Source: Bacillota bacterium (GTDB lineage Bacteria > Bacillota > Clostridia > TANB77 > CAG-465). From it: a stretch of DNA of 64,000 nt. The position numbers and the translations under genes were made by a program. The DNA lies in NCBI GenBank assembly GCA_023410645.1, contig JAEYPQ010000030.1, positions 11,680 to 75,679 on the forward strand, written 5' to 3'. A model generated the notes under the pieces. It had not been told where the DNA came from. It did no database searches and saw only the letters and a list, made by a program, of their open reading frames with translations. This document shows positions 1 through 64,000 of this stretch, piece after piece (the first letter of the stretch is position 1; each line of letters begins with the position of its first letter).

Positions 1-1380
1 AAATTATATGTTGCAACAAAGAATTTTGAATTTGAAAATTTGAATAAGGAAATTGAAAAGATTGAAGGCTCAAAAATTCAAAGCAAAGAGGCTATAGAAT
101 CAATAAAAAGTGAAACAAAAATATTATCTGATAATATGAAATTAAATGAAGATAAAATTGAATTAATTGAAAAAGAGATTTTGGAAAATCAGGAAATTGT
201 TGATGAATATGCTAGATTTAATAAAGAAAAAGAAAAGACAATTGATTTTTTGAATGAAGATATAGTTAATTTAAAAATATCTCTATCTTCATTTGATGAA
301 AGTGTATCTTCAATTGATGAGATGAAAGAAAAAATTAATCAGGATATAACTAACTTTGAAGAGTCAATTATAAAAAAGAAAAATCAAATGAATGTATTAA
401 TGAATTCTATTGAGGAAAATAAAAAACAAATCGAAATTTTAAATGATAGAATTAATTCACAAGATACATTTAAATCTGATTATTTAAATATTACTGAAAA
501 ATTAAAGAACGATAAAGAAGAATGTATTAAGTCTCAAGAAGATATAGAAAATAAAATAATTGAGACAATAAAAAATATTGAAAAATTAAAAGAAGAAAAA
601 TCAAAAATAGAAAATAAAAAAGTAAAATATGATATAGAAATTGAAAACTTAAAGAATAAAATGTGGGATGAATATGAACTTACAATTTCTAGTAGTAAGA
701 AATTACTTGAAAATGCTGCTATTGATGAAAGAAATAATAAAAGTATAAAAGAAAGTGCTGAGAAAATAAGAAAACAAATTAAGGATTTGGGAGAAGTTAA
801 TGTAGGATCAATAGAAGAATATAAAGAAACAAAAGAAAGATATGATTTCATTACAACACAAAAACTTGATTTGGAAGAAACAAAATCTAAATTACAAAAT
901 TTGATTAATAATATGACGACTATAATGAAACAACAATTTAGCAAGCAATTTAAAATTATAACAGAAAACTTCAATGAGACATTTAAAGAATTGTTTGGAG
1001 GGGGAAAGGCTGAATTAAGACTTTCTGACGAAAATGATGTTTTAAATAGTGGAATTGAAATAGAAGTTCAACCACCTGGAAAGAAATTACAAAGTATGAT
1101 GTTACTATCTGGTGGAGAAAGAGCACTTACTGCAACAGCACTATTATTTGCAATACTAAAAATAAAAACGCCACCATTTTGTATATTAGATGAAATCGAA
1201 GCAGCACTTGATGATGTTAATGTTCATAGATTTGCAGAATATATTAAAAAGTATTCTAATAATACGCAATTTATTGTTATAACACATAGAAAAGGTACAA
1301 TGGAAGTTGCTTCTTCTGTATATGGTGTTACAATGCAAGAATATGGTATTTCGAAAGTTGTATCAATGAAATTGAAATAA
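1..1380 (+). CDS. smc: Chromosome segregation protein SMC, C-terminal portion (5' end upstream of window)
   Basis: Reading frame is open from nt 1 (no stop before the TTG at 40), so the gene is 5'-truncated by the window edge. Long coiled-coil region followed by the SMC C-terminal ABC head (LSGGERALTATALLFA signature, ILDEIEAALDD Walker B / D-loop, H-loop ITHRKGT). Confidence 0.85.
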   Translation, partial: KLYVATKNFEFENLNKEIEKIEGSKIQSKEAIESIKSETKILSDNMKLNEDKIELIEKEILENQEIVDEYARFNKEKEKTIDFLNEDIVNLKISLSSFDESVSSIDEMKEKINQDITNFEESIIKKKNQMNVLMNSIEENKKQIEILNDRINSQDTFKSDYLNITEKLKNDKEECIKSQEDIENKIIETIKNIEKLKEEKSKIENKKVKYDIEIENLKNKMWDEYELTISSSKKLLENAAIDERNNKSIKESAEKIRKQIKDLGEVNVGSIEEYKETKERYDFITTQKLDLEETKSKLQNLINNMTTIMKQQFSKQFKIITENFNETFKELFGGGKAELRLSDENDVLNSGIEIEVQPPGKKLQSMMLLSGGERALTATALLFAILKIKTPPFCILDEIEAALDDVNVHRFAEYIKKYSNNTQFIVITHRKGTMEVASSVYGVTMQEYGISKVVSMKLK

Positions 1381-1399
1381 TTTTTATAGAGGTAAGAGT

Positions 1400-2644
1400 A
1401 TGCATGATCGTAAAGGGAAATTTGATTTTAATAGTATAAGAAATAGAATATTAAAAGATAAAATGTTAACTAGTGAAATATCTAAATTAAATGTAACTAG
1501 TAATGATGTAGAAACTTATCTTAGCTATTATATTTATAAATTCACTGATATAATTAATAACAATTCAGAATCAATATTAAAAAGTGAAAATAAAGAAGAA
1601 ATATTATCTTTATCCAAACAAAACCTATCAATAATAGGAAATGAAATTTATAAGAGAACAACGTATTTAGATACTTTCATTGAAGAAAATATAAAAGAAT
1701 TTAGTAATTGTAAAATTAAAGAGCTAGATTATATTAATCCATGGCTTATAAAAAAAGAACAATTACTTGACGAATTTAATTGTGACAAAAAAGATACAAT
1801 GCCAATTGAAATATATGCTAAAAATATGCTTTGGAGCAATAGAGCTGCAAAAAGTATTTTTGATGTACAAAATGCTATTGTTGAGAAAGTTTCAAAAAAA
1901 AATAGATTTGATTCTGACACTATAAAAAAAATCTTTAATAATATAAAAATTAATATATTAAAGAATACTGAAGAGTTTGATAAAAATGGTCTAATAAATG
2001 ATTTCTTAATTAAATATTCAAAATATATAGGAAAAAATATTAGTTTAAAAGAATTAGAAAATGAACCTTCTTTTAAAGCAGTTAACCAGTTATTAGATAA
2101 GGTCAAAAAAGGGAAAAATAGTATTAACATTTCAATGAAAGAATTGTACGGTTATATTTCTTGTGATATTTCAAAAGCAAGATTATATACTTCAAAAGGC
2201 ATCTATCAAGATAAAATTGTTGGTGAATACTCAAAATTATGTTCTGAAAAAAAACTAAATGGAATTACTTTATCAAAATTTTCTGATGAGAATTCTATGG
2301 AAAATAAAACGATATTTAATAATATTATAAGATTAAAAATTCCTGGCTATAGTGATACTTTTTCATCACATATGACATCTAGACATATAAGTGACTTAGA
2401 AAAAAAATATAATCTAAATATACCAGACGTCATAAATTTAAGAGAAAATACTACTTATGCACAGTATAAATATAATGATAAACAAAAAAGATATTTTGAA
2501 ATGTTAAGTAATAGGACTTTATTTAGTTCTGACAAAGTTGAAAGAAAATTAAATTTTACCAACTATATGATTTATGATTATAATTCTGAATATTATATCA
2601 GGAAAAATAATAATGAAAGTAGGGATGTTTCAGATGCTAGATAA
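1400..2644 (+). CDS. Hypothetical protein, Lys/Asn/Ile-rich, no recognisable domain
   Basis: 414-aa ORF starting 20 nt after the smc stop, preceded by GAGGTAAGAG. Low-complexity K/N/I-rich composition. It occupies the position where ftsY usually follows smc in Firmicutes. Confidence 0.45.
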   Translation: MHDRKGKFDFNSIRNRILKDKMLTSEISKLNVTSNDVETYLSYYIYKFTDIINNNSESILKSENKEEILSLSKQNLSIIGNEIYKRTTYLDTFIEENIKEFSNCKIKELDYINPWLIKKEQLLDEFNCDKKDTMPIEIYAKNMLWSNRAAKSIFDVQNAIVEKVSKKNRFDSDTIKKIFNNIKINILKNTEEFDKNGLINDFLIKYSKYIGKNISLKELENEPSFKAVNQLLDKVKKGKNSINISMKELYGYISCDISKARLYTSKGIYQDKIVGEYSKLCSEKKLNGITLSKFSDENSMENKTIFNNIIRLKIPGYSDTFSSHMTSRHISDLEKKYNLNIPDVINLRENTTYAQYKYNDKQKRYFEMLSNRTLFSSDKVERKLNFTNYMIYDYNSEYYIRKNNNESRDVSDAR

Positions 2645-2933
2645 ACAAGAATTGCTTAATTTATTAAACAAACAAGAATATGCAAAGATAATTGAATACT
2701 TTTCAGATGAATATAATAGGATTTTAAGAGAATTTTTAAGAATAAACAAATTATCATTTAAAGAAAATTCTAACATGGAAGAATTATTTATGCTTGTTGA
2801 GGAGAATTTCCCAAGATTTTCGGGTCTAATACAAATAATAAGAAGCTCACTAATTGATGAAGATCTATCAACATATGATTCTTTAGATAATTTAATTTCA
2901 AATTATAATTATATAAAAGAAAAGTTGACATAA
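2634..2933 (+). CDS. Small hypothetical protein (about 99 aa), start overlapping the stop of the upstream ORF
   Basis: ATG at 2634 lies 8 nt after AGGGA and overlaps the TAA (2642-2644) of the upstream ORF, suggesting translational coupling. The six-frame ORF opens at 2574. Confidence 0.35.
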   Translation: MLDKQELLNLLNKQEYAKIIEYFSDEYNRILREFLRINKLSFKENSNMEELFMLVEENFPRFSGLIQIIRSSLIDEDLSTYDSLDNLISNYNYIKEKLT

Positions 2934-2998
2934 TACAAAAAATATGTTATAATTACATATAGTGTTAATATACTACATAATAGTGGAGGAATTCCAAT

Positions 2999-3223
2999 AT
3001 GGATAATAAGTTGATTATTTTAATCAATGTTTTACAAGGAAAATTGGGTATGCCTGAAATTAGTTCTATTGAATCATTAATTCTTGAGTATATAAAAAGA
3101 TACTCAAATGAAGATGAAATTGGAACGGTGCTTCTTCAAGAGTACATATCATTATTAAATGAGGGAATGAGTATTGAAGGTTCTAATGAACATATTGATA
3201 AATTGTTAGAATACTTCATTTAA
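2999..3223 (+). CDS. Small hypothetical protein (74 aa)
   Basis: ORF preceded by GGAGGAATTCC. No recognisable motif. Followed by a strong terminator. Confidence 0.3.
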   Translation: MDNKLIILINVLQGKLGMPEISSIESLILEYIKRYSNEDEIGTVLLQEYISLLNEGMSIEGSNEHIDKLLEYFI

Positions 3224-3243
3224 TTTAATTATAGTTTTGATCT

Positions 3244-3276
3244 AAAAAGTCCTGGAAATATTTCCAGGACTTTTTG
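3244..3276. terminator. Bidirectional rho-independent terminator
   Basis: Perfect palindrome AGTCCTGGAAATA/TATTTCCAGGACT flanked by A-run and T-run. Lies between convergent genes ending at 3223 (+) and 3279 (-). Confidence 0.7.
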
Positions 3277-3278
3277 TA

Positions 3279-5651
3279 TTAATCAGTTATTTTTATATTA
3301 TTATCTACAAGATCAATATTAAATCTTTGATTTTCTTTTATATTTCCTCTTAAAAATTCTACTGCAATTAAATCCTCAATATGTTTTTGTATTACACGTT
3401 TAAGGGGTCTTGCACCAAATTTTTCGTTATAGCCAGTTTTTACTATAAATTCAGCAACTTCAGGAGAATATTCAAAAATAATGTGTTTTTCTGATGTTTC
3501 CTTTTGCAACTCTTTTAGCATTAAATCAGCTATTTTTAGCATATCTTCATGAGAAAGTTTATTAAATGAAATTATATCATCAATTCTATTTAAAAACTCT
3601 GGTGCAAAGAATTCTTTCAATGCTTCATTTGTTTTAATTTGCAATTTATCTTGTTCAATTTGATTGTTTGCAAATCCATAACCATCACTTTTAAAATTTG
3701 TTCCTAAATTTGAAGTAAGTACTATGACTGTATGTTTAAATGAAACTGTTTTTCCGTGCGAATCGGTAAGTCTTCCTTCATCTAAGATTTGTAATAAAAT
3801 GTTATATATGCTTTGGTGAGCTTTTTCAATCTCATCAAAAAGAATTATACTATATGGATTTCTTCTAATCTTTTCAGTTAGCTGACCTGCATCATCATAT
3901 CCAACATATCCTGGTGGTGAACCAATAAGCTTTGATGTTGAATGAGCCTCAGTATATTCTGACATGTCTAATTTTATAACAGCATTTTCATTATCAAATA
4001 ATTCGTATGCAAGAGCCTTAACAAGAGCTGTTTTACCAACACCAGTAGGTCCAACAAATATAAATGATGGTGGTCTTTCTATGTTTCTTACATTAGCTCT
4101 TTTTCTAAGAATTGCATTAGATATTGCTTCAATAGCAGTACCTTGACCAATTATCTTCTTATTTAAATTATCTTTCAAGTTAAGTAATTTAGTAGTTTCA
4201 GCTGTTTTAATTCTCATTACTGGAATTTTTGTCCAAAGTTCAACTACTTTTGCTAGGTCATCAAACTCAACTTTTCTTGGTTTGTTATTTTTCTTTAATT
4301 CTTGTAATTCAGTTTCAATTTTACATGTCTCAGCCTTTAATTTTGCTACAATTTCAAAATTAGATACACTGTCACTTCTAGAAGAAGCGACTTTATCAAT
4401 TTCTTCTGTCTGTATTTCAGTCTCAATTTCCTGTTGTTTTTCTTTTATATCATTTAACTGTTTTTCGAGTTTTTCAATTTTAGAAAGATTTACATCATCA
4501 AGATTTACTCTTGCACATGCTTCATCTATCAAATCAATTGCTTTATCTGGTAAAAATCTATCGTGTATATATTTATCAGAAAGGCTAACAGCATCTTTTA
4601 GAATTTCATCACTTAATGTTACTTTATGATAATCTTCATAATATCCTTTTACACCTTTTAAAATTTCAAAACAATCTTTCGCATTTGGTTCATCAACTAT
4701 TATTGGTTGAAATCTTCTTTCAAGAGCTGTATCTTTTTCAATATATTGTCTATATTCTTTTAAAGTAGTTGCACCAATTAGTTGAACAGTTCCATTAGCA
4801 AGAGCAGGTTTTAACATATTAGCTGCATTCATTGAATTATCGTGCTCAAGTCCGCCGACAATATTATGAACTTCATCTATTGCGAGAATTATATTTCCAA
4901 ATGATTTACATTCATCTATTAACCCCTTTATTCTTGATTCAAATTGTCCTCTAAATTGAGTACCAGCAACAAGTGATGTCATATCTACTAGATATACTTC
5001 TTTGTCAACTAATTTTGCAGGTACATTACCATCTGCAATTGCAATAGCCAGTGCATTAACAATAGCAGTTTTACCAACTCCTGGTTCTCCAATTAATGCA
5101 GGATTATTTTTACTTCTACGATTTAAAATTTGAATTAATCTTTGAAGCTCAACTTCTCTTCCAATAACCTTATCTAATTTACCTTCTCTAGCTTTTCTTG
5201 TTAAATTTTCACCAAAAGTATCTAAATATTTAGTTTTTCTATTTTTCTTATTTTTATTACTTTTTGTATTTGTATCTTCTTTTTCGTCTGTATCATTATT
5301 TAAATTTTCATTTTCAATATCATTATCATTTTTCATACTCTTAAATGGAAAGATTCCACCAAGTCCACCTGGAAAAGAGAATCCTCTCTTTTCTGGATCA
5401 CCCTCACCATCTGAATCCACAAAACCATTTAACATTTCTTCAAATTGATTAGACATATTTTCCATATCTTCATCAGACATATTTGTCATTTCCTTCATTA
5501 TATTAGATAAAGGATCAATACCTTGTTTTTTTGCACATTCTACACATAAACCAGTAGTTTCGTTTGTAGATTTACCGTCTTTATCTAATTTGTTTATAAA
5601 TATAACTGCCATATTTTTTTTACATACGGAACATAGCATAATTTTTATCAC
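3279..5651 (-). CDS. clpE: ATP-dependent Clp protease ATP-binding subunit, ClpE-like (Hsp100 family)
   Basis: N-terminal C4 zinc ribbon (CSVCKK...CVECAKK). Two AAA+ modules with Walker A GEPGVGKT and GPTGVGKT, an acidic linker and a middle coiled coil. No Clp_N repeats, so ClpE-like rather than ClpC. Confidence 0.8.
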   Translation of the reverse strand: MIKIMLCSVCKKNMAVIFINKLDKDGKSTNETTGLCVECAKKQGIDPLSNIMKEMTNMSDEDMENMSNQFEEMLNGFVDSDGEGDPEKRGFSFPGGLGGIFPFKSMKNDNDIENENLNNDTDEKEDTNTKSNKNKKNRKTKYLDTFGENLTRKAREGKLDKVIGREVELQRLIQILNRRSKNNPALIGEPGVGKTAIVNALAIAIADGNVPAKLVDKEVYLVDMTSLVAGTQFRGQFESRIKGLIDECKSFGNIILAIDEVHNIVGGLEHDNSMNAANMLKPALANGTVQLIGATTLKEYRQYIEKDTALERRFQPIIVDEPNAKDCFEILKGVKGYYEDYHKVTLSDEILKDAVSLSDKYIHDRFLPDKAIDLIDEACARVNLDDVNLSKIEKLEKQLNDIKEKQQEIETEIQTEEIDKVASSRSDSVSNFEIVAKLKAETCKIETELQELKKNNKPRKVEFDDLAKVVELWTKIPVMRIKTAETTKLLNLKDNLNKKIIGQGTAIEAISNAILRKRANVRNIERPPSFIFVGPTGVGKTALVKALAYELFDNENAVIKLDMSEYTEAHSTSKLIGSPPGYVGYDDAGQLTEKIRRNPYSIILFDEIEKAHQSIYNILLQILDEGRLTDSHGKTVSFKHTVIVLTSNLGTNFKSDGYGFANNQIEQDKLQIKTNEALKEFFAPEFLNRIDDIISFNKLSHEDMLKIADLMLKELQKETSEKHIIFEYSPEVAEFIVKTGYNEKFGARPLKRVIQKHIEDLIAVEFLRGNIKENQRFNIDLVDNNIKITD

Positions 5652-5925
5652 TCCTATTTTAGCAAGTACATAGTTATATTATATTAAATATAACGAGTAA
5701 CATACTTAATAGTATAACATACATTATATTTTTTTACAATAACATTAATATTTATATGTCCATATTATTTGATTAGAAATAATTAAGTATTTTTTATATA
5801 TTAAATCTGTATAATAGATATTCCTTATTTTATAAATGCTTAAATTATATTGAAAATTTAAATGAAAAAAAGTATAATAGTATAATATAGCATTGTGTCT
5901 AAGTGTTATATTAGGAGATGATGTA

Positions 5926-7890
5926 GTGTTAGATAATTATTATACTCAAAAATATACTAGACTTTTAAGTAGACAGTTTAGGAATATACAAGAGGTTACA
6001 GAAGAAATAATAAATTTACAAGCAATACTTAATTTACCAAAAGGTACAGAAATATTTGTTAGTGATATACATGGGGAATATGATATATTTTCTCATATAT
6101 TAAATAATGGTGCAGGAATAATAAAAAGTAAAATAGAAGATGTACTTGGAGATACAATTACTGAATCTGAAATGAAATCTTTAGCAACACTTATATATTA
6201 TCCTGAGGAAAAATTATCAATAATGAAAAAGAATGTTGATGATTTAGATAACTGGTATACAATAATTCTTTATAGACTTATTATGGTAGCAAAACAAGTA
6301 AGTTCTAAATACACACGTTCTAAGGTGAGAAAAGCTCTACCACAAGGATTTGATTATATAATTGACGAACTTTTAAATGTATCAATAAATGGTAAAGATA
6401 AGGATAGCTATTACAAAGAAATAATAAAATCAATAATAGAACTAAAAAGAGCTGATCAGTTTATAATAGCAATTTCTGATTTAATAAAGCGTATGGCAAT
6501 TGACCATCTCCATATAGTTGGTGATATTTATGATAGGGGGCCAAAACCTAAACAAATAATTGATGAATTAATTAAATTTCATAGTTTAGATATACAGTGG
6601 GGAAATCATGATTCAAATTGGATGGGCGCTGCTTGTGGAAATGAAGCTTGTATTTGTAATGTTGTTAGAATATGTTCAAGATATGATAACTTAGATACCC
6701 TAGAAAATGGATATGGAATAAATATAAGACCATTAACAACATTTGCACTTGAAGTATATAAAGATGATCCTTGTAAAGAATTTATTCCAATTACTGTTGG
6801 AGATAATAAATACTGTAATAGTGATAAAGATATTATTTCAAAAGTACATAAAGCTATTACAATAATACAGTTTAAAATTGAAGCAGAGTTAATTAGAAAA
6901 CACCCGGAATATGAAATGGGTAATAGATTGCTCCTAGATAAAATAAATTATAAGAATGGTACTATAAATATTGATGGAATTAATTATGAATTAAAAGATA
7001 AGAATTTTCCAACAATAAATAGTGATAATCCATTTGAGTTAACGCAGGAAGAAAAAGAAGTAATAGCAAGATTAAAAGAGTCATTTATAAATAGTGAAAT
7101 TTTAAAATCACACATTACCTTTTTATATGAAAACGGGGGACTATATAAAATATTTAATTCTAATTTACTTTTTCATGCATGTATTCCTATTAATAAGGAT
7201 GGAGAATTTGAAAAAGTAAAATTATTTGATAAAATTTTATCAGGTAAGGAATATTTAGATTATTTGGAAACCATAATGCATAAAGCTTACTTTAAGGAGA
7301 ATGATGATGAAAATGAATATTTAGACTTTATGTGGTATTTATGGTGTGGTAAGAATTCACCACTTTTTGGAAAAGATAAAATGGCTACATTCGAAAACTA
7401 TTTTTTATATGACTCAGAAATAAAAAAAGAGATTAAAAATCCATATTATACTTTAATAAATAAAGAAGAGATATGTGATAAGGTATTGTTAGAATTTTGC
7501 CTTAATCCACAATATTCACACATAATTAATGGTCATACTCCAGTTATGGAAACAAAAGGTGAATCTCCAATACGTTCTAATGGAAAATTGTTAGTTATAG
7601 ATGGGGGATTTGCAAAAGGATATAGAAATCAAACAGGTAATGCTGGATATATACTTACATATAATTCATATGGATTAGTACTTACTGCAAATGAACCATT
7701 TGAATCTAAGCAAAAGGCAATTGAAGAAGAATTAGATGTACAATATAAAATTGTGGTAAAAGAAAAAGATATAGAGAGAAAAAGAGTAAAAGATACTGAT
7801 ATTGGTGAAAAATTAAAAGATGAAATTGAGGATTTGAAGATTTTACTTGAAGCATATAGATTAGGAATTATTAAAGAAAAAAATATATAA
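5926..7890 (+). CDS. fbp: Fructose-1,6-bisphosphatase class 3
   Basis: Full-length similarity to Firmicute class III FBPase (B. subtilis Fbp/YydE). Shared motifs include ILNLPKGTE, SSKYTRSK.RKALP, DHLH.VGDIYDRGP, IQWGNHD and HIINGHTPV. Start placed at GTG 5926, 8 nt after GGAG (5914-5917); the six-frame ORF opens at TTG 5893. Confidence 0.85.
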   Translation: MLDNYYTQKYTRLLSRQFRNIQEVTEEIINLQAILNLPKGTEIFVSDIHGEYDIFSHILNNGAGIIKSKIEDVLGDTITESEMKSLATLIYYPEEKLSIMKKNVDDLDNWYTIILYRLIMVAKQVSSKYTRSKVRKALPQGFDYIIDELLNVSINGKDKDSYYKEIIKSIIELKRADQFIIAISDLIKRMAIDHLHIVGDIYDRGPKPKQIIDELIKFHSLDIQWGNHDSNWMGAACGNEACICNVVRICSRYDNLDTLENGYGINIRPLTTFALEVYKDDPCKEFIPITVGDNKYCNSDKDIISKVHKAITIIQFKIEAELIRKHPEYEMGNRLLLDKINYKNGTINIDGINYELKDKNFPTINSDNPFELTQEEKEVIARLKESFINSEILKSHITFLYENGGLYKIFNSNLLFHACIPINKDGEFEKVKLFDKILSGKEYLDYLETIMHKAYFKENDDENEYLDFMWYLWCGKNSPLFGKDKMATFENYFLYDSEIKKEIKNPYYTLINKEEICDKVLLEFCLNPQYSHIINGHTPVMETKGESPIRSNGKLLVIDGGFAKGYRNQTGNAGYILTYNSYGLVLTANEPFESKQKAIEEELDVQYKIVVKEKDIERKRVKDTDIGEKLKDEIEDLKILLEAYRLGIIKEKNI

Positions 7891-7894
7891 AATT

Positions 7895-7927
7895 AAAGAC
7901 TTGAAACTTAAGTTTCAAGTCTTTTCT
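7895..7927. terminator. Bidirectional rho-independent terminator between fbp and asd
   Basis: Palindrome AAAGACTTGAAACTT/AAGTTTCAAGTCTTT with flanking A/T runs. It overlaps the asd stop codon. Confidence 0.65.
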
Positions 7928-8906
7928 CTATTAATTTTTCAAGGATTTGAACTGCGTTAGTAGCTGCACCTTTTCTTACATTGTCTGCCACAACCCACAT
8001 GTTAATACCATTTTTTACACTAAAATCTCGTCTTATTCTTCCAACAAATACTTCATCTTTAGTATCTACAAATGTATTTATTGGATAAATATTTCTTGAG
8101 ATGTCATCTAGTACAACTATGCCTTCACTTTTATTTAGTAATTGTTTCAATTCTTCAATATCAAACTCATTTTCAAATTCTACATTAATACTTTCCGCAT
8201 GACAATTCTTAACTGGTACTCTCACAGTTGTAGCTGTTATACTAAGATTAGGTAATCCTAGTATCTTTCTTGATTCTTCAATCATTTTCATTTCTTCTTT
8301 ACTATAACCATTTTCTAAAAATACATCAATATGTGGCAAACAATTATTGTATATTTTATATGGAAATTTTTCGGGTTCTAAACCTCTTGTGGTGTTTTCT
8401 AAATCATTTATGCCTTTCATTCCGGCACCAGATACTGCCTGATATGTTGAATATACTACTCTTTTAATTGTGTATTTATCATCTAATGGCTTTAGTGCAA
8501 CAACTGCCTGTATTGTGGAACAGTTTGGATTTGCAATAATACCATTATTTTTAAAAATCATTTCTGGATTTACTTCTGGAACGACAAGTGGTACATCTTC
8601 CTTCATTCTGAATGCACTACTATTATCGATTACAATACAACCGTTTTTTGCTGCAATAGGTGAGAAAATCTCACTAATTTTTCCACCAGCAGAAAAAAGA
8701 GCATAATTAAATCTATTATTATCAAAAGATGTTTCTGTAAGTTCTTCTACCACATATTCTTTTCCCATAAATTCAGTCTTTTTACCTTTTGATCTGCTTG
8801 AAGCAAATAAAGTATAATTATCTATTGGCAAATTTTTTTCTTCTAAAACTTTTAAAAAAGTTGATCCAACAAGGCCTGTTGCACCAACAATTGCACAATT
8901 TATCAT
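7908..8906 (-). CDS. asd: Aspartate-semialdehyde dehydrogenase
   Basis: N-terminal Rossmann motif AIVGATGLVGS, active-site region NPNCSTIQ, typical length of 332 aa. Confidence 0.85.
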   Translation of the reverse strand: MINCAIVGATGLVGSTFLKVLEEKNLPIDNYTLFASSRSKGKKTEFMGKEYVVEELTETSFDNNRFNYALFSAGGKISEIFSPIAAKNGCIVIDNSSAFRMKEDVPLVVPEVNPEMIFKNNGIIANPNCSTIQAVVALKPLDDKYTIKRVVYSTYQAVSGAGMKGINDLENTTRGLEPEKFPYKIYNNCLPHIDVFLENGYSKEEMKMIEESRKILGLPNLSITATTVRVPVKNCHAESINVEFENEFDIEELKQLLNKSEGIVVLDDISRNIYPINTFVDTKDEVFVGRIRRDFSVKNGINMWVVADNVRKGAATNAVQILEKLIEKRLET

Positions 8907-8997
8907 AAAATGTCACCTCAATAAAATATATGAAATGTCACTATTTTTATGCATGAAAAAGCACGCATGATAAATTTCATCATGTGTGCTCTCTAAC

Positions 8998-9720
8998 TCA
9001 TTTTTGTTCAATGTAGATAAATTGAGTCTTACGGTCAACCCTTCCAATGTAATTTGAACAAAATTGTGGAACTCTTTTAAAGAAAAAAAGAATAGAGTTT
9101 TTAGCAGTCTCTCCATTAAAATAAGTTACGGATATACGCATCTTATCGTTATAAGCAGAAGATTCTAAGATATCATTGATAGTGTAGCTTACTGTACTTG
9201 TTGGCTGCTTTTCATAAAGAGCTTTTAACAGTGATTCAAAAAATATTCCTGAACTCTCTGATAAAAGATTCTTTTTTAAAAAAGCTGTAAATCCGTTTAA
9301 CAAATCAGAATTTAATAATGTGTATATTTCTGATTTTTTTGATAAGTCAAAACCAATGTTGCATAGATCAATGTATAAATCCTGAAGTTCATCTTTTTTT
9401 TCATAAGGAAATATTAATTTATTTACTGAGGCCGCATATACCAGTCTAAACAGATATATGTTAAATTCTAATTTCCTATTATCCAAAATCTTAGATATAA
9501 CCTCAAATATTTTTTGAGAAATTGAATCTGTTTTGAATAATGGCCGGCATACGGTAAAATCACCATGTTTCCCGGACTTTTTGTATAAAGCTTGAACAAT
9601 ATAACTTCCTTCAAATGTTGGCTCATAGCAATTTGATAGAACTGAAATTTCTTCAGAATTGGTATCAATAGTTCTAAAGCCCCTTGTAAAACTTCCAAGC
9701 ATAGTCTTCATATTATTCAT
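8998..9720 (-). CDS. Hypothetical protein (240 aa)
   Basis: ORF with an imperfect hairpin (AGCACGCATGAT...ATCATGTGTGCT) just downstream on the minus strand. No recognisable domain. Confidence 0.4.
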   Translation of the reverse strand: MNNMKTMLGSFTRGFRTIDTNSEEISVLSNCYEPTFEGSYIVQALYKKSGKHGDFTVCRPLFKTDSISQKIFEVISKILDNRKLEFNIYLFRLVYAASVNKLIFPYEKKDELQDLYIDLCNIGFDLSKKSEIYTLLNSDLLNGFTAFLKKNLLSESSGIFFESLLKALYEKQPTSTVSYTINDILESSAYNDKMRISVTYFNGETAKNSILFFFKRVPQFCSNYIGRVDRKTQFIYIEQK

Positions 9721-9834
9721 ATCCTCCTATAAAATTTTTATTGGTCAACGTTAAATATCATAGTTATTATACCATAAAATCTATTTTATGTCAATTTAAC
9801 ATAAATAAGACACTATTATATAATAGTGTCTTAT

Positions 9835-10443
9835 TTATGGATTTACCAATTTATAAAGTATCTCCGGATTTACATATATATTAAAAACTGAAAAGGCAAA
9901 GTTTAAAAAATATCCAACTGCAATAAATAAAGCTACTCTTTTAACTAGTCTTTTTGGAAATAATTCTATTATTTTAAGTAAGAATGGTTGCAAGAAAAAT
10001 ATATAACAAGTCCCAAGTATTCCCCAACCAATAAGTATTGGTACAGTAGTATAATTAAATATTTCTAAAAACATACCATCATAATTCCACATTTCAATGT
10101 TAAAAATATATTTAAACATTAACCCTGATAAAAGTTCAAATGCTCCCATAAATACAGCTGATGTTACAAATGCATAAGGTATATTTATTACTTTTGCTCT
10201 TAAATTATAAAATAAAATATAAAGTATTATAGCACCAAATCCATATATACTGCAAAATGGTCCATATAGCATACCACGATTAGTAAATCTTCCCACAGCT
10301 ACATATACAAATGATACTTCAACAAGCCAACCTATCATAGCACAAATAACAAAGATAAATACCATATCTGTAAAAGATCTTTTTTTGTCATCTATGATTT
10401 CTAGTTTATTTCTATCGATTGTAAGTTTATTCATTAAATTCAC
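9835..10443 (-). CDS. Polytopic membrane protein, possibly DUF1113 / putative ABC-transporter type IV (CmpB-like) family
   Basis: About 5 predicted TM helices. GMLYGPFCSIYG resembles the conserved GP..IYG motif of that family (recalled from memory). Overlaps the start of the downstream rluA-like gene by 17 nt. Confidence 0.4.
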   Translation of the reverse strand: MNLMNKLTIDRNKLEIIDDKKRSFTDMVFIFVICAMIGWLVEVSFVYVAVGRFTNRGMLYGPFCSIYGFGAIILYILFYNLRAKVINIPYAFVTSAVFMGAFELLSGLMFKYIFNIEMWNYDGMFLEIFNYTTVPILIGWGILGTCYIFFLQPFLLKIIELFPKRLVKRVALFIAVGYFLNFAFSVFNIYVNPEILYKLVNP

Positions 10444-11362
10444 ATCCTAGTTTATTTAAGTAGTAAGTACTATTAAGTTCAATAACTATTTTATTCAAAT
10501 AGTAAAGAGACATATTTTCTTTAAAACTAAATTTATATTTATAGGCAAATAACATTTGTCTATATTTTTTGAATTTTTTATTTATCTCATTTTTACCGTA
10601 CATTGAATCACCAATAATAGGATGGAAAATATTTGTCATTTGCGATCTAATTTGATGAGTTTTTCCGGTATGTATAATAATATCCAAAATTGCATAATCC
10701 AAGTTTTTATCAATATATTTGACTGTATATTCAGTGATAATTTTTTTACTTGAATTAACTTTTTCATCATACACTTTTGAGTATCCAGTTTTTGTATCTT
10801 TTAATATATATTTTTCAAGTATCTCGTGCTCTTTTTCAAAATTACTATTATTAACATATGCAATGTAATTTTTTTCAATATATCCTTCTTTAAAAGCAAT
10901 ATTTAATTCATTATATGCAGTTTCATTCTTTCCAAAAACAACTATCCCTGCAGTATTTCTATCAAGTCTGTGACAAATCATAGCATTTGGATAATATTTT
11001 TTTACAATATCATCTAATGTTGGTTCTAATATTCCAGTTTTGTATAAATAAATATCATCACTCTCATGTTCATTATTTGATAAAATACCTTGTTTTTTAT
11101 ATACTGCTAATATGTTATCATCTTCATATATAATATCTAAAGTATCATCTATGTTGAAAAGTATCTTATCGTCAATGTATAATGTTATTTTATCATTTAA
11201 ATTTAAAGCAATATCTTTATTTACTCTAATTCCATTTACTTTTATATCTTTATTTCTTAATGCCTTGTATAAATAATTAGTTGGAATATTTGGAAAAACT
11301 TCACATATATATCTAGTTAATTTTATATTACTTTTACAATTTTCTACAAAAAAATCTCTCAT
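10427..11362 (-). CDS. RluA-family 23S rRNA / tRNA pseudouridine synthase (S4-like N-terminal domain)
   Basis: Catalytic motif HRLDRNTAGIVVFGKN (catalytic Asp) and HTGKTHQIRSQM motif of the RluA/RluD family. Confidence 0.8.
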   Translation of the reverse strand: MRDFFVENCKSNIKLTRYICEVFPNIPTNYLYKALRNKDIKVNGIRVNKDIALNLNDKITLYIDDKILFNIDDTLDIIYEDDNILAVYKKQGILSNNEHESDDIYLYKTGILEPTLDDIVKKYYPNAMICHRLDRNTAGIVVFGKNETAYNELNIAFKEGYIEKNYIAYVNNSNFEKEHEILEKYILKDTKTGYSKVYDEKVNSSKKIITEYTVKYIDKNLDYAILDIIIHTGKTHQIRSQMTNIFHPIIGDSMYGKNEINKKFKKYRQMLFAYKYKFSFKENMSLYYLNKIVIELNSTYYLNKLGCEFNE

Positions 11363-11460
11363 AAAATTATTATAACCGCAATTTATGTAAAATGCAATAT
11401 TATTATTGATTTTTAGAAAATTTTGTTATATAATAACCTTTAAAATGACTGAAATAGGGA

Positions 11461-12492
11461 GTGTTTAATGTGAAAGAAGAATTAGAAGAATTAAGAAAAA
11501 TTTCTACTGATGAATTATCAAAAATAACTAGCAAAAATGAATTAGAAGAAATCAGAGTAAAATATTTAGGTAAAAAAGGTGGTCTTACATCACTTTTAAA
11601 ATCACTTGGTGGTTTGGAAGAAGAAGAAAGAAAGAGTGTTGGAAAACTTGCAAATGAAATACGTATAGAAATTGAAAATTTAATTTCTGACAAGCAACAA
11701 GAACTTGAAAATAAAGAAATAGAAGAAAAAATCCAAAATGAAAAAATTGATATTTCTATATCTAATTCAAAATCATCAAAATATGGACATAAACATCCAC
11801 TTACAATAGTTCTTGATGAAATTAAAGATATATTTTTAGGAATGGGATATTCAATTGCAGAAGGCCCAGAAATTGAAACTACATTCTTTAATTTTGATGC
11901 GTTAAATGCACCAGCAGATCATCCATCTCGTGACTTACAAGATACTATGTATATTACAGATAATATAATACTTAGAACTCAGACTTCTCCTGTACAAGCA
12001 AGAACTATGTTAGAACAAAAACCACCTATAAAGATAATTGCACCAGGACGTGTATATAGATCAGATAATGTTGATGCTACACATTCACCAATGTTCCATC
12101 AAGTAGAAGGTCTTGTTGTTGATAAAAATATATCAATGTCTGATTTGAAAGGAACACTTGAAATGTTTTCAAAGAAAATGTTTGGAGAAGATACAAAAAT
12201 AAGACTTAGACCTCATCATTTTCCATTTACTGAACCAAGTTGTGAAGTAGATGTATCATGCTTTGTATGCGGTGGAAAAGGTTGTAAAGTATGTAAAGGT
12301 GAAGGATGGATTGAAATACTTGGTGCAGGTCAAGTACATCCAAATGTGCTAAAAGCATGTAATATAGACTCAAATGAGTATCAAGGATTTGCTTTTGGTG
12401 TTGGCGTTGAAAGAATTGCAATGATTAAATTTGGTATTAACGATTTGAGATATATTTATGAAAACGATACTAGATTTTTAAATCAATTTTAG
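11461..12492 (+). CDS. pheS: Phenylalanine--tRNA ligase alpha subunit
   Basis: Near-colinear with B. subtilis PheS (motifs HPLT, FFNFDALN.P..HP.RD, RTQTSPVQ.RTM, FPFTEPS.EVD, GWIEILGAG.VHP). Coordinates follow the supplied ORF track. By my own reading of the printed sequence the in-frame GTG after AGGGAG is 3 nt upstream of the track start, and an alternative GTG lies 9 nt downstream, so the start is uncertain by a few nt. There is no T-box leader: only about 100 nt of intergenic DNA shared with the divergent rluA-like gene. Confidence 0.88.
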   Translation: MFNVKEELEELRKISTDELSKITSKNELEEIRVKYLGKKGGLTSLLKSLGGLEEEERKSVGKLANEIRIEIENLISDKQQELENKEIEEKIQNEKIDISISNSKSSKYGHKHPLTIVLDEIKDIFLGMGYSIAEGPEIETTFFNFDALNAPADHPSRDLQDTMYITDNIILRTQTSPVQARTMLEQKPPIKIIAPGRVYRSDNVDATHSPMFHQVEGLVVDKNISMSDLKGTLEMFSKKMFGEDTKIRLRPHHFPFTEPSCEVDVSCFVCGGKGCKVCKGEGWIEILGAGQVHPNVLKACNIDSNEYQGFAFGVGVERIAMIKFGINDLRYIYENDTRFLNQF

Positions 12493-12507
12493 GAGTGTGA
12501 ATTTATA

Positions 12508-14901
12508 ATGGTTGTATCATTAAATTGGTTAAAAGAATATGTGGATATAGATGAAAATTTAACTATTCAAGAGATTGTAGATAGACTTACAATGTCTGGC
12601 AGTAAAGTTGAAACTTTTGAAACTTTTGGTATTAAAACAAAAGAAGTTGTTACTGGTATTGTGGAAAAAATTGAACCTCATGAAAGTAACGATAAACTTA
12701 AAGTTTTAACTATTGATATTAGATTTAGAAAGCTAACTGCAGTTGCAAAAATTCCAGATATAGAAGTTGGGGATATAATTCCAGTTGCACTTCCTGGTGC
12801 TAGAGTAATTAACAAAGAAGTAAATATTTCAGCAGTTGAGGGCGTAAAATCTGAGTGTATGGTTTGTCATATATTAGATCTTGGACTTGATGCTAAGAAA
12901 ATGCCTTGGGTTAAACCTTCTGGACTTTTAGTATTTCCAAAAGATGTTAAAATTGGAGAAGATATTAACGATATATTAGGACTTGGAGACTATTTAATTG
13001 AATTTGAAATAACTCCAAATAGACCTGATTGTCTTTCAATTGAAGGTATTGCTAAGGAACTTGCTGTGACTTTTGGAAAGGATTGCAAAGAATTATGGCA
13101 ATATAAAGAACCAGATTTTATGTTTTCTGATAGTATTAATGGAATTTCAGTTTCTGTTGAGAGTGAAAATTGCAAAAGATATACAATGAATGTTGCAGAA
13201 AATATAAAAGTTGAAAATTCCCCATATGACTTACAAATAAAGTTGATTAAATGTGGTATAAGACCTATAAATAACATTGTTGATTTAACAAACTATGTTA
13301 TGCTTGAAATAGGTCAACCTTTGCATGCATTTGATAAAGATAAAATAAATAGTGATAAGATTGTGGTAAGACAAGCAAAAGATGGAGAAACTTTAGAAAC
13401 TCTTGATGGAATAAATAGAATATTAGATAAGTCTAGTCTTGCTATAACAAATGGAAAAAATCCTATTGCAATAGCTGGTATAATGGGCGGAGAGCTATCA
13501 GGTATAGATGAAAATACAAAAAGTGTAGTTCTTGAAGCTGCAAATTTTGTAAGAGGAAATATTCGTAATACTTCTAAAAAACAAGTACTTAGAACTGATG
13601 CATCTTCACGTTATGAAAAAGGATTACCATCTGAACTTACAATTCATGCTATGAGTCGAATTGTTGATTTAATCAATTCTACGAATTGTGGTATTATTGT
13701 AAATAACATAGTGGATATTTATCCACAAAAACAAGTAAATAACACCATTGAAATCAATTATGATAAAATAAATAGTGTTATTGGAACAAATATATCTGTT
13801 GAAGATATAGATAAAATATTAGAAGATTTAGGAATTGAAATAAAAGATAATATAGCATTTATACCATATTTTAGAGAAGATTTAGAATTGGTAGAAGACT
13901 TAGCAGAAGAAGTGGCAAGAATTTATGGATATGATAAACTTCCTTCAACACTTCCAAATACTAGTCTTACTTTTGGTGCTAAAACTAAAGAACAAAAAAT
14001 AGAAGAAAAATTAAAAGAAATTGCAAATGCAAGTGGGTATAATGAGATATACACGTATACTTTCTTTAGTAAAGAGACATTAGAAAGAATGTGTCTAAAT
14101 AAAAAGTCTAGTCTATTTGATTTAGTTAGAGTAAAGAATCCATTAAGTAAAGATTTTGAATATATGAGAACTACAACAATGCCATTAATGTTAGAGGCAT
14201 TAGAGAGGAATTTTACTAGAAAAAATACTAATGTTAAATTATTTGAATTTGGTAAAATTTTCGAAGATGCAGAAAATGTGTTAAAGGATAAGCTTGTTAC
14301 AGAAAATTATGCTTTAACATTTGGAATGTACGATGATTATTCTAATTTCTATGACATAAAAGAAGTGGTAGAAAAAGTGTTAAATTATTACAATATATTA
14401 GATAATAATTATATCATAGAAAGAATTGAAAACAAGGATGAATATCATCCTGGAATGAGCGCTAGAATTGTTATAGGGGAAGATATAATTGCTGAGTTTG
14501 GTAAATTATCTCCAATCGTTCAGAAAAATTATATTTTGCCTGAAAATACATATATGGCTAGCATATATTTTGATAAAATATTAAAATATGAAAATAAAGA
14601 ATTAAAATTTGTTGAACTTCCAAAATATCCTGCAGTTGAAAGAGATTTAGCTTTTGTAATTTCTAAAGATGTGCTTTCTTTTGAAATTATAAAATTAATA
14701 AAAACTGTTGATACTGTTGAAAGTGTTGAACTTTTCGATGTATATGAAGGAAAACAAATTGAAGAAGGTAAAAAGAGTATGGCATATAGAATATTACTTC
14801 GATCTAATGAAAAAACTCTTGGTGATGAAGAAATAGTAAATACAATGAATAAAATTGTTGAATTATTAAAAAGTAAGTTTAATATAGAAATAAGATCATA
14901 A
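12508..14901 (+). CDS. pheT: Phenylalanine--tRNA ligase beta subunit
   Basis: 797 aa. N-terminal tRNA-binding OB domain, B3/B4, B5 and C-terminal anticodon-binding (FDVYEGK) domains. ATG lies 7 nt after AGGAGTG and 15 nt after the pheS stop. Confidence 0.9.
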   Translation: MVVSLNWLKEYVDIDENLTIQEIVDRLTMSGSKVETFETFGIKTKEVVTGIVEKIEPHESNDKLKVLTIDIRFRKLTAVAKIPDIEVGDIIPVALPGARVINKEVNISAVEGVKSECMVCHILDLGLDAKKMPWVKPSGLLVFPKDVKIGEDINDILGLGDYLIEFEITPNRPDCLSIEGIAKELAVTFGKDCKELWQYKEPDFMFSDSINGISVSVESENCKRYTMNVAENIKVENSPYDLQIKLIKCGIRPINNIVDLTNYVMLEIGQPLHAFDKDKINSDKIVVRQAKDGETLETLDGINRILDKSSLAITNGKNPIAIAGIMGGELSGIDENTKSVVLEAANFVRGNIRNTSKKQVLRTDASSRYEKGLPSELTIHAMSRIVDLINSTNCGIIVNNIVDIYPQKQVNNTIEINYDKINSVIGTNISVEDIDKILEDLGIEIKDNIAFIPYFREDLELVEDLAEEVARIYGYDKLPSTLPNTSLTFGAKTKEQKIEEKLKEIANASGYNEIYTYTFFSKETLERMCLNKKSSLFDLVRVKNPLSKDFEYMRTTTMPLMLEALERNFTRKNTNVKLFEFGKIFEDAENVLKDKLVTENYALTFGMYDDYSNFYDIKEVVEKVLNYYNILDNNYIIERIENKDEYHPGMSARIVIGEDIIAEFGKLSPIVQKNYILPENTYMASIYFDKILKYENKELKFVELPKYPAVERDLAFVISKDVLSFEIIKLIKTVDTVESVELFDVYEGKQIEEGKKSMAYRILLRSNEKTLGDEEIVNTMNKIVELLKSKFNIEIRS

Positions 14902-14903
14902 TT

Positions 14904-14940
14904 AAAAGAGCTAGTTAATTTTTAACTAGCTCTTTTAATT
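14904..14940 (+). terminator. Rho-independent terminator after pheT
   Basis: AAAAGAGCTAGTTAA-TTT-TTAACTAGCTCTTTT perfect 15-bp stem followed by a T-run. Confidence 0.75.
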
Positions 14941-15095
14941 TAATATATAATTTATGTGTAAAAATAAAAAATATTTGTTTACATAAACTATTTACAAAAA
15001 ATAATTATTATGATATAATATTCGCATTAAAGTAATTTTTTTTGAAAGTCGAACATAAGAATGTATTATAAGTATCCAAAGGAGGAAAAAATTTA

Positions 15096-15749
15096 ATGGA
15101 ACCTTTTAATGAAAATAATATAATAAATTTGAGAGGAGTTGTATCATCTGAAGTAGAGTATAGTCATGAAGCATTTGACGAAAAATATTACAGATTTTTT
15201 GTTGACACTAAAAGACTTAGTGATTTAAGCGATACTTTACCAATAATAGTATCTGAAAAACTAATCAATATAGATGATATAAAAATTGGAGATGTCGTAT
15301 TTGTAAATGGTCAAGTAAGATCTCATAATCAACCAGTTGAAGATAAAAGAAGCAAATTAATCCTTTCAATTTTTACAAAAGAAATTAGAAAAGAAAGTAT
15401 AGAAGAAGACACTTCTTTAAATGAAGTTATTTTTCAAGGATTTATATGCAAAGAGCCTATTTATAGAAAAACACCACTTGGAAGAGAAATAGCTGATGTA
15501 TTAATAGCTGTAAATAGAGCATATAAAAAATCTGATTATATTCCTTGTATTTTATGGGGAAGAAATGCTAAGTTTTGTGAGTCTTTACCAATAGGAAGCA
15601 AAGTTAGTATAACAGGAAGAATGCAATCAAGAAAATATAGTAAAAAATTAAATGATGAAAATGTAAGAGAAATGACTGCATATGAAGTTTCTGCAAGTAT
15701 GTTCACACTTTTAAAAGATGATGAAAAAGAAGAGATGGCACAAATATAA
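15096..15749 (+). CDS. Tandem OB-fold single-stranded-DNA-binding-like protein
   Basis: Two consecutive SSB-like OB modules: residues 1-100 (INLRGVVSSE...GDVVFVNGQVRSHN) and 110-200 (VIFQGFICKEP...IPCILWGRNAKFC...GSKVSITGRMQSRKY). The pattern matches bacterial SSB (L.GRL...PE.R......W...AE......KGS.V.V.GRLQ.R.Y). Short acidic C-terminus DDEKEEMAQI. Preceded by the promoter TTTACA-17-TGaTATAAT and RBS AAAGGAGG. Confidence 0.5.
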   Translation: MEPFNENNIINLRGVVSSEVEYSHEAFDEKYYRFFVDTKRLSDLSDTLPIIVSEKLINIDDIKIGDVVFVNGQVRSHNQPVEDKRSKLILSIFTKEIRKESIEEDTSLNEVIFQGFICKEPIYRKTPLGREIADVLIAVNRAYKKSDYIPCILWGRNAKFCESLPIGSKVSITGRMQSRKYSKKLNDENVREMTAYEVSASMFTLLKDDEKEEMAQI

Positions 15750-15781
15750 TTTATATATAAAATATGTATTAGAGTAAATAA

Positions 15782-16369
15782 CTAAATGTTATTTACTTTT
15801 TTTGTATATTTAAACTTTGAAGGATCAATAGTGTTACCTTTGACATCAAATAAAGAAAAATGCAAATGTGGGCCTGTTGTCCACCCATTTTGCAATCCAC
15901 TGGATAAAACTTTTGGACCAACATATCCAATTGTCTGACCTTGAATAATTTTTTCACCAACTTTTACAATTATTTTCTCAGACATATGACCATACATTGA
16001 TTTGGTACCATCAAAATGCAAAATAGTAACACATATTCCATAGCCACTTGTAAAACCACAAAAAGTTATAGTACCAGATTTGGTTGCGTAGATTTTTGAA
16101 TTTTCAGGTGCTGGAAAATCAATGCCATTATGAAAATTTTGTTTATTAAATAGCATTCTATAACCATAGTATGATGAAATATGTATTATATCTGTTGGAT
16201 AAATATAGTTTTCTGAATCAATATTTGAATTTAAACTTGAAAATATAAAAGAAATTAAAATGGAAGAAAAAACTAAAATAGAATAAAATTTTTTATACAT
16301 TACATCACCGATTGATATTTTAACATTTAAATTTGAAGTTGTAAATAAAAAAATAAAAAAATAAAACAA
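15782..16369 (-). CDS. Secreted M23 (LytM-type) peptidoglycan endopeptidase
   Basis: N-terminal signal/TM segment. M23 motifs HNGIDFPAP, YGHMSE and GPHLHFSLF. Confidence 0.75.
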   Translation of the reverse strand: MFYFFIFLFTTSNLNVKISIGDVMYKKFYSILVFSSILISFIFSSLNSNIDSENYIYPTDIIHISSYYGYRMLFNKQNFHNGIDFPAPENSKIYATKSGTITFCGFTSGYGICVTILHFDGTKSMYGHMSEKIIVKVGEKIIQGQTIGYVGPKVLSSGLQNGWTTGPHLHFSLFDVKGNTIDPSKFKYTKKVNNI

Positions 16370-16377
16370 TTTTCTAT

Positions 16378-16404
16378 TGCTTTTTTTCTTATTATTGATA
16401 TAAT
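16378..16404 (+). promoter_or_regulatory. Putative sigma-A promoter with extended -10 (TTGCTT...TGaTATAAT) for pilin-like gene 1
   Basis: TTGCTT at 16378-16383 and TGATATAAT at 16396-16404, upstream of RBS GAGGAGG and the ATG at 16435. Confidence 0.4.
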
Positions 16405-16434
16405 TTAATAAGCAACTATCTCGAGGAGGAATTT

Positions 16435-16854
16435 ATGAAAAACACTAGGAATAAAAAAATAGTATTTGAAATCTTATCTATAGTATTAATTTGTATCTTG
16501 TTTACTAGTTCGATTTTTGGATTAACACCATCAGAGCCTGGTAAAGGAAATGAGCTAACACCAATAACAGATTTAGCAGGATCAATTTGGGCAACTTTTG
16601 CAACTGTTGTTCAAGTAGCTGCAATTGTAGCAGTAGTACTTGCTGGAGTAAGATATATGTTTGCATCAGCAGATGCAAAAGCAGATATAAAAAAGCAAAC
16701 TATAACATTGGTTATTGGTGCAGTGTTAGTATTTGCTGCAGTACCACTTACCAAGTTGATTGTCGGTGCTGCAAAAGACATTTTAGACTCTAATAGTGGT
16801 TCTGCACCAAATATAGAAGTAGATCCACGTAATCCAAATCAAATGTCACAATAG
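16435..16854 (+). CDS. VirB2/TrbC-like pilin-family protein, paralog 1 (139 aa)
   Basis: Signal peptide/TM (ILSIVLICILFTSSIFG). Then hydrophobic helix 1 (AGSIWATFATVVQVAAIVAVVLAGV), a short charged loop (RYMFASADAKADIKKQ) and hydrophobic helix 2 (TITLVIGAVLVFAAVPL). This is the TrbC/VirB2 architecture. Assignment is by topology and motif, not by search. Confidence 0.5.
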   Translation: MKNTRNKKIVFEILSIVLICILFTSSIFGLTPSEPGKGNELTPITDLAGSIWATFATVVQVAAIVAVVLAGVRYMFASADAKADIKKQTITLVIGAVLVFAAVPLTKLIVGAAKDILDSNSGSAPNIEVDPRNPNQMSQ

Positions 16855-16949
16855 ATGTGTTATTATGTAGATTATTGCTCTGAATTTAGCTAATTTAGCT
16901 GAAAAATTAAAAAAATATATAAAATTTATATAAAAATTTGAGTAAACTA

Positions 16950-16977
16950 TTGATTTTTGCTAAAAAATGGGTATAAT
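16950..16977 (+). promoter_or_regulatory. Near-consensus sigma-A promoter (TTGATT-16-TATAAT) for pilin-like gene 2
   Basis: TTGATT at 16950-16955, TATAAT at 16972-16977. RBS AAGGAGG 7 nt before the ATG at 17012. Confidence 0.5.
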
Positions 16978-17011
16978 TAAATTAGGGATATAAAACTTAA
17001 GGAGGAATTTT

Positions 17012-17374
17012 ATGAAAAAGTCAAAGAAAATATTATTAAGAGTATTACCTGTATTAATGGTTATGTTTGTACTTATTGCTAGCCCTATTTTTGGAATAGA
17101 TGTTAAGGATCCAGATTCTCTAGGTGGTAAAGGATCAACTGATATTTCAAATGTTGCAGGTAACATTTGGCAAACAATTAGTACAGTAGTTCAAGTAGTT
17201 GCAATTGCAGCAGTAGTACTTGCCGGTGTAAGATATATGTTTGCATCAGCAGACGCAAAAGCAGATATTAAGAAACAAACAGTTATTTTAATAGTTGGAG
17301 CAGTGCTTGTATTTGCGGCAGTACCTTTAATGAAATTGATTGCTTCTGTATCAGATCAGATAATAAATCAATAA
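17012..17374 (+). CDS. VirB2/TrbC-like pilin-family protein, paralog 2 (120 aa; probable major subunit)
   Basis: Same architecture as paralog 1. The C-terminal 75 aa are about 85 percent identical to paralog 1 at both protein and nucleotide level (16606-16749 vs 17186-17330). Strongest promoter and RBS of the three. Followed by a hairpin plus T-run (17413-17450) that could attenuate read-through. Confidence 0.5.
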   Translation: MKKSKKILLRVLPVLMVMFVLIASPIFGIDVKDPDSLGGKGSTDISNVAGNIWQTISTVVQVVAIAAVVLAGVRYMFASADAKADIKKQTVILIVGAVLVFAAVPLMKLIASVSDQIINQ

Positions 17375-17472
17375 ATTATATTGGTGTTACTTAATTATTA
17401 TAGATTATAATTAAAAAAGATATTTTAAGTTTTAACTTATTATATCTTTTTTTATAGAAAGAAGTTGATAAG

Positions 17473-18147
17473 ATGAAAGAAAAAATTATTGCTTTTGTAT
17501 GCATATTTATGTTGTTATTTACAATTGGTACAAATGTACAAGCAGCAAATGCACAGACTACTGAAGGCACTCAAAAAAACTTTCTTGATGACATTTTTGG
17601 GCAGGGAAGCACTTGGTTTAATTCTGCAAAGGGTACAGAAAGTGAGAATAGTTTTGGAAATGCCATTAAAGATTATATTAATAATGGTGGTATAATGCAA
17701 GCCGTGCTTGCAGTTGGAAATCTCGTATTTGCTATTGTTACAGTTACATTAGGTGCAAAGTATATTTTTTCAGGTATAGAAGGTAAATCTATAATAAAAG
17801 AAACTTTGCCAACTTTTGTTGTTGGTGTAATTTTCTTTTATTTAGCTAGTAATTTAGTATTTTTCTTTACAAATGATGCAGGAACTGGTGTATTAAATAT
17901 TTTATTTGGTGGGACACCAAATTTCACCACAATATCAGGTAGTATTTGGTCTACAATTTCAATTGTAATAAATACGGTGTCTATTGCAGGCATTGTGTTT
18001 ATAGGACTTAGATACATGTTTGCTGGTCCTGATTCAAAAGCAGATATTAAAAAAAGCCTTCTACCAGTTACGCTTGGAATTATATTCGTTTATTGTGCAT
18101 TTCAGGTATTAAATTTTATAGTACAAGTTGGAAATGCAGCTATATAA
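17473..18147 (+). CDS. Tandem pilin-module protein (224 aa): signal peptide, soluble segment, then two VirB2/TrbC-like helix-loop-helix modules
   Basis: Signal peptide ending ...NVQAANA. Module A: IMQAVLAVGNLVFAIVTVTLGAKYIFSGIEGKSIIKETLPTFVVGVIFFYLASNLVFF. Module B: GSIWSTISIVINTVSIAGIVFIGLRYMFAGPDSKADIKKSLLPVTLGIIFVYCAF, which shares the RYMFA..D.KADIKK loop with paralogs 1 and 2. Confidence 0.45.
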   Translation: MKEKIIAFVCIFMLLFTIGTNVQAANAQTTEGTQKNFLDDIFGQGSTWFNSAKGTESENSFGNAIKDYINNGGIMQAVLAVGNLVFAIVTVTLGAKYIFSGIEGKSIIKETLPTFVVGVIFFYLASNLVFFFTNDAGTGVLNILFGGTPNFTTISGSIWSTISIVINTVSIAGIVFIGLRYMFAGPDSKADIKKSLLPVTLGIIFVYCAFQVLNFIVQVGNAAI

Positions 18148-18155
18148 TTAATAAA

Positions 18156-18198
18156 TTGTTACATAAAAATTACATTTATGTAACAATTTATTTTTTTG
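18156..18198 (+). terminator. Strong rho-independent terminator after the pilin-like gene triplet
   Basis: Perfect 12-bp stem TTGTTACATAAA / TTTATGTAACAA with 7-nt loop, followed by TTTATTTTTTTG. Confidence 0.75.
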
Positions 18199-18219
18199 TT
18201 TATTTTTGCTTGAAAATTG

Positions 18220-18248
18220 TTGATAAATTAGCGTATTTATGATAAAAT
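18220..18248 (+). promoter_or_regulatory. Putative sigma-A promoter (TTGATA-17-TGaTAAAAT) for the T4SS-like operon
   Basis: TTGATA at 18220-18225 and TAAAAT at 18243-18248 with upstream TG. RBS AGAGGGGGA before the ATG at 18298. Confidence 0.4.
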
Positions 18249-18297
18249 TTCTTAAAGTATGAATTATCATTACTAAAGAAGAGGGGGATATATTAAA

Positions 18298-18642
18298 ATG
18301 GGGAGAACTTATACGGTACCAAGAAGTGTAAAAGGTGAATCTAGATTATTATATATATTTTCAATAAGATCTTTTGTTTCTACTGTTGTATTTGGATTTG
18401 TGGGCTTTTTGATAGGAAGTTTGCTTTCACTTGTTGGAGCTAGTGGTTTAATTAAAGTTATAATGACTGCTGTCTTTGGAATAATTGGATATGGAATGGC
18501 AACACTAGTAATTCCGGATACACCTATTGTTGGAAACTTAAGAAAAGCTGGTGGAGAGCAGGTCGGTGAAATTTTACTTAGAATTATAACTTTTAAAAGA
18601 AGAAAGAAAATATATATTTATAGATATGGGGGAGATAAATAA
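18298..18642 (+). CDS. PrgI / VirB3-like small two-TM protein (114 aa)
   Basis: Size, position immediately upstream of the VirB4-like region, and two adjacent TM helices (VVFGFVGFLIGSLLSLVGA, IKVIMTAVFGIIGYGMATLVI) match the VirB3/PrgI/TcpE-like component of Gram-positive T4SS. Confidence 0.45.
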   Translation: MGRTYTVPRSVKGESRLLYIFSIRSFVSTVVFGFVGFLIGSLLSLVGASGLIKVIMTAVFGIIGYGMATLVIPDTPIVGNLRKAGGEQVGEILLRIITFKRRKKIYIYRYGGDK

Positions 18643-19958
18643 TGGATACAGTTACAATTATTGGTATTGTTTTAATTTTAGGATTTGGAATAGCTTTTAC
18701 AATAGCTATGATTATTCAAGGTAATAAAGCAAAGAAAAATGTTTCCAAGACTTCAAGTGATAAAACTTCAACACAAAAAGATTATAAGACAAATAAAAGT
18801 GGGGAAATACCTAAAAAAGATATATTAAATTTTATGGAGTTTGATAGAATTGTAGATGATATGATTTTACAAGAAAAAGAAAGCAAATATACTATGGTTG
18901 TTCAATGTAAGGGAATAAATTATGATCTTATGTCAGAAATCGAACAATTATCCGTTGAAGAAGGTTTTATAACTTTTTTAAATACTTTAAAATTTCCTGT
19001 ACAATTATATGTACAAGCAAGAGCAATTGATCTTAAAAAGAGTATGGAAATATATAAAGAAAATGTAGATGGTATTTCAAATCAATTTAATGATGCTGAA
19101 AATAGATTGAAAAATGTTGCTAGTAATCTAAATTCTACAAATGCTCAATTAAATGAAGCTAAAATGGAAAGAGAAAAATATTTGAATATGCTTGAATATG
19201 CTAATGACATTAAAAGATATATGGAAGTTTTAAGCCTAAATAAACATGTATTGCAGAGAAAATTCTATGTTGTAATCTCTTATCATAAATCTGAAGTTAC
19301 TGCTACATCAGAATTTACTAAAGAAGAATTACATGAGATATGTCATAGAGAATTATACACAAGAGCACAAACAATTATAAGTGCACTTTCTGCTTGTTCA
19401 GTATCTTCTAGAGTATTATCTTCAAACGAACTTGCAGAGTTATTATATATTTCATATAATAGGGATGATGAAAAATTAATTGATATAAAGACTGCATTGG
19501 ATTCTGGTTTTTATAGATTGTATTCCACATCTGAAGATGTATATGATAAAAAACAAAACCTAATGCAAAGAGAAATTGAAGAAGAGGCTAAAAGAAGAGT
19601 TACAGATGCAATAAAAGAAGCTTTAGATGCTGAAAAAATAAAAACTCCAGATGAATTAACTGAGGAATTTGAAGAAAGAGCTGATAGAGAAGCAATTACT
19701 ATAGTAAGAGATTCAGATATAGATGATGAATCTAAAGATAAACTTATAAATATAATTGCAGAAAATCATGTAGCAAAAGCAAATGTAAGAAAAGATATTA
19801 AAAAGGCTGGTTTAGATAATGAGCAAATTGATAATAAAGTAAATGCTGAAGATAATGATGAGCAAGCTGAATCAAAAGAAGAAAATAATAATATAGATAA
19901 TCAAAGTGAATTAAAAAATGATAAAATCATAAATAATGAAAATGATTCTATTATTTAG
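18642..19958 (+). CDS. T4SS-associated membrane-anchored coiled-coil protein with acidic C-terminal tail (438 aa)
   Basis: Start overlaps the upstream stop (ATAAATGG). One N-terminal TM helix. Residues 60-140 (FMEFDRIVDDMILQEKESKYTMVVQCKGINYDLMSEIEQLSVEEGFITFLNTLKFPVQLYVQ) resemble the N-terminal segment of Gram-positive VirB4 proteins as I recall it. Long coiled coil, then a D/E/N-rich tail. Confidence 0.35.
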   Translation: MDTVTIIGIVLILGFGIAFTIAMIIQGNKAKKNVSKTSSDKTSTQKDYKTNKSGEIPKKDILNFMEFDRIVDDMILQEKESKYTMVVQCKGINYDLMSEIEQLSVEEGFITFLNTLKFPVQLYVQARAIDLKKSMEIYKENVDGISNQFNDAENRLKNVASNLNSTNAQLNEAKMEREKYLNMLEYANDIKRYMEVLSLNKHVLQRKFYVVISYHKSEVTATSEFTKEELHEICHRELYTRAQTIISALSACSVSSRVLSSNELAELLYISYNRDDEKLIDIKTALDSGFYRLYSTSEDVYDKKQNLMQREIEEEAKRRVTDAIKEALDAEKIKTPDELTEEFEERADREAITIVRDSDIDDESKDKLINIIAENHVAKANVRKDIKKAGLDNEQIDNKVNAEDNDEQAESKEENNNIDNQSELKNDKIINNENDSII

Positions 19959-19971
19959 GAGGTAAAATACA

Positions 19972-21945
19972 ATGGGAAAAGATAAAAAAAATAAAAAAGG
20001 TAATAACACTCAAGAAGAACTTGTTAGAGCTAATGAAGAAAGTGTTAATTTTCTAGAATCAAATAAATCAAATTTAAAAGACTTAATATCACCTGCTGGA
20101 ATAGATGCAAGTCATTATGATTATATGGAGATATTCTCTAAAGTGTCTAGATATATTAGAACTTTCTATGTTACAACTTTACCTAGACAAGCATCTTTCC
20201 CTTATTTCTTATCAAATATATATGAATTTGGGGATGTAAATACTTCAGTATTTATAACTCCTATTTCGGAAACTGCATCACAAAGAGATTTAAATAAAAC
20301 TATTGTTGAGTTACAATCCGAAAGGTATGTTGCAGCAGATAGGGGAGATATAAATAGAGCGGCAGTTCTTGCAACTAAGCAATCTGAGGCTGAGGAGTTA
20401 AGAGATCAAATTGCTGCTGGATATAATAAACTATTTGAAGCTACAATTGTTGCTAGTTTATTTGCATATAGTAAAAATGAGCTTGATAAAGCATCTGAAC
20501 TTCTAGCAATGGAAGCTTCAAAAAATATGGTTGGAATAAAAGCTACTTGGGCAATGCAAGAAGAGGCTTTTCAAAGTAACCTACCTCTAAATAAAAATAA
20601 ATTAAATAGAAAACATACTTTTGATAGAGGGTCAATGGCAACAGTTTTTCCTTTTGTTTCTTCGGAAGTTGGACATGATATTGGTGTACCTATTGGAATA
20701 AATAAACAAACTGGATTACCTCTATTGTTTGATAATTTCCACTCTTCTCTTAATAATTATAATATGATAATATTTGGAAAATCTGGATCTGGTAAATCTG
20801 TTACAATTAAAACAATTATGGCAAGATCTTCAGTATTAATGGGAGTTGAAAACTTAGTTATAGATGCTGAAGGAGAATATTCAGTGGTTGCTGAGTCATT
20901 AAATGGAATAAATATAGTAATAAGTCCAAACAGTAATACAATAATAAACATATTCGACATCGAGCCAGAAACAGTAAAAGATGAAATAACTGGTAGGGAA
21001 AGAATAGTTTTAAATGTTGAAAATAAGGTTGAGGATGCAACACAATCTTTATTAACAATGGCTCGTGGTGCTACTAGAAGTCAGGAAGTAAATGAACTTA
21101 CAAAGCAGATAATTGCAGAAATAGTTGCAGAATTATATGCAAGAAGGAAAATTAAAAGTGATATAAATTCACTATATGAAGATGCAAATGAGTTAAATGT
21201 AACAAATAATTTTGTTGGTCTTAAGAAAAAAGAAATGCCGACAATAGGTGATTGGTATGATGTACTTGTAGAAAAAGCATCAGAAAATACCACAGAAACA
21301 TATGCATATCATTATAATTATTTACTTAAAGTAATGAAACAATATTGTAAAAAATTTGATGGTCAAATGTCTTATTTTGATGGTCAATCAACTTTTGAAT
21401 TGATGGATGGTAATCAATTTATAAATCTTAATCTTTCTCAACTTGAAGAAAAATTTGCAAGACCTTTGGCACAGCAAATACTCCTTTCTTGGGTATGGGA
21501 AAAGTATGTTAAGAAAAATAGCGAAAATAGAACTAAGGCAAGAAGAAAAAGGGTTCTTATAGATGAGGCATGGATGTTACTTGATTATCCTGAAGCAGTT
21601 CAATTTTTAAATACAATGGCAAGACGTGCTAGAAAAAGAAATGTTTCTCTTGCAGTTGTATCACAGAAATTCCAAGATTTCTATGAAAAGAAAGAAGCAC
21701 AAGCAGTTTTAACTTCTTCTGATACAAAATTATTTTTGGCTCAAGATAAATCTGAAATTGAATACTTAAAAGAAGTATTTAAATTAAGTGAAGGAGAAAC
21801 AGATTTCTTACTTACATGTTCAAGAGGTGAAGGTCTTATACGTATAGGTCAAGAATCAGCGGTAATTGCTATACAGCCAACACAAAAAGAATTTGAATTT
21901 GTTGAAACAAATTTGACAAATATAATTGCGCGTAAACAAAGCTAA
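19972..21945 (+). CDS. VirB4-family T4SS ATPase (TraE/PrgJ/TcpF-like, 657 aa)
   Basis: Walker A IFGKSGSGKSVT. Walker B in RVLIDEAWMLLD, the DEAW hallmark of VirB4/TrbE/CagE. N-terminal motif RTFYVTTLPRQASFPYFLSNIYEFGDVNTSVFITPI matches the conserved FYV..LP...W/FL....d.s.hI.P block of Gram-positive VirB4. Length matches pIP501 TraE-type VirB4. Confidence 0.8.
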   Translation: MGKDKKNKKGNNTQEELVRANEESVNFLESNKSNLKDLISPAGIDASHYDYMEIFSKVSRYIRTFYVTTLPRQASFPYFLSNIYEFGDVNTSVFITPISETASQRDLNKTIVELQSERYVAADRGDINRAAVLATKQSEAEELRDQIAAGYNKLFEATIVASLFAYSKNELDKASELLAMEASKNMVGIKATWAMQEEAFQSNLPLNKNKLNRKHTFDRGSMATVFPFVSSEVGHDIGVPIGINKQTGLPLLFDNFHSSLNNYNMIIFGKSGSGKSVTIKTIMARSSVLMGVENLVIDAEGEYSVVAESLNGINIVISPNSNTIINIFDIEPETVKDEITGRERIVLNVENKVEDATQSLLTMARGATRSQEVNELTKQIIAEIVAELYARRKIKSDINSLYEDANELNVTNNFVGLKKKEMPTIGDWYDVLVEKASENTTETYAYHYNYLLKVMKQYCKKFDGQMSYFDGQSTFELMDGNQFINLNLSQLEEKFARPLAQQILLSWVWEKYVKKNSENRTKARRKRVLIDEAWMLLDYPEAVQFLNTMARRARKRNVSLAVVSQKFQDFYEKKEAQAVLTSSDTKLFLAQDKSEIEYLKEVFKLSEGETDFLLTCSRGEGLIRIGQESAVIAIQPTQKEFEFVETNLTNIIARKQS

Positions 21946-21951
21946 TTAAGA

Positions 21952-22929
21952 ATGGGTGATGAAATGATTAAATTAAAGAATAAGAAACATATACTAATGA
22001 TTACAATTATTATACTTATGATAGTAGCATTAAATGTATTACCATTTAGTAACATTCATGCATATACGAATGATGCACCTCAGGCATCAGATGCTGAAAA
22101 TCTAGTAAAAGGTGCTATAGGATGGATATTATCCACTGGTGCTGGAGTTTTGGCTACTCCAATAACTTATGTTATAAATATGGTTAATGTTGTAATATTT
22201 AGCATTCTATATACTGTATTTGTAGGTTCTAAGATTGTAGATACTATATTTTCATTTCCAACACCTGATAATGTAATTTTTAATAGAATAGGCTTTTTTG
22301 ACCCTAATTTTATTAATCCTACCCCTGTAGAGAGTGCACCGGTAGTACAAATAAAAACTGTAATTCAAAGTCTATATTATTCTTTCTTTACAGTAGCAAT
22401 AACAATATTTGTTATTGCAGCACTTGTTATTGGAATAAAGCTTGCACTATCTACAATAGCTTCTGAAAAAGCTCAATTTAAGAATGCATTGAAAAATTGG
22501 GTTATGGGTATAGTTTTATTATTTACAATACATTTTGTCATGGCAGGAATTTTTGCAATAAATGAAGAGATAGTTAAAATTGCATCTAACTATGCTGGAG
22601 ACAATATTAGTTTTAATATACAAGTTACTTCTGGAATTCCTGTGGTAGGAAATGCACTGTCTAGTATTATAAGAGGATTTAGTGATTTAATTGGAAGTAA
22701 TAATCCAATTGATGCTTTTCAAATGAATGGATATTTAGGATTAATAATACAATTTTTAGTTAAGTCAGTTGGTGGAGATTTATTATCTTCAATAGCACTT
22801 ACGATAATTTTATTCCAGACTGTTGCGATAGTTGCTATGTATATTAAAAGACTATTTTATTGTATAATCCTTGGAGTAATAGCGCCTCTTGTTGTAGCAG
22901 CAGATGTAGTAAAGAAATCTATAGGTTAA
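21952..22929 (+). CDS. Polytopic membrane protein, VirB6/TrbL-like candidate (325 aa)
   Basis: Signal/TM at N-terminus, then at least 5 TM helices with short loops. Positioned right after the VirB4-like gene as in Tn916/ICEBs1/pCW3-type loci. No catalytic motif. Confidence 0.4.
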   Translation: MGDEMIKLKNKKHILMITIIILMIVALNVLPFSNIHAYTNDAPQASDAENLVKGAIGWILSTGAGVLATPITYVINMVNVVIFSILYTVFVGSKIVDTIFSFPTPDNVIFNRIGFFDPNFINPTPVESAPVVQIKTVIQSLYYSFFTVAITIFVIAALVIGIKLALSTIASEKAQFKNALKNWVMGIVLLFTIHFVMAGIFAINEEIVKIASNYAGDNISFNIQVTSGIPVVGNALSSIIRGFSDLIGSNNPIDAFQMNGYLGLIIQFLVKSVGGDLLSSIALTIILFQTVAIVAMYIKRLFYCIILGVIAPLVVAADVVKKSIG

Positions 22930-22941
22930 AGGAGGATTAAT

Positions 22942-24081
22942 ATGGGAGAAAAAAATAATAAAAAGGGATTATTTGAAAATTGGTTTTCCATGTTTGTTTC
23001 CAATGTTTTTATACAAAGCTTTCAAGCAGTATTTTTAATGTTTCTATTGCAATTTATAGCAGGGGTACAAAAATCAAATGCATCTGATATGCTTATTGCA
23101 TTATTAACTATTGCTGGACTTGCTGGTATAATTAAATTTGAAAAATTAGTCCAAGAAATATTTCAAATTAAAGAATCTAAAAGTGGTAGTTTCGGTAGAA
23201 ACTTCTATAGAACTATGCAGGGTATAAAAAGTGGTTCTGATCTAGTAAGTAGAACTTCAGAGCCTTTTAAAAACTATGCAAATGTTAAGAGAAATAGAAT
23301 TAAATTAGACAATGAAATAGCGGCAAGAAAAATCACTGATAAACCAAAAACTCAGGATAGTGGTGTTGGTACTAGTACAGGTGGTACAGGTGCTACAGTT
23401 CAAGGCACTGCTGCAAGTCAAATCTTAAATCCTCAATCTGGAGGGACTGCTAGACAAATTGTAGACGCTAATGGAAATCCTATTTCAAGTGGAAGATTTT
23501 CAACTGGACCAGTTGTTGCAGCTAGTTCTAATGGACAAAATATTTCAGGTGGAAGTTTTGAAAAAATGGAAGCTAGCTTAGACAGATTAGCAAAAATTAT
23601 GGAAAAGAGTACTGGAGTTTCTGATAATTCTTCTAAATCGATACCAGAGTTAGAAAAACAAAGAGATGAATTAAAACTTCAAGAATCTAAATTAGGAATG
23701 CAAAGATTTACTAGACTTGGAACAACGCTTGCTGCTGTTGGTGGAGCTTTTGGCGCAAATGATGGAGATTTTGGGGAGGCTATGACTCTTGCAAATGTTG
23801 TTGATAAACCTTTGGATTCTGCAAGTGACAAGATGATTAATAGTAGGGTTTATAAACCAAGATACAAAGAGGCACTCCAAGAGTATAACCAAGCTATACA
23901 AACAAAAAGCCCTGATGCTATGGAAGCATTCAAAAAACTTGAATCAGCAAGTAAAACAATGCATAATTCACTTGCAAGAGAAGCTGAAGATTTTGCTAGA
24001 AGCGCCGTAAATTCGTTTACACCTTCTAAAGAAGCAAGAAAAAAGCGTAGAGTAGATATTGATAGTATAGATGTAATTTAG
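22942..24081 (+). CDS. Membrane protein with two N-terminal TM helices, Gly/Thr/Ser-rich linker and C-terminal coiled coil (379 aa)
   Basis: RBS AAAGGAGG before the ATG. Low-complexity segment GVGTSTGGTGATVQGTAASQ. Coiled-coil C-terminus. No recognisable enzymatic motif. Confidence 0.35.
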   Translation: MGEKNNKKGLFENWFSMFVSNVFIQSFQAVFLMFLLQFIAGVQKSNASDMLIALLTIAGLAGIIKFEKLVQEIFQIKESKSGSFGRNFYRTMQGIKSGSDLVSRTSEPFKNYANVKRNRIKLDNEIAARKITDKPKTQDSGVGTSTGGTGATVQGTAASQILNPQSGGTARQIVDANGNPISSGRFSTGPVVAASSNGQNISGGSFEKMEASLDRLAKIMEKSTGVSDNSSKSIPELEKQRDELKLQESKLGMQRFTRLGTTLAAVGGAFGANDGDFGEAMTLANVVDKPLDSASDKMINSRVYKPRYKEALQEYNQAIQTKSPDAMEAFKKLESASKTMHNSLAREAEDFARSAVNSFTPSKEARKKRRVDIDSIDVI

Positions 24082-24091
24082 GAGAGTTTAT

Positions 24092-24670
24092 ATGTTTAAA
24101 CAATTAAATAAAGGAACTAATATAATAATTATAGTAGTATTTGCACTTGCCTGTTTGAGTTTTATTATAAATGCCATTATAGGTATATTTAAAAAACCAG
24201 AGTTATTGAATACTGATGATATAACTCAATATATAATAACTGATAATGTTGTTGATGAAAATGGAAATATAACAAAAGCTTCTAATATAGTTAAAGATTA
24301 TAATACTTTTTACACTTTGCAAGATGCTACTGAAAACTTTATACAATATATAGTCGATCAAAAATTTTCTCAAACATATAGTGTACTTTCTGATGAAATT
24401 AAAAGTAAATATTCTAAATCAGAGTACGAAGATAAGATTAAAGTTGTATATGATAAAAACTTTTCAGTCACTTATAGTGATGAGAATATAAAAAATGGAC
24501 AAGATAATGGAATTAATAATTTTAATAACTCAAATAATTTGGTAAATTTATATAAAATATCTGAAAATGAATATATTTGTGAGACTAAGAATGTACATTC
24601 AAAAATTTTTAAACTAGGTATAAGATTGGAAAATAATAATACATATAAAGTTTTTTATATTGATTTTTAA
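24092..24670 (+). CDS. N-terminally anchored extracytoplasmic protein (192 aa), possible VirB8-like scaffold
   Basis: Single N-terminal TM (IIIIVVFALACLSFIINAIIGIF) followed by a soluble mixed alpha/beta domain. Role inferred only from context. Confidence 0.3.
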   Translation: MFKQLNKGTNIIIIVVFALACLSFIINAIIGIFKKPELLNTDDITQYIITDNVVDENGNITKASNIVKDYNTFYTLQDATENFIQYIVDQKFSQTYSVLSDEIKSKYSKSEYEDKIKVVYDKNFSVTYSDENIKNGQDNGINNFNNSNNLVNLYKISENEYICETKNVHSKIFKLGIRLENNNTYKVFYIDF

Positions 24671-24680
24671 GAGGTGTTTG

Positions 24681-25556
24681 ATGGAAGAACAAAAAAATAG
24701 TAAAATAATATTAGGTTTATCCGCTATATTTATTTTGGTATTTGTGATTATTGCTATATTTGCATTAGTACAAATATGGAAACCTAAAGACAATACTGAA
24801 GAAAAAATTGTTTTATCGTCTAGTAATGATAAAATAGGTACATATAAGAAAATTAAGTATACTGAAAATCAGCAAATTTCCCAGTATATAACTCTTGTCA
24901 CTAATGCTATTGTTAGTAGTGATACTGATAAATTATATTCTATGTTAAATGAGGAATATAGAGATTATTTTAGCATTGATAAAACAAAAGCAGAAAACAT
25001 TTTTAAGACAAGAGGATTTCTTGGAAGAATGTTAACTTCTGACAAATATACTAAGGCTACAATAGATGGTAGAAGCATTTATATAGTTCCTTTAAAGACT
25101 TCCGTAAATGGAGCAATATATGATAATGTGATAATAACTGAATATTCACCAAGAAAATTTTCTATTGCTTTTGATGATTTCCTTACTTATGATAAATCAG
25201 AAAAAGTATATTATAGAGATGAACTTAAATTAGTTGTATATAATAAAGTTAATTTTATAACTTCGGTAAGTGCTAAAGTTAAGATTACAAATTTATCAGA
25301 TGAGAGAATAACAATAAATGATTCACACAAATATGAGAATTTCTACATAAGATTTAATGATCAAAGCGAAGTATTAACAAATTTGAGCTTTTTATCTGGT
25401 GAATCTTATGAGATGATAAAAAATCAGGAATTGGCTTTTGATGCTTCTTTTGAAATTCCTGCATTATCTCATCAGGCAATAAATTCATATGTATTAAAAG
25501 ATGTTAAATATATGAAAAATGGTGCCACAAAAGATTTAGAATTTAATATAAAATAG
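24681..25556 (+). CDS. N-terminally anchored extracytoplasmic protein (291 aa), possible VirB8/TcpC-like
   Basis: ATG at 24681 follows GAGGTG (24671-24676); the six-frame ORF opens at 24660. Single TM (ILGLSAIFILVFVIIAIFALV) then a soluble domain. Size and topology are like TcpC/VirB8-like proteins, by inference. Confidence 0.3.
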   Translation: MEEQKNSKIILGLSAIFILVFVIIAIFALVQIWKPKDNTEEKIVLSSSNDKIGTYKKIKYTENQQISQYITLVTNAIVSSDTDKLYSMLNEEYRDYFSIDKTKAENIFKTRGFLGRMLTSDKYTKATIDGRSIYIVPLKTSVNGAIYDNVIITEYSPRKFSIAFDDFLTYDKSEKVYYRDELKLVVYNKVNFITSVSAKVKITNLSDERITINDSHKYENFYIRFNDQSEVLTNLSFLSGESYEMIKNQELAFDASFEIPALSHQAINSYVLKDVKYMKNGATKDLEFNIK

Positions 25557-25595
25557 GTAGTTTGTTTGCTATATAAAAAAGCGAGGTGATATTAT

Positions 25596-28500
25596 TTGGA
25601 CGATTTTGAAAAAGAGTACGAAGAAGAGCTACTTAGACAACAACAAGAAGAACAAAGAAATCAAGATATAAATATTAGGGATACATATGATAAATTAAAA
25701 AGTGCACAAGAAAAATACCAAAAACTTTCTGACAAAATTAATAGTTCAAATAATAATCTTAAACAAGGCTCTTTAAATAGAGATGCAGCAAATAATATAA
25801 ATAAATCAGCTGGAAAAAAAGCTACTGAGCAAGGTGCTAAATCAGTAAGTAATGAAGCTGCTAAGAGTGCTGGAAAAGAAGCTGCAAAAACTGCTGGAAA
25901 AGAGGCTGTAAAAAAAACTGGTGAAGAAGCTGCGAAAGAGGCGGGGAAGCAGGTAGCAAAAACTGCAGCAAAAGAAGCAGCTAAAAAGGGAGCTGAAACT
26001 GCTGCAGCTGGTACAGGAGTTGGTATACCTATTGCTGCTGCAATTGAGGCTGCTGACCAGGCACAAAAGCTAAAAGTAAAAGCAGAAGAAAAAATAAAGG
26101 AAACTACTGGAATAGATTTAAAAGAATCAAGAAAAAAGAGGAGAAAAATTGTCATAGCATTAGCACTTAGTTTGTTATTTATACTTTTAACGACAAATTA
26201 TGTTTCGAGTCAAGATTTAAATACTACACTTAAATCTTTAATTGCTAGAAGAGAAGCAAGAAATGAAAAGAAGTTAATACAATTTACAGATTCCGAATAT
26301 GATGATTTAATAAACAAAGATTATGTAGATTTACCATCAGGTTACTCTGATAATTCTGTAAATGATGAAAAGTATGCAGATCCAGGTTATAAAAGAATGC
26401 TCGAATATGCATATAGTAATAATTATGATTCTTTTTTAGCTGGTAAAACTACTATAGATAATCAGACAAAAAAAAGCGAAGTTGCTGCAAGTAACACAAG
26501 AAAATATTTAGAAGCAGAAAGACTTAATTTCAATAAAATAAAATGGTATTCATACAAAAGTAACTATACATATAATCATTCATCAAGTTTAGCAAACGAT
26601 GTTGTACCAACATTCTTAAATTCAAGTACAGGTTCAATTCAGGCAAATGGTAAAATTACGGATTCAGAGCTAAATATTCCAAAGTTATCTGAATATGACG
26701 TAAATCCAGGAAGTAATACAAAGCAAAAAGAAGATATGTATATTGATTTACTATCAAATTATATGCAAAAATGGTTTATTCCATATTTAATGATGATTGA
26801 TACGCAGTCAAAGGAATTTACAATTAATGAAGTAATGGAAAAAATGTATAGTCCTGTTAACGTAACTTTATACCAGATTAATAGAGATACCAAAAAAACG
26901 AAAACTACTTACTACCTAGAGTGTGAGGTAGTTATTAGGACAATTACAACTACGATTGGACCTAATGGTGAAATAAGTACCAGTTCACATATTTCAGACA
27001 GAAGAAATTCTAATACTAAGAATGATCCTGTTGGAACAACTAGTTATAATAATGGTAATACTACAATAGAAAAGACAGTAACTTCAAATGGTAAAATTGC
27101 AACTGATTCTTCTGGAAATCCTATGGTAGCATCTGTTACTGTTGAAAGAAATATATCACCATATAAGTATGTACCTAAGATAACTTATTGCGAGGGATTT
27201 TATGATATAATAAGTGCAAGATACAAAATTGATCCTATAAATGAGGCAATAACTCCAAAAAGCACATCTGAAACGCCTCTTACATCGTCGGATGCTAATA
27301 CTTCATATATTACAAAGACTGAGATTTGGGATGAAAATATATTAAATGATGTATATGAAAAGAAAGATTATAAAGTCTCATACTATTCAGATGAAGATTA
27401 TAAGAACTTGGGAAGAAAAGTATCAAGAGTTGAATGGTATCAAGATTATGGAAATTATTTATATAAATCTGGAAAATCTGATGTTGATTTAAAGATCTAT
27501 GACAATGAGATATATCCATTAAAAGTTACAAATAAAGGTGAAACTATTGATGGATATCAAAATGATTATTTATTGAGTTTAGAAGAAGCCTATGACTCAT
27601 ACTCAAATTCAAAAGGATATTCGTATGATGATATGTATTTTGCATATACATTAATAAGTGAATATTATAGTAATATAAATAGTCTTGGAAGTGATGTAAA
27701 TTTAAATTTAAATGGTATACCTTATGATGGATTTGCTTGGCCAGTTGAGATAACAGCAGAAAATCCAGGTACTAATGTTATAAATACACTTTTTGGACTT
27801 ACACCAGCTTATGGAAGTAGTCATACTGGAATAGATATATCAAGTGGAAATCTAAGATATAAGGAAGGAAACTTAACTAAAGGACCTAAAATTTTGGCGG
27901 CACATGATGGAGTTGTTACAGCTGTTTCTAACACTGCCACATCTGATTCAGTATATGATTCTAGCACTGGTCAATTTACTTATATATCACCATATAACTT
28001 TGTAAATATTAGAACACAAGATGGCACTTATACAACTCAATATGGGCATTTATCTGAAATTAATGTTAAGGTAGGAGATACTGTAAAAAGGGGACAAGTT
28101 ATAGGAAGGATGGGTACAACTGGTTATTCTACGGGAGTTCATTTGCATTTTGAGATAATAGATTCTACTGGTGAAAGACTAGATCCTTTGAATTATTATA
28201 TTACAGATCCAGAATATGGAAGTATTAACCGTAACTCAATAACTTCAATGCCAAGTGGTTATGTATATTTAAGGCCTAAGACATTTAGTATATCTGGAAA
28301 TTCACAAATTTCTGATATGATAGCAAAGGCTATAGAATTAGCAAATAAAAAGAATATTTTATATAGACAAAACGGAAGACAAACGGCTAGCACTATAGTT
28401 GGATTAGATAATATTACTCAGGCAGATTGTAGTTCATTTGTATATTCTTTATTTAAAACATACTTAAATATAAACGTCGGAATGACTTCTGATGATATAA

Positions 28501-29183
28501 AAAGTAGAGGCGATAATAAGCATTCTGAAAATGGTTGGACTGCCGAATCAGGAGCCATAAATTCTGATTATTCTAAACTTCAACCAGGTGATATATTATG
28601 GCGCAGTGGACACGTTGGACTATATGTTGGTGATGGAAAACAAGTTGATCTTGGTGGTCCTGGAGGGGAAAATTCTGAAGCAGATCCTAATTGGAAAGGG
28701 CCAATTTATGATACAGACATAGATGGCTATACACATTATATAAGATATGTGAATAAAAATGCATTAAATGGAGTTAGTGCAGAAGATATCTTATTAATGT
28801 CTAGAATTATTGCACAAGAAGCTGGATACAATATGGAAGATTGTTTAGCTGTTGCAGCTGTAATTGTTAATAGAGTAAAAAGTCAAAGCAATGATTTTAA
28901 AGATGAAGACACGGTTCGCAAAGTTATTTATCCTGCAGGAGATGATATGGCTAAAAATAGATTGCAATGGGCATCAATAGGTGGAGTAGAATTTAATAAA
29001 GAACCTGATAAGAGTAAGGCACCGTATAAAGCTGCATTAATGGCCATAGCTGGTGAAGATCCAACAGGAGGAGCACTATATTTCTATAGTCCAAGAGGTG
29101 GATTTTATAGTGAATGGCATGAATCCTTAAAATATTTGTATACGTCACCAAATGGTCAAAGATTCTTTACACCAGAAGAATAG
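25596..29183 (+). CDS. Multidomain peptidoglycan hydrolase (VirB1/PrgK/CwlT analogue, 1195 aa)
   Basis: N-terminal coiled coil plus Lys/Ala-rich degenerate 8-aa repeats (AGKEAAKT-like, 25800-26000). One TM (IVIALALSLLFILLTT), then a large extracytoplasmic region. M23 domain: HTGIDISSG, AAHDGVVTAV, YGHLSE, GVHLHFEI. NlpC/P60 domain: ADCSSFVYSLF with Cys, GHVGLYVGDG with His. SleB-type cell wall hydrolase (Hydrolase_2) domain: LMSRIIAQEAG...LAVAAVIVNRVKS...GGALYFYSP. Confidence 0.75.
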   Translation: MDDFEKEYEEELLRQQQEEQRNQDINIRDTYDKLKSAQEKYQKLSDKINSSNNNLKQGSLNRDAANNINKSAGKKATEQGAKSVSNEAAKSAGKEAAKTAGKEAVKKTGEEAAKEAGKQVAKTAAKEAAKKGAETAAAGTGVGIPIAAAIEAADQAQKLKVKAEEKIKETTGIDLKESRKKRRKIVIALALSLLFILLTTNYVSSQDLNTTLKSLIARREARNEKKLIQFTDSEYDDLINKDYVDLPSGYSDNSVNDEKYADPGYKRMLEYAYSNNYDSFLAGKTTIDNQTKKSEVAASNTRKYLEAERLNFNKIKWYSYKSNYTYNHSSSLANDVVPTFLNSSTGSIQANGKITDSELNIPKLSEYDVNPGSNTKQKEDMYIDLLSNYMQKWFIPYLMMIDTQSKEFTINEVMEKMYSPVNVTLYQINRDTKKTKTTYYLECEVVIRTITTTIGPNGEISTSSHISDRRNSNTKNDPVGTTSYNNGNTTIEKTVTSNGKIATDSSGNPMVASVTVERNISPYKYVPKITYCEGFYDIISARYKIDPINEAITPKSTSETPLTSSDANTSYITKTEIWDENILNDVYEKKDYKVSYYSDEDYKNLGRKVSRVEWYQDYGNYLYKSGKSDVDLKIYDNEIYPLKVTNKGETIDGYQNDYLLSLEEAYDSYSNSKGYSYDDMYFAYTLISEYYSNINSLGSDVNLNLNGIPYDGFAWPVEITAENPGTNVINTLFGLTPAYGSSHTGIDISSGNLRYKEGNLTKGPKILAAHDGVVTAVSNTATSDSVYDSSTGQFTYISPYNFVNIRTQDGTYTTQYGHLSEINVKVGDTVKRGQVIGRMGTTGYSTGVHLHFEIIDSTGERLDPLNYYITDPEYGSINRNSITSMPSGYVYLRPKTFSISGNSQISDMIAKAIELANKKNILYRQNGRQTASTIVGLDNITQADCSSFVYSLFKTYLNINVGMTSDDIKSRGDNKHSENGWTAESGAINSDYSKLQPGDILWRSGHVGLYVGDGKQVDLGGPGGENSEADPNWKGPIYDTDIDGYTHYIRYVNKNALNGVSAEDILLMSRIIAQEAGYNMEDCLAVAAVIVNRVKSQSNDFKDEDTVRKVIYPAGDDMAKNRLQWASIGGVEFNKEPDKSKAPYKAALMAIAGEDPTGGALYFYSPRGGFYSEWHESLKYLYTSPNGQRFFTPEE

Positions 29184-29197
29184 GGGAGTAGAAGTAG

Positions 29198-30028
29198 ATG
29201 AATGAAAAAGATGATATAAAGTTTAATAAAAATAATAGTGGTGTTCATAAAAGAACACCACGAAAAATAAAATATTCTTTGGAACAGTTAGAACAAATAA
29301 AAAAAGAAGAACAAGTATTAGATATGTATGTTGAAAGCATTGATGATAGTCTGAATATGATAGGTATTGTAGGGACAGATATAAAAGCGATGATACCAAG
29401 AGATGAAGCTTCAAGTATTGTTGGAGATGATGGACTAGTTGAAGAAAAATTTATTGTTAATAAAAAAGGAAAAATAATACCTACATGTATAAAAGAAATA
29501 ATAAAAAATGGTGATAATATTGAATTGATATTGTCAAAGAAGATACTTGAACTTAAAGTAAGACGTTGGATGTATATGCATTTGAAACCAGGTATGAAAC
29601 TTAAAGGTGTTGTTGTAAGTACTACTGAATATGCAGCTTTTGTTGATGTTGGTGGAGGAGTAACAGGTATATTAAAATTATCTGATATTTCTGATGTATC
29701 ATTACAACATTCTAATGATGTTTTTAAATTAGGTCAAAGAATAGAAGTTATGGTAAAGAAATTCGATAGAGATACTGGAAGAATTGAATTAACATATAAA
29801 GAATTGTTAGGTTCTTTTGAAAACAATGTTAAAAATCTAAAAGAGGGAGACATTGTTGACGGTATTATACGAAATAGAATTAAGACTGGTGTGTTTGTTG
29901 AATTAAAACCTAATCTTGTTGGTCTTGCTGAACATGTTAATGGAGTGGAATATGGACAAAAGGTACTAGTTAGTATAAAAAGAATTATTCCAGAAAAGAA
30001 AAAGATTAAACTTGTAATCATAGGATAA
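29198..30028 (+). CDS. S1 RNA-binding domain protein with tandem S1/OB repeats (276 aa)
   Basis: Two clear S1 modules: MKLKGVVVSTTEYAAFVDVGGGVTGILKLSDIS...RIEVMVKKFDRDTGRIELTYK and EGDIVDGIIRNRIKTGVFVELKPNLVGLAEHVNGVEYGQKVLVSIKRII. Starts 15 nt after the hydrolase stop, so probably co-transcribed. Confidence 0.55.
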   Translation: MNEKDDIKFNKNNSGVHKRTPRKIKYSLEQLEQIKKEEQVLDMYVESIDDSLNMIGIVGTDIKAMIPRDEASSIVGDDGLVEEKFIVNKKGKIIPTCIKEIIKNGDNIELILSKKILELKVRRWMYMHLKPGMKLKGVVVSTTEYAAFVDVGGGVTGILKLSDISDVSLQHSNDVFKLGQRIEVMVKKFDRDTGRIELTYKELLGSFENNVKNLKEGDIVDGIIRNRIKTGVFVELKPNLVGLAEHVNGVEYGQKVLVSIKRIIPEKKKIKLVIIG

Positions 30029-30140
30029 ATAAAGTTTAGTAAGTAAATATATTAATTTGATATATTTACTTACTTTTTTTTGACAAAGTATTGATTTTTA
30101 GGTAATAATATGTTATTATATTAAAGTACTTGAAATACAT

Positions 30141-30217
<77 letters not shown>

Positions 30218-30223
30218 AATAAA

Positions 30224-30252
30224 AACATCCGATAAAATTCGGATGTTTTTTG
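30224..30252 (+). terminator. Rho-independent terminator after tRNA-Arg
   Basis: ACATCCGA-TAAAAT-TCGGATGT stem-loop followed by TTTTTT. Confidence 0.7.
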
Positions 30253-30347
30253 TGTTCAATTGACATAAAAATTAATAAATGATATAATATAGCAAATGAA
30301 TATAAAATATTAGAGTAAATCTTATTATGATAAAGGAGAGAGTTTAA

Positions 30348-31160
30348 ATGGAAAAGTTAAACCAATTACGTTATTTTATTTCTGAGTTAAAAATTTATAA
30401 AGAAGAAATTAAAGATATATACATGCGGTTTAAAATAGAACTGCCAGATACTAATAATATTTCTGAAAGTTATATTAAATTTAATGTGGATGGCTCAAAG
30501 ACTCATAATCAAAGAGAAAATGATAGAAGTTTTAACGACTTAAAGTATTATTATAGTAATAAATATATTGTTAATATAGAAAATACAAGAAGAATTGCGT
30601 TATATATTTTAGAAGATGGAAAACAAAATTTTAAGTTTATTACCTGTAATCCGGGTAAAGAAAAAGTTAATATTTTCAATTTCAAAAGAAAAAGCTTAGA
30701 ATTTAAAAATCTAATATTGGAAGTAAGATTTTTATCTATTTATCTCTATAATTATCTTATTTCAAAATATGGTAAAAAAATATTTGAAAATATAAACAGA
30801 TATGAACCAACTACTTATTTTCCAACTACTATGCAATGGACAAATGAGAGATATTATAGTAGGAATTTTAGTTCTGAATCTATTTTTAATTCTAAAATTG
30901 CTTTATCAGTTTTAGGGATAATAATACTATTAATTATACAGTATGTTCTCATAACTAATAATAGTAATAATAGTATTAATTATGCAATAAATACTGATGA
31001 ATACTATGTTGCAGTAGATGTAACTTTTCAATCTGACCAAACGAAAAATGATCTTGTTGAAACAATGGAAGAAAGAGGATATAAATTAGTAAGGAAATAT
31101 CCTATATTTAGACTTAAACGAGTCACAAGAACATACTATGATTTTAAAAAATTAGAATGA
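30348..31160 (+). CDS. Hypothetical protein with one C-proximal TM helix (270 aa)
   Basis: RBS AAAGGAGAGAG upstream of the ATG. TM segment IALSVLGIIILLIIQYVLIT. No recognisable domain. Confidence 0.4.
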   Translation: MEKLNQLRYFISELKIYKEEIKDIYMRFKIELPDTNNISESYIKFNVDGSKTHNQRENDRSFNDLKYYYSNKYIVNIENTRRIALYILEDGKQNFKFITCNPGKEKVNIFNFKRKSLEFKNLILEVRFLSIYLYNYLISKYGKKIFENINRYEPTTYFPTTMQWTNERYYSRNFSSESIFNSKIALSVLGIIILLIIQYVLITNNSNNSINYAINTDEYYVAVDVTFQSDQTKNDLVETMEERGYKLVRKYPIFRLKRVTRTYYDFKKLE

Positions 31161-31263
31161 AGCACTATTTAGTGCTTCTTATTTTTTTATATATTAATTT
31201 TTTTACATATTTAAAATAATATATATTTTATGTTATAATATAATTATATAGAGGAGTGATAAA

Positions 31264-33045
31264 ATGGAAAATAATATAAAATACAAATGGAATCTAGAAG
31301 ATATATATGATTCTATTAATAATCTTGAAGAAGATATAGTAGTATGTAATAAAATATTAATTGCAATTGAAGAATATAAAGGTAGATTATCTGAATCATC
31401 AAATAATCTATATGATTGTTATGAGAATTTAGAAAAAATGTATAAGATACTTGCCAAGATTAGTGGATATGCTACATTAAAATATCATCAGAACATGGGG
31501 GAAACTTCTAATTTAAAACTATATAAAAAAATACAAAATCTGCAAACAGATATACAAGCAAGAACATCTTTTATTTTGCCAGAGATAACTGAAATAGATG
31601 ATAGTATTTTAGAAAAGTTTATATCTGAAGACGATAAACTAAAAAAATATGAAAGATTAATTAGAAAAATAATGAAAGATAAAAAGCATATATTGAGTCA
31701 TGAGGCTGAATACGTGATTTCAAAATATTCAGATGTTCTTGATTCAATGGATAATATTTATACAACTTTATCAAATGTGGATTTAGCATTTAGTAAGGTT
31801 TTAGATGAGGATGGTAATGAACTTGAATTATCACATGCTAAGTATGGTAAGTATATGGCATCCAAAGATAAAATACTAAGAAAAAATGCATTTGATAGTA
31901 TGTATTCTGAATTTGAAAAATACATAAATACAATAACTGAGATATATCTAAATTCTGTAAAAAAAGATGCAATATCAAGTGAATTAAAGAACTATAATTC
32001 TTCACTTGAAAATGCAGTGTATAATGATGATTCAACTAAATTAGTATACGATAGCCTTATTGAAACCATAAATGATAATATATCAATTAATCATAAATAT
32101 ATGAAATTAAAAAAGAAATTATTAAATTTGGATGAGATACATTTATATGATATGTATGTTAATAGTTTGGAAGTAGAAGAAAACGATATATCATATGAAG
32201 AAAGTCAAAATATTATAAAAAAGGCATTAGAACCACTTGGAAAAGAATATTTAGAAGTAATAGATATTGCATTTAAAAATAGATGGATAGATGTATATGA
32301 ATCAAATAATAAACGTAGTGGAGCATACAGTATGGATGTATATGGAGTTCATCCATTTATACTTTCTAATTATACGAATGATAATGAATCAGTAAGCACA
32401 ATAGCGCATGAACTTGGTCATACAATGCATTCATATTATGCTTCAAATAATCAAAATTACTTTTATTCTGCATATACAATACTTGTTGCAGAGGTAGCTT
32501 CAACAGTAAATGAAATTTTACTTAGTGAATATTTAATTAACTCTGAACCTGATAATTTAAAGAAAGCTGCACTTATTAATTCACAAATTGATAGAATAAG
32601 AGCCACATTAATTCGTCAAACTATGTTTGCAGAATTTGAGAAGAGTGTACATCAAAAAGTTGAGGATAATATATCACTTGCTTCAGAAGATTTATGCGAT
32701 ATTTATTATGACTTAAATAAGAAATACTTTGGAGATGATGTTATAATAGATGAAAAGATAAAATACGAATGGGCAAGAATACCTCATTTTTATAGTTCTT
32801 TCTATGTGTATAAATATGCAACTGGAATTTCATCTGCTATATGTATTGCAAATAAAATATTAAATGATAAGGGAGAATATACTAAAAAGTATATAGATAT
32901 GTTAAAGGCAGGAGGTTCAAAGGATTCTTTAGATTTACTTAGAAGTGTCGATGTTGATTTAGAAACAAAAGATCCTGTAGAAGATGCAATAAAGTATTTT
33001 GAAAATAAAATAAATGAACTTGAGAGTATTGTTAATAACCTTTAA
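31264..33045 (+). CDS. pepF: Oligoendopeptidase F (M3B family)
   Basis: 593 aa. Zinc motif HELGHTMHSYY with downstream E (VAEVAST). Overall PepF length and architecture. RBS GAGGAG upstream. Confidence 0.85.
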   Translation: MENNIKYKWNLEDIYDSINNLEEDIVVCNKILIAIEEYKGRLSESSNNLYDCYENLEKMYKILAKISGYATLKYHQNMGETSNLKLYKKIQNLQTDIQARTSFILPEITEIDDSILEKFISEDDKLKKYERLIRKIMKDKKHILSHEAEYVISKYSDVLDSMDNIYTTLSNVDLAFSKVLDEDGNELELSHAKYGKYMASKDKILRKNAFDSMYSEFEKYINTITEIYLNSVKKDAISSELKNYNSSLENAVYNDDSTKLVYDSLIETINDNISINHKYMKLKKKLLNLDEIHLYDMYVNSLEVEENDISYEESQNIIKKALEPLGKEYLEVIDIAFKNRWIDVYESNNKRSGAYSMDVYGVHPFILSNYTNDNESVSTIAHELGHTMHSYYASNNQNYFYSAYTILVAEVASTVNEILLSEYLINSEPDNLKKAALINSQIDRIRATLIRQTMFAEFEKSVHQKVEDNISLASEDLCDIYYDLNKKYFGDDVIIDEKIKYEWARIPHFYSSFYVYKYATGISSAICIANKILNDKGEYTKKYIDMLKAGGSKDSLDLLRSVDVDLETKDPVEDAIKYFENKINELESIVNNL

Positions 33046-33166
33046 TAATATTTTTTAAAACTCAATAATAAATTATATATTATTATTGAGTTTTTTATGT
33101 GTAAATTTTGTTATATATTTACTAAGAAAATATTAAGTGATATAATTATATAAAAGGATGGAATTT

Positions 33167-35620
33167 ATGCAAATAATAAAAAAAGATATAAAATTTAAAA
33201 AAATATTTGAATATGTAATATTATTGTTATTATTTTTGTTATCAATAAAAAAAGGTGGATTTTACAAAACGGATACTTTATTTTTTTGCTTTTCAATTGC
33301 TGGAATTTCTATTTTGTATTTTACTTATGAATATTTTGAAAATAGAAATAAAAAAAATCAAAACAGGATTGATATAATTAGTATACTATTACTAATATTA
33401 TCTTTTTTCTATACGTTACCTATTTTATTTAGAAATTATTCTAATTTATCAGACAGCATCTTTGAAATGACAAGATATTTTAATATATATTTAATATATA
33501 GAATTGTTAAAAATTCAGATAATAAAAAGATTTTCTTAAATGGTATTGTCATAATTACAATTATACAGTGTTTAATAGGTATTGATGGACTTGGAAATAG
33601 ATATTTGTCTTCTATACTGGATAATTTTAATTCAGGCTTTTTAAGTAGAGATATAACAAGATTATCAGGGACAATACAATATGCAAATGTTGTGGCAATT
33701 TTGTGTACCATATCTATAATAATCTTATTAGAAAAAATTAAGAATATAGAAAAGTATAATCTAAATATAAAAAATATTCTTAATTTTGTTGGTATATTTA
33801 TTTTGTTTTCTTCACTACTTTTAACTGAATCTAGAGCAGCACTTATATTTGGAGTATTTGCGATAATTATTTATTTTATACTTGAAAGAAAAAATATAAA
33901 GAATATATTTTTTACACTTTTAATACAGATACTGTTTAGTATATTATTTACAAGTATAATACAAAATAATATAATAAATAATCCAACTGCAATATATTTT
34001 TATACTGCAGTTGCAATATTAATTAATGTAATAATATATCTTGTACTAAATATTTTAAATAAAAATAATATTATAAATAAGGTAGTTAATAATAGATTAA
34101 ATATTAGTAGAAATAAATTAATAATTATATTTTGTCTGGTATTTATATCATACATTATAATTGGAATAAATGTTTCAAAACCATTATATATAGATTCAAA
34201 GTCAAAAGAAAATAAAGAATCAATAAATGTATATAATGTAAATCGTAATGAAACCAATAATATAAACTTAAAACTTGACTTAAAGGCTGAAGATACAAGA
34301 TATAAGATAACTTTTATTGAAGTAAGTGATGAATTTACATCTAAAGTAGTAAAGGTTCTAAACTATTATAATATAATTGACACAAATATTAATTTAAGTT
34401 TTGATGCTTCAAATAATGCAAAATATATAAATATAATAATAGAGTGCGAAAAGGGAAGCTTGTATATTGATGAGTTAAAAATGAATAATAAAAATAAGAC
34501 TTTAAAATATGCTATAATACCAACAGAGATAGTATCTAGAATAGAAGATGGTATATATGGTTCTACTAGCATTAGAGATAGAATAGCTTATACGGAAGAT
34601 TCATTTAAAATCATATTTAATTTGCCAGTAAATTTCTTGATTGGTGTTGGTGGAGAAGGATTTAAAAATACATATGAACTTTTTAAAAGTTTTGCATATT
34701 CTTCAACAGAAGCTCACAATTCTTTTCTACAAATATTTATTGAAAGTGGTGTACTAGGCTTCATTACTATAATTTCAATAATAATTATTGTGGTATTAAA
34801 AAAAGAAAATAATTATATTAAAGTGGCTTTATTATTACTTATAGTACATAGTTTTTTTGATTTGAATTTTTCTTATTTGTTTATGTTATGTGTATTTGCA
34901 ATTTTATTAGCTTGTTGTGATGATAAAAAAATAAATAAAGGCGTATTAAAGGATAAGACAATTGAATATTTAAAATTTTTCGAAAGTATTCTTTGTTATT
35001 TCTTTTTGATATTAAACATTTATATTTTGATTAATGCCAATTTTGCATATTATTTGGGAATACCTAAATATAAACAAGAAGAATTAACTTTAGAAAAACA
35101 AATAAACGTAGTTAATTTAATGGAAAAGAGAGTAAATCTTGATCCGGGCGAAAATGTATATAGACAAAGTCTAAATGAAGAATATTCAGTGTATTTTGAT
35201 ATGCTTATTAAGACAATAAGTGGATTAGATGATAAAAACCCAAGTAAAAAAGTATTAGAAGAAGAAGTAAAAAATGTAATAGAAAATATAAAGACAAATG
35301 CTGATAATATGGTTAAAAATAGTAAATACGACAGAAATATAATACTTAAAGTTTCAGATATATATTTTAATAATTTAAAATACTTTACTACAATTTATTA
35401 TAGTAAAAATATTGATGAAGGATATCAAATTTATTTAGATTATATATTAAAGAATGTGGAATATGTTGAAAACAACTATAAAAATAATTCAAATATAGAA
35501 AGCTTGGTTAAAACTACATACAATAAATATTTGACTGAACTTAAAGAAAATAAAGAAGATTTGAATAGTATTAAAATAGAGGAATATATCAACATTTTAG
35601 AAAGAAAAATAGGTACTTAG
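33167..35620 (+). CDS. O-antigen ligase (Wzy_C)-like polytopic membrane protein with large C-terminal soluble domain
   Basis: More than 10 TM helices. A periplasmic-loop region with LTESRAALIFGVF is typical of O-antigen ligase / WaaL-like proteins. C-terminal ~250 aa is soluble and helical. ATG 33167 is preferred (8 nt after AAAGGA); the six-frame ORF opens at 33158. Confidence 0.45.
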   Translation: MQIIKKDIKFKKIFEYVILLLLFLLSIKKGGFYKTDTLFFCFSIAGISILYFTYEYFENRNKKNQNRIDIISILLLILSFFYTLPILFRNYSNLSDSIFEMTRYFNIYLIYRIVKNSDNKKIFLNGIVIITIIQCLIGIDGLGNRYLSSILDNFNSGFLSRDITRLSGTIQYANVVAILCTISIIILLEKIKNIEKYNLNIKNILNFVGIFILFSSLLLTESRAALIFGVFAIIIYFILERKNIKNIFFTLLIQILFSILFTSIIQNNIINNPTAIYFYTAVAILINVIIYLVLNILNKNNIINKVVNNRLNISRNKLIIIFCLVFISYIIIGINVSKPLYIDSKSKENKESINVYNVNRNETNNINLKLDLKAEDTRYKITFIEVSDEFTSKVVKVLNYYNIIDTNINLSFDASNNAKYINIIIECEKGSLYIDELKMNNKNKTLKYAIIPTEIVSRIEDGIYGSTSIRDRIAYTEDSFKIIFNLPVNFLIGVGGEGFKNTYELFKSFAYSSTEAHNSFLQIFIESGVLGFITIISIIIIVVLKKENNYIKVALLLLIVHSFFDLNFSYLFMLCVFAILLACCDDKKINKGVLKDKTIEYLKFFESILCYFFLILNIYILINANFAYYLGIPKYKQEELTLEKQINVVNLMEKRVNLDPGENVYRQSLNEEYSVYFDMLIKTISGLDDKNPSKKVLEEEVKNVIENIKTNADNMVKNSKYDRNIILKVSDIYFNNLKYFTTIYYSKNIDEGYQIYLDYILKNVEYVENNYKNNSNIESLVKTTYNKYLTELKENKEDLNSIKIEEYINILERKIGT

Positions 35621-35648
35621 TAATTACTTTACTAGTACCTATTTAATT

Positions 35649-35981
35649 CTATTTACATTGCAATAACAGAATCTTATACTTTTTTATTATTTCTTTTATT
35701 TCATTTAACCCGTATTGTGAAGTTTTTTCTTCAATTTTTTGAATTTCAGCAAGTTGTTTTATTATTAACTTTAGATTTTCTTTAAAAATAACATTTTTCT
35801 TGTAGTTTTCAATATTTGAACTTAATATTGTGTATAATTTATTGCACTTTTCAATATTTTCTTGATTGTATGTTACGTATAAAAGTCCATGAATAGCAAA
35901 TGAAATATCTTTAAACTGTTCACTGATATTAGGTGGTAAATCATTAACATCTTTTTTATTATTTCTTAATTTAACAAACAT
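35649..35981 (-). CDS. Small hypothetical protein (110 aa)
   Basis: Minus-strand ORF with upstream RBS-like GGAGGTATAA on the minus strand (36000-35991). No motif recognised. Confidence 0.35.
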   Translation of the reverse strand: MFVKLRNNKKDVNDLPPNISEQFKDISFAIHGLLYVTYNQENIEKCNKLYTILSSNIENYKKNVIFKENLKLIIKQLAEIQKIEEKTSQYGLNEIKEIIKKYKILLLQCK

Positions 35982-36184
35982 TTTTATTAATTATACCTCC
36001 ATGTAAAATATTCCATGTTTTATTTTAAAAGTTGCAAAAATGATTATAGCATAATTTATATACAAAGTAAATATGCAAATTATTTATTTTAATAAATTCG
36101 CATGCAAAATAATATAATACTTGTGTTTTATTTTGTTTTATGATATAATCTAACCAATAATTTGTAAATTTAGGAGGAATGGAC

Positions 36185-36421
36185 ATGGGTTGGTTAGACT
36201 GGACAATATCAATTTTAACAATAGTAGTTGGAATTTTTCTTACGGTGGTTGTAATGCTACAAACTAGTAAAAGTTCTCAATCATCAATAACAGGTAGTAA
36301 TACTTTTTATGGCACAAATAAGTCTAAAACATTAGATGGAGTATTATCAAAATATACAGTAGCTCTTGCTTTGCTTTTTATAGTGCTTTGCTTTTTAACT
36401 ACTGTTGCAATAATTCATTAA
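36185..36421 (+). CDS. secG: Preprotein translocase subunit SecG
   Basis: About 78 aa, two TM helices flanking the conserved LQ.SKSS...G...G stretch of SecG. ATG 36185 is 7 nt after GGAGGA; the six-frame ORF opens at 36179. secG directly precedes rnr as in other Firmicutes. Confidence 0.7.
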   Translation: MGWLDWTISILTIVVGIFLTVVVMLQTSKSSQSSITGSNTFYGTNKSKTLDGVLSKYTVALALLFIVLCFLTTVAIIH

Positions 36422-36432
36422 GGTAGGTTTAT

Positions 36433-38607
36433 ATGAGTAAAAAAAATAAAAATGATGTTAATTTTTTTGAGATAAATGACCAAGAATATATAGAAAAGAA
36501 GGAAGTTCTCACTTCCTTTTTTTTAGATAAAGTATATACTCCAATGACTTTCAAGCAACTATCTGCTATTCTTGATGTAAAAAAGGATAAGGTAAATTTA
36601 TTAGATAAGATATTATCTGATTTAGAATATGAAGGCTTAATATATATAGATGATAGTAAGAGATATGTACTTTGTGAAAAATATAACGTTGTTAAATGTA
36701 TATATCAATCAAAGGGTGAGAGATTCGGATTTGGTATTTTAAAAGATACTGATGATGTATATATTTCATCTGATAATTCCATGGGCGCAATGGATAATGA
36801 TGAAATATTAGTTAAGGTATTTACTGATAATGAATCGTCAAGAAAAAAAGAAGGAAAAGTAATAAAGGTATTAAGGAGAAATCTTAAAAAGATTTTAGGA
36901 AGATATATTAAAAATAAAAACTTTGGATTTGTTAAGCCATTAGATGTTAAGATAAATGATATATATATCCCTAAAAAATATACTAAAGGGCTAAATGATG
37001 GACAAATTGTCGAAGTAGAAATAATAAAATATGCAACATCTACATCAAAAGCTGAAGGCAAAATAGTATCAGTAATTGGAAATGCAGACGATCCTAATGT
37101 TGAGATAAAAGCAATGTATAAAGCATATTCAATTAGTGAAAGACAAAATTTTAATAAATTAGTTCAAGATGAAATAAAAAATATTAAAGATGAAGTTGTA
37201 CAAAGTGATAAGATTGGCAGAGTAGACAAAACATCTGAATGGGTATACACAATAGATGGTGATGATGCCATGGATTTAGATGATGGAGTTTGTGTAAAAA
37301 AATTATCAAATGGAAACTATTTGTTATCTGTTTTTATTGCTGATGTTAGTAATTATGTAAAAGATGGTACTGAACTTGATAAAGAAGCAGTATCAAGGGG
37401 AACTAGTACATACATACCTGGTACAGTAGTACCTATGCTTCCAAAAAAACTTTCAAATGGAATTTGTAGTTTAAATGAGGGTGTTGAAAGACTTGCACTA
37501 TCAATAGATATTACTATTGATAGTAAAGGGAATTTCCTAGAAAATGAAGTATATAAAGCTGTTATAAAAGTAAAAAAGAGAATGTCATATAGCAAAGTAT
37601 ATAAAGTAATAACTCATTCTGATAGTGAAGTTCTTAAAGAATACAAAGATTTTGAAAAAGATATATTATTGATGCAGGAACTTGCACTAATTTTAAAAGA
37701 AAAAAGAAATAGAGAAGGCACTATAAACTTTGATATACCAGAGACAAAAGTTATACTTGATGAAAATGGAAATGTAATTGATATAAAACCATATGAAATT
37801 ACTATAGCAAATCAAATTATTGAAGAGTTTATGCTTGCCGCAAATATGTGTATTGCAGAAAAATTCTATTTCCTTGAATTACCTTTTATATATCGTATTC
37901 ACGAAAAGCCAGATGAAGAAAAATTAAGAGCATTAAATGAAATATTAGGTAATTACAATAAGAGAGTTAAGGGCCTTAAAAATGTACATCCAAAAGCTCT
38001 TTCAGAGATAATAGATTCTATTGAAGATGAAGATGAAAAACAAATAATCTCATATGCTATGCTAAGGACATTAAAACTTGCAAGATATAGTAATGAATGT
38101 TTAGGACATTTTGGACTAGCTGCTAAATATTACTGTCATTTCACATCTCCAATAAGAAGATATCCAGATTTATTTATACATAGAGTAATTTCAGATTATT
38201 TAAATAGTAATGCTAGTATTCCAGAAAATAGAATTAATAAATATACAACTCAAGCGGTTAAATATTCTGATTCTTCATCTGAGGCTGAAAAGCAAGCTAC
38301 ATTAACTGAACGTGATTTTGATGATTTATACAGAGTTATGTATATGTCTAGATTTGTTGGAGAAAAATTTGATGCAAGAATATCGTCAGTTACTTCTTTT
38401 GGTGCTTTTGTGAGACTTGAGAATACTTCAGAAGGACTTGTTCCATTTGAATATATGCCAGATGATGATTATTACATTTATGATGATACAAAAAATATTC
38501 TGATTGGAAGAGAAACATCTAGAATTATAAAAATTGGAGATAAAGTAAAGGTAATATTAGAAAGAGCAGATGTAAAACAAAAAAGATTAGATTTTAGAAT
38601 AGTTTAA
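36433..38607 (+). CDS. rnr: Ribonuclease R
   Basis: 724 aa. Cold-shock/OB N-terminal domains, RNB catalytic domain (DGDDAMDLDDG region) and a C-terminal S1 domain (GAFVRLENTSEGLVPFEYM). Confidence 0.85.
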   Translation: MSKKNKNDVNFFEINDQEYIEKKEVLTSFFLDKVYTPMTFKQLSAILDVKKDKVNLLDKILSDLEYEGLIYIDDSKRYVLCEKYNVVKCIYQSKGERFGFGILKDTDDVYISSDNSMGAMDNDEILVKVFTDNESSRKKEGKVIKVLRRNLKKILGRYIKNKNFGFVKPLDVKINDIYIPKKYTKGLNDGQIVEVEIIKYATSTSKAEGKIVSVIGNADDPNVEIKAMYKAYSISERQNFNKLVQDEIKNIKDEVVQSDKIGRVDKTSEWVYTIDGDDAMDLDDGVCVKKLSNGNYLLSVFIADVSNYVKDGTELDKEAVSRGTSTYIPGTVVPMLPKKLSNGICSLNEGVERLALSIDITIDSKGNFLENEVYKAVIKVKKRMSYSKVYKVITHSDSEVLKEYKDFEKDILLMQELALILKEKRNREGTINFDIPETKVILDENGNVIDIKPYEITIANQIIEEFMLAANMCIAEKFYFLELPFIYRIHEKPDEEKLRALNEILGNYNKRVKGLKNVHPKALSEIIDSIEDEDEKQIISYAMLRTLKLARYSNECLGHFGLAAKYYCHFTSPIRRYPDLFIHRVISDYLNSNASIPENRINKYTTQAVKYSDSSSEAEKQATLTERDFDDLYRVMYMSRFVGEKFDARISSVTSFGAFVRLENTSEGLVPFEYMPDDDYYIYDDTKNILIGRETSRIIKIGDKVKVILERADVKQKRLDFRIV

Positions 38608-38616
38608 GGTGGTAAC

Positions 38617-39324
38617 ATGAAAGAAAATAAAGGAAATAGAAATATTAAATCAGGAATAATTGATTTAATAAAAAAATATTTTGAATTTTACAATACTAAT
38701 TTAAAAAGGAAGCATGCTGTTATATATATAATATCAATGATAATCTTTTTTATATTTCTTAGTTTTTTTATATCAAATATTGATGTAACACAAAATATAA
38801 ATAATATTTCACAAGATGCTGTAAGTCAAGAAAAAACTAGTATAATAAAAATGATATTTGAAGATAAAATTCCACTTGTACTTTTAATAATATTTGCTGG
38901 AATAACTCCATATATAAATGTTCCTGTTTTAGGAATATTTAGTTCATATAGTCTAGCTATTAGTATTGTAAATACATTTGGAAAAACTAATAATAATTTG
39001 AATTTAATTTTATCATCGTTTGGAAGCATATTAGAATTATTTGGTATAGCTTTATCAATAGCAACAGGTATATATTATTGCAGTCTATCAACAAAAAAAA
39101 GTAAATATAATAAAATGAGTCAACTTAATATGAATGATATAAAAAGAAATATTTATCAAATCACTAAAAACGATAAAAAGATAGATGAATTAGATAAAAA
39201 ATTAGAAGCAAAAAGAATTGAAAAAGAAAAATTTAATGTAAAAATTCCATATATCAACTTAATTATATCTGGCATAATAAGTATTATTATAGTTATTATA
39301 GGAACAATAATTTCGGGTATATAA
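38617..39324 (+). CDS. Polytopic membrane protein, possibly SpoIIM-like (DUF95)
   Basis: Multi-TM protein of ~235 aa with a charged C-proximal loop, similar in size and topology to stage II sporulation protein M. Occupies the slot after rnr where smpB is commonly found. Assignment is tentative. Confidence 0.3.
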   Translation: MKENKGNRNIKSGIIDLIKKYFEFYNTNLKRKHAVIYIISMIIFFIFLSFFISNIDVTQNINNISQDAVSQEKTSIIKMIFEDKIPLVLLIIFAGITPYINVPVLGIFSSYSLAISIVNTFGKTNNNLNLILSSFGSILELFGIALSIATGIYYCSLSTKKSKYNKMSQLNMNDIKRNIYQITKNDKKIDELDKKLEAKRIEKEKFNVKIPYINLIISGIISIIIVIIGTIISGI

Positions 39325-39337
39325 AATAGGAGGAACT

Positions 39338-39988
39338 ATGCGAGTAAGATTTAATCCGAATGCTAAAAATGAATTAAAAAACTTTGATAGATTTATAAGT
39401 AGTAAAGAAGAGCTGCAAGCATTATTAAAAAAAGATGAAAATAAAAATAAAAAGATATATATAGAAATTGGCATGGGAAAAGGTGACTTTATTTCAACTC
39501 TTGCAAGTTTAGATAAAGATAATATATATATTGGTATTGAATTAGTTGAGTCAATTTTAGCACTTGCAGTAAAAAAATTAAAAAGAAATGAAGAAACTAA
39601 TAATATAGAAATTAATAATTTATATTTTATGTCTTTTGATGCTGAGGAGTTATCAAAAATATTTGAAGAAAATCAGATAGAAAAAATATATTTAAATTTC
39701 AGTGATCCATGGCCAAAATCAAGACATGAGAAAAGAAGATTAACTTATAAAAGTTTCTTAGAAGAATATAAAAGGGTTTTGAAAAAGGATGGAATTATAG
39801 AATTTAAAACTGATAATAGAATATTATTTGAGTTTAGTTTAGTAAGTATGCAAAACTTTGGACTTGAATTTCTAGAGGTTTATTTAGATTTGCATAAATC
39901 AAATATATATAATGTAATGACTGAATATGAGGGAAAATTTTCAGAAAAAGGTCCAATATATAAATTAGTTTGTAAAATTAAAAAATAA
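39338..39988 (+). CDS. trmB: tRNA (guanine-N7)-methyltransferase
   Basis: SAM-binding IEIGMGKGDF and the conserved NFSDPWPK.RH.KRRL motif. 216 aa. Confidence 0.85.
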   Translation: MRVRFNPNAKNELKNFDRFISSKEELQALLKKDENKNKKIYIEIGMGKGDFISTLASLDKDNIYIGIELVESILALAVKKLKRNEETNNIEINNLYFMSFDAEELSKIFEENQIEKIYLNFSDPWPKSRHEKRRLTYKSFLEEYKRVLKKDGIIEFKTDNRILFEFSLVSMQNFGLEFLEVYLDLHKSNIYNVMTEYEGKFSEKGPIYKLVCKIKK

Positions 39989-40084
39989 TTAAAAAATTAT
40001 ATTAAACTGGTATAATTTTATATAAATTTTGCACAAAATATTGACAAAACCTTTAAAATATATTAAAATGTAAAGTACGTGATT

Positions 40085-40162
40085 GGTGGATATAGCACAG
40101 TCGGTTAGCGCGCCAGTTTGTGGCACTGGAGGTCATGGGTTCGAATCCCATTTTCCACCCCA
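40085..40162 (+). tRNA. tRNA-His (anticodon GTG) with extra 5' G(-1), CCA encoded
   Basis: Anticodon stem CCAGT/ACTGG with loop TTGTGGC. G-1 opposite C73 as expected for tRNA-His. T-arm ATGGG-TTCGAAT-CCCAT. One T:T mismatch in the acceptor stem (6-67) and an A:C in the D-stem by my reading. Confidence 0.65.
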
Positions 40163-40179
40163 TCACTTATTTGAATATT

Positions 40180-40253
40180 GGGCTGTCGCCAAGCGGTAAG
40201 GCACCAGACTTTGACTCTGGTATTCGTTGGTTCGAATCCAGCCAGCCCAGCCA
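40180..40253 (+). tRNA. tRNA-Gln (anticodon TTG), CCA encoded
   Basis: Acceptor TGGGCTG/CAGCCCA, anticodon stem CCAGA/TCTGG with loop CTTTGAC, T-loop TTCGAAT. Confidence 0.8.
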
Positions 40254-40415
40254 GATAAATTGACGAAAAGTCATTAATGAATAAAGCATATAGCTATGAA
40301 ATAGTTAGATGCTTTATTTTTTATTAAATAAATAATCTTCAAATTGATTATTGAATAAATTTTAATTTTAATATATAATTTTACTATATTTTAAACAAAT
40401 GATAGGAATGATAAA

Positions 40416-41747
40416 ATGTTGGATAGAATTAAAGTAGAACTAAAAGAGTTTACAAATTATTTTGTAACAAATATTAAAGAGTCTACACTTTTAACTGTTA
40501 AGTACATTGTTTATGGAATATATTTAATAATACTTACTGTGATAGCTAATAGATTTGATTTAGAGTCACTTACATATTTTAATGCTGTGCTGGTTTTAGT
40601 GTATTTTTCTGAGATGATAAGTTATGGTGTTTCATCTGGTATAAATATATATATTAATCAAAATATTGAAAACAAAGAGGTTGTAAAAAAATATATAAGT
40701 TTAGGTTTTTCAATGTGTTTAGTAATTGCAAGTTTATTTATTCTTTTATTATATTTTTCAAAAGAATTTATATTTAGTCAGATAATGAAAGTAAATGTTT
40801 ATGACAATTATCTATTTTTTGATATAATGCTTATAACAATTTTTCAAAACATAATCCTTAGATTTTTCTTAGATGTATTAAAGATTATTAAAGAATTCAA
40901 ATATCAGCTTATAATTACCTTCGTTGAAAGTGTATTAATACTTATTGGTATTTCTGCAGTTGGATACTTTCTTACTCAAAATATTTATGTAATAGCAGTA
41001 TCATACATAGTATCGTATGGGGTAATGCTTCCAATTATTTTATATATTTTAAAGAATAAAACCAAAAGAATAAGTTTTTCTTTTAAAGAAATAGTTAATT
41101 GTGTTCCTAAAATAAATATAAAAGAAGTATATACAATTTTAAGCATAGGATTAAAAGAGATTATATGGAATATTGGATATACACTAAGTGGAATAATATT
41201 GTTAAATAAAAGTGAAATATTATATAATTCATATTCGTATTATGAAAATATGTTAGATGTAGTAAATGGAGTATATTTTTCAATAATCACTGTTTGTAGT
41301 ATTGGAATTTGTAATGAACTAGGTAAAGGAAATTTTGCTAAAGCATATAAAAATTCAAAATACTCTATTATAATGTCAGTAATGATTTGGCTTTGTATGT
41401 TGTTAATATATATTTTATTTAAAGGATATATAATTTCAGGAATGAATATTGAAATACAGCAGATTGGTGAATATATTGCATTTGCATATTTATTAATACA
41501 ACTATTTAGATATATAGACTGGTTACTAAATTCATATATTTTAGTGCTAGGTGCCAATGTAAAATTACCAGTTATTCTTGATATATCTGGTTTGATATAT
41601 TTTAGTATATTACTTTATTTTGCAAAATATCTACCAAACAATCCGATAATCTTAATATTAATTGTTGGATCTGATTCAATTATAAAGAGTATTATAAATT
41701 TAATATATTTTAAAAGTAAGAAATGGATGAATACAATATCTGAATAA
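40416..41747 (+). CDS. 12-TM membrane protein of the MOP (MATE / polysaccharide-flippase) superfamily
   Basis: 443 aa, about 12 predicted TM helices in two 6-helix halves. No specific catalytic motif. Family assignment by topology only. Confidence 0.4.
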   Translation: MLDRIKVELKEFTNYFVTNIKESTLLTVKYIVYGIYLIILTVIANRFDLESLTYFNAVLVLVYFSEMISYGVSSGINIYINQNIENKEVVKKYISLGFSMCLVIASLFILLLYFSKEFIFSQIMKVNVYDNYLFFDIMLITIFQNIILRFFLDVLKIIKEFKYQLIITFVESVLILIGISAVGYFLTQNIYVIAVSYIVSYGVMLPIILYILKNKTKRISFSFKEIVNCVPKINIKEVYTILSIGLKEIIWNIGYTLSGIILLNKSEILYNSYSYYENMLDVVNGVYFSIITVCSIGICNELGKGNFAKAYKNSKYSIIMSVMIWLCMLLIYILFKGYIISGMNIEIQQIGEYIAFAYLLIQLFRYIDWLLNSYILVLGANVKLPVILDISGLIYFSILLYFAKYLPNNPIILILIVGSDSIIKSIINLIYFKSKKWMNTISE

Positions 41748-41749
41748 AG

Positions 41750-41778
41750 TTGACATAACCAATAAAGTGTGATATTAT
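41750..41778 (+). promoter_or_regulatory. Consensus-like sigma-A promoter TTGACA-17-TATTAT
   Basis: TTGACA at 41750-41755, TATTAT at 41773-41778, upstream of RBS TGGAGGT and the ATG at 41827. Confidence 0.5.
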
Positions 41779-41826
41779 ATATGAAACCTACTAACAATGC
41801 CTATAATTAATACTGGAGGTATAAAT

Positions 41827-42267
41827 ATGGAAACTAAAATTAGATCATATAAAAGAATTTGTTTATATCTGCTTCATGATGTGATTAAGAAATATATTGA
41901 GGATCCGGTATCTTTTAATGAGGGACTAAGACAGGCTATAATTGAAGAATTAAATGTCGATGAGACCACTGTAGATAACGTTTTACCATTTTATAAAAAT
42001 ATAATAAAAGATTTAGTAAAATATTATGATGTGGAAGATTTAGAGACTGATTTATCATATGAAAAATATCTAAATGAAGCATATTGTGATAATATGTCAG
42101 AGCACAAGCATGCATTGATGGATTTACAATCAGAGGATATACTTCCTAAAATTACTGAATCGATTACACTTTCTAGTTCCGATAAAGATATAATAAATAT
42201 TATATGTAGTCTTTGTGGAAATATTGTAAAATGTAAAGTATGTATGAATATGAAAAGCCTAGTTTAG
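41827..42267 (+). CDS. Hypothetical cytoplasmic protein (146 aa) with C-terminal Cys cluster
   Basis: ATG 41827 is 7 nt after GGAGGT; the six-frame ORF opens at 41797. C-terminus CSLCGNIVKCKVC suggests a small metal-binding knuckle. Confidence 0.4.
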   Translation: METKIRSYKRICLYLLHDVIKKYIEDPVSFNEGLRQAIIEELNVDETTVDNVLPFYKNIIKDLVKYYDVEDLETDLSYEKYLNEAYCDNMSEHKHALMDLQSEDILPKITESITLSSSDKDIINIICSLCGNIVKCKVCMNMKSLV

Positions 42268-42358
42268 GCTTTTCTTTTTTTGATATTATGAAAACATATT
42301 TACTTTTTATAATTATATAGTATAATATGAATGATATATTATTTTAGGAGGAAAATAT

Positions 42359-42985
42359 ATGAATAAAAAATTAGGAATAATATTAATTGTAAGCTCAATA
42401 TTATATATATTAGCTGTTATTATTGGTGGTGCGTTAAAAGAAAATTATAGTCATATATATAATTCAATAAGTGAGCTTTCTTTAGTTGGAACAAAGAGAA
42501 TCTTTATAGTAGAATTATTATTTACAATATATAATTCATTACTTATTATATATTCTATTGTAACTTTAGCCAAGGGGAAATCCCTAAGAAAAATAGAAAA
42601 GGTAATTGTATCTTTAATTGGAGTATGTGCTATTGCAGGTATTATATCAATAATATTTCCACAAGAGCCAAGAGATGCTACTGTAACTATATCAGGAATT
42701 ATGCATCTTATTTCAGCTGGTATATCTGCAGTTACAACAATGTTGACTGCAATACTTACATATGTATGTTATATAAAAAATAAAGATACAAAACCATATG
42801 CAATATATTCTATTATAACTTTTATAATCATTTTCATATTTGGTGCAACAGGACCAATGATGATAAGTACTGGTATAGATGGAATATTTGGAGTAGTTGA
42901 GAGAATTACAATTGGTGCTTTTATGATATGGTTAATTGTAACTGGTATTCAACAATATAAGAATAAAATTTTTCTAAAACAATAA
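42359..42985 (+). CDS. Polytopic membrane protein (208 aa), function unknown
   Basis: RBS AGGAGG before the ATG. Six predicted TM helices. Confidence 0.4.
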   Translation: MNKKLGIILIVSSILYILAVIIGGALKENYSHIYNSISELSLVGTKRIFIVELLFTIYNSLLIIYSIVTLAKGKSLRKIEKVIVSLIGVCAIAGIISIIFPQEPRDATVTISGIMHLISAGISAVTTMLTAILTYVCYIKNKDTKPYAIYSIITFIIIFIFGATGPMMISTGIDGIFGVVERITIGAFMIWLIVTGIQQYKNKIFLKQ

Positions 42986-43081
42986 TGGATAAATATTAAT
43001 TTTATTAATATTTACCATTTAATTGAAAAATATGTTATAAAGGTGTATAATTTTCATATGTATTTTTTTAGGAGGTATTTT

Positions 43082-43501
43082 ATGAAAGTAAAAAATATTG
43101 GTACAAAATATGTTATAAGATTAGATAAAGGCGAAGATGTAATAGAATCTCTAAAAGATATTTGTAAGAATAATAATATAAAACTTGCAAGTATTTCTGG
43201 AATTGGAGCTGCAAATAAAGTAACACTTGGTCTTTTTAATACAACTGAGAAGAAATATTATTCTAAAGATCTAGAAGGTACTTTTGAAATAACTAGTTTA
43301 ATTGGAAATGTATCTACAATGAATGATGAAGTGTATTTACATATTCATTGTAATGTTTCAGATGCTGATTTGACAGTATACGGTGGCCATCTAAACTATT
43401 GTAGAATTAGTGCAACATGTGAAATTATATTAGATACAATTGATTCAACTGTTGATAGATATTTTGATGAAGAAATTGGATTAAATTTATTTAAATTATA
43501 A
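43082..43501 (+). CDS. PPC-domain (DUF296) protein
   Basis: ATG 43082 follows AGGAGGT; the six-frame ORF opens at 43043. Motifs ISGIGA...LGLF, GNVS...VYLHIH and GGHL match the PCC/DUF296 fold as recalled. Confidence 0.5.
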   Translation: MKVKNIGTKYVIRLDKGEDVIESLKDICKNNNIKLASISGIGAANKVTLGLFNTTEKKYYSKDLEGTFEITSLIGNVSTMNDEVYLHIHCNVSDADLTVYGGHLNYCRISATCEIILDTIDSTVDRYFDEEIGLNLFKL

Positions 43502-43507
43502 TAAAAA

Positions 43508-43549
43508 ATACTTGAAGTATGAAAATTAAATACTTCAAGTATTTTTTTA
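43508..43549 (+). terminator. Rho-independent terminator
   Basis: ATACTTGAAGTAT - loop - ATACTTCAAGTAT perfect 13-bp stem followed by TTTTTTT. Confidence 0.75.
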
Positions 43550-43610
43550 TTTCTACAAGTAGTAAACTTAATCAATAAAAATTAATATAATAAAAGTAGA
43601 GGTGTTTAAA

Positions 43611-43679
43611 ATGGAAGATCAAATTGATGTAATGGACATTCAAGGTGTCGAAATGGAAAGCGCAGAGAGCGAGGGATAG
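43611..43679 (+). CDS. Candidate 22-codon acidic micro-ORF (MEDQIDVMDIQGVEMESAESEG) coupled to the downstream lysin gene
   Basis: ATG is 6 nt after AGAGGTG. Its stop TAG lies 2 nt before the ATG of the M23 gene, and its last codons form that gene's RBS (GAGGGA). The ORF is locally GC-richer. Below the ORF-track size cut-off. Confidence 0.2.
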   Translation: MEDQIDVMDIQGVEMESAESEG

Positions 43680-43681
43680 AT

Positions 43682-44389
43682 ATGGCATATATAACTAAAT
43701 TACCATTTGAAGGAGTATTTAAGGTAACGTATCCCTATGGTGTAAAAGATTCAAACTATAAATCAGGGTATCATCAAGGAATAGACATGGGAAATTCACA
43801 AAGACCAGAAGTATACTCTATTAATACTGGAGTGGTATCTTATGCAGGATGGGAGAATATAAACAATAAAAGTCAAGGATTTGGCCTTTATGTATCAGTT
43901 AAATTTGATGTAACATCTGCTGGATATAAGAAAGTATTTTATGGACATTTAAATGAATTAAGGGTTAAGGTTGGTCAGCAAGTTAGTAATCCAACAATAC
44001 TTGGTATAATGGGAAGTACTGGCTTTAGTACAGGACCTCATACACATGTTGAAATTAGAGAGTATGATAGCAATAATAATATTATTAAAATTTTAAATCC
44101 AGCTTCATATATGGGAGTTCCAAATGTTGTAGGAACTTATGATAGTGCAAATTATAGAATAGAATTAGGAAATAATTCAAAATACACTACAGGAAGATAT
44201 AAAGTAACTGCAAAAGAAGGATTAAATGTAAGAAGTGGTCCAGGAACTCAAAATGGAAAAATCTCAAATGCAAGATTTCCAAATGGTGCTTATCCATACG
44301 GTCAAGTATTTGACGTATTTGAAGTAAAAGGTAATTGGGGAAGAACACCAAGTGGATGGGTAAGCCTTGATTATAGTTCAAAAATGTAG
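43682..44389 (+). CDS. M23 peptidase with C-terminal SH3b-like domain, no signal peptide (lysostaphin/endolysin-like)
   Basis: M23 motifs YHQGIDMG, YGHLNE and GPHTHVEI. The C-terminal ~70 aa (RYKVTAKEGLNVRSGPGTQNGKI...GWVSLDY) matches the SH3b cell-wall-binding pattern. No N-terminal hydrophobic segment. Confidence 0.7.
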   Translation: MAYITKLPFEGVFKVTYPYGVKDSNYKSGYHQGIDMGNSQRPEVYSINTGVVSYAGWENINNKSQGFGLYVSVKFDVTSAGYKKVFYGHLNELRVKVGQQVSNPTILGIMGSTGFSTGPHTHVEIREYDSNNNIIKILNPASYMGVPNVVGTYDSANYRIELGNNSKYTTGRYKVTAKEGLNVRSGPGTQNGKISNARFPNGAYPYGQVFDVFEVKGNWGRTPSGWVSLDYSSKM

Positions 44390-44554
44390 AAATTTAAATT
44401 TCTACATTTTTTTATTGAAATTTAACTAAAAACTGATAAATATAAATGATTGTTGACATAAAAGCAAAAATATTGTATAATATATATTAGATTTTTATAT
44501 GTAAGTTATACAATTGTTAACTTTTTGATTATTAAAAAATAGGAGGATTAAAAA

Positions 44555-46219
44555 ATGAAAAGATTAAAGATTCTAGTTATGGTAATGTTGGTAGCAGTTC
44601 TTATTTCCCAGCCAATTTTTGCTGAAGCACAGACAATCTATTATGGCGAGGAGGGCGTTGATGAACGGTCAGGAATCACATGGTTTCAAAATCCCAATGT
44701 AAGTGAGACTATTGGACAATGTATAACAGCAAATGAGCTAATCAGAGAGCAAATAGTGGCAGATAATGGCGGAACTATTACACGCAAATCTATTTCAAAA
44801 TTTGATGATGCTAATGATCTGACTTCTAAAGAACGCGAATATGCAGAAAGAGCATATTCACTTGGCGCATTATTTACTCAATCCAATAGAATAAATTGGG
44901 ATAGCCCGATAACAAAAGGTAAGGCAGCACAAATCAATTATGTATATGGAAAGAAAGTATTTAAATTTAGCTATATATACGGAAGTAAAACATTCACAGA
45001 TATCAGTAAAAAGAGTACTTTATACACACCAGCAGTATACTCATATAGAACTGGAATATTAAAGGCTCCTGGAACTAAATTTGTACCAAATTCTAATTAT
45101 ACAATTGGAAAAGGACTTGAAATAAGATATAGATATTTGGTATCCAGTGATCTTGTTAAAGAAGAGTATATAAAGAGTGCATACGAGGAAATTTTTAATT
45201 GTACTTTTGATAATTATGATGATTCAACACCATCTATACCATCAACACCATCAAGCACAGATACAATAATACAGGTTGGTGGATATTTCGTATCGTATAT
45301 GCCTGACAACAGAGATTATGAATTTTCTATTGTAGATAATAATATAGCATATATATCTGAAATATCATATAATGCCAATTATAATAAGGTAGCAACAGTA
45401 AAGGGACTTAATCCTGGAACAACAACGTTAGAGATAAGTTATAATAGCAAAGTTGTCTCAAGAATAAAAATAACTGTAAAATCAAAAGTGGATTATTTAC
45501 AGATATATGATTTTCAGTTAAAAGTTGGAGAAAGTCAAAAAATATATCCGAATTATAATTGGACTAGTGATACTCCAGTTTTTAAATGGAGTAGTAGTAA
45601 TACAAAAGTAGCTACAGTTGATCAAAACGGTAATATTGCTGCCAAGTCAGTAGGAACGGCGAAAATAAAAGTTGTAGCTAATGATTTAGTAGAAGCTACC
45701 TGTACTGTAACAGTATATAATAATTACTCAAGTATAACTTTATCTAATACAAATGTAACTATGAATATATACAATTACTTTACTTTAAGTGCACAAACAT
45801 ATCCGAATAATCAAAGTGTTTATTGGAGATCCACTAATGAAAGTATACTCACCGTGGATTCAAATGGTGGCGTTTATGCTGTAGGGTACGGTACTGCTGA
45901 GATAATTGCAACATCCGCTTATGGTGATTCAGCAAAGTGTAAATTCAATATTAATCCTGATTATAATAGCTTAAGAGATATTTGGATAATATCAGATTTC
46001 ACTACAATATACACTGGTGAGCAAAAATATTTGGATTATGGAACTGATCCTGGTTATGTACCGAATTTAGTTGTTAGCTGGTATAGTAGTGATAATACTA
46101 TTGCCACAGTTGATAAAAATGGTAAGGTTACAGCCAAGAATACTGGTAATGTGACCATAACGTGTGTCTCAACTAATGGTAAATCAGATACCATAAATAT
46201 AACTGTAAAAAAGAGATAA
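44555..46219 (+). CDS. Secreted protein with C-terminal tandem bacterial Ig-like (Big_2) domains
   Basis: Signal peptide MKRLKILVMVMLVAVLISQPIFAEA. Three Big_2-like repeats of the form VATVD.NG.V.A...GTA.I. Strong RBS AGGAGG. Confidence 0.55.
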   Translation: MKRLKILVMVMLVAVLISQPIFAEAQTIYYGEEGVDERSGITWFQNPNVSETIGQCITANELIREQIVADNGGTITRKSISKFDDANDLTSKEREYAERAYSLGALFTQSNRINWDSPITKGKAAQINYVYGKKVFKFSYIYGSKTFTDISKKSTLYTPAVYSYRTGILKAPGTKFVPNSNYTIGKGLEIRYRYLVSSDLVKEEYIKSAYEEIFNCTFDNYDDSTPSIPSTPSSTDTIIQVGGYFVSYMPDNRDYEFSIVDNNIAYISEISYNANYNKVATVKGLNPGTTTLEISYNSKVVSRIKITVKSKVDYLQIYDFQLKVGESQKIYPNYNWTSDTPVFKWSSSNTKVATVDQNGNIAAKSVGTAKIKVVANDLVEATCTVTVYNNYSSITLSNTNVTMNIYNYFTLSAQTYPNNQSVYWRSTNESILTVDSNGGVYAVGYGTAEIIATSAYGDSAKCKFNINPDYNSLRDIWIISDFTTIYTGEQKYLDYGTDPGYVPNLVVSWYSSDNTIATVDKNGKVTAKNTGNVTITCVSTNGKSDTINITVKKR

Positions 46220-46236
46220 TATATGTCATCTTGGAG

Positions 46237-46266
46237 AAGGGTTGCAAAATTGCAACCTTTTTTCCG
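46237..46266 (+). terminator. Rho-independent terminator after the Big_2 protein gene
   Basis: GGTTGC-AAAATT-GCAACC followed by TTTTTT. Confidence 0.6.
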
Positions 46267-46359
46267 TTTATAATTATAACAAATAAATCTCTAACTATTG
46301 AAAAATATATCAAAAAAGTGTATAATAATAAAATAAAATTTATGTTTGAGGTGATAAGA

Positions 46360-46848
46360 TTGTTAATTGATGTAGAAAAAATGAGAATGCTAAAAACTGA
46401 CAATCCTAACATGAAATTTAAACTAATAAAGCAAAATTTAGAACGCTTTTTTAGAGATTATATATATTACTATAATGTTTATGATAGAACAGAGTTAATA
46501 ATTGATGCAGGATACCTTCCATATCATTATTTGGATGTAGAAGTAATAAATAAGATTATATCACTTTTAGAAGAAGAACTTGGATATTCCATAATTATTA
46601 TGAAAATATCGAATACGGATCAAATTGGATATAAAAAAGGAGATTTGATAAATATAAGATTATTTGATAGAAAGACTACTACAGCAAAAGAAGTAGATGA
46701 CTATTTTAATTTGAAAATGTTTCAACCACTTTACTCGTCTCTTCATAATTATTGTAATATAAATGGAGATGTGAAAACAGATTCTTATGTTTCATGTTTA
46801 AGTAATGAAAATGGTTTTTTATTAAGTCAGAGTGAAAAGTTAAACTAA
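46360..46848 (+). CDS. Hypothetical protein (about 162 aa)
   Basis: The six-frame ORF opens at 46231 inside the upstream terminator. More plausible start is TTG 46360, 6 nt after GAGGTG and downstream of the promoter TTGAAA(46298)-17-TATAAT(46321). No motif recognised. Confidence 0.3.
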   Translation: MLIDVEKMRMLKTDNPNMKFKLIKQNLERFFRDYIYYYNVYDRTELIIDAGYLPYHYLDVEVINKIISLLEEELGYSIIIMKISNTDQIGYKKGDLINIRLFDRKTTTAKEVDDYFNLKMFQPLYSSLHNYCNINGDVKTDSYVSCLSNENGFLLSQSEKLN

Positions 46849-46857
46849 GGAGAAAAT

Positions 46858-47484
46858 ATGAAAAGAATAAAAATACTACTTGTAATTTTACCAATAATAT
46901 TATTTATATTACTTGCTATATGCATTAAAGCAGGAACAATTTTGAATATTGAAGAAAATTTTTATTTTGAATTAATTGAAAATAAAACTGATGCTTTTAC
47001 TGCAATAATGAAAATAATTACTCATCTAGGTGATCCAATATCAATAATACTAATATGTTTTGCATTATTTATATTTAGTAAAACTAGAATAAAGTTTGCA
47101 ATTCCATTGTCAATTACCATTATTGTGTCAGCTATATCAAATATTTTCTTAAAAGAAATTTTTGCAAGAGAAAGACCAGATATTTTAAGGCTGGTTAATG
47201 AATCAAGTTATAGTTTTCCTAGTGGACATGCAATGACAAACTCTGCATTGTATATGATGGCAATTTTACTTGTAAATGTATATATAAGAAATAACAAATT
47301 TAAAATACCATTAATCATTTTATTTACTATTATTCCTATTATAATTGGAATTAGTAGGGTATATTTAGGAGTGCATTATATAGGGGATGTAATAGGTGGA
47401 TTTTTACTTGGAATTACAGTTTCTATTATAGCATATGCATATTGGAAAAAAGTTTATATAGATAAAAAGCATGAAAGTATATAA
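46858..47484 (+). CDS. PAP2-family membrane phosphatase (undecaprenyl-diphosphatase / PgpB-like)
   Basis: The three PAP2 motifs: KEIFARERP, PSGH and SRVYLGVHYIGDV. Polytopic membrane protein of 208 aa. Confidence 0.75.
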   Translation: MKRIKILLVILPIILFILLAICIKAGTILNIEENFYFELIENKTDAFTAIMKIITHLGDPISIILICFALFIFSKTRIKFAIPLSITIIVSAISNIFLKEIFARERPDILRLVNESSYSFPSGHAMTNSALYMMAILLVNVYIRNNKFKIPLIILFTIIPIIIGISRVYLGVHYIGDVIGGFLLGITVSIIAYAYWKKVYIDKKHESI

Positions 47485-47512
47485 TAGATGATCTATTTTA
47501 TACTTTATATAT

Positions 47513-47588
47513 TGGGGTATAGCCAAGCGGTAAGGCATCAGACTCTGAATCTGACATTTCGCTGGTTCGAATCCAGCTACCCCAGCCA
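47513..47588 (+). tRNA. tRNA-Gln (anticodon CTG), CCA encoded
   Basis: Acceptor TGGGGTA/TACCCCA, anticodon stem TCAGA/TCTGA with loop CTCTGAA, T-loop TTCGAAT. Confidence 0.8.
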
Positions 47589-47809
47589 AATAAATATAAA
47601 AATCCAATTACAGTATAAATAGTTACATGAAAGTTAAAAAATAGCATTTGCTATTTTTTTTTGCCATAATTAATTAAAATATTGATTAAGATATTATATT
47701 AATTGATTTTTAATGTAATATTTTGTCGAATATTGACATTTTTTGCATATTATAGTACAATAATATTATTATGTATACTTAGCTTTAAATAATAAATTTA
47801 TTTGAAAGG

Positions 47810-48514
47810 ATGATAATTATTAGTACAAAAATTTCAATGCCAGTGAAGGGAATTATAGCTATTAGGTTACTAATGGACTATGACATTTCAAGAAGAAGGA
47901 GGTTAAGAGAAAATTTCTATGAATTAACAGGTGAATTTTTACAATGCAGTGACCTTAAAATGGTTATATTAGAGTATTTCAACAATTGTCCAGGTAAATT
48001 AAAAGACATTTCTGAAGTTATTGAAAATAATAAGTTATTGCCCAAAAATCATATTGCAGATAGGAAGGTCTTAAAACGGATTCAACATGTAAAATCAAAT
48101 GGTGATATAATTAAAGGTATGGTCATATTAACTATTTTGCAGTATGAAGATATAAAAACAATACCAAGGTTAAAGGATAGAATATATTATTATCTTAATA
48201 CTAGTATAGAATGTAACACCGCCGAAAAATATGTATTTGAGTATTTAAACTCAATACAATATTCACGAAGAATTGAATTATTAAACTTTTTAGCAGAACA
48301 AAATCTATTTCCTTCATTTATTATTGCAAAGAAGATAGTACAGTCAAAACTTGAAAAATCTGATTTTTGCAAATTAAATAAAGTATCGTATGATAAATAC
48401 GAAATGGCGGAAAAATTACTCTATTTGTCTTATTACGCTAAAATACTCTCTATAATTGCAGAATTAGATAATAGGGAGCATTTTAGGCCAAAACTGGTAA
48501 AACAATATACTTAA
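47810..48514 (+). CDS. Hypothetical protein (up to 234 aa; start uncertain)
   Basis: Preceded by the promoter TTGACA-17-TACAAT (about 47722-47750). No recognisable domain. A hairpin plus T-run follows at about 48549-48585. Confidence 0.35.
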   Translation: MIIISTKISMPVKGIIAIRLLMDYDISRRRRLRENFYELTGEFLQCSDLKMVILEYFNNCPGKLKDISEVIENNKLLPKNHIADRKVLKRIQHVKSNGDIIKGMVILTILQYEDIKTIPRLKDRIYYYLNTSIECNTAEKYVFEYLNSIQYSRRIELLNFLAEQNLFPSFIIAKKIVQSKLEKSDFCKLNKVSYDKYEMAEKLLYLSYYAKILSIIAELDNREHFRPKLVKQYT

Positions 48515-48604
48515 GATTAAATCATCTCATATATTTTATTGAAAAATATTTACACATAAAAAAACAAGCAGTTTAGAACTACTTGTTTTTTTATACCATT
48601 TTTA

Positions 48605-48690
48605 TGGTGGGCAGGGATGGATTCGAACCATCGTAGGCGTACACCAACAGATTTACAGTCTGCCCCCTTTAGCCACTCGGGCACCTACCC
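48605..48690 (-). tRNA. tRNA-Tyr (anticodon GTA), long variable arm, CCA encoded
   Basis: Reverse complement reads GGGTAGGTGCCCGAGTGGCTAAAGGGGGCAGACTGTAAATCTGTTGG...GGTTCGAATCC...CCCACCA. Anticodon loop CTGTAAA. Confidence 0.85.
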
Positions 48691-48710
48691 AAATAAAAAA
48701 TAAACAAAAA

Positions 48711-48787
48711 TGGTGGGCCTTCAGGGATTCGAACCCCGGACCATCCGGTTATGAGCCGGGTGCTCTGACCAACTGAGCTAAAGGCCC
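48711..48787 (-). tRNA. tRNA-Met (anticodon CAT), elongator or Ile2-type, CCA encoded
   Basis: Reverse complement reads GGGCCTTTAGCTCAGTTGGTCAGAGCACCCGGCTCATAACCGG...GGTTCGAATCCC...GGCCCACCA. Fully paired acceptor stem, so not initiator-like. Confidence 0.8.
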
Positions 48788-48976
48788 ATTTCTGTGAACA
48801 TTTATATTATAATAGATTTAGCAGTAAAAGTCAATACTTTTTATACTTTTTTTAAATAAAAATCTGTCATAATGCGACAATAATAATATTGCTAGTTAAT
48901 TCTATTATATTAGTTTACAATAAGAATATGAAAATAAAAAGTTGCAATTTATAAAAATAAAAAGCAACTTAAAATC

Positions 48977-50080
48977 TTATACATTGAATCTAAAAACTAT
49001 TATATCTCCATCTTGTACAATATACTCTTTTCCTTCTAATCTTACTAATCCTTTTTCTCTTGCAGCGGCAACTGTACCATTTTCAATTAAATCTTTATAT
49101 GATATAACTTCAGCTTTTATAAAACCTCTTTCAAAATCAGAGTGTATCTTACCTGCTGCCTGAGGAGCTTTTGTTCCATTTTTTATTGTCCATGCTCTTA
49201 CTTCTTGTTTTCCAGCAGTAAGATAGGAAATTAATCCTAATAGTTTATAGCTTGCTTTTATAAGTTTATCAAGTCCAGATTCAGTTATACCATAATCACT
49301 CATAAGAGCTATTCTATCGGCATCATCTAATTCACTTAAGTCTTCTTCAAGTTTAGCACATAAAGTTACAACTTCAGCGTTTTCTTTTTTTGCATATTCT
49401 TTTACTTTTAATACATTAGCATCGTTTTCCATATTAGTAATTTGATCCTCAGAAACATTAGCAACATATATTGTTGGTTTAATTGTTAAAAGAAATACTT
49501 CCTTTAACATATCTTTTTCTTCATCATTAAGTTCCATTGTTCTAACTGGCTTTTCTGACTCTAAATGATCTTTAACTCTAGTTAGCAGTTCAGATTCTAT
49601 TTTTGCAGCTTTATCACCAGTTTTTAATAGCTTTGATACTCTATCCATTCTTTTATTTACAGCTTCAATATCTGATAGAATAAGTTCAATTGATATAGTT
49701 TCTATATCAGAAATAGGGTCAATTCTTCCTTCTACATGAACGATTTTTTCATCTTCAAAACATCTAACAATATGAGCAATTGCATCGGTTTCACGAATGT
49801 GTGATAAAAATTTATTTCCTAGGCCTTCACCTTTTGATGCACCTCTAACAAGACCTGCAATATCAACGAATTCTATCGCTGCATATGTAGATTTATCAGT
49901 ATCATACATTTTAGATAATACATCTATTCTTTCATCTGGTACACTAACTATACCAATGTTTGGTTCTATAGTACAAAATGGGTAATTAGCACTTTCTGCT
50001 CCTGCTTTTGTTATAGCGTTAAATAAAGTACTTTTGCCTACATTTGGCAATCCAACTATTCCTATTTTCAATTTAAACAC
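48977..50080 (-). CDS. ychF: Ribosome-binding ATPase YchF (Obg-family GTPase-like)
   Basis: G1 motif GIVGLPNVGKSTLFNA, YchF-specific NYPFCTIEPN, C-terminal TGS domain. 367 aa. Confidence 0.9.
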   Translation of the reverse strand: MFKLKIGIVGLPNVGKSTLFNAITKAGAESANYPFCTIEPNIGIVSVPDERIDVLSKMYDTDKSTYAAIEFVDIAGLVRGASKGEGLGNKFLSHIRETDAIAHIVRCFEDEKIVHVEGRIDPISDIETISIELILSDIEAVNKRMDRVSKLLKTGDKAAKIESELLTRVKDHLESEKPVRTMELNDEEKDMLKEVFLLTIKPTIYVANVSEDQITNMENDANVLKVKEYAKKENAEVVTLCAKLEEDLSELDDADRIALMSDYGITESGLDKLIKASYKLLGLISYLTAGKQEVRAWTIKNGTKAPQAAGKIHSDFERGFIKAEVISYKDLIENGTVAAAREKGLVRLEGKEYIVQDGDIIVFRFNV

Positions 50081-50235
50081 TCCTTTTTACTATAATATTA
50101 TATCAGACAAAAGAGATATGTCAAGAAAATTTGGGTATTGAAGAAAAACTTGACTAAAATATTGTAACAACTTTATATGTATGGTATAATTATTCTACTA
50201 TAATAGTATAGTGAGTTAGGGAGATGTGATAAAAT

Positions 50236-51837
50236 TTGGCAGTAAAAAGACAATCATTCATGAATGGTGTTATTATAATAATGGTATCTCAAGTACTTAT
50301 AAAATTACTTGGTTTCATATATAGAATAGTACTTACAAATTTTAAAGAATTTGGTGATGTAGGTAATAGCTATTATGGATCAGGATATACTGTTTACACA
50401 CTAATTTTAGCCGTTGCGACAATGGGTATACCTAATACAATTTCAAAATTAGTATCTGAAAAAATAGCAGTTGGAGATAGAAGAGGTGCTCATAAAATAT
50501 TTAGAACTGCAATGTCTTTATTTACTCTAATTGCAATAGTATTTTCAGTAACACTATTTTTTAGTTCTGGATTTATTGCAGAAAATATATTAGCAAATCC
50601 TGGTGTTAAATATACGCTAATGTCACTATCACCAGCGATAATATTTGTAGCAATGTCTGCAGTATTACGTGGCTATTTCGTTGGTATGCAAAATATGATG
50701 GAATACAGTAAAGCACAAATATTAGAACAAATTATAAATAGTGTATTTTCAATATTGTTCGTTGTAATGCTATTTGGATCAACACCAGAAATAATGGCTG
50801 CTGGATCAACACTTGCAACAACAGTTTCAACATCAACTGCATTTTTCTATTTATTAAATTATTATAATAAAAATAAAAAAGATATATGGAAAGATATAAA
50901 AGAATCAGAAAAATTTGCACTTGATTCTAGAAATAAAATAATAAAAAAATTAATATCATATGTTATTCCAATTTCATTTGGAAGTGTTGTTGTGGCATTA
51001 TCTGGAGTTATTGATACAGTTACAGTAATGAATGGACTTCAACAATTTGGCTTAACGATTAATGAGGCAAATGAACAATTTGGTATATTACTTGGAAAGG
51101 TAGATATATTAAATGCAGTTCCACTTTCGATTAATGTAGCATTTTCCGTTGCACTTGTACCTTTTATATCAGCTGCAATTGCAAGAAATAGGAAAAATGA
51201 AGCAGTACATAAAATTAAGTTTTCAATTAAAATATCTTCTATAATCGCACTACCTTGCACAGCAGGTTTGTTTTTACTTGCACCACAAATTTTTGATTTA
51301 ATATTTCCAAATGCAACAGCAGGTGCATATCTTCTACAAATACAATGTTTTATGATACCTTTTGCTGTAATATCACAAACATTATATGGATCTCTACAAG
51401 GTATAGGAAAATTATATGTCCCAGGCGCTTGTTTATTAATAGGTGCAGTGCTTAAATATACACTAAATGTAATATTTATACCTATTTATGGAATATCAGT
51501 TCCTGCAACTACAACAGTGATATATAATGCTTTAGCATGTATATTAGCTTTCACAATATTATTTAAGAATTTGAAGGAAAAACCTAACTTAAAAGAGATA
51601 TTTTTACGACCAATATTAGCTACATTATCAATGAGTTTTGTGATAATTTTAAGCAAAAAAGTGTTAGATTACATAAGCATAAGAAATAGTGTGGAAACAA
51701 TCTCTATTATTGTAATCTCAGTTGTTACATATTTCTTATTTATATTGATTTTTAATGTATTAAGTAAAGAGGAAATGAAACAGCTACCTTATGGTAACAA
51801 GATATGTCAAGTTGTTGAAAAAATAAAAAAAATATGA
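50236..51837 (+). CDS. Oligosaccharide/polysaccharide flippase-family (MOP; SpoVB/MurJ-like) membrane protein
   Basis: 533 aa, about 14 TM helices. The N-terminal region (GFIYRIVLTNF...GYTVYTLILAVATMGIPNTISKLVS) is typical of SpoVB/polysaccharide-biosynthesis (Wzx-like) proteins. Start uncertain: TTG 50236 vs ATG 50260. Confidence 0.55.
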   Translation: MAVKRQSFMNGVIIIMVSQVLIKLLGFIYRIVLTNFKEFGDVGNSYYGSGYTVYTLILAVATMGIPNTISKLVSEKIAVGDRRGAHKIFRTAMSLFTLIAIVFSVTLFFSSGFIAENILANPGVKYTLMSLSPAIIFVAMSAVLRGYFVGMQNMMEYSKAQILEQIINSVFSILFVVMLFGSTPEIMAAGSTLATTVSTSTAFFYLLNYYNKNKKDIWKDIKESEKFALDSRNKIIKKLISYVIPISFGSVVVALSGVIDTVTVMNGLQQFGLTINEANEQFGILLGKVDILNAVPLSINVAFSVALVPFISAAIARNRKNEAVHKIKFSIKISSIIALPCTAGLFLLAPQIFDLIFPNATAGAYLLQIQCFMIPFAVISQTLYGSLQGIGKLYVPGACLLIGAVLKYTLNVIFIPIYGISVPATTTVIYNALACILAFTILFKNLKEKPNLKEIFLRPILATLSMSFVIILSKKVLDYISIRNSVETISIIVISVVTYFLFILIFNVLSKEEMKQLPYGNKICQVVEKIKKI

Positions 51838-51930
51838 AAAAAATAAATAAAACTGTTGACAATGTTTTGGTTTTGTAGTATATTCTTAGTGTAATCACGG
51901 TACGGAGGGTTACACTAGGAGGGATTTAGA

Positions 51931-52209
51931 ATGAATAAAGCTGAATTAATAGCTAAAATTGCTGAAGAAAGCAAATTAACAAAAAAAGCTGCAGAAACTG
52001 CATTAGACGCTTTCGTAACAAGTGTTGAAACTGCACTTAAAAGTGGAGAAAAAGTTCAATTAGTAGGATTCGGAACTTTCGAAGTTAGAGAAAGAGCTGC
52101 TAGAAAAGGAAGAAACCCACAAACTAAAGCTGAAATTAAAATACCAGCTTCTAAAGCACCAGTTTTCAAAGCAGGTAAAGCTTTAAAAGATTTAGTAAAC
52201 AAAAAATAA
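51931..52209 (+). CDS. hup: DNA-binding protein HU
   Basis: 92 aa. HU signature [20 protein letters not shown] and the beta-arm. Strong RBS GGAGGGA. Confidence 0.9.
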
Positions 52210-52226
52210 TTTCTAGTATAGAATAA

Positions 52227-52260
52227 AAACCAAAAGGCATTGTGTCTTTGGTTTTTTTTC
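52227..52260 (+). terminator. Rho-independent terminator after hup
   Basis: AACCAAAAGG - CATTGTGT - CTTTGGTT followed by TTTTTTTC. Confidence 0.7.
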
Positions 52261-52342
52261 GTCTATTAATAATTTATATTATTTACTTGATTATTTTAAT
52301 AAAATATGTTAATATATAAAGGTACATATTAGTACACTTTAT

Positions 52343-52429
52343 GCCGAAATGGTGGAATTGGCAGACGCGCTAGACTCAAAATCTAGTGGTAGCAATACCG
52401 TGTGGGTTCGAGTCCCACTTTCGGCACCA
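52343..52429 (+). tRNA. tRNA-Leu (anticodon CAA), long variable arm, CCA encoded
   Basis: Acceptor GCCGAAA/TTTCGGC, anticodon stem CTAGA/TCTAG with loop CTCAAAA, variable-arm stem GGTA/TACC, T-arm GTGGG-TTCGAGT-CCCAC. Followed by hairpin GATGAAG...CTTCATC plus T-run (52440-52467). Confidence 0.85.
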
Positions 52430-52439
52430 GACCATATGA

Positions 52440-52467
52440 GATGAAGAGTTAATGCTTCATCTTTTTC
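52440..52467 (+). terminator. Rho-independent terminator after tRNA-Leu
   Basis: GATGAAG - AGTTAATG - CTTCATC followed by TTTTT. Confidence 0.6.
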
Positions 52468-52492
52468 TATATATAAAATATGGGGGAGTTAG

Positions 52493-53296
52493 ATGATATA
52501 TTTAAAAACTTTTAAACTTAGTGATAATAGAAGTAAAAATTATAATATATATCCATATAATGTGTTAAGAGGTAAAGAACCTGATATTTTTATATTTGAT
52601 AATATAACTGTTTTATATGGTAATAATGGTTCAGGAAAATCTACAATTTTAAATATAATTGCTAATAAATTAAATTTAAATGGAAAAGATAAGATACCTT
52701 GTCAGAGATTTTTTAATGAATATATATCTTTGTGTGAATATAGTTTAGGAAATGATGAATACGGTAAAGTAATTAAAATGATACCTAATGAAAGTAGATA
52801 TATTAAGAGTGAAGAATTATTATATGAGGTTAGTAAAATACAAAATAATAGTATTTTAGAAGAAAGTTATATATTAAATAAAGTTAAAGAGGGCATGGAT
52901 GAAGAAAAGGCTAAAGAATCTATTTATACTAAACAAGGAGTGAAAGAGCTAGAAAATATAAGATTTGCACAAGAAAAATATTCCAATGGTGAAACTGCTA
53001 TGCAGTGCCTTGTTGATAAATTAGAACCAGATAAATTATATTTATTAGATGAGCCAGAAGTATCGTTATCTATACAAAGTCAAATAGAATTAGCTAATAA
53101 TATAAATCATATGGCAAGATACTTAAATTGCCAATTTATTATATCAACTCATTCACCATTTATGCTGGGGACATTAAATGCAAAAATATATAATTTAGAT
53201 ACTAAGAATTATGATGTACAAAATTGGAATGAGCTTGAAAATGTAAAATTATTTTATAAATTCTTTAAAGATAAAGAAAATGAATTAAAAAATTGA
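52493..53296 (+). CDS. Stand-alone ABC-type / AAA_21-like P-loop ATPase (267 aa)
   Basis: Walker A LYGNNGSGKSTILN, Q-loop region, Walker B LYLLDEPEVSLS, H-loop ISTHSPF. No transmembrane partner or second domain. RBS GGGGGAG upstream. Confidence 0.6.
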   Translation: MIYLKTFKLSDNRSKNYNIYPYNVLRGKEPDIFIFDNITVLYGNNGSGKSTILNIIANKLNLNGKDKIPCQRFFNEYISLCEYSLGNDEYGKVIKMIPNESRYIKSEELLYEVSKIQNNSILEESYILNKVKEGMDEEKAKESIYTKQGVKELENIRFAQEKYSNGETAMQCLVDKLEPDKLYLLDEPEVSLSIQSQIELANNINHMARYLNCQFIISTHSPFMLGTLNAKIYNLDTKNYDVQNWNELENVKLFYKFFKDKENELKN

Positions 53297-53366
53297 TATA
53301 TAACATTTATCATAATAAATATAGTAGATAATATGCGAGTTTATATATAAAAGACACTTGCAATAT

Positions 53367-53453
53367 GCCGAAATGGTGGAATTGGCAGACGCGCTAGACT
53401 CAAAATCTAGTGATAGCAATATCGTGTGGGTCCGAGTCCCACTTTCGGAACCA
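53367..53453 (+). tRNA. Degenerate second copy of tRNA-Leu(CAA) (probable pseudo-tRNA)
   Basis: First 47 nt identical to the copy at 52343. Four substitutions in the 3' half: variable-arm stem GGTA/TACC becomes GATA/TATC (compensatory pair), T-loop TTCGAGT becomes TCCGAGT (loss of U55), and acceptor 3' TTTCGGC becomes TTTCGGA (G1:A72 mismatch). Followed directly by TTTTTTG. Confidence 0.5.
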
Positions 53454-53481
53454 TTTTTTGTGTAGTTTTGTTTTTACAAAG

Positions 53482-53865
53482 CTATACATTTTTTTTAAAT
53501 AGTTTTATAATTTTAGTAACTATTACCATAAATAAAATAACAGTAATAAAGGGTACACAATATAAATAAAAAAGTGTACTACTCATAGTATACTTTAGTA
53601 ATCCACTACTAAGAATTGTATCCCCTAAATACAAGAATAGATAGAAAATAAAAAAACTAAAAGATATTAATAATAAGTTAAATTTGTTTTTAACATAAAT
53701 TGAAAATATGAAAATAGTAGTTACTAAATAAAATATGATTATGAAAGGTATAGAAAAAAGTGAAAGCTGATTTGTAAGCAATATTATTAACCACAGTAAC
53801 GTAAAAACTAGTGTTGGAAATAAAAGTACTAAAATATATTGAAAAATTTTATTCATTGCATTCAC
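53482..53865 (-). CDS. Small polytopic membrane protein (127 aa), unknown function
   Basis: Four predicted TM helices. No motif recognised. Confidence 0.35.
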   Translation of the reverse strand: MNAMNKIFQYILVLLFPTLVFTLLWLIILLTNQLSLFSIPFIIIFYLVTTIFIFSIYVKNKFNLLLISFSFFIFYLFLYLGDTILSSGLLKYTMSSTLFYLYCVPFITVILFMVIVTKIIKLFKKNV

Positions 53866-54052
53866 CTTCTTTACTATTTGAATTATATCATATATAAAGT
53901 TTTTTTGTAAAGTAATATAAAATAATATAATATTAATGAATACAATTGTTAAAAAATTTTGAATAATAAATTAAAAGGTTATAAACATAGAATGTTAAAT
54001 TAAAAATCAGTGTACTTTTAAAGTACACTGATTAATTATTATATTTAATATA

Positions 54053-55015
54053 TTATTGTAGGAGTAAAGAAGATATTGCAAAAGTTGCATATGTTAAAAT
54101 TAGTGCGATTCCATCGCTTCTACTAATTTTCTTTTGAGTAATAAGCTTTAAGAATAATAAATCAAAAAGTAGCATAAAGGCTATTTGGAATAGTAATGTA
54201 TTTGTATAATGTATAGGATGAATTATAGCAGCCGTACCAACTATAAACATTATATTACTAACACCGCTACCAACTACGTTTCCTATTATTATATCGTATT
54301 CTTTTTTCTTTGCTGCAACTAAAGCAGTACTAAGTTCTGGTAGTGTTGTACCAAGAGCTACAACTGTAACTCCAATAAAAGCCTCAGATAATTCAAAATA
54401 ATTTGCAATTTTAGTTGCAGAATCTACTACGAAATTTCCACCAAGGACAACGAATACTAGTCCAGTAATTATAAATAAAATCATAGTTATAACACTATTT
54501 TTTATTATACTTTCAGCTTCATCAATATATTTTTCCTCTGTATTTATTAAATCATTTTCATCAGCAACACTTACTATTTTTTTTGTATTTTTTATTAAAT
54601 GTATCATGTAACCTATAAAAATTAATAAGAATATTATTCCATCTATTCTATTTAATCCACCACCAATAACTAATAAGAATAATAACACAAGTTGAACTAT
54701 TATCATTGCAAAGACTTCTTTTTCAACTTTCTTTTTTATATATATTGAATAAATTATAGCTGTTATACCAACACTTATAGCTATCGTTGTTATATTGCTC
54801 CCTATATTGTTTGATAATGTTATCTGATTTCCTTTAAAAGAAGATACGCAGGCAATTGCAAATTCGGGCATACTAGTACCTATGGATATTATTGTCATTG
54901 AAATAATCATTGTAGAAATTTTTAATTTCTTTGCAATTTTAACACTTCCTTCAACTAACAAATTAGCTCCAACTATTAGCATTATAAATCCAAAAATTAT
55001 TGTAATAAATTCCAT
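54053..55015 (-). CDS. CaCA-family sodium/calcium exchanger (YrbG-like)
   Basis: Two alpha-repeat signatures GTSMPEFA and GTTLPELSTA in the two 5-TM halves. 320 aa. Confidence 0.75.
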   Translation of the reverse strand: MEFITIIFGFIMLIVGANLLVEGSVKIAKKLKISTMIISMTIISIGTSMPEFAIACVSSFKGNQITLSNNIGSNITTIAISVGITAIIYSIYIKKKVEKEVFAMIIVQLVLLFLLVIGGGLNRIDGIIFLLIFIGYMIHLIKNTKKIVSVADENDLINTEEKYIDEAESIIKNSVITMILFIITGLVFVVLGGNFVVDSATKIANYFELSEAFIGVTVVALGTTLPELSTALVAAKKKEYDIIIGNVVGSGVSNIMFIVGTAAIIHPIHYTNTLLFQIAFMLLFDLLFLKLITQKKISRSDGIALILTYATFAISSLLLQ

Positions 55016-55283
55016 CTATACACTTCCTTATCTTTTGTTAAATAATTATATATTTCTAGTATTGTCACTCTTAATAAAAGTATAAGTTATATTTAAAATT
55101 TAATCAACATTATTCTAGAAATTAGCTGTTATTTATACAAATTTCTACTTAATTTTAAAAAATGTAACATTTTATAGTTTTAAATTGAATAAAATAATTA
55201 TATTATAATAGCAAATACAATTATTGTAATTAAATATGTTTTATGATAAACTTATAGCAATTTAAATGCATTTTAATTAAAGG

Positions 55284-56060
55284 ATGGTTATTTTGAATAT
55301 AGAAATAAATAATATAAAAATAAATTATATAGTAAAAGGTGATTCTGATAAGAAAATATTACTACTTCATGGTTGGGGATCTAATATTAAGCTTTTTAAC
55401 AATATAATTGAACACTTATCTAAGGAAAATACAGTTTATGCACTAGATATGCCAGGATTTGGAGAAAGTCAATTACCTAATAATTCATGGAATGTGGATA
55501 ATTATGTTGATTTCATAATAGAATTTATTAAAATAATGAAAATAGATAAATTATCATTACTTGGTCATTCTTTTGGCGGAAGAGTAATTATAAAACTCTC
55601 AAATAGAGAAAATTTACCTTTTGAGATATCAAAATTAATACTTGTAGATAGTGCAGGTATTTTGCCTAAGAAAAGCAATAAAAGCTCATTTAAGACTAAA
55701 ATATATAAATTATGTAAAGTGGTACTAAAGAATAAAGTTGTAAGTAAAATTTTTCCTAATGCTTTAGAAAATTTAAAGAAGAAGTTTGGATCAGAAGATT
55801 ATAAAAATGCTATACCGGTAATGAGAGAAACTCTGGTAAAAGTAGTTAATGAAGATTTAGAACCTTTACTTAAAAATATAAAGCAGCCAACATTGCTAAT
55901 TTGGGGAGATAAGGATGAAGCTACTCCATTTGAAGATGCAAAAATAATGGAAAGTCTTATACCTAATTCTGGAATAGTAAGGGTAGAGGGGGCTGGACAT
56001 TATTCATTTTTAGAACAACCAATTCTAATTAATAAAGTATTAGATTCATTTTTAAATTAA
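55284..56060 (+). CDS. Alpha/beta-fold hydrolase
   Basis: HGWGSN oxyanion region and nucleophile elbow GHSFGG, with C-terminal Asp/His region (GDKDEA...GAGHY). Start uncertain: ATG 55284 vs TTG 55293. Confidence 0.65.
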   Translation: MVILNIEINNIKINYIVKGDSDKKILLLHGWGSNIKLFNNIIEHLSKENTVYALDMPGFGESQLPNNSWNVDNYVDFIIEFIKIMKIDKLSLLGHSFGGRVIIKLSNRENLPFEISKLILVDSAGILPKKSNKSSFKTKIYKLCKVVLKNKVVSKIFPNALENLKKKFGSEDYKNAIPVMRETLVKVVNEDLEPLLKNIKQPTLLIWGDKDEATPFEDAKIMESLIPNSGIVRVEGAGHYSFLEQPILINKVLDSFLN

Positions 56061-56075
56061 TGAAAGGAATAGATA

Positions 56076-57632
56076 ATGGAAAATATATTATTTTTACTCA
56101 TTACAATATCATTTTTTATAAATTTTTATATGTACTTTATTTTTAATGTACATATATATCAACTAAATCATTATGGTACTAAATCACAGATAAATTGGAT
56201 TTTTAAAAATAAGAAGAGATTGTTATTAAGAAGTATAAGTATAGTTAATATTATATTATTTTTCTTAGGTGATATAGGAAAAATAGCATCAATTATAATA
56301 TTCCTTATAGCAGCATATTTAAACATACAAAAAGAAACTAAAATACCGATTGTATATACTACTCGTGTTAAAAGATATATTATTACTTCATTTATTATTA
56401 TTGCTTTAATAATAACAATATTAAAGTTGTATTTTATAAATAATATAGTTACACTAATTTCATTTCCAATAATAATATTATTAACACCATTTATTCTTAT
56501 AGTTGCTGATTATATAAATTTGCCAATAAATAAGCTTATAAAGAATTATTATATAAATGATGCTAAAAAAATATTAAAAAATATGCCAAACCTAATAGTT
56601 ATAGGTGTAACAGGTAGTTATGGAAAAACAAGTACAAAGAACTTTTTGTATAAGCTCTTATCTGCAAAATATAATGTATTAATTACTCCTGAAAACTATA
56701 ATACAACTCTTGGAGTTGTTAAAACAATTAGAAATAATTTAAAGGCCACTCACGAAATATTTGTTTGTGAAATGGGTGCATACAGAGTTGGTGAAATAAA
56801 AGAAATATGTGATATTGTAAGACCAAAATATGGAATAATTACATCAATTGGTCCACAGCATTTAGAGAGTTTCGGATCAATTGAAAATATAATTAAAACT
56901 AAATTTGAACTGGCAGATAGTGTACCAGAAGATGGGATTGTATTTTTAAATTATGATAATGAATATATGGAAAGAAATAAGATAAATAAAAAAGTAGTAC
57001 CTTATGGAATAGAAAATGAAACAAGTAATCAATATAATGCTTATGATGTAACTTCAACAAATAGAGGACTTACTTTTAAAATGAAAGATGAAAATAATAA
57101 TGAAAAAATATTTAGAACAAGTTTACTTGGAAAGCATAATGTTGAAAATATTGTTGGTTCAATCGCAGTAGCAAATAAATTGGGTATTCCTATGGATACT
57201 TTAATATCTAAGGTTAAATTACTTGAAAGTGTACCACATAGATTACAACTAATTAATACACCAAATTGTATAATAATTGATGATGCATATAATTCAAATC
57301 CAAGTGGATCAAAATCCGCAATAGATACTTTAGGAACGTTTAATGGAATAAAAATACTGGTTACTCCTGGAATGATAGAACTTGGAGAAAAGCAATATGA
57401 ATGTAATTATGAATTTGGAGCTTACGCTGCAAATGTTTGTGATTATATAGTTTTAATTGGAAAAGAACAAACAAAGCCTATTTATGATGGTATAATCTCA
57501 AAAGATTATAATAAAGATAAAATAATAATAGCAGACACTTTACAGGAAGGCTTAAATGTGGTATATCAGATTAAAACTGATGGGAAAGAAAAGATTATAT
57601 TACTAGAAAATGATCTACCAGATAATTATTAA
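56076..57632 (+). CDS. murF: Mur ligase family protein (MurF-like) with about 150-aa N-terminal polytopic membrane extension
   Basis: Residues 1-150 form four or five hydrophobic helices. They are followed by a Mur ligase P-loop GVTGSYGKTSTK, a central domain and a C-terminal domain. Immediately upstream of ddl, as murF usually is. Confidence 0.6.
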   Translation: MENILFLLITISFFINFYMYFIFNVHIYQLNHYGTKSQINWIFKNKKRLLLRSISIVNIILFFLGDIGKIASIIIFLIAAYLNIQKETKIPIVYTTRVKRYIITSFIIIALIITILKLYFINNIVTLISFPIIILLTPFILIVADYINLPINKLIKNYYINDAKKILKNMPNLIVIGVTGSYGKTSTKNFLYKLLSAKYNVLITPENYNTTLGVVKTIRNNLKATHEIFVCEMGAYRVGEIKEICDIVRPKYGIITSIGPQHLESFGSIENIIKTKFELADSVPEDGIVFLNYDNEYMERNKINKKVVPYGIENETSNQYNAYDVTSTNRGLTFKMKDENNNEKIFRTSLLGKHNVENIVGSIAVANKLGIPMDTLISKVKLLESVPHRLQLINTPNCIIIDDAYNSNPSGSKSAIDTLGTFNGIKILVTPGMIELGEKQYECNYEFGAYAANVCDYIVLIGKEQTKPIYDGIISKDYNKDKIIIADTLQEGLNVVYQIKTDGKEKIILLENDLPDNY

Positions 57633-57648
57633 AATGGAGGGATTTAAA

Positions 57649-58842
57649 ATGAAAATTAAAGTTGGAGTTTTTTTTGGAGGACAGAGTGTTGAACATGAGG
57701 TTTCAATAATTTCTGCAATACAAGCAATAAATAATTTTGATCATGATAAATATGATATTATTCCTGTTTATATCACAAAAGAAAATTATATGTTTGTTGG
57801 AGAAGATATTGGGAATATAAAAGAATATAGAGATATAAATAAGTTAATATCAAAGAGTCAAAGAATAATATTAGTTAATGATAATAATAAATGTGAATTA
57901 ATAAAATATCCAATGAAAAAGTTTACAAAGAATGTTTATGATTACATAGATATTGCATTTCCAATTGTACATGGTACAAATGTTGAAGATGGAATATTGC
58001 AAGGATATTTAAAACATTTAAATGTACCTTTTGTTGGATGCGATGCTTTATCATCAGCAATTGGTATGGATAAGTATGTTATGAAAGCTGTTTTAAAAGA
58101 AAATGATATACCAGTTCTAGATTGCATGAGTTTTAATTTGAAGGATTATAACGAGGGCATTGAAAATATTATTACAAAAGTAGAATCAAATATTGAATAT
58201 CCAGTTATAGTTAAGCCAATAAATCTAGGATCTAGTGTTGGAATAAAAATTGCTAAAGATAAAGAAAAATTAGATGAGGCAATTGAATATGCTTTTCAAT
58301 TTTCAAATAGAATATTAGTTGAACATGCTATATCTGAGCTAAAAGAAATAAATTGCTCTGTACTTGGTGATTATGAAGAAGCAATAGCATCAGAGTGTGA
58401 AGAACCGATTAATACAGATGAGATTTTAAGTTATGAAGATAAATATATATCAAATGGTGGCAAAACAAGTGGATCTAAAGGAATGAGTAGCCTTAAAAGA
58501 AAGCTTCCAGCTGATATTTCAGAAGATATAAAAAAGGAAATTCAAGAACTTGCAGTTAAGACATTTAAAATACTTGGATGTAATGGTGTATCTAGAATAG
58601 ATTTTATGATAGATAAAGCAATAGATAAAGTATATGTAAATGAAATTAATACAATTCCTGGTTCTTTAGCATTTTATCTATGGGAAGCAACTGGTTTAAA
58701 ATACAAAGAATTATTAGATAAATTAATAACAATTGCATTAAAAAGATCAAGAGAAGAAGAACAAGTTTCCTATTCTTTTGAAACAAACATATTATCAGGA
58801 ATTGAACTTGGTGGAACTAAGGGTACAAAACTAGGGAAATAA
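57649..58842 (+). CDS. ddl: D-alanine--D-alanine ligase
   Basis: ATG 57649 is 9 nt after GGAGGG; the six-frame ORF opens at 57610 inside murF. Motifs IKVGVFFGGQSVEHEVS, ATP-grasp EYPVIVKPINLGSSVGI and C-terminal NEINTIPG. Confidence 0.85.
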   Translation: MKIKVGVFFGGQSVEHEVSIISAIQAINNFDHDKYDIIPVYITKENYMFVGEDIGNIKEYRDINKLISKSQRIILVNDNNKCELIKYPMKKFTKNVYDYIDIAFPIVHGTNVEDGILQGYLKHLNVPFVGCDALSSAIGMDKYVMKAVLKENDIPVLDCMSFNLKDYNEGIENIITKVESNIEYPVIVKPINLGSSVGIKIAKDKEKLDEAIEYAFQFSNRILVEHAISELKEINCSVLGDYEEAIASECEEPINTDEILSYEDKYISNGGKTSGSKGMSSLKRKLPADISEDIKKEIQELAVKTFKILGCNGVSRIDFMIDKAIDKVYVNEINTIPGSLAFYLWEATGLKYKELLDKLITIALKRSREEEQVSYSFETNILSGIELGGTKGTKLGK

Positions 58843-58947
58843 ACTATCAATTATTTGAAATTCTCCTAAATTTATAGTATAATATAACTGAAAATATAAA
58901 AAGTTATAGTTTTAGTATAATTATATAACTAAGGGGGGGAACTTTAA

Positions 58948-59148
58948 TTGATTGATTCTAATCGGAAGATCATCATATTTATAGTCTTACTGGTTATTAT
59001 ACTTACTTTAGGAAAAATAATTATTGGTATATTAAGTCTAATATTATTTTTAATATCACACTTATTAAACTTATTTTTCCCTATTATTGTTGTTGCATTA
59101 ATAATATATTTACTAATGAAATTATTAAGAAGCAGGAAAATAAAATAA
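58948..59148 (+). CDS. Small two-TM membrane protein (66 aa)
   Basis: RBS AAGGGGGGGA upstream. Almost entirely hydrophobic with a basic tail. Hairpin plus T-run follows (about 59158-59195). Confidence 0.3.
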   Translation: MIDSNRKIIIFIVLLVIILTLGKIIIGILSLILFLISHLLNLFFPIIVVALIIYLLMKLLRSRKIK

Positions 59149-59239
59149 TATTAAAAATACAGGTATATTTTAAAGATATGCCTGTATTTTTTTATTTGTA
59201 ACTTGATTTTAAGATAGTTTATTAGTATAATATATATAT

Positions 59240-59313
<74 letters not shown>

Positions 59314-59828
59314 ATTATAGAGTAATCAATGTTTAAGTTTTTATATATAAGAAAAAGCTAGTAATTCCAATAGGAAACTAGAATTTTTGTTATTTAAAGA
59401 TATATTTGTTACATTTTATTTATGTGAAGATAATGATTACTCAGTTTATAAAGCAGTTATTGAAATGGCTAATATAGTAAAAATATGTTGAATTTAAAAG
59501 CAAAAAAGTATATAATTTTAGTGAGGAAAAGCCTTATGGATAAGTTAAAAGTATTATGTGGAAACATTTTAGATTATTTAGATGGTAAGAATGCAATTGT
59601 TAATTCAAATAACCAATATATGATATGTGGTAGTGGTTTGTGGAGCAATATTTATAAGAGCAGGTAAAGATATATCAGAAGAATATTTTAAAAAAGTGTC
59701 CAATTCTTTTATAAAAGAAATAATTGACATAGGAATTAAAGTTGTATAGAAGATATAGATAAAGAAATGATAGATAAACATTCGTAAAAAAATAATGTAA
59801 TTATATAATGATTTTGGTGGTAATAATA

Positions 59829-60629
59829 ATGGGAAAAATATATGAAAAAATAAAAGAAGAAGAAATATTATGCAAGGATGTAGTCGTTCCAGAATATTTT
59901 CCTGCAATATATATAGATGAATATGATAATGTATACTGTTATGCTGGAATAATTGATAAAAATAGATTTTTATTTGGGTCTTGTCCATATTGGTTAAAAG
60001 GCAGAAAACCAAAGGAAATAAATAATAGTATTAGAGGTTATTTTAGAATAAAGAATGGAAAAATTTTACAAGACAAAAAGTTTATAGATGAGAAAAATTC
60101 TTTTAATGAAAAGGCTAAATTTAAAATGATTCCTGCACATGTTCACTTTCCAGCTCCGCAAGATATGACTTTTGGTATATACTCTAGTACATATCAAGAT
60201 TTAGAAAAAGAATTAACGGCGAAAGTGTTTGGTATTTCTTACGATGATTTATTGGAAATTCTTTATCAATATAATAATATTTTTAAAGTCGCTCAAAAAA
60301 CATATTTTAATAATTATCCTAAAATTACTAGATCAATTAAAAATAATAATTATTGTGATTTGAGCGGAATGTGGATTCCTAAAGAATTTCCATATATTGC
60401 TTTTTGTGAAAGTGACTACTATTATTCTCATATTTCACTTTATGGATTTTATCAACATATGAAATTTATAACTTCATGTGATATTGATTCTATTATATCA
60501 AAACAATTGATATCAAATGGCTTAAACCCAGAGATATTAAACGTGTTATTTAATATGGATAGTGATGATTATATTAGCAGGCCAATTGATGAATATTTAT
60601 TTAATGAATTAAATGATTGTTATCAATAA
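59829..60629 (+). CDS. Hypothetical protein (266 aa)
   Basis: ATG 59829 is 8 nt after GGTGG; the six-frame ORF opens at 59808. Cys/Tyr/Phe-rich. No motif recognised. Confidence 0.35.
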   Translation: MGKIYEKIKEEEILCKDVVVPEYFPAIYIDEYDNVYCYAGIIDKNRFLFGSCPYWLKGRKPKEINNSIRGYFRIKNGKILQDKKFIDEKNSFNEKAKFKMIPAHVHFPAPQDMTFGIYSSTYQDLEKELTAKVFGISYDDLLEILYQYNNIFKVAQKTYFNNYPKITRSIKNNNYCDLSGMWIPKEFPYIAFCESDYYYSHISLYGFYQHMKFITSCDIDSIISKQLISNGLNPEILNVLFNMDSDDYISRPIDEYLFNELNDCYQ

Positions 60630-61027
60630 AAAATATTGTATTTAAATAGAATAGACTTATTATTTAATAAAGTGTCTTGGTATGTCTTAAAGTGTTCTGC
60701 AGTTGTATTAAATCGCATTAAGTTTTTAAAGTAGAGCTGAAGATCATTGAAGCAATTGGAGTGATATTCCAAGTTTAAAACAGTTTAATATGAATATTAA
60801 GTTTACTAATGCAGTCTTTTAACATGGTTTATTTGAAGGTTCATTTAAATTAAATGAAGATGATAGTGTTAAAGAATATATATTAGGAAATGTATTAGAT
60901 TAGACCTTTATAAAAGGTTTGTCGCCTGTTGGAAAATTTCTACATTTATAGAGTAATCAGACCCTTGATTTTTTATAAAATTTATATAATTAGTTAGTAA
61001 TACAAATAGTGATTTGTAGGAGGTATT

Positions 61028-61351
61028 ATGAATAATATTGAAAAAGAAATAAAAGTAATTACTATTTGTGGTAGTCTTAAATTTAAAGATGAAATGATGA
61101 AAGTAGCAATGCAAATGGAATTGGAAGGAAATGTTATTTTAACTCCAATATTTCCAATAACTGATGATAAAGATGCTTATACTAAAGAAGAGGTAATTAT
61201 GCTTGGTAAAATGCACAAAGAAAAAATAAAGTTATCAGATGCTATTTTAGTTGTCAATGTAAATGGCTATATAGGTAATAGTACAAAAAGTGAAATTGAA
61301 TATGCAAAAGTTCAAGGAAAAGAAATATTATATTTAGAAAAGGATAAATAA
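61028..61351 (+). CDS. Hypothetical protein (107 aa), possibly nucleoside 2-deoxyribosyltransferase-like fold
   Basis: RBS GGAGGT upstream. ICGSLKF....ILTP pattern is reminiscent of the DUF4406 / deoxyribosyltransferase-like family. Low-confidence recollection. Confidence 0.3.
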   Translation: MNNIEKEIKVITICGSLKFKDEMMKVAMQMELEGNVILTPIFPITDDKDAYTKEEVIMLGKMHKEKIKLSDAILVVNVNGYIGNSTKSEIEYAKVQGKEILYLEKDK

Positions 61352-61706
61352 AGCAAATATTATTACATCAGAAGAATTTTAGAGTAAAAAAAATGAATAG
61401 ATAAGCTAAATGGTCTAATGCCTGTTTGAAGATTGATCCAAAAGATATAATTGTCTTACTAAAAAAATTAATGATTAAATCAACTGAAATATGTTGATTT
61501 TTTTTTTGTGTTGTTGAAAAGAAAATATAGATGTGATAATATATAAAAAAAGAAATCAATATAAATAGCTAAAGAATTAAAGTCTAAAAATCAAATGTTA
61601 TGGATTCAAAAGATGAATAACATTAAGAATATAGCTGAAAAATTATTTTAAATTATGTAAAGCTTGTGAGATAAATAGTAATTTGGAGAGAATGTGAGGT
61701 TATAGA

Positions 61707-62474
61707 ATGGAAGATTTACCTTTGAATACTGATTTTATAAACTTAACAACAGAGAATCTTGTTAATGAGCATTTATGTTGCATTATCCGCAGTAAAAAGA
61801 TTCATCAAGGTGTTGAGGCAAAGAGACAATGGCTTTCTAACCGATTAAGTGAAGGTCATGTCTTTAGAAAGTTAAATGCAAAAGCTACAGTTTTTATTGA
61901 ATATGCTCCTCTTGAAACTTCTTGGGTTCCTATTATTGGGGACAACTATTATTATCTGTATTGTTTATGGGTTTCTGGTGATTACAAGGGAAAAGGGTAT
62001 GGAAAATCTTTGATGGAGTATTGTTTAGCTGATGCCAAAGAAAAAGGAAAATCTGGTATTTGTATGCTCGGAGCAAAAAAACAAAAATCTTGGCTTACTG
62101 ACCAATCATTTGCCAAAAAATTTGGATTTAAAGTTGTAGATACTACTGATAGTGGATATGAATTGCTTGCACTTTCTTTTGATGGAACAACACCAAAGTT
62201 TACACAAAATGCTAAACATGAAAAAATTGAAAGTAAAGAACTAACAATCTATTATGATATGCAATGTCCATATGTCTATCAAAATATTAAGATTATAAAA
62301 CAGTATTGTGAAATGAATTCTATTCCTGTATCTTTAATTAAAGTAGATACATTACAAAAAGCAAAGGAATTGCCTTGTGTTTTCAATAACTGGGGTGTAT
62401 TTTATAAGGGAAATTTTGAGACAGTGAATTTGTTGTTAGATGTTGAATACTTAAAGAGAATACTCAAAAAATGA
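61707..62474 (+). CDS. GNAT-family N-acetyltransferase-like protein (YoaP-like, 255 aa)
   Basis: Acetyl-CoA-binding-like segment YLYCLWVSGDYKGKGYGKSLMEYCLADAKEKG. C-terminal extra domain of ~90 aa. Confidence 0.45.
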   Translation: MEDLPLNTDFINLTTENLVNEHLCCIIRSKKIHQGVEAKRQWLSNRLSEGHVFRKLNAKATVFIEYAPLETSWVPIIGDNYYYLYCLWVSGDYKGKGYGKSLMEYCLADAKEKGKSGICMLGAKKQKSWLTDQSFAKKFGFKVVDTTDSGYELLALSFDGTTPKFTQNAKHEKIESKELTIYYDMQCPYVYQNIKIIKQYCEMNSIPVSLIKVDTLQKAKELPCVFNNWGVFYKGNFETVNLLLDVEYLKRILKK

Positions 62475-62605
62475 AAAATATTAAGGATAGGCAGAATAGT
62501 TTGTTTTGAATGAAATAATTTTACTCTATAGATTATTTTTTGTATAAATGATATACTATTTATGATACAAATGGTAATTTGTAAAATCAAAAGGAGGAAA
62601 TGAAA

Positions 62606-63067
62606 ATGGCAAAATCAGAATGGTATGAGAGAAAAAACGGAAAAGTAGAACATTTAGTTTATTTAAATGACAAAGCAAAAGAGTTAGATAAGCTAATTAA
62701 TAATGAAAAGACAATGATTATAAGGGGGGCAGCAGGTAAAAAATGTCCTTTAGGTGGTCGTGCAAAAGTAAATGATGACATATATTTTGTTGAAACTGGT
62801 GGAGATATGATAGTAACGCATAAAGGAATTATTTCAAAAGTAATTGAAAGTGAAAAGATGACTCCAGAAGAATCAGAAGAATTTATAAAAAAATATGAAA
62901 AGGAACTGAATCTATCAAAAGACCAATATAAAAGATGGAATGGTAAAAAGTTTTTAGCCGTTTATGAAATATCAGAACTAAAAGAAATTGATCATTTTAA
63001 GTATAATCGTGAAAATAATATGGATGACTGGATTATTACAGATGATATAAAGAAAATCAAATTATAA
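62606..63067 (+). CDS. Hypothetical protein (153 aa), possible ASCH/PUA-like fold
   Basis: ATG 62606 is 8 nt after AGGAGGA; the six-frame ORF opens at 62600. No strong motif. Confidence 0.35.
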   Translation: MAKSEWYERKNGKVEHLVYLNDKAKELDKLINNEKTMIIRGAAGKKCPLGGRAKVNDDIYFVETGGDMIVTHKGIISKVIESEKMTPEESEEFIKKYEKELNLSKDQYKRWNGKKFLAVYEISELKEIDHFKYNRENNMDDWIITDDIKKIKL

Positions 63068-63403
63068 TAATAAATTATAATTTGTATGTTTAATTTTAAA
63101 ATTTAAAAAGTAAATTGATATTATGGCAACATTAAATGAATATAAAGATTTTATTTTAGAACAATTAGATCTATTTGATAATATAATTTGCAAATCAATG
63201 ATGGGTGAATATTTACTTTATTATATTTATATATTACTATTTAAACTGTAAGTTAACAAATTTGTTTGATTATAGATAGTAAGTTAACATAATATTTGCA
63301 ATAAGTAATAAAATATGATATAATGATACTATAGGTAAATGTATCTCTATGCGAATAATTTAGCAGGAGTGAGATCCTGCATAGTTAAAAGGAGGATTTT
63401 ATA

Positions 63404-64000
63404 ATGAATAGACTGGAATCTAATACTGTATTGGAAGTTTTAGGAATTAACAATCGGATAAGTAGTATAGAAGGTAAGTCCGATGTTTTAGAAGATGTAT
63501 ATCTTTGGAATGACTTTACAATTTACTTTTATGGTAGTGACTATACTATCGTAAGAGGAAAAGTACCGCTTGAAGTAGCTCAAAGAATATATGAAAAATA
63601 TCCGGAAAATCCTTATGGGATAAGGGTTGAAGGAGGTGCAAACAGCAATATACCGTTAGAATGGGCGACAAGTGAAGAGTATGAGAATTTTATAAATGAA
63701 TCTTTAAATGAACTAAAACCCGATTTTGACAAACTTGAGAAAGTCATCTTTGCAAGAAGAACTGAGATATTCCAAAATAATCCTCAAAGTTTGTACATCG
63801 GAACTTATCATGTTGATACAAAGGAAGGGTTGTTGATACTTCTCACTGAATTACATGACCATATTGCATCCAAGCAATTAAACGGCGAAGTTTTAGATTC
63901 TCAGGTTGATAAAAATGCAGAATTATTAGCGGAAATCATCAGGCGGTTAATAAAACGCAGTAATCCGTGCAAGGATACTGGACGCTGGATTAAAGAAAAT
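63404..64000 (+). CDS. Hypothetical protein, 3'-truncated by window end
   Basis: ATG is 8 nt after AAAGGAGGA. Open to the end of the window (about 199 codons). Noticeably GC-richer than neighbouring DNA. Preceded by a small hairpin GCAGGA-GTGAGA-TCCTGC. Confidence 0.4.
   Translation, partial: MNRLESNTVLEVLGINNRISSIEGKSDVLEDVYLWNDFTIYFYGSDYTIVRGKVPLEVAQRIYEKYPENPYGIRVEGGANSNIPLEWATSEEYENFINESLNELKPDFDKLEKVIFARRTEIFQNNPQSLYIGTYHVDTKEGLLILLTELHDHIASKQLNGEVLDSQVDKNAELLAEIIRRLIKRSNPCKDTGRWIKEN

Follow-up and report, generated by a model that had tools for sequence, protein, structure and literature searches.

A conserved acidic micro-ORF paired with a lysostaphin-like M23 lysin in a putative host-adopted, phage-derived operon of Clostridia

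In the window, by which the whole stretch of 64,000 nucleotides analysed here is meant, a 22-codon micro-ORF (43611–43679) is followed by a gene encoding a putative lysin (43682–44389). Both genes lie where a sequence-only reading of this DNA had placed them, and the micro-ORF has its own ribosome-binding site and a stop codon 2 nt ahead of the lysin ATG, exactly as had been described. The two hairpin terminators that bracket the pair were absent from that reading and are added here. The features of the locus are as follows.

43503–43547, forward strand: hairpin terminator of the upstream PCC-domain gene, an 18-bp stem followed by a T-run.
43566–43592, forward strand: promoter-like element AC-N16-AATATAATA, with TATAAT at 43586–43591; its position is shared with the sigma-K-type motif and its type is presumed.
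43598–43604, forward strand: Shine–Dalgarno sequence of the micro-ORF, AGAGGTG (anti-SD duplex −10.0 kcal/mol).
43611–43679, forward strand: micro-ORF of 22 codons plus TAG, encoding MEDQIDVMDIQGVEMESAESEG (net charge −8), supported by homologous ORFs upstream of related lysins.
43671–43676, forward strand: Shine–Dalgarno sequence of the lysin, GAGGGA (anti-SD duplex −15.1 kcal/mol).
43682–44389, forward strand: lysin gene, 235 aa, pI 9.4, without a signal peptide, supported by its open reading frame and dN/dS.
43769–44071, forward strand: M23 zinc-endopeptidase domain, residues 30–130 by Pfam, supported by PF01551, invariant residues and PDB profiles.
44219–44374, forward strand: predicted SH3b-like wall-binding domain, residues ~170–235, from a weak SH3_3 match and the AlphaFold model.
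44380–44411, forward strand: hairpin terminator overlapping the lysin stop codon, a 14-bp stem followed by a T-run.

The upstream terminator (−18.9 kcal/mol, z = −8.9 versus shuffles) marks the 5′ limit of the lysin transcription unit, and the downstream terminator is likewise more stable than its shuffles (−12.4 kcal/mol, z = −6.6). The micro-ORF runs from the ATG at 43611 to the TAG at 43677–43679, and between the upstream in-frame stop and the ATG at 43682 there is no alternative start for the lysin. The flanking genes encode PCC/PPC-domain, DUF998, Big_2 and PAP2 proteins; that the neighbours are a PPC-domain and a Big_2 protein, with no adjacent holin or phage gene, was confirmed by Pfam and PHROG, and a PHROG search with three unannotated neighbours of the pair gave no matches. 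A phage lysis cassette with an adjoining holin was not found around the lysin, and no FemABX-type immunity domain was detected by Pfam among the eight genes flanking it. Genes for tRNA lie on both sides of the 40–47.5 kb segment of the window. The minus-strand ORFs that run across the micro-ORF are unconserved and were rejected as a by-product of the purine-rich plus strand.

The lysin matches Pfam PF01551 with E = 1.7e-18 and 67.1 bits (cut-off 28.7), and its M23 fold spans approximately residues 5–150, beginning some 5–10 residues from the start of the protein. The active site had been described as complete, and its zinc/catalytic motif (H31-x3-D35, H89 and H120-x-H122) proved to be invariant in 30 homologues. 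LytM, lysostaphin and zoocin were matched by PDB profiles, and the catalytic domains of LytM, lysostaphin and EnpA were matched by Foldseek with the AlphaFold model of the lysin (pLDDT 87.5), with target-normalised TM-scores of 0.72–0.79. The SH3b-like domain previously proposed for the C-terminus matches Pfam SH3_3 below the cut-off (17.5 bits versus 27, E = 0.0046), and some homologues of the lysin have a precomputed PF08239 match. In the model, residues 171–234 are all-beta, and the predicted fold is borne out by the alignment of the model over its full length with mature lysostaphin (4lxc; M23 and SH3b), which covers 254 columns with E = 2e-9. The N-terminus, MAYITKLPFEG, contains no hydrophobic segment by inspection, in agreement with the reported lack of a signal peptide, and an N-terminal extension is present in none of 53 family members. 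The gene product is predicted to be a cytoplasmically made, lysostaphin-like peptidoglycan endopeptidase of the M23 + SH3b type.

The same two-domain architecture is found in lysostaphin from Staphylococcus simulans, and the zinc site of lysostaphin and LytM (HxxxD, HxH and a catalytic His) is that of the window lysin, although the sequence identity is only ~22–30%. The pro-region of lysostaphin is acidic. Both lysostaphin and LytM are made with an inhibitory pro-region, which in LytM blocks the zinc through an Asn side chain (PMC9662197). They are secreted via a signal peptide and carry the pro-region in the same chain, whereas at the present locus a 22-codon gene of its own encodes the acidic segment, and this segment and the lysin have complementary net charges of −8 and +8.

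The micro-ORF accompanies a whole clade of lysins. Wherever a lysin of at least 52% identity was found, an acidic ORF of 17–37 codons abuts or overlaps its start; such an ORF is absent upstream of 36 lysins of 33–45% identity, and also at loci L250 and L252. The start codon, Shine–Dalgarno sequence and stop codon of the micro-ORF are intact in each of the ~28 loci, which represent at least five lineages and several genomic contexts. The 19 distinct micropeptides can be aligned on the core I-[DE]-x-M-[DNE]-x-x-[AG]-x-E-M-E, in which Met is invariant and is always followed by D, N or E. The window micropeptide has Gly at the site where most of its relatives carry Ala, and it contains eight acidic residues, one fewer than had been claimed. 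When the core pattern was searched in six frames through 2.47 Mb of fetched loci, it matched solely at lysin-linked micro-ORF sites. A scan of IMG/VR for I-E-[TK]-M-D-D-[IVF]-A gave 23 matches, two of which are micro-ORFs (both from known prophage loci) and the others of which lie inside long ORFs. The micro-ORF accompanies the M23 domain across four C-terminal modules, namely two SH3b types, LysM and one other, and it is genetically tied to the catalytic domain of its clade whatever wall-binding module is attached.

The substitution pattern of the micro-ORF resembles that of a coding gene. Its synonymous-codon identity is 0.60, compared with 0.59 for the lysin, its summed entropy by codon position is 8.2/8.0/11.8, with the third position the most variable, and its pN/pS is 0.14–0.2 in close pairs. 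Between the window and L004, pN and pS of the micropeptide are about equal (0.27/0.27), and the constraint there is therefore weaker than that on the lysin. As far as can be judged from these sequence comparisons, the constraint is at the peptide level and not at the RNA level, and the micro-ORF appears to be a real, translated-looking gene with a conserved amino-acid sequence, the acidic C-terminal codons of which are partly accounted for by the purine-rich lysin Shine–Dalgarno sequence embedded in them. The sequence-only reading had entertained the possibility that the micro-ORF was noise and was not conserved at orthologous loci; this was checked, and noise can be discarded because the ORF is kept in all of the orthologous and paralogous loci. 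For the peptides of the IETMDDIA type (L005, L007, L008, L168, L088 and L177) no more than 7% of shuffles are as amphipathic as the natural peptide, a significant or borderline result, whereas for the window micropeptide 95% of shuffles do as well, and its amphipathicity is not clear; no weight is placed on this test here.

The translation signals of the two genes are closely interlocked. The lysin sequence GAGGGA is situated within the last codons of the micro-ORF, which confirms that the 3′ end of the micro-ORF forms the lysin ribosome-binding site. Both genes have strong Shine–Dalgarno sequences in all 18 loci tested; the lysin duplexes range from −9 to −16 kcal/mol across loci, and the median over 35 genes of the window is −9.1 kcal/mol. 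The lysin start lies −8 to +13 nt from the micro-ORF stop, with overlapping stop and start codons (ATGA or TAATG) in 12 loci and a separation of 2–13 nt elsewhere. At L004 and L005 both genes share a reading frame, with one stop codon and one to three codons between them. These two loci might suggest that the micro-ORF encodes the split-off N-terminal part of one pro-enzyme, which is joined to the lysin by stop-codon read-through or frameshifting, and N-terminal pro-regions are indeed frequent in M23 enzymes (PMC9662197). This explanation was rejected because the relative frames differ among loci (0, +1 or overlapping ATGA/TAATG), and it is given hardly any weight; the stop codon may be TAA, TAG or TGA without a conserved slippery or read-through context, a fused protein occurs in none of the 53 family members, and every lysin keeps its own ATG and Shine–Dalgarno sequence.

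The same arrangement could act in cis only, such that translational coupling or a leader sets the amount or timing of the lysin and the released peptide is functionless. Termination and reinitiation would deliver ribosomes to the lysin start, or the acidic nascent chain would slow or destabilise the ribosome. The overlapping stop and start codons and the lysin Shine–Dalgarno sequence within the micro-ORF are consistent with such coupling, 17–25 codons is the usual size of a bacterial leader peptide, lysis genes are often under translational control in phages, and the peptide outpaces the lysin in evolution for some pairs, such as the window and L004. Coupling via overlapping stop and start codons was likewise weighed by the authors of the work on phage Ms6 (PMC3111421). 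However, the lysin has no need of reinitiation because it has its own strong Shine–Dalgarno sequence in every locus, and that sequence is not masked by any RNA structure, whether conserved or not. The window leader folds no better than its shuffles (z = +0.37), RNAalifold found no consensus base pairs among 12 leaders and an Rfam search of the leader gave no family matches, and a structured-RNA leader or riboswitch was rejected on these three results. Between the conserved core and the stop codon lie anywhere from 9 to 17 residues, and between the core and the start codon 7–27, a spread that is a poor fit to a fixed stalling geometry; moreover, a specific hydrophobic/acidic core pattern is kept, not composition alone. 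The leader and arrest peptides ErmCL, TnaC and MgtL are also encoded by upstream ORFs of ~17–25 codons with conserved residues beside the regulated gene. They act via alternative RNA structures or terminators and a fixed stall site, whereas here no structure is predicted, the downstream Shine–Dalgarno sequence is strong and unmasked, and the core-to-stop spacing is variable. An effect restricted to cis is possible but, in our view, rather unlikely.

The endolysin-type reading put forward previously, in preference to a secreted M23 hydrolase with a housekeeping role, was supported by the genomic context of related genes as well as by the fold matches to lysostaphin and phage peptidases. In prophages (L005/L087, L088, L248 and L277), genes for homologues of 57–66% identity immediately follow holin-like genes, and a phage lysis-cassette context is partly present at L174 and L247. 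The PHROG matches are to phage peptidases and endolysins, and the best viral fold matches are phage peptidases of the same size. No close relative of the lysin was found by tblastn among 50,697 isolate phage genomes, in which the best matches were 27–35% identical and restricted to the M23 domain. The lysin clade has members in prophages, where they follow holins, as well as at chromosomal sites that are fixed. Like the M23 endolysins of phages and prophages (EnpA of an Enterococcus faecalis prophage, the phage 2638A lysin and CwlP of SP-beta), the window lysin is signal-less, it matches their families in both fold and PHROG searches, and its close homologues fill the same slot after holin-like genes. 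In contrast to these enzymes, the window copy stands alone, with no holin, in chromosomal surroundings that are conserved; a conserved upstream micro-gene was not found in the literature on described M23 endolysins.

The window locus is syntenic with L001 and L004, and L007, L008, L168 and L170 are syntenic with one another. The dN/dS of the window lysin is 0.06 and 0.19 against its syntenic orthologues L001 and L004, and values of 0.06–0.24 were obtained within the chromosomal lineages. On this evidence, several copies are chromosomal and vertically inherited under purifying selection, that of the window among them; neither this inheritance nor the sigma-K-type promoters of related copies formed part of the sequence-only reading. 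The lack of any holin or other phage gene near the window pair and the flanking tRNA genes could also be taken to mean that the copy is an inert leftover from a prophage that has decayed, and that the micro-ORF arose by chance in the purine-rich DNA of the leader. The low dN/dS of the lysin, the intact micro-ORFs across lineages and their coding-like synonymous drift argue against such a remnant, which is already close to refuted and has a negligible probability.

The solitary position of the pair between its terminators without a holin, together with lysostaphin as the top full-length structural match, would also suit a lysostaphin- or zoocin-like bacteriocin accompanied by a small immunity or export peptide and directed against competitors, a possibility that was suggested earlier. 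Known immunity to M23 bacteriocins is provided by alteration of the cell wall, not by a cytoplasmic acidic peptide. No signal peptide, cis pro-region, adjacent transporter or nearby FemABX-type immunity gene was found, so that the secreted version of this proposal is unsupported, and the same micro-ORF occurs with homologues that belong to ordinary prophage lysis cassettes after holins. A bacteriocin is considered very unlikely.

The promoter-like element of the window ends 18 nt before the micro-ORF ATG. At L007, L008, L009, L167 and L169 a strict sigma-K motif (AC-N16/17-CATAnnnTA; background 0.04 per kb) lies at a comparable distance of 16–19 nt. The window element has A in place of the conserved consensus C, and the background of the correspondingly relaxed motif is 0.13 per kb; a sigma-A −10 box (TATAAT) with a poor −35 region is an alternative reading of the element. 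This deviation from the consensus is a point against a link of the window operon with sporulation. Genes for the sporulation proteins YqfD, YtfJ, SipL and YunB adjoin several of the chromosomal homologue loci, and the sporulation capacity of the window organism has one sub-threshold SpoVB-like match as its sole basis. Lysins controlled by sigma-K are known (PMC3789822, PMC13320862).

Taken together, these observations suggest a domesticated endolysin operon, in which the micropeptide may act on the lysin in trans, as an inhibitor or chaperone resembling a pro-peptide, or else via translational coupling. The explanation preferred here is a self-contained two-gene operon of promoter, micro-ORF, lysin and terminator that descends from a phage lysis cassette and has been adopted by the host, with the micropeptide acting on the lysin in trans and the lysis linked to sporulation; to this explanation as a whole we assign a probability of roughly 0.45. 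The micropeptide and the lysin would be made together from one mRNA, because both ribosome-binding sites are strong and the stop and start codons abut or overlap. The acidic peptide would then bind the basic enzyme in trans in the manner of a detached pro-peptide or chaperone and would fill or cover the substrate groove of the M23 domain, with the D, N or E after the invariant Met as a candidate zinc ligand. Such blocking would have counterparts in the Asn-switch loop of LytM and in the helices that occlude Csd3 and ShyB, and the blocking of M23 sites by a pro-region Asn or helix is established in cis (PMC9662197). The lysin would stay soluble or latent as long as the membrane is intact; once the membrane is breached, the complex would undergo dilution or displacement at the wall. 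The host would have taken over the operon in the chromosomal lineages, that of the window among them; a mother-cell promoter of the sigma-K type probably drives its transcription there, and it probably serves programmed lysis for the release of spores or cargo, as do CwlC and CwlH of Bacillus and EndD of Clostridioides difficile. The specific proposal of a trans pro-peptide in the M23 groove, with a D/N/E zinc ligand, latency until rupture and an antitoxin–toxin-like gene order, is tentative. The need for an inhibitor is not obvious in a cytoplasmic endolysin, because its substrate lies outside the membrane, and this is a point against inhibition; the lack of a nearby holin at the window copy, which bears on the access of the lysin to the wall, is a point against the preferred explanation.

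The closest parallel in gene arrangement is the Gp1–LysA pair of Ms6, in which the endolysin gene is likewise directly preceded by a small accessory gene, whose stop codon overlaps the endolysin start codon. Gp1 is ~77 aa in length, compared with 17–37 aa for the micropeptides described here. The mycobacterial host of Ms6 is unrelated and LysA is an amidase, and the likeness is one of gene arrangement, not of established sequence similarity. [quoted passage not shown] A further comparison is offered by CwlC and CwlH of B. subtilis and EndD (CD2184) of C. difficile, which, like the window lysin, are chromosome-resident endolysin-like hydrolases and which are made late in sporulation in the mother cell, where they function in mother-cell lysis or toxin release (PMC3789822, PMC13320862). 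These enzymes are amidases without a reported micro-ORF partner, whereas the present enzyme is an M23 peptidase, and its putative dependence on sigma-K is suggested by a motif that is imperfectly matched in the window. Related loci carry AC-N16/17-CATAnnnTA and have sporulation genes beside them.

In conclusion, this study describes a gene that is too small for gene callers and is invariably linked to one clade of M23 lysins, which points to a hidden layer of lysin control that could concern latency, folding or dosage. To our knowledge, phage endolysins of Gram-positive hosts are usually described as requiring a holin alone, and protein partners are rare (Gp1 of Ms6 and the releasin of Mu). 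A description of a micro-ORF upstream of an endolysin was not found in a literature search, and the micropeptide partner does not appear to have been described previously. If the peptide inhibits the enzyme, it would provide a natural off-switch for M23 enzybiotics and a new case of a functional bacterial micropeptide; if it acts as a pro-peptide in trans, the pair would be the first case of an endolysin served by its own micropeptide inhibitor or chaperone, and it would extend from prophages to host sporulation-linked lysis operons. The module would be a clear example of the domestication of a phage lysis gene, and its fixed chromosomal sites, sigma-K-type promoters and sporulation-gene neighbours make it a candidate for the mother-cell lysis machinery of uncultured Clostridia, which is poorly known.

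The layout claimed by the sequence-only reading, a micro-ORF running directly into a lysin gene, is present in the window sequence, with the following elements (window coordinates).

43503-43547, plus strand, strong AT-rich hairpin terminator closing the PCC-domain gene, followed by a T-run (z=-8.9)
43598-43604, plus strand, Shine-Dalgarno sequence of the micro-ORF, AGAGGTG
ATG 43611 to TAG 43677-43679, plus strand, micro-ORF of 22 codons, product MEDQIDVMDIQGVEMESAESEG
43671-43676, plus strand, Shine-Dalgarno sequence of the lysin, GAGGGA, within the final micro-ORF codons
ATG 43682 to 44389, plus strand, lysin ORF of 235 aa, starting 2 nt past the micro-ORF stop
44380-44411, plus strand, strong AT-rich hairpin terminator closing the lysin, followed by a T-run (z=-6.6)

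Since hairpin terminators close both the PCC gene and the lysin gene, the pair makes up a transcription unit of its own, a two-gene operon. Both AT-rich hairpins were missed by the promoter/terminator scanner because it demands G+C-rich stems. The secreted Big_2 gene (44555-46219) has its own perfect sigma-70 consensus promoter (TTGACA-17-TATAAT, 12/12 matches, 44453-44481), so that its transcription does not depend on that of the lysin. The micropeptide, to which nine acidic residues had been ascribed, contains eight; its net charge is -8, and that of the lysin is +8 (pI 9.4).

As had been proposed, the larger protein is an M23 peptidase (Pfam, E=1.7e-18), in which H31, D35, H89, H120 and H122 are invariant across 30 homologues, and its N-terminus has no hydrophobic stretch that could form a signal peptide. 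The SH3b domain also claimed for it is weak in Pfam (17.5 bits; cut-off 27) and finds support in the AlphaFold model (pLDDT 87.5), the whole length of which aligns to mature lysostaphin (M23 + SH3b) and also to phage peptidases of equal size. The lysin belongs to known kinds, namely M23 endolysins and the lysostaphin-like architecture; that the pair is a bacteriocin with its immunity peptide is highly improbable. Protein searches gave a compact family of 226-251 aa (213-251 aa including variants with another C-terminal module), nearly all from uncultured Clostridia, with the N-terminus M-x-YITKLPFEG and with no N-terminal extension in any member examined. DNA of the family was taken from collections of genomes, viruses and metagenomes as well as from exact-match contigs, and the homologous loci are designated by L-numbers. 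The micro-ORF is retained in L177, the lysin frame of which is broken after 22 codons (691 onwards), and in L172, where the lysin shifts frame close to the C-terminus; each of the two is a pseudogene or an error of assembly.

In all loci in which the lysin is at least 52% identical, it is preceded by a short acidic ORF that has a Shine-Dalgarno sequence of its own and whose end lies from 14 nt ahead of the first base of the lysin start codon to 7 nt beyond it. The 19 distinct micropeptides (17-37 residues; for example MNEERIETMDDIAKEVEE, MDGEIEKMDDFAEMEDIEK and MNDEKEIIETMDDIAPEMEE, beside MEDQIDVMDIQGVEMESAESEG of the window) are alignable and share the core I-[DE]-x-M-[DNE]-x-x-[AG]-x-E-M-E, with an invariant Met that is always followed by D, N or E, any of which could ligate zinc. 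The micro-ORF is missing upstream of 36 remoter M23 lysins, with 33-45% identity, and upstream of the L250 and L252 lysins, with 45-49%. When the core regular expression was run in six frames over the 2.47 Mb of fetched loci, only lysin-linked micro-ORF sites matched, and a degenerate-DNA scan of IMG/VR gave no additional micro-ORFs. Of all versions of the micro-ORF, just the two longest (35 and 37 aa) had been annotated by standard gene callers. The C-terminal modules of the lysins that it precedes are varied.

Window-type SH3b: micro-ORF present
Second SH3b type (L171-175, L247): micro-ORF present
LysM (L276): micropeptide MDKDVIEMATEEEMASIGMNENEYMNDVALEGDEE
Unrelated module (L176/L277): micro-ORF present

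The micro-ORF therefore goes with the M23 catalytic domain, or with the 5' end of the gene, rather than with the wall-binding domain, and because the adjoining holin-like genes also vary among loci it is not linked to any single holin.

Several comparisons of these sequences point to constraint on the micro-ORF at the amino-acid level. The summed entropy of the 12-codon core by codon position is 8.2, 8.0 and 11.8, the third position being the most variable, and pN/pS is 0.14-0.2 in close pairs. At positions with the same residue, the same codon is used in 60% of cases in the micro-ORFs (49/82) and, for these gene pairs, in 59% in the M23 domain (1008/1700), so that the micro-ORF is under no extra nucleotide-level constraint. 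Between the window and its syntenic orthologue L004 the micropeptide pN is close to pS, so that the micropeptide evolves faster than the lysin. The main rival explanation is that the micro-ORF acts purely in cis, by translational coupling, which would fit the overlap of stop and start codons; however, the lysin Shine-Dalgarno sequence is strong and unmasked, the spacing of the conserved core varies and no RNA switch was found, which weakens this explanation, and we consider it less probable than action in trans. Shuffled sequences fold as well as the window leader (z=+0.37), RNAalifold gave zero conserved pairs in 12 diverse leaders and Rfam returned only hairpin noise at terminators. Shine-Dalgarno sequences are strong on both genes in 18/18 loci tested (-9 to -16 kcal/mol; window gene median -9.1). 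Read-through or frameshift fusion is ruled out as a general mechanism because the relative frame differs among loci: the two ORFs are in frame in L004 and L005, and elsewhere are out of frame or overlapping (ATGA, TAATG).

In the prophage copies (L005/L087, L088, L248 and L277) the pair comes after genes for tail fibres and for small, holin-like membrane proteins; IMG/VR viral contigs carry L005/L087 and L088, and HNH and integrase genes lie close by in L005. The gene just before the micro-ORF encodes a two-transmembrane protein of 62 aa in L174 (4740-4928) and of 57 aa in L005 (5622-5795). Both proteins match phrog_13256, a family with the annotation 'unknown function' that, from its position and topology, looks like holins not yet annotated as such. 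Between the holin genes and the micro-ORF or lysin, L005 (5796-5900, no Rfam match), L088, L252 and L277 share a conserved 'ATGGCTTAAAA...' stretch that ends in a T-run and is probably a terminator or regulatory element separating holin from lysin transcription.

The surroundings of the chromosomal copies belong to the core genome and show synteny within each lineage. The order DUF998-(PCC)-pair-Big_2-x-PAP2 is found in the window, L001 (lysin 92% identical) and L004 (77%), and the order YqfD-...-DAGK-DUF3298-x-YtfJ-pair in L007 (by Pfam) and, judged by ORF size, in L008, L168 and L170; L009 has an almost identical lysin and leader. L247 has SipL-YunB-XhlA-like-pair, and in L174 a phrog_13256 (putative holin) gene precedes the pair, near RuvA and FtsEX. 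In L247 the operon is directly followed by a PhD/ParE toxin-antitoxin pair (4807-5374), and a divergent 75-aa two-transmembrane holin-like ORF with no PHROG match lies ~370 nt upstream of the micro-ORF in L007 (5344-5571, minus strand). The chromosomal copies are under purifying selection, with a lysin dN/dS of 0.06-0.24 within lineages, and are therefore working genes rather than decaying remnants; an inert remnant is a most improbable explanation.

Elsewhere in the window, a block of conjugative-element genes (18298-30217) is probably an integrated conjugative element.

19972-21945, VirB4-like ATPase, CD1110 family
25596-29183, 1195-aa protein with an M23 domain and a SleB-like hydrolase domain
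30141-30217, tRNA-Arg, after the conjugative-element genes

Two tRNA-Leu(caa) genes (52343-52429 and 53367-53453) bracket a 267-aa ORF (52493-53296) and could be a duplication from insertion.

L007, L008, L009, L167 and L169 carry a strict sigma-K-type motif, AC-N16/17-CATAnnnTA (background 0.04 per kb), the end of which is 16-19 nt upstream of the micro-ORF ATG; the window, L001 and L247 have the element at the same position but with A for C, and it is absent from the prophage copies. In C. difficile the -10 element is common to sigma-E and sigma-K promoters, and AC at -35 marks sigma-K, which drives candidate amidases there and the mother-cell lysins CwlC and CwlH in B. subtilis (PMC3789822); one such amidase, EndD/CD2184, is reported as a sigK-dependent chromosomal endolysin mediating toxin release (PMC13320862). 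Against a mother-cell promoter, the window element is also readable as a sigma-A -10. Of the window genes scanned, a single one hints at sporulation, that of a SpoVB-like MATE-family protein (50236-51837; 235.9 bits, below the equivalog cut-off of 372).

We infer, with a probability of about 0.45, that the acidic micropeptide would be produced alongside the basic lysin and act on it in trans, as a detached pro-peptide or chaperone, and that the chromosomal copies would serve programmed host lysis, probably via a mother-cell promoter. M23 latency commonly involves a cis pro-region entering the active site, as in the Asn-switch of LytM and the occluding helices of Csd3 and ShyB (PMC9662197); whereas the inhibitory segment of these enzymes is in cis, the putative pro-peptide of the window pair is a separate gene. 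A split pro-enzyme is very unlikely. [quoted passage not shown] Against the proposed model, the window micropeptide is not clearly amphipathic, a cytoplasmic lysin has no obvious need of an inhibitor and the window has no holin.

The window copy lacks the lysis-cassette context that is a defining feature of phage endolysins and is therefore better called a domesticated endolysin, comparable to the domesticated lysins CwlC, CwlH and EndD. The new element is the conserved micro-ORF partner of the lysin, no description of a comparable micro-ORF upstream of an endolysin having been found in the literature searched. This micro-gene is conserved, constrained at the peptide level and linked to a clade of M23 lysins that derives from phages, and the micropeptide-enzyme pair, with a mechanism that we infer, is real, sharply delimited and easy to test.

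What the first reader, a model, noticed from the sequence alone, without database searches (positions are those of the whole stretch)
52343..53453. Full-length tRNA-Leu(CAA) duplication bracketing a lone P-loop ATPase; the distal copy is degenerate but keeps a compensatory variable-arm pair
Two 87-nt tRNA-Leu(CAA) sequences lie 1024 bp apart, each behind a similar TATATAAA-containing upstream region. Their first 47 nt are identical and the 3' halves differ at four positions. In the second copy, the variable-arm stem GGTA/TACC becomes GATA/TATC (pairing preserved). However, U55 of the T-loop becomes C, and the acceptor end becomes G1:A72, so it is probably non-functional. The only gene between the copies is a 267-aa stand-alone ABC/AAA_21-like ATPase (Walker A GNNGSGKST, Walker B LLDEPE, H-loop STHSP) with no partner. 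Small ATPases of this type are frequent in phage-defence and abortive-infection islands. The arrangement looks like a tRNA-targeted insertion or duplication that carried the ATPase as cargo.
Basis: seen in the sequence. Interest (0 to 1): 0.6.

Follow-up and report, generated by a model that had tools for sequence, protein, structure and literature searches.

The report
Duplicated leucine tRNA around lone ATPase
A leucine tRNA gene occurs twice, 1 kb apart, around a small ATPase gene of unknown function; the second copy looks damaged, and the layout is best explained as a one-off rearrangement among tRNA genes, not a mobile defence element.

Summary
Two 87-nt tRNA-Leu(CAA) genes (52343-52429 and 53367-53453) form a 90-nt direct repeat with four differences. 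An independent assembly confirms both junctions. Copy 2 alone has C55 and a G1:A72 mismatch, and it has the lowest Rfam tRNA score in the window (43.2 bits; the other eight score 56.7-70.8). Its GATA/TATC variable arm is a natural allele found in normal tRNA-Leu(CAA) genes elsewhere.

The 267-aa ATPase belongs to a large, highly conserved family of single-domain ABC/AAA_21-type ATPases in Clostridia. In 80 other genomes it has no conserved neighbour and, with one exception, no adjacent tRNA. The exception is the closest relative (89% identity). There the order is tRNA-Leu(CAA), 3.5 kb, ATPase, tRNA-Gly(TCC).

The window keeps that tRNA-Gly promoter plus the first 9 nt of tRNA-Gly right after the ATPase, joined to copy 2. 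So the layout reflects recombination among tRNA genes. There is no integrase, no partial att-type repeat and no compositional anomaly. The defence assignment is not supported: matches to defence ATPases cover only the shared ABC-ATPase motifs, and no effector partner is present.

Verdict: real, lineage-specific and mostly ordinary. The ATPase's function remains unknown.

The parts
52343..52429 (+). tRNA-Leu(CAA) copy 1. It is canonical and presumably the working gene.
   Evidence: ARAGORN. Rfam tRNA 56.7 bits. 100% identical to the single tRNA-Leu(CAA) of the relative L001. All cloverleaf stems are paired, -26.6 kcal/mol on the cloverleaf.
52438..52463 (+). Intrinsic-terminator hairpin plus T-run directly after copy 1. 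It overlaps the region upstream of the ATPase.
   Evidence: Terminator scan. Fold -10.2 kcal/mol, z = -2.7. A degenerate counterpart lies upstream of the ATPase in L001.
52433..53343 (+). Block shared with the relative L001 (its 5946-6900). It holds the ATPase leader, the ATPase gene, the tRNA-Gly promoter and tRNA-Gly nt 1-9.
   Evidence: blastn 90% identity over 852 bp. Local alignments extend the homology left to 3 nt after the CCA of copy 1 (p = 0.002) and right to 53343 (no shuffle of 500 scored as high).
52493..53296 (+). 267-aa stand-alone ABC/AAA_21-type ATPase.
   Evidence: ORF. Pfam AAA_21 at 50.5 bits, plus AAA_15 and ABC_tran. Family alignment with 70% column identity. dN/dS 0.14 against the L001 orthologue. 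AlphaFold2 mean pLDDT 85.8.
53306..53343 (+). Remnant of a tRNA-Gly(TCC) gene: its promoter region plus GCGAGTTTA, which is nt 1-9 of the tRNA.
   Evidence: Aligns to L001 6869-6906, just upstream of and into its intact tRNA-Gly. It is closer to the L001 tRNA-Gly than to the window's own tRNA-Gly: it has T6 and the AATATAGTAG insert. The 32-mer occurs once in the window, with 0 expected by chance.
53344..53363 (+). 20-nt linker of uncertain origin (TATATAAAAGACACTTGCAA) between the tRNA-Gly stub and the repeat.
   Evidence: Similarity to the copy-1 leader is not significant (p = 0.09). There is a weak alternative match to tRNA-Gly nt 20-31.
53367..53453 (+). tRNA-Leu(CAA) copy 2. It is full-length but carries C55 and G1:A72, so it is likely a pseudogene or a poorly functional gene.
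   Evidence: ARAGORN. Rfam 43.2 bits, the lowest of the nine tRNAs. C55 and A72 are unique among 16 aligned tRNA-Leu(CAA) genes. Cloverleaf -21.2 kcal/mol.
53459..53488 (.). Strong hairpin terminator after copy 2, shared with the convergent ORF.
   Evidence: Terminator scan. Fold -14.9 kcal/mol, z = -6.5.
59203..59313 (+). Intact tRNA-Gly(TCC) with its promoter. It is a paralogue of the stub at 53306-53343.
   Evidence: ARAGORN. Rfam 67.7 bits. 85% identical to L001 6851-6974.

Best explanation
**Ancestral block (inferred).** The region is a lineage-specific rearrangement among tRNA genes, not an integrase-borne island. The ancestral linked block was tRNA-Leu(CAA), terminator, lone ATPase, tRNA-Gly(TCC). 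The nearest relative still has this order, with 3.5 kb of extra genes after its tRNA-Leu.

**The rearrangement (junction shown, mechanism inferred).** In this genome a recombination or deletion event cut the tRNA-Gly after nt 9 and joined the stub, through a 20-nt linker, to a second full-length tRNA-Leu(CAA) gene.

**Origin of copy 2 (inferred).** That second gene, or at least its 3' half, came from a distinct, once-functional tRNA-Leu(CAA) allele. This would explain the compensated GATA/TATC variable arm, which is a natural variant elsewhere.

**State of copy 2 (lesions shown, consequences inferred).** Copy 1 makes copy 2 redundant. Copy 2 carries two changes at positions that are otherwise invariant in the aligned set. 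U55C removes the G18-U55 tertiary contact that bacterial LeuRS depends on. C72A opens the terminal acceptor pair. Copy 2 is therefore a decaying or weakly functional tRNA gene.

**The ATPase (fold shown, role not shown).** The gene is under purifying selection. It encodes a complete ABC-type nucleotide-binding domain with a helical insertion of about 70 residues. By fold it most likely acts as an ATP-driven dimerising clamp or switch. Its cellular role is unknown, and nothing ties it to tRNA or to defence.
For: **Repeat and lesions**
- establish the repeat and the four differences.

**The junctions are real**
- Independent contigs confirm them.

**Comparison with the relative L001/L008**
- It has a single tRNA-Leu(CAA) identical to copy 1, 3.5 kb upstream of an 89%-identical ATPase. 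An intact tRNA-Gly(TCC) follows the ATPase after 94 nt.
- Window 53306-53343 matches that tRNA-Gly promoter plus nt 1-9. No shuffle of 500 scored as high.
- Homology on the left runs up to 3 nt after copy 1's CCA and includes a terminator that is intact here and degenerate in L001.

**The variable-arm allele**
- 13 normal tRNA-Leu(CAA) genes from the metagenome contigs found carry GATA/TATC together with T55 and a paired 1:72.
- A compensated pair among four random changes has p of about 0.02.

**No mobile-element signature**
- No integrase or transposase is found in the surrounding genes.
- GC content is flat across the region.

**The tRNA association is not a family trait**
- 78 of the 80 genome loci have no tRNA within the fetched flanks (up to 4 kb each side).
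- Only the relative L008 has a tRNA next to the ATPase.

**ATPase**
- dN/dS is 0.14.
- U55's role in leucylation comes from PMC2377443.
Against: - The order of events cannot be reconstructed from two genomes.
- The closest syntenic relative (SRR25666306, about 90% nt identity) has an IS3 remnant right after HU, and its contigs end before the informative junction. No true 'empty site' was therefore seen.
- The link between tRNA-Leu and the ATPase in the relative spans 3.5 kb and could be coincidence.
- Copy 2 still scores above Rfam's gathering threshold, keeps A73, the anticodon loop and all other stems, and has its own terminator. Some function is not excluded.
- No expression or aminoacylation data exist.
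Confidence: 0.55

Rival explanations
1. **Duplicative (Campbell-type) insertion of the ATPase as cargo.** A circularised fragment from a related donor carried tRNA-Leu, terminator, ATPase, tRNA-Gly promoter and 9 nt of tRNA-Gly. It integrated by one homologous crossover inside the resident tRNA-Leu. Copy 1 would then be resident 5' plus donor 3', and copy 2 would be donor 5' plus the resident 3' allele, which later decayed.
For: - Full-length direct repeats flank the block.
- All four differences lie 3' of a 46-nt identical stretch (p about 0.045).
- Copy 1 is identical to the relative's tRNA-Leu.
- The block ends inside a foreign-type tRNA-Gly.
- The ATPase sits in a different context in the relative.
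- No close ATPase homologue was found for the SRR25666306 relative. The database holds only the 100% and 89% proteins, then 67% or less.
Against: - No donor with tRNA-Leu directly abutting the block is known.
- The 20-nt linker does not match the relative's tRNA-Leu leader.
- There is no compositional signal.
- dS of 0.35 against the relative is similar to the roughly 10% nt divergence seen with the syntenic sister species, so vertical descent is equally possible.
Confidence: 0.22
2. **Two working isoacceptor genes.** Copy 2 is a functional, if unusual, tRNA-Leu(CAA) paralogue kept for dosage or for a special role. The gene between the copies is incidental.
For: - Copy 2 passes Rfam's gathering score (43.2 against 29).
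- It keeps A73, the CAA anticodon loop, an encoded CCA, a compensated variable arm and its own terminator.
Against: - C55 and A72 are absent from all 15 other aligned tRNA-Leu(CAA) genes.
- It has the lowest score of the nine tRNAs in the window.
- The cloverleaf is 5.4 kcal/mol weaker, and the minimum-free-energy fold is not a cloverleaf.
- The G18-U55 contact is needed for leucylation in bacteria (PMC2377443).
Confidence: 0.1
3. **Functional ATPase-tRNA module.** The lone ATPase works together with the downstream tRNA or tRNA-like RNA, for example as a defence or translation-surveillance unit that uses a decoy tRNA.
For: - In both members of this sub-clade, a co-oriented tRNA gene follows the ATPase within 70-95 nt with no strong terminator between them.
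- The nearest solved homologues, matching only in the shared ATPase motifs, are AriA and PtuA of defence systems.
Against: - 78 of 80 family loci have no tRNA within the fetched flanks, and the two distant ones that do are not adjacent.
- The downstream tRNA differs between the two genomes (Gly versus Leu).
- No nuclease partner is present.
- Defence-model matches are partial.
- Gene contexts are heterogeneous.
Confidence: 0.05
4. **Assembly artefact.** A metagenome mis-join occurred at a tRNA sequence shared by two organisms.
For: The source is a metagenome-assembled contig, and tRNA repeats are classic break points. Logan contigs do break inside the repeat.
Against: - The k = 141 contig spans the 90-nt repeat with flanks on both sides.
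- Independent contigs cover HU into copy 1, and copy 1 through the ATPase into copy 2.
- Copy 2's unique substitutions require real reads.
Confidence: 0.02

Closest known systems
attL/attR tRNA repeats left by integrase-mediated genomic islands (attR fragments mis-called as tRNA genes, PMC9897764)
   Same: Direct repeats of tRNA sequence bracket DNA that is absent from this position in a relative. The distal copy scores lower and is probably non-functional.
   Different: Here the whole 87-nt tRNA is repeated, not a 3' fragment. The bracketed DNA is one 0.9-kb gene block with no integrase or excisionase. The block ends in a stub of a different tRNA gene (Gly). There is no compositional anomaly.
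Bacterial tRNA gene duplicates and tRNA pseudogenes
   Same: A redundant second copy of an isoacceptor gene carries substitutions at universally conserved positions and has a reduced covariance-model score.
   Different: A protein gene and the remnant of another tRNA gene separate the copies. One of the differences is a compensated stem pair that matches a natural allele, which suggests the copy was functional or came from a distinct allele.
AAA_21/AAA_15 (ABC- or OLD-type) ATPases of defence systems: PtuA (Septu, retron), AriA (PARIS), the GajA ATPase domain
   Same: It has the ABC-type fold with Walker A, a signature-like YSNGE, Walker B/D-loop LLDEPEVSLS and H-loop THSP. These are the best sequence and structure matches in the PDB.
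   Different: It is only 267 aa, with a helical insert of about 70 residues in place of the large coiled-coil or dimerisation inserts. It has no HNH or Toprim partner and no fused nuclease. Matches cover only the conserved motifs (about 40-50 bits; Foldseek TM about 0.4). Its neighbours in 80 genomes are unrelated.
Homology-facilitated illegitimate recombination and Campbell-type integration (PMC3240628)
   Same: A short stretch of perfect homology (the tRNA) at one side and an illegitimate joint (inside tRNA-Gly) at the other would give this kind of junction.
   Different: This is purely inferential here. No donor, no empty site and no clear microhomology at the joint could be shown.

Membership tests
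Integrase-mediated tRNA-targeting island (attL/attR) | A tyrosine or serine recombinase gene at one end of the inserted DNA | tested here: not met
   The genes from 48.9 to 63 kb are YchF, a SpoVB-like protein, HU, the ATPase, an ORFan, a Na/Ca exchanger, a hydrolase, a Mur ligase, Ddl, unknowns and a GNAT. None is a recombinase.
Integrase-mediated tRNA-targeting island (attL/attR) | The distal repeat is a partial tRNA, usually the 3' part, corresponding to the att core | tested here: not met
   The repeat is TAT plus the complete 87-nt tRNA, including the 5' end.
Integrase-mediated tRNA-targeting island (attL/attR) | An empty site (a single tRNA without the insert) in close relatives | tested here: inconclusive
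   The relative L001 has a single tRNA-Leu(CAA) but in a different neighbourhood. The syntenic relative (L090, L101) has an IS remnant after HU, and its contigs end before the site.
Canonical functional bacterial tRNA-Leu (copy 2) | A fully paired acceptor stem with a G1:C72-type terminal pair | tested here: not met
   Copy 2 has G1:A72. All 15 other aligned tRNA-Leu(CAA) genes pair at 1:72.
Canonical functional bacterial tRNA-Leu (copy 2) | The conserved T-loop T54-Psi55-C56, with the G18-U55 tertiary contact needed by LeuRS | tested here: not met
   Copy 2 has C at position 55. T is found there in all 15 other aligned genes. The role of G18-U55 is from PMC2377443.
Canonical functional bacterial tRNA-Leu (copy 2) | Discriminator A73, a long variable arm, the CAA anticodon loop, and a score above the Rfam gathering threshold | tested here: met
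   A73, a paired variable arm (GATA/TATC) and the anticodon loop are intact. The Rfam score is 43.2 bits against a threshold of 29.
Canonical functional bacterial tRNA-Leu (copy 2) | Expression, processing and aminoacylation in vivo | not testable with these tools
   This needs tRNA-seq, Northern blots or acid gels. The two copies can be told apart by the variable-arm polymorphism.
Septu PtuA / PARIS AriA / Gabija GajA defence ATPases | A full-length match to the family model | tested here: not met
   PADLOC best hits reach about 53 bits and cover only two short stretches. NCBIfam PtuA scores 34 bits against a cut-off of 500, and MAD3 scores 23 against 420.
Septu PtuA / PARIS AriA / Gabija GajA defence ATPases | An adjacent or fused nuclease effector (PtuB HNH, AriB Toprim, GajA Toprim) | tested here: not met
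   The window has no such gene. No neighbour is conserved across 80 loci. Family members are almost all single-domain proteins of 265-310 aa.
ABC transporter nucleotide-binding subunit | A cognate permease or substrate-binding gene in the same operon, and a match to transporter NBD models above their cut-offs | tested here: not met
   There is no permease next to it here or consistently elsewhere. The best transporter model, TupC, scores 48.6 bits against a cut-off of 400.
Pfam AAA_21 (PF13304) P-loop ABC-type ATPases | A score above the Pfam gathering threshold, with Walker A, Walker B and H-loop present | tested here: met
   50.5 bits against a threshold of 27. The motifs are invariant in the 29-sequence alignment.

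The most novel reading that the evidence does not exclude
The arrangement may act as a recombination lock that stabilises the ATPase gene. All four differences lie 3' of the 46-nt identical stretch. Nearly every RecA-mediated pop-out between the repeats would therefore delete the ATPase and leave only a tRNA-Leu(CAA) with copy 2's defective 3' half (C55 and/or A72). If tRNA-Leu(CAA) matters for fitness, loss of the ATPase block would be counter-selected. That would be an addiction-like retention of a lone gene with no toxin or integrase. A related possibility is that the ATPase and the downstream tRNA form a co-transcribed functional unit.
Probability: 0.07. Interest if true: 0.6.

Novelty: new member of a known kind. 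Interest (0 to 1): 0.25.

Why it matters
For annotation, copy 2 should be flagged as a probable tRNA pseudogene and should not be counted as a second tRNA-Leu(CAA).

The locus also shows that full-length tRNA repeats around a gene are not enough on their own to call an integrative element or a defence island. The tRNA-Gly stub is a clean record of recombination between tRNA genes.

The most useful by-product is the ATPase family. It is a large family (2,773 proteins at E <= 0.001), highly conserved (55-67% identity in MAGs labelled from several Clostridia groups) and entirely uncharacterised. These lone ABC-type ATPases of about 270 aa have no fixed partner, and the family deserves a functional study in its own right.

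Tried and rejected
**Searches for the copy-2 sequence**
- Exact or degenerate 70-mers of the tRNA's 3' part found nothing in JGI metagenomes or in viral contigs. A viral scan for the variable arm also found nothing. There is thus no sign that the degenerate copy is conserved or phage-borne.

**Anchoring on neighbouring genes to find an empty site**
- The 124-aa ORF next to copy 2 has no homologue among 5.8 billion proteins.
- The exact-protein look-ups for that ORF and for the Na/Ca exchanger returned only the same organism.
- The 92%-identical Na/Ca exchanger contig of the sister species ends 100 nt past the gene.
- Other exchanger homologues lie in unrelated contexts.
- HU-anchored contigs of more distant relatives carry tRNA-Leu(TAG), which is a different gene.

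**A cassette signature**
- I looked for a shared att- or attC-like motif in the 200-nt flanks of 78-79 family loci. All flank similarity came from closely related genomes.

**A conserved partner gene**
- Clustering three neighbours on each side in about 75 loci gave no cluster in more than 7 genomes.

**Phage or plasmid carriage of the ATPase**
- Only homologues with 40% identity or less were found. A plasmid context was again a mixed array of small enzymes.

- It is not significant.

**Structure search**
- It gave only generic ABC, OLD and SMC-head matches (TM about 0.4).
Full report
**1. Checking the observation**

ARAGORN finds nine tRNA genes in the window. Two are tRNA-Leu(CAA), at 52343-52429 and 53367-53453. 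The repeat finder reports one 90-nt direct repeat, made of TAT plus the 87-nt tRNA. Its copies are 96% identical and 1024 nt apart.

The two copies differ at four positions:
- G47A and C56T are the two partners of one variable-arm base pair. GGTA/TACC becomes GATA/TATC, and pairing is kept.
- T66C is U55->C in the T-loop.
- C83A is C72->A, which gives G1:A72.

Outside the tRNA the flanks are unrelated.

It matches Pfam AAA_21, AAA_15 and ABC_tran.

The arrangement is not an assembly artefact:
- In an independent Logan assembly of SRR13358440, one contig runs from HU into copy 1 (L091).
- In the same assembly, a 1035-bp contig runs from inside copy 1, through the ATPase, into copy 2 (L004).
- The k141 contig spans both repeats.

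**2. Is copy 2 a working tRNA?**

The Rfam tRNA model gives 56.7 bits for copy 1 and 43.2 bits for copy 2. The other seven tRNAs in the window score 57.4-70.8. On the canonical cloverleaf, copy 2 is 5.4 kcal/mol weaker, and its minimum-free-energy fold is not a cloverleaf.

A metagenome scan for the GATA/TATC variable arm found 14 contigs. ARAGORN calls a tRNA-Leu(CAA) gene in 13 of them. All 13 have T at position 55 and a paired 1:72.

Two conclusions follow:
- The variable-arm difference is a natural, functional allele. Two of four random substitutions would form a compensated pair with a probability of only about 0.02.
- C55 and A72 are unique to copy 2 among the 16 aligned sequences.

Published mutagenesis shows that bacterial LeuRS depends on A73 and on the tertiary core, including the G18-U55 contact (PMC2377443). 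Copy 2 keeps A73 but loses U55. I conclude that copy 2 is probably a pseudogene or a poor substrate. This step is an inference, because no expression or charging data exist.

**3. The ATPase family**

The protein search returned 2,773 proteins at E <= 0.001. The best 120 are all 265-295 aa long. Apart from two close relatives (100% and 89%), they are 59-67% identical to the query. A 29-sequence alignment shows 70% mean column identity, with invariant Walker A, a YSNGE signature-like motif, LLDEPEVSLS and THSP.

An exhaustive profile search gives 213 clusters (at 50% identity) with E <= 1e-30. Almost all are single-domain proteins of 265-310 aa.

The AlphaFold2 model (pLDDT 85.8) is an ABC/SMC-head-type fold with a helical insertion of about 70 residues. 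Foldseek's best PDB matches are the ATPase domains of OLD, GajA, retron Eco8 and PtuA, but the TM-scores are only about 0.4.

Sequence matches to solved AriA and PtuA structures and to PADLOC or NCBIfam defence models cover only the conserved motifs and fall far below the family cut-offs. PtuA, for example, scores 34 bits against a cut-off of 500.

In 80 genomes (Clostridia and Lachnospiraceae MAGs from gut and rumen) the gene has no conserved neighbour. The largest neighbour cluster occurs in 7 genomes. Neighbours include NTPase_I-T, TPR, Fic, SLFN_AlbA_2, histidine phosphatase, Sua5/YrdC, ASCH, peptide deformylase and MazG. No shared flank motif exists. Phage and plasmid collections hold only homologues with 40% identity or less.

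So the ATPase is a conserved, lone gene whose genomic neighbourhood varies from genome to genome, and its role is unknown. Neither a defence role nor a transporter role passes its membership test.

**4. tRNA association across the family**

Of the 80 genome loci, 78 have no tRNA within the fetched flanks of up to 4 kb on each side. Two loci have unrelated tRNAs more than 2 kb away. Only L008 has a tRNA next to the ATPase. L008 is the same organism as L001, Bacillota bacterium OH_SBrB_46, and its ATPase is 89% identical.

In that relative the order is as follows:
- tRNA-Leu(CAA), identical to copy 1;
- 3.5 kb with two sulfur-amino-acid metabolism genes;
- the ATPase;
- an intact tRNA-Gly(TCC), 94 nt downstream;
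- a region with a NikA-like gene, a D12-class methyltransferase and several DUF genes.

**5. The key junctions**

blastn between that locus and the whole window finds only three shared pieces: the tRNA-Leu, the ATPase block (90% nt identity over 852 bp) and the tRNA-Gly with its promoter.

Local alignments extend the shared block in both directions:
- On the left it reaches window 52433, only 3 nt after the CCA of copy 1 (p = 0.002). This stretch includes a terminator hairpin that is intact here and degenerate in the relative.
- On the right it reaches 53343. There the window retains the tRNA-Gly promoter and GCGAGTTTA, the first 9 nt of tRNA-Gly. No shuffle of 500 scored as high.

The stub resembles the relative's tRNA-Gly (T6 and the AATATAGTAG promoter insert) more than the window's own intact tRNA-Gly at 59240. 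After the stub come 20 nt of uncertain origin and then copy 2. Each tRNA-Leu copy is followed by its own intrinsic terminator.

The ATPase is under purifying selection (dN/dS 0.14, dS 0.35). The GC profile shows no break. No recombinase is present in the neighbourhood.

**6. Interpretation**

The shown facts are these:
- There is a full-length tRNA-Leu duplication.
- A truncated tRNA-Gly lies between the ATPase and copy 2.
- The relative has the order tRNA-Leu, ATPase, tRNA-Gly.
- Copy 2 combines a natural variable-arm allele with two unique lesions.

My preferred reading has confidence 0.55. The block tRNA-Leu / terminator / ATPase / tRNA-Gly is ancestral. A recombination or deletion in this lineage cut the tRNA-Gly at nt 9 and fused it to a second tRNA-Leu(CAA) gene or allele. 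That second gene is now redundant and decaying.

The main rival has confidence 0.22. A circular fragment carrying tRNA-Leu, the ATPase and the Gly stub integrated by a single homologous crossover within the resident tRNA-Leu. This would make the ATPase true cargo. It would also explain why all four differences lie 3' of a 46-nt identical stretch (p about 0.045).

The data cannot separate these two readings. The one syntenic sister species available (about 90% nt identity) has an IS3 remnant directly after HU, and its contigs stop short of the informative junction.

Three other readings were considered and rated low: classical integrase-mediated insertion, a functional ATPase-tRNA module, and misassembly.

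**7. Novelty and verdict**

The feature is real and was accurately described. Biologically it is a lineage-specific rearrangement among tRNA genes with a probable tRNA pseudogene, which is a new instance of known phenomena. The defence-island reading is not supported.

The most novel reading that remains possible is a 'recombination lock'. Any pop-out of the ATPase between the repeats would leave only the defective tRNA, so the lone gene would be stabilised (probability about 0.07).

Interest is 0.25. The residual interest lies mainly in the large, conserved and uncharacterised family of lone ATPases.

Noticed in passing
window 53482-53865 (- strand): The 124/127-aa predicted membrane ORF convergent on copy 2 has no homologue among 5.8 billion proteins other than itself, and no Pfam or NCBIfam hit. 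The 53.4-54.0 kb stretch has only 18-24% GC. It may not be a real gene, or it may be a very young one.
   Followed up: partly
L090 4880-5505 and L092 (Logan SRR25666306 and SRR25666314): A sister species (about 90.6% nt identity over YchF, the SpoVB-like gene and HU; identical HU protein) has what reads as an IS3-family transposase remnant immediately after the HU terminator, where the window has tRNA-Leu copy 1. An rve-domain transposase gene lies at the other end of the same contig. The interval downstream of HU therefore appears to be a rearrangement hot spot.
   Followed up: partly
L001 6898-12804 (relative, ERZ27268983 k141_91219; same locus as L008, JAEWRE010000043.1): Downstream of the relative's tRNA-Gly(TCC) lies a run of genes with a mobile- or defence-island flavour: a NikA-like gene, DUF3644, a D12-class methyltransferase and a DUF6996/DUF6997/DUF7226 protein. 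None of this DNA is present in the window.
   Followed up: no
80 family loci L008-L087: Members of the ATPase family usually sit in tightly packed, co-directional arrays of unrelated small genes (NTPase_I-T, Sua5/YrdC, peptide deformylase, ASCH, MazG, histidine phosphatase, Fic, SLFN_AlbA_2, RhuM). The intergenic gaps are often under 60 nt. The make-up of these arrays varies even between related genomes.
   Followed up: partly
window 55284-58842: An alpha/beta hydrolase (EstV-like), a Mur-ligase-family protein (518 aa) and a D-Ala-D-Ala-ligase-family ATP-grasp protein (410 aa) form a co-directional trio. The pairing of a Mur ligase with a Ddl-like protein outside a cell-wall cluster may make a peptide-type product.
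   Followed up: no
window 59320-63067: After the intact tRNA-Gly(TCC) come several ORFs without any Pfam hit (273, 107 and 155 aa) and a GNAT acetyltransferase with a C-terminal YoaP-like domain (61707-62474). This may be another variable region at a tRNA 3' end.
   Followed up: no
window 59240-59313 versus L001 6898-6971: The two orthologous tRNA-Gly(TCC) genes differ by a compensated acceptor-stem pair (T6:A versus A6:T) and by a G-U versus G-C pair in the T-stem. This is ordinary covariation and contrasts with the uncompensated lesions of tRNA-Leu copy 2.
   Followed up: no
window 54005-54033: A perfect 13-bp palindromic hairpin lies just beyond the stop codon of the Na/Ca exchanger gene (54053, - strand) and reads as a terminator on both strands.
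   Followed up: no
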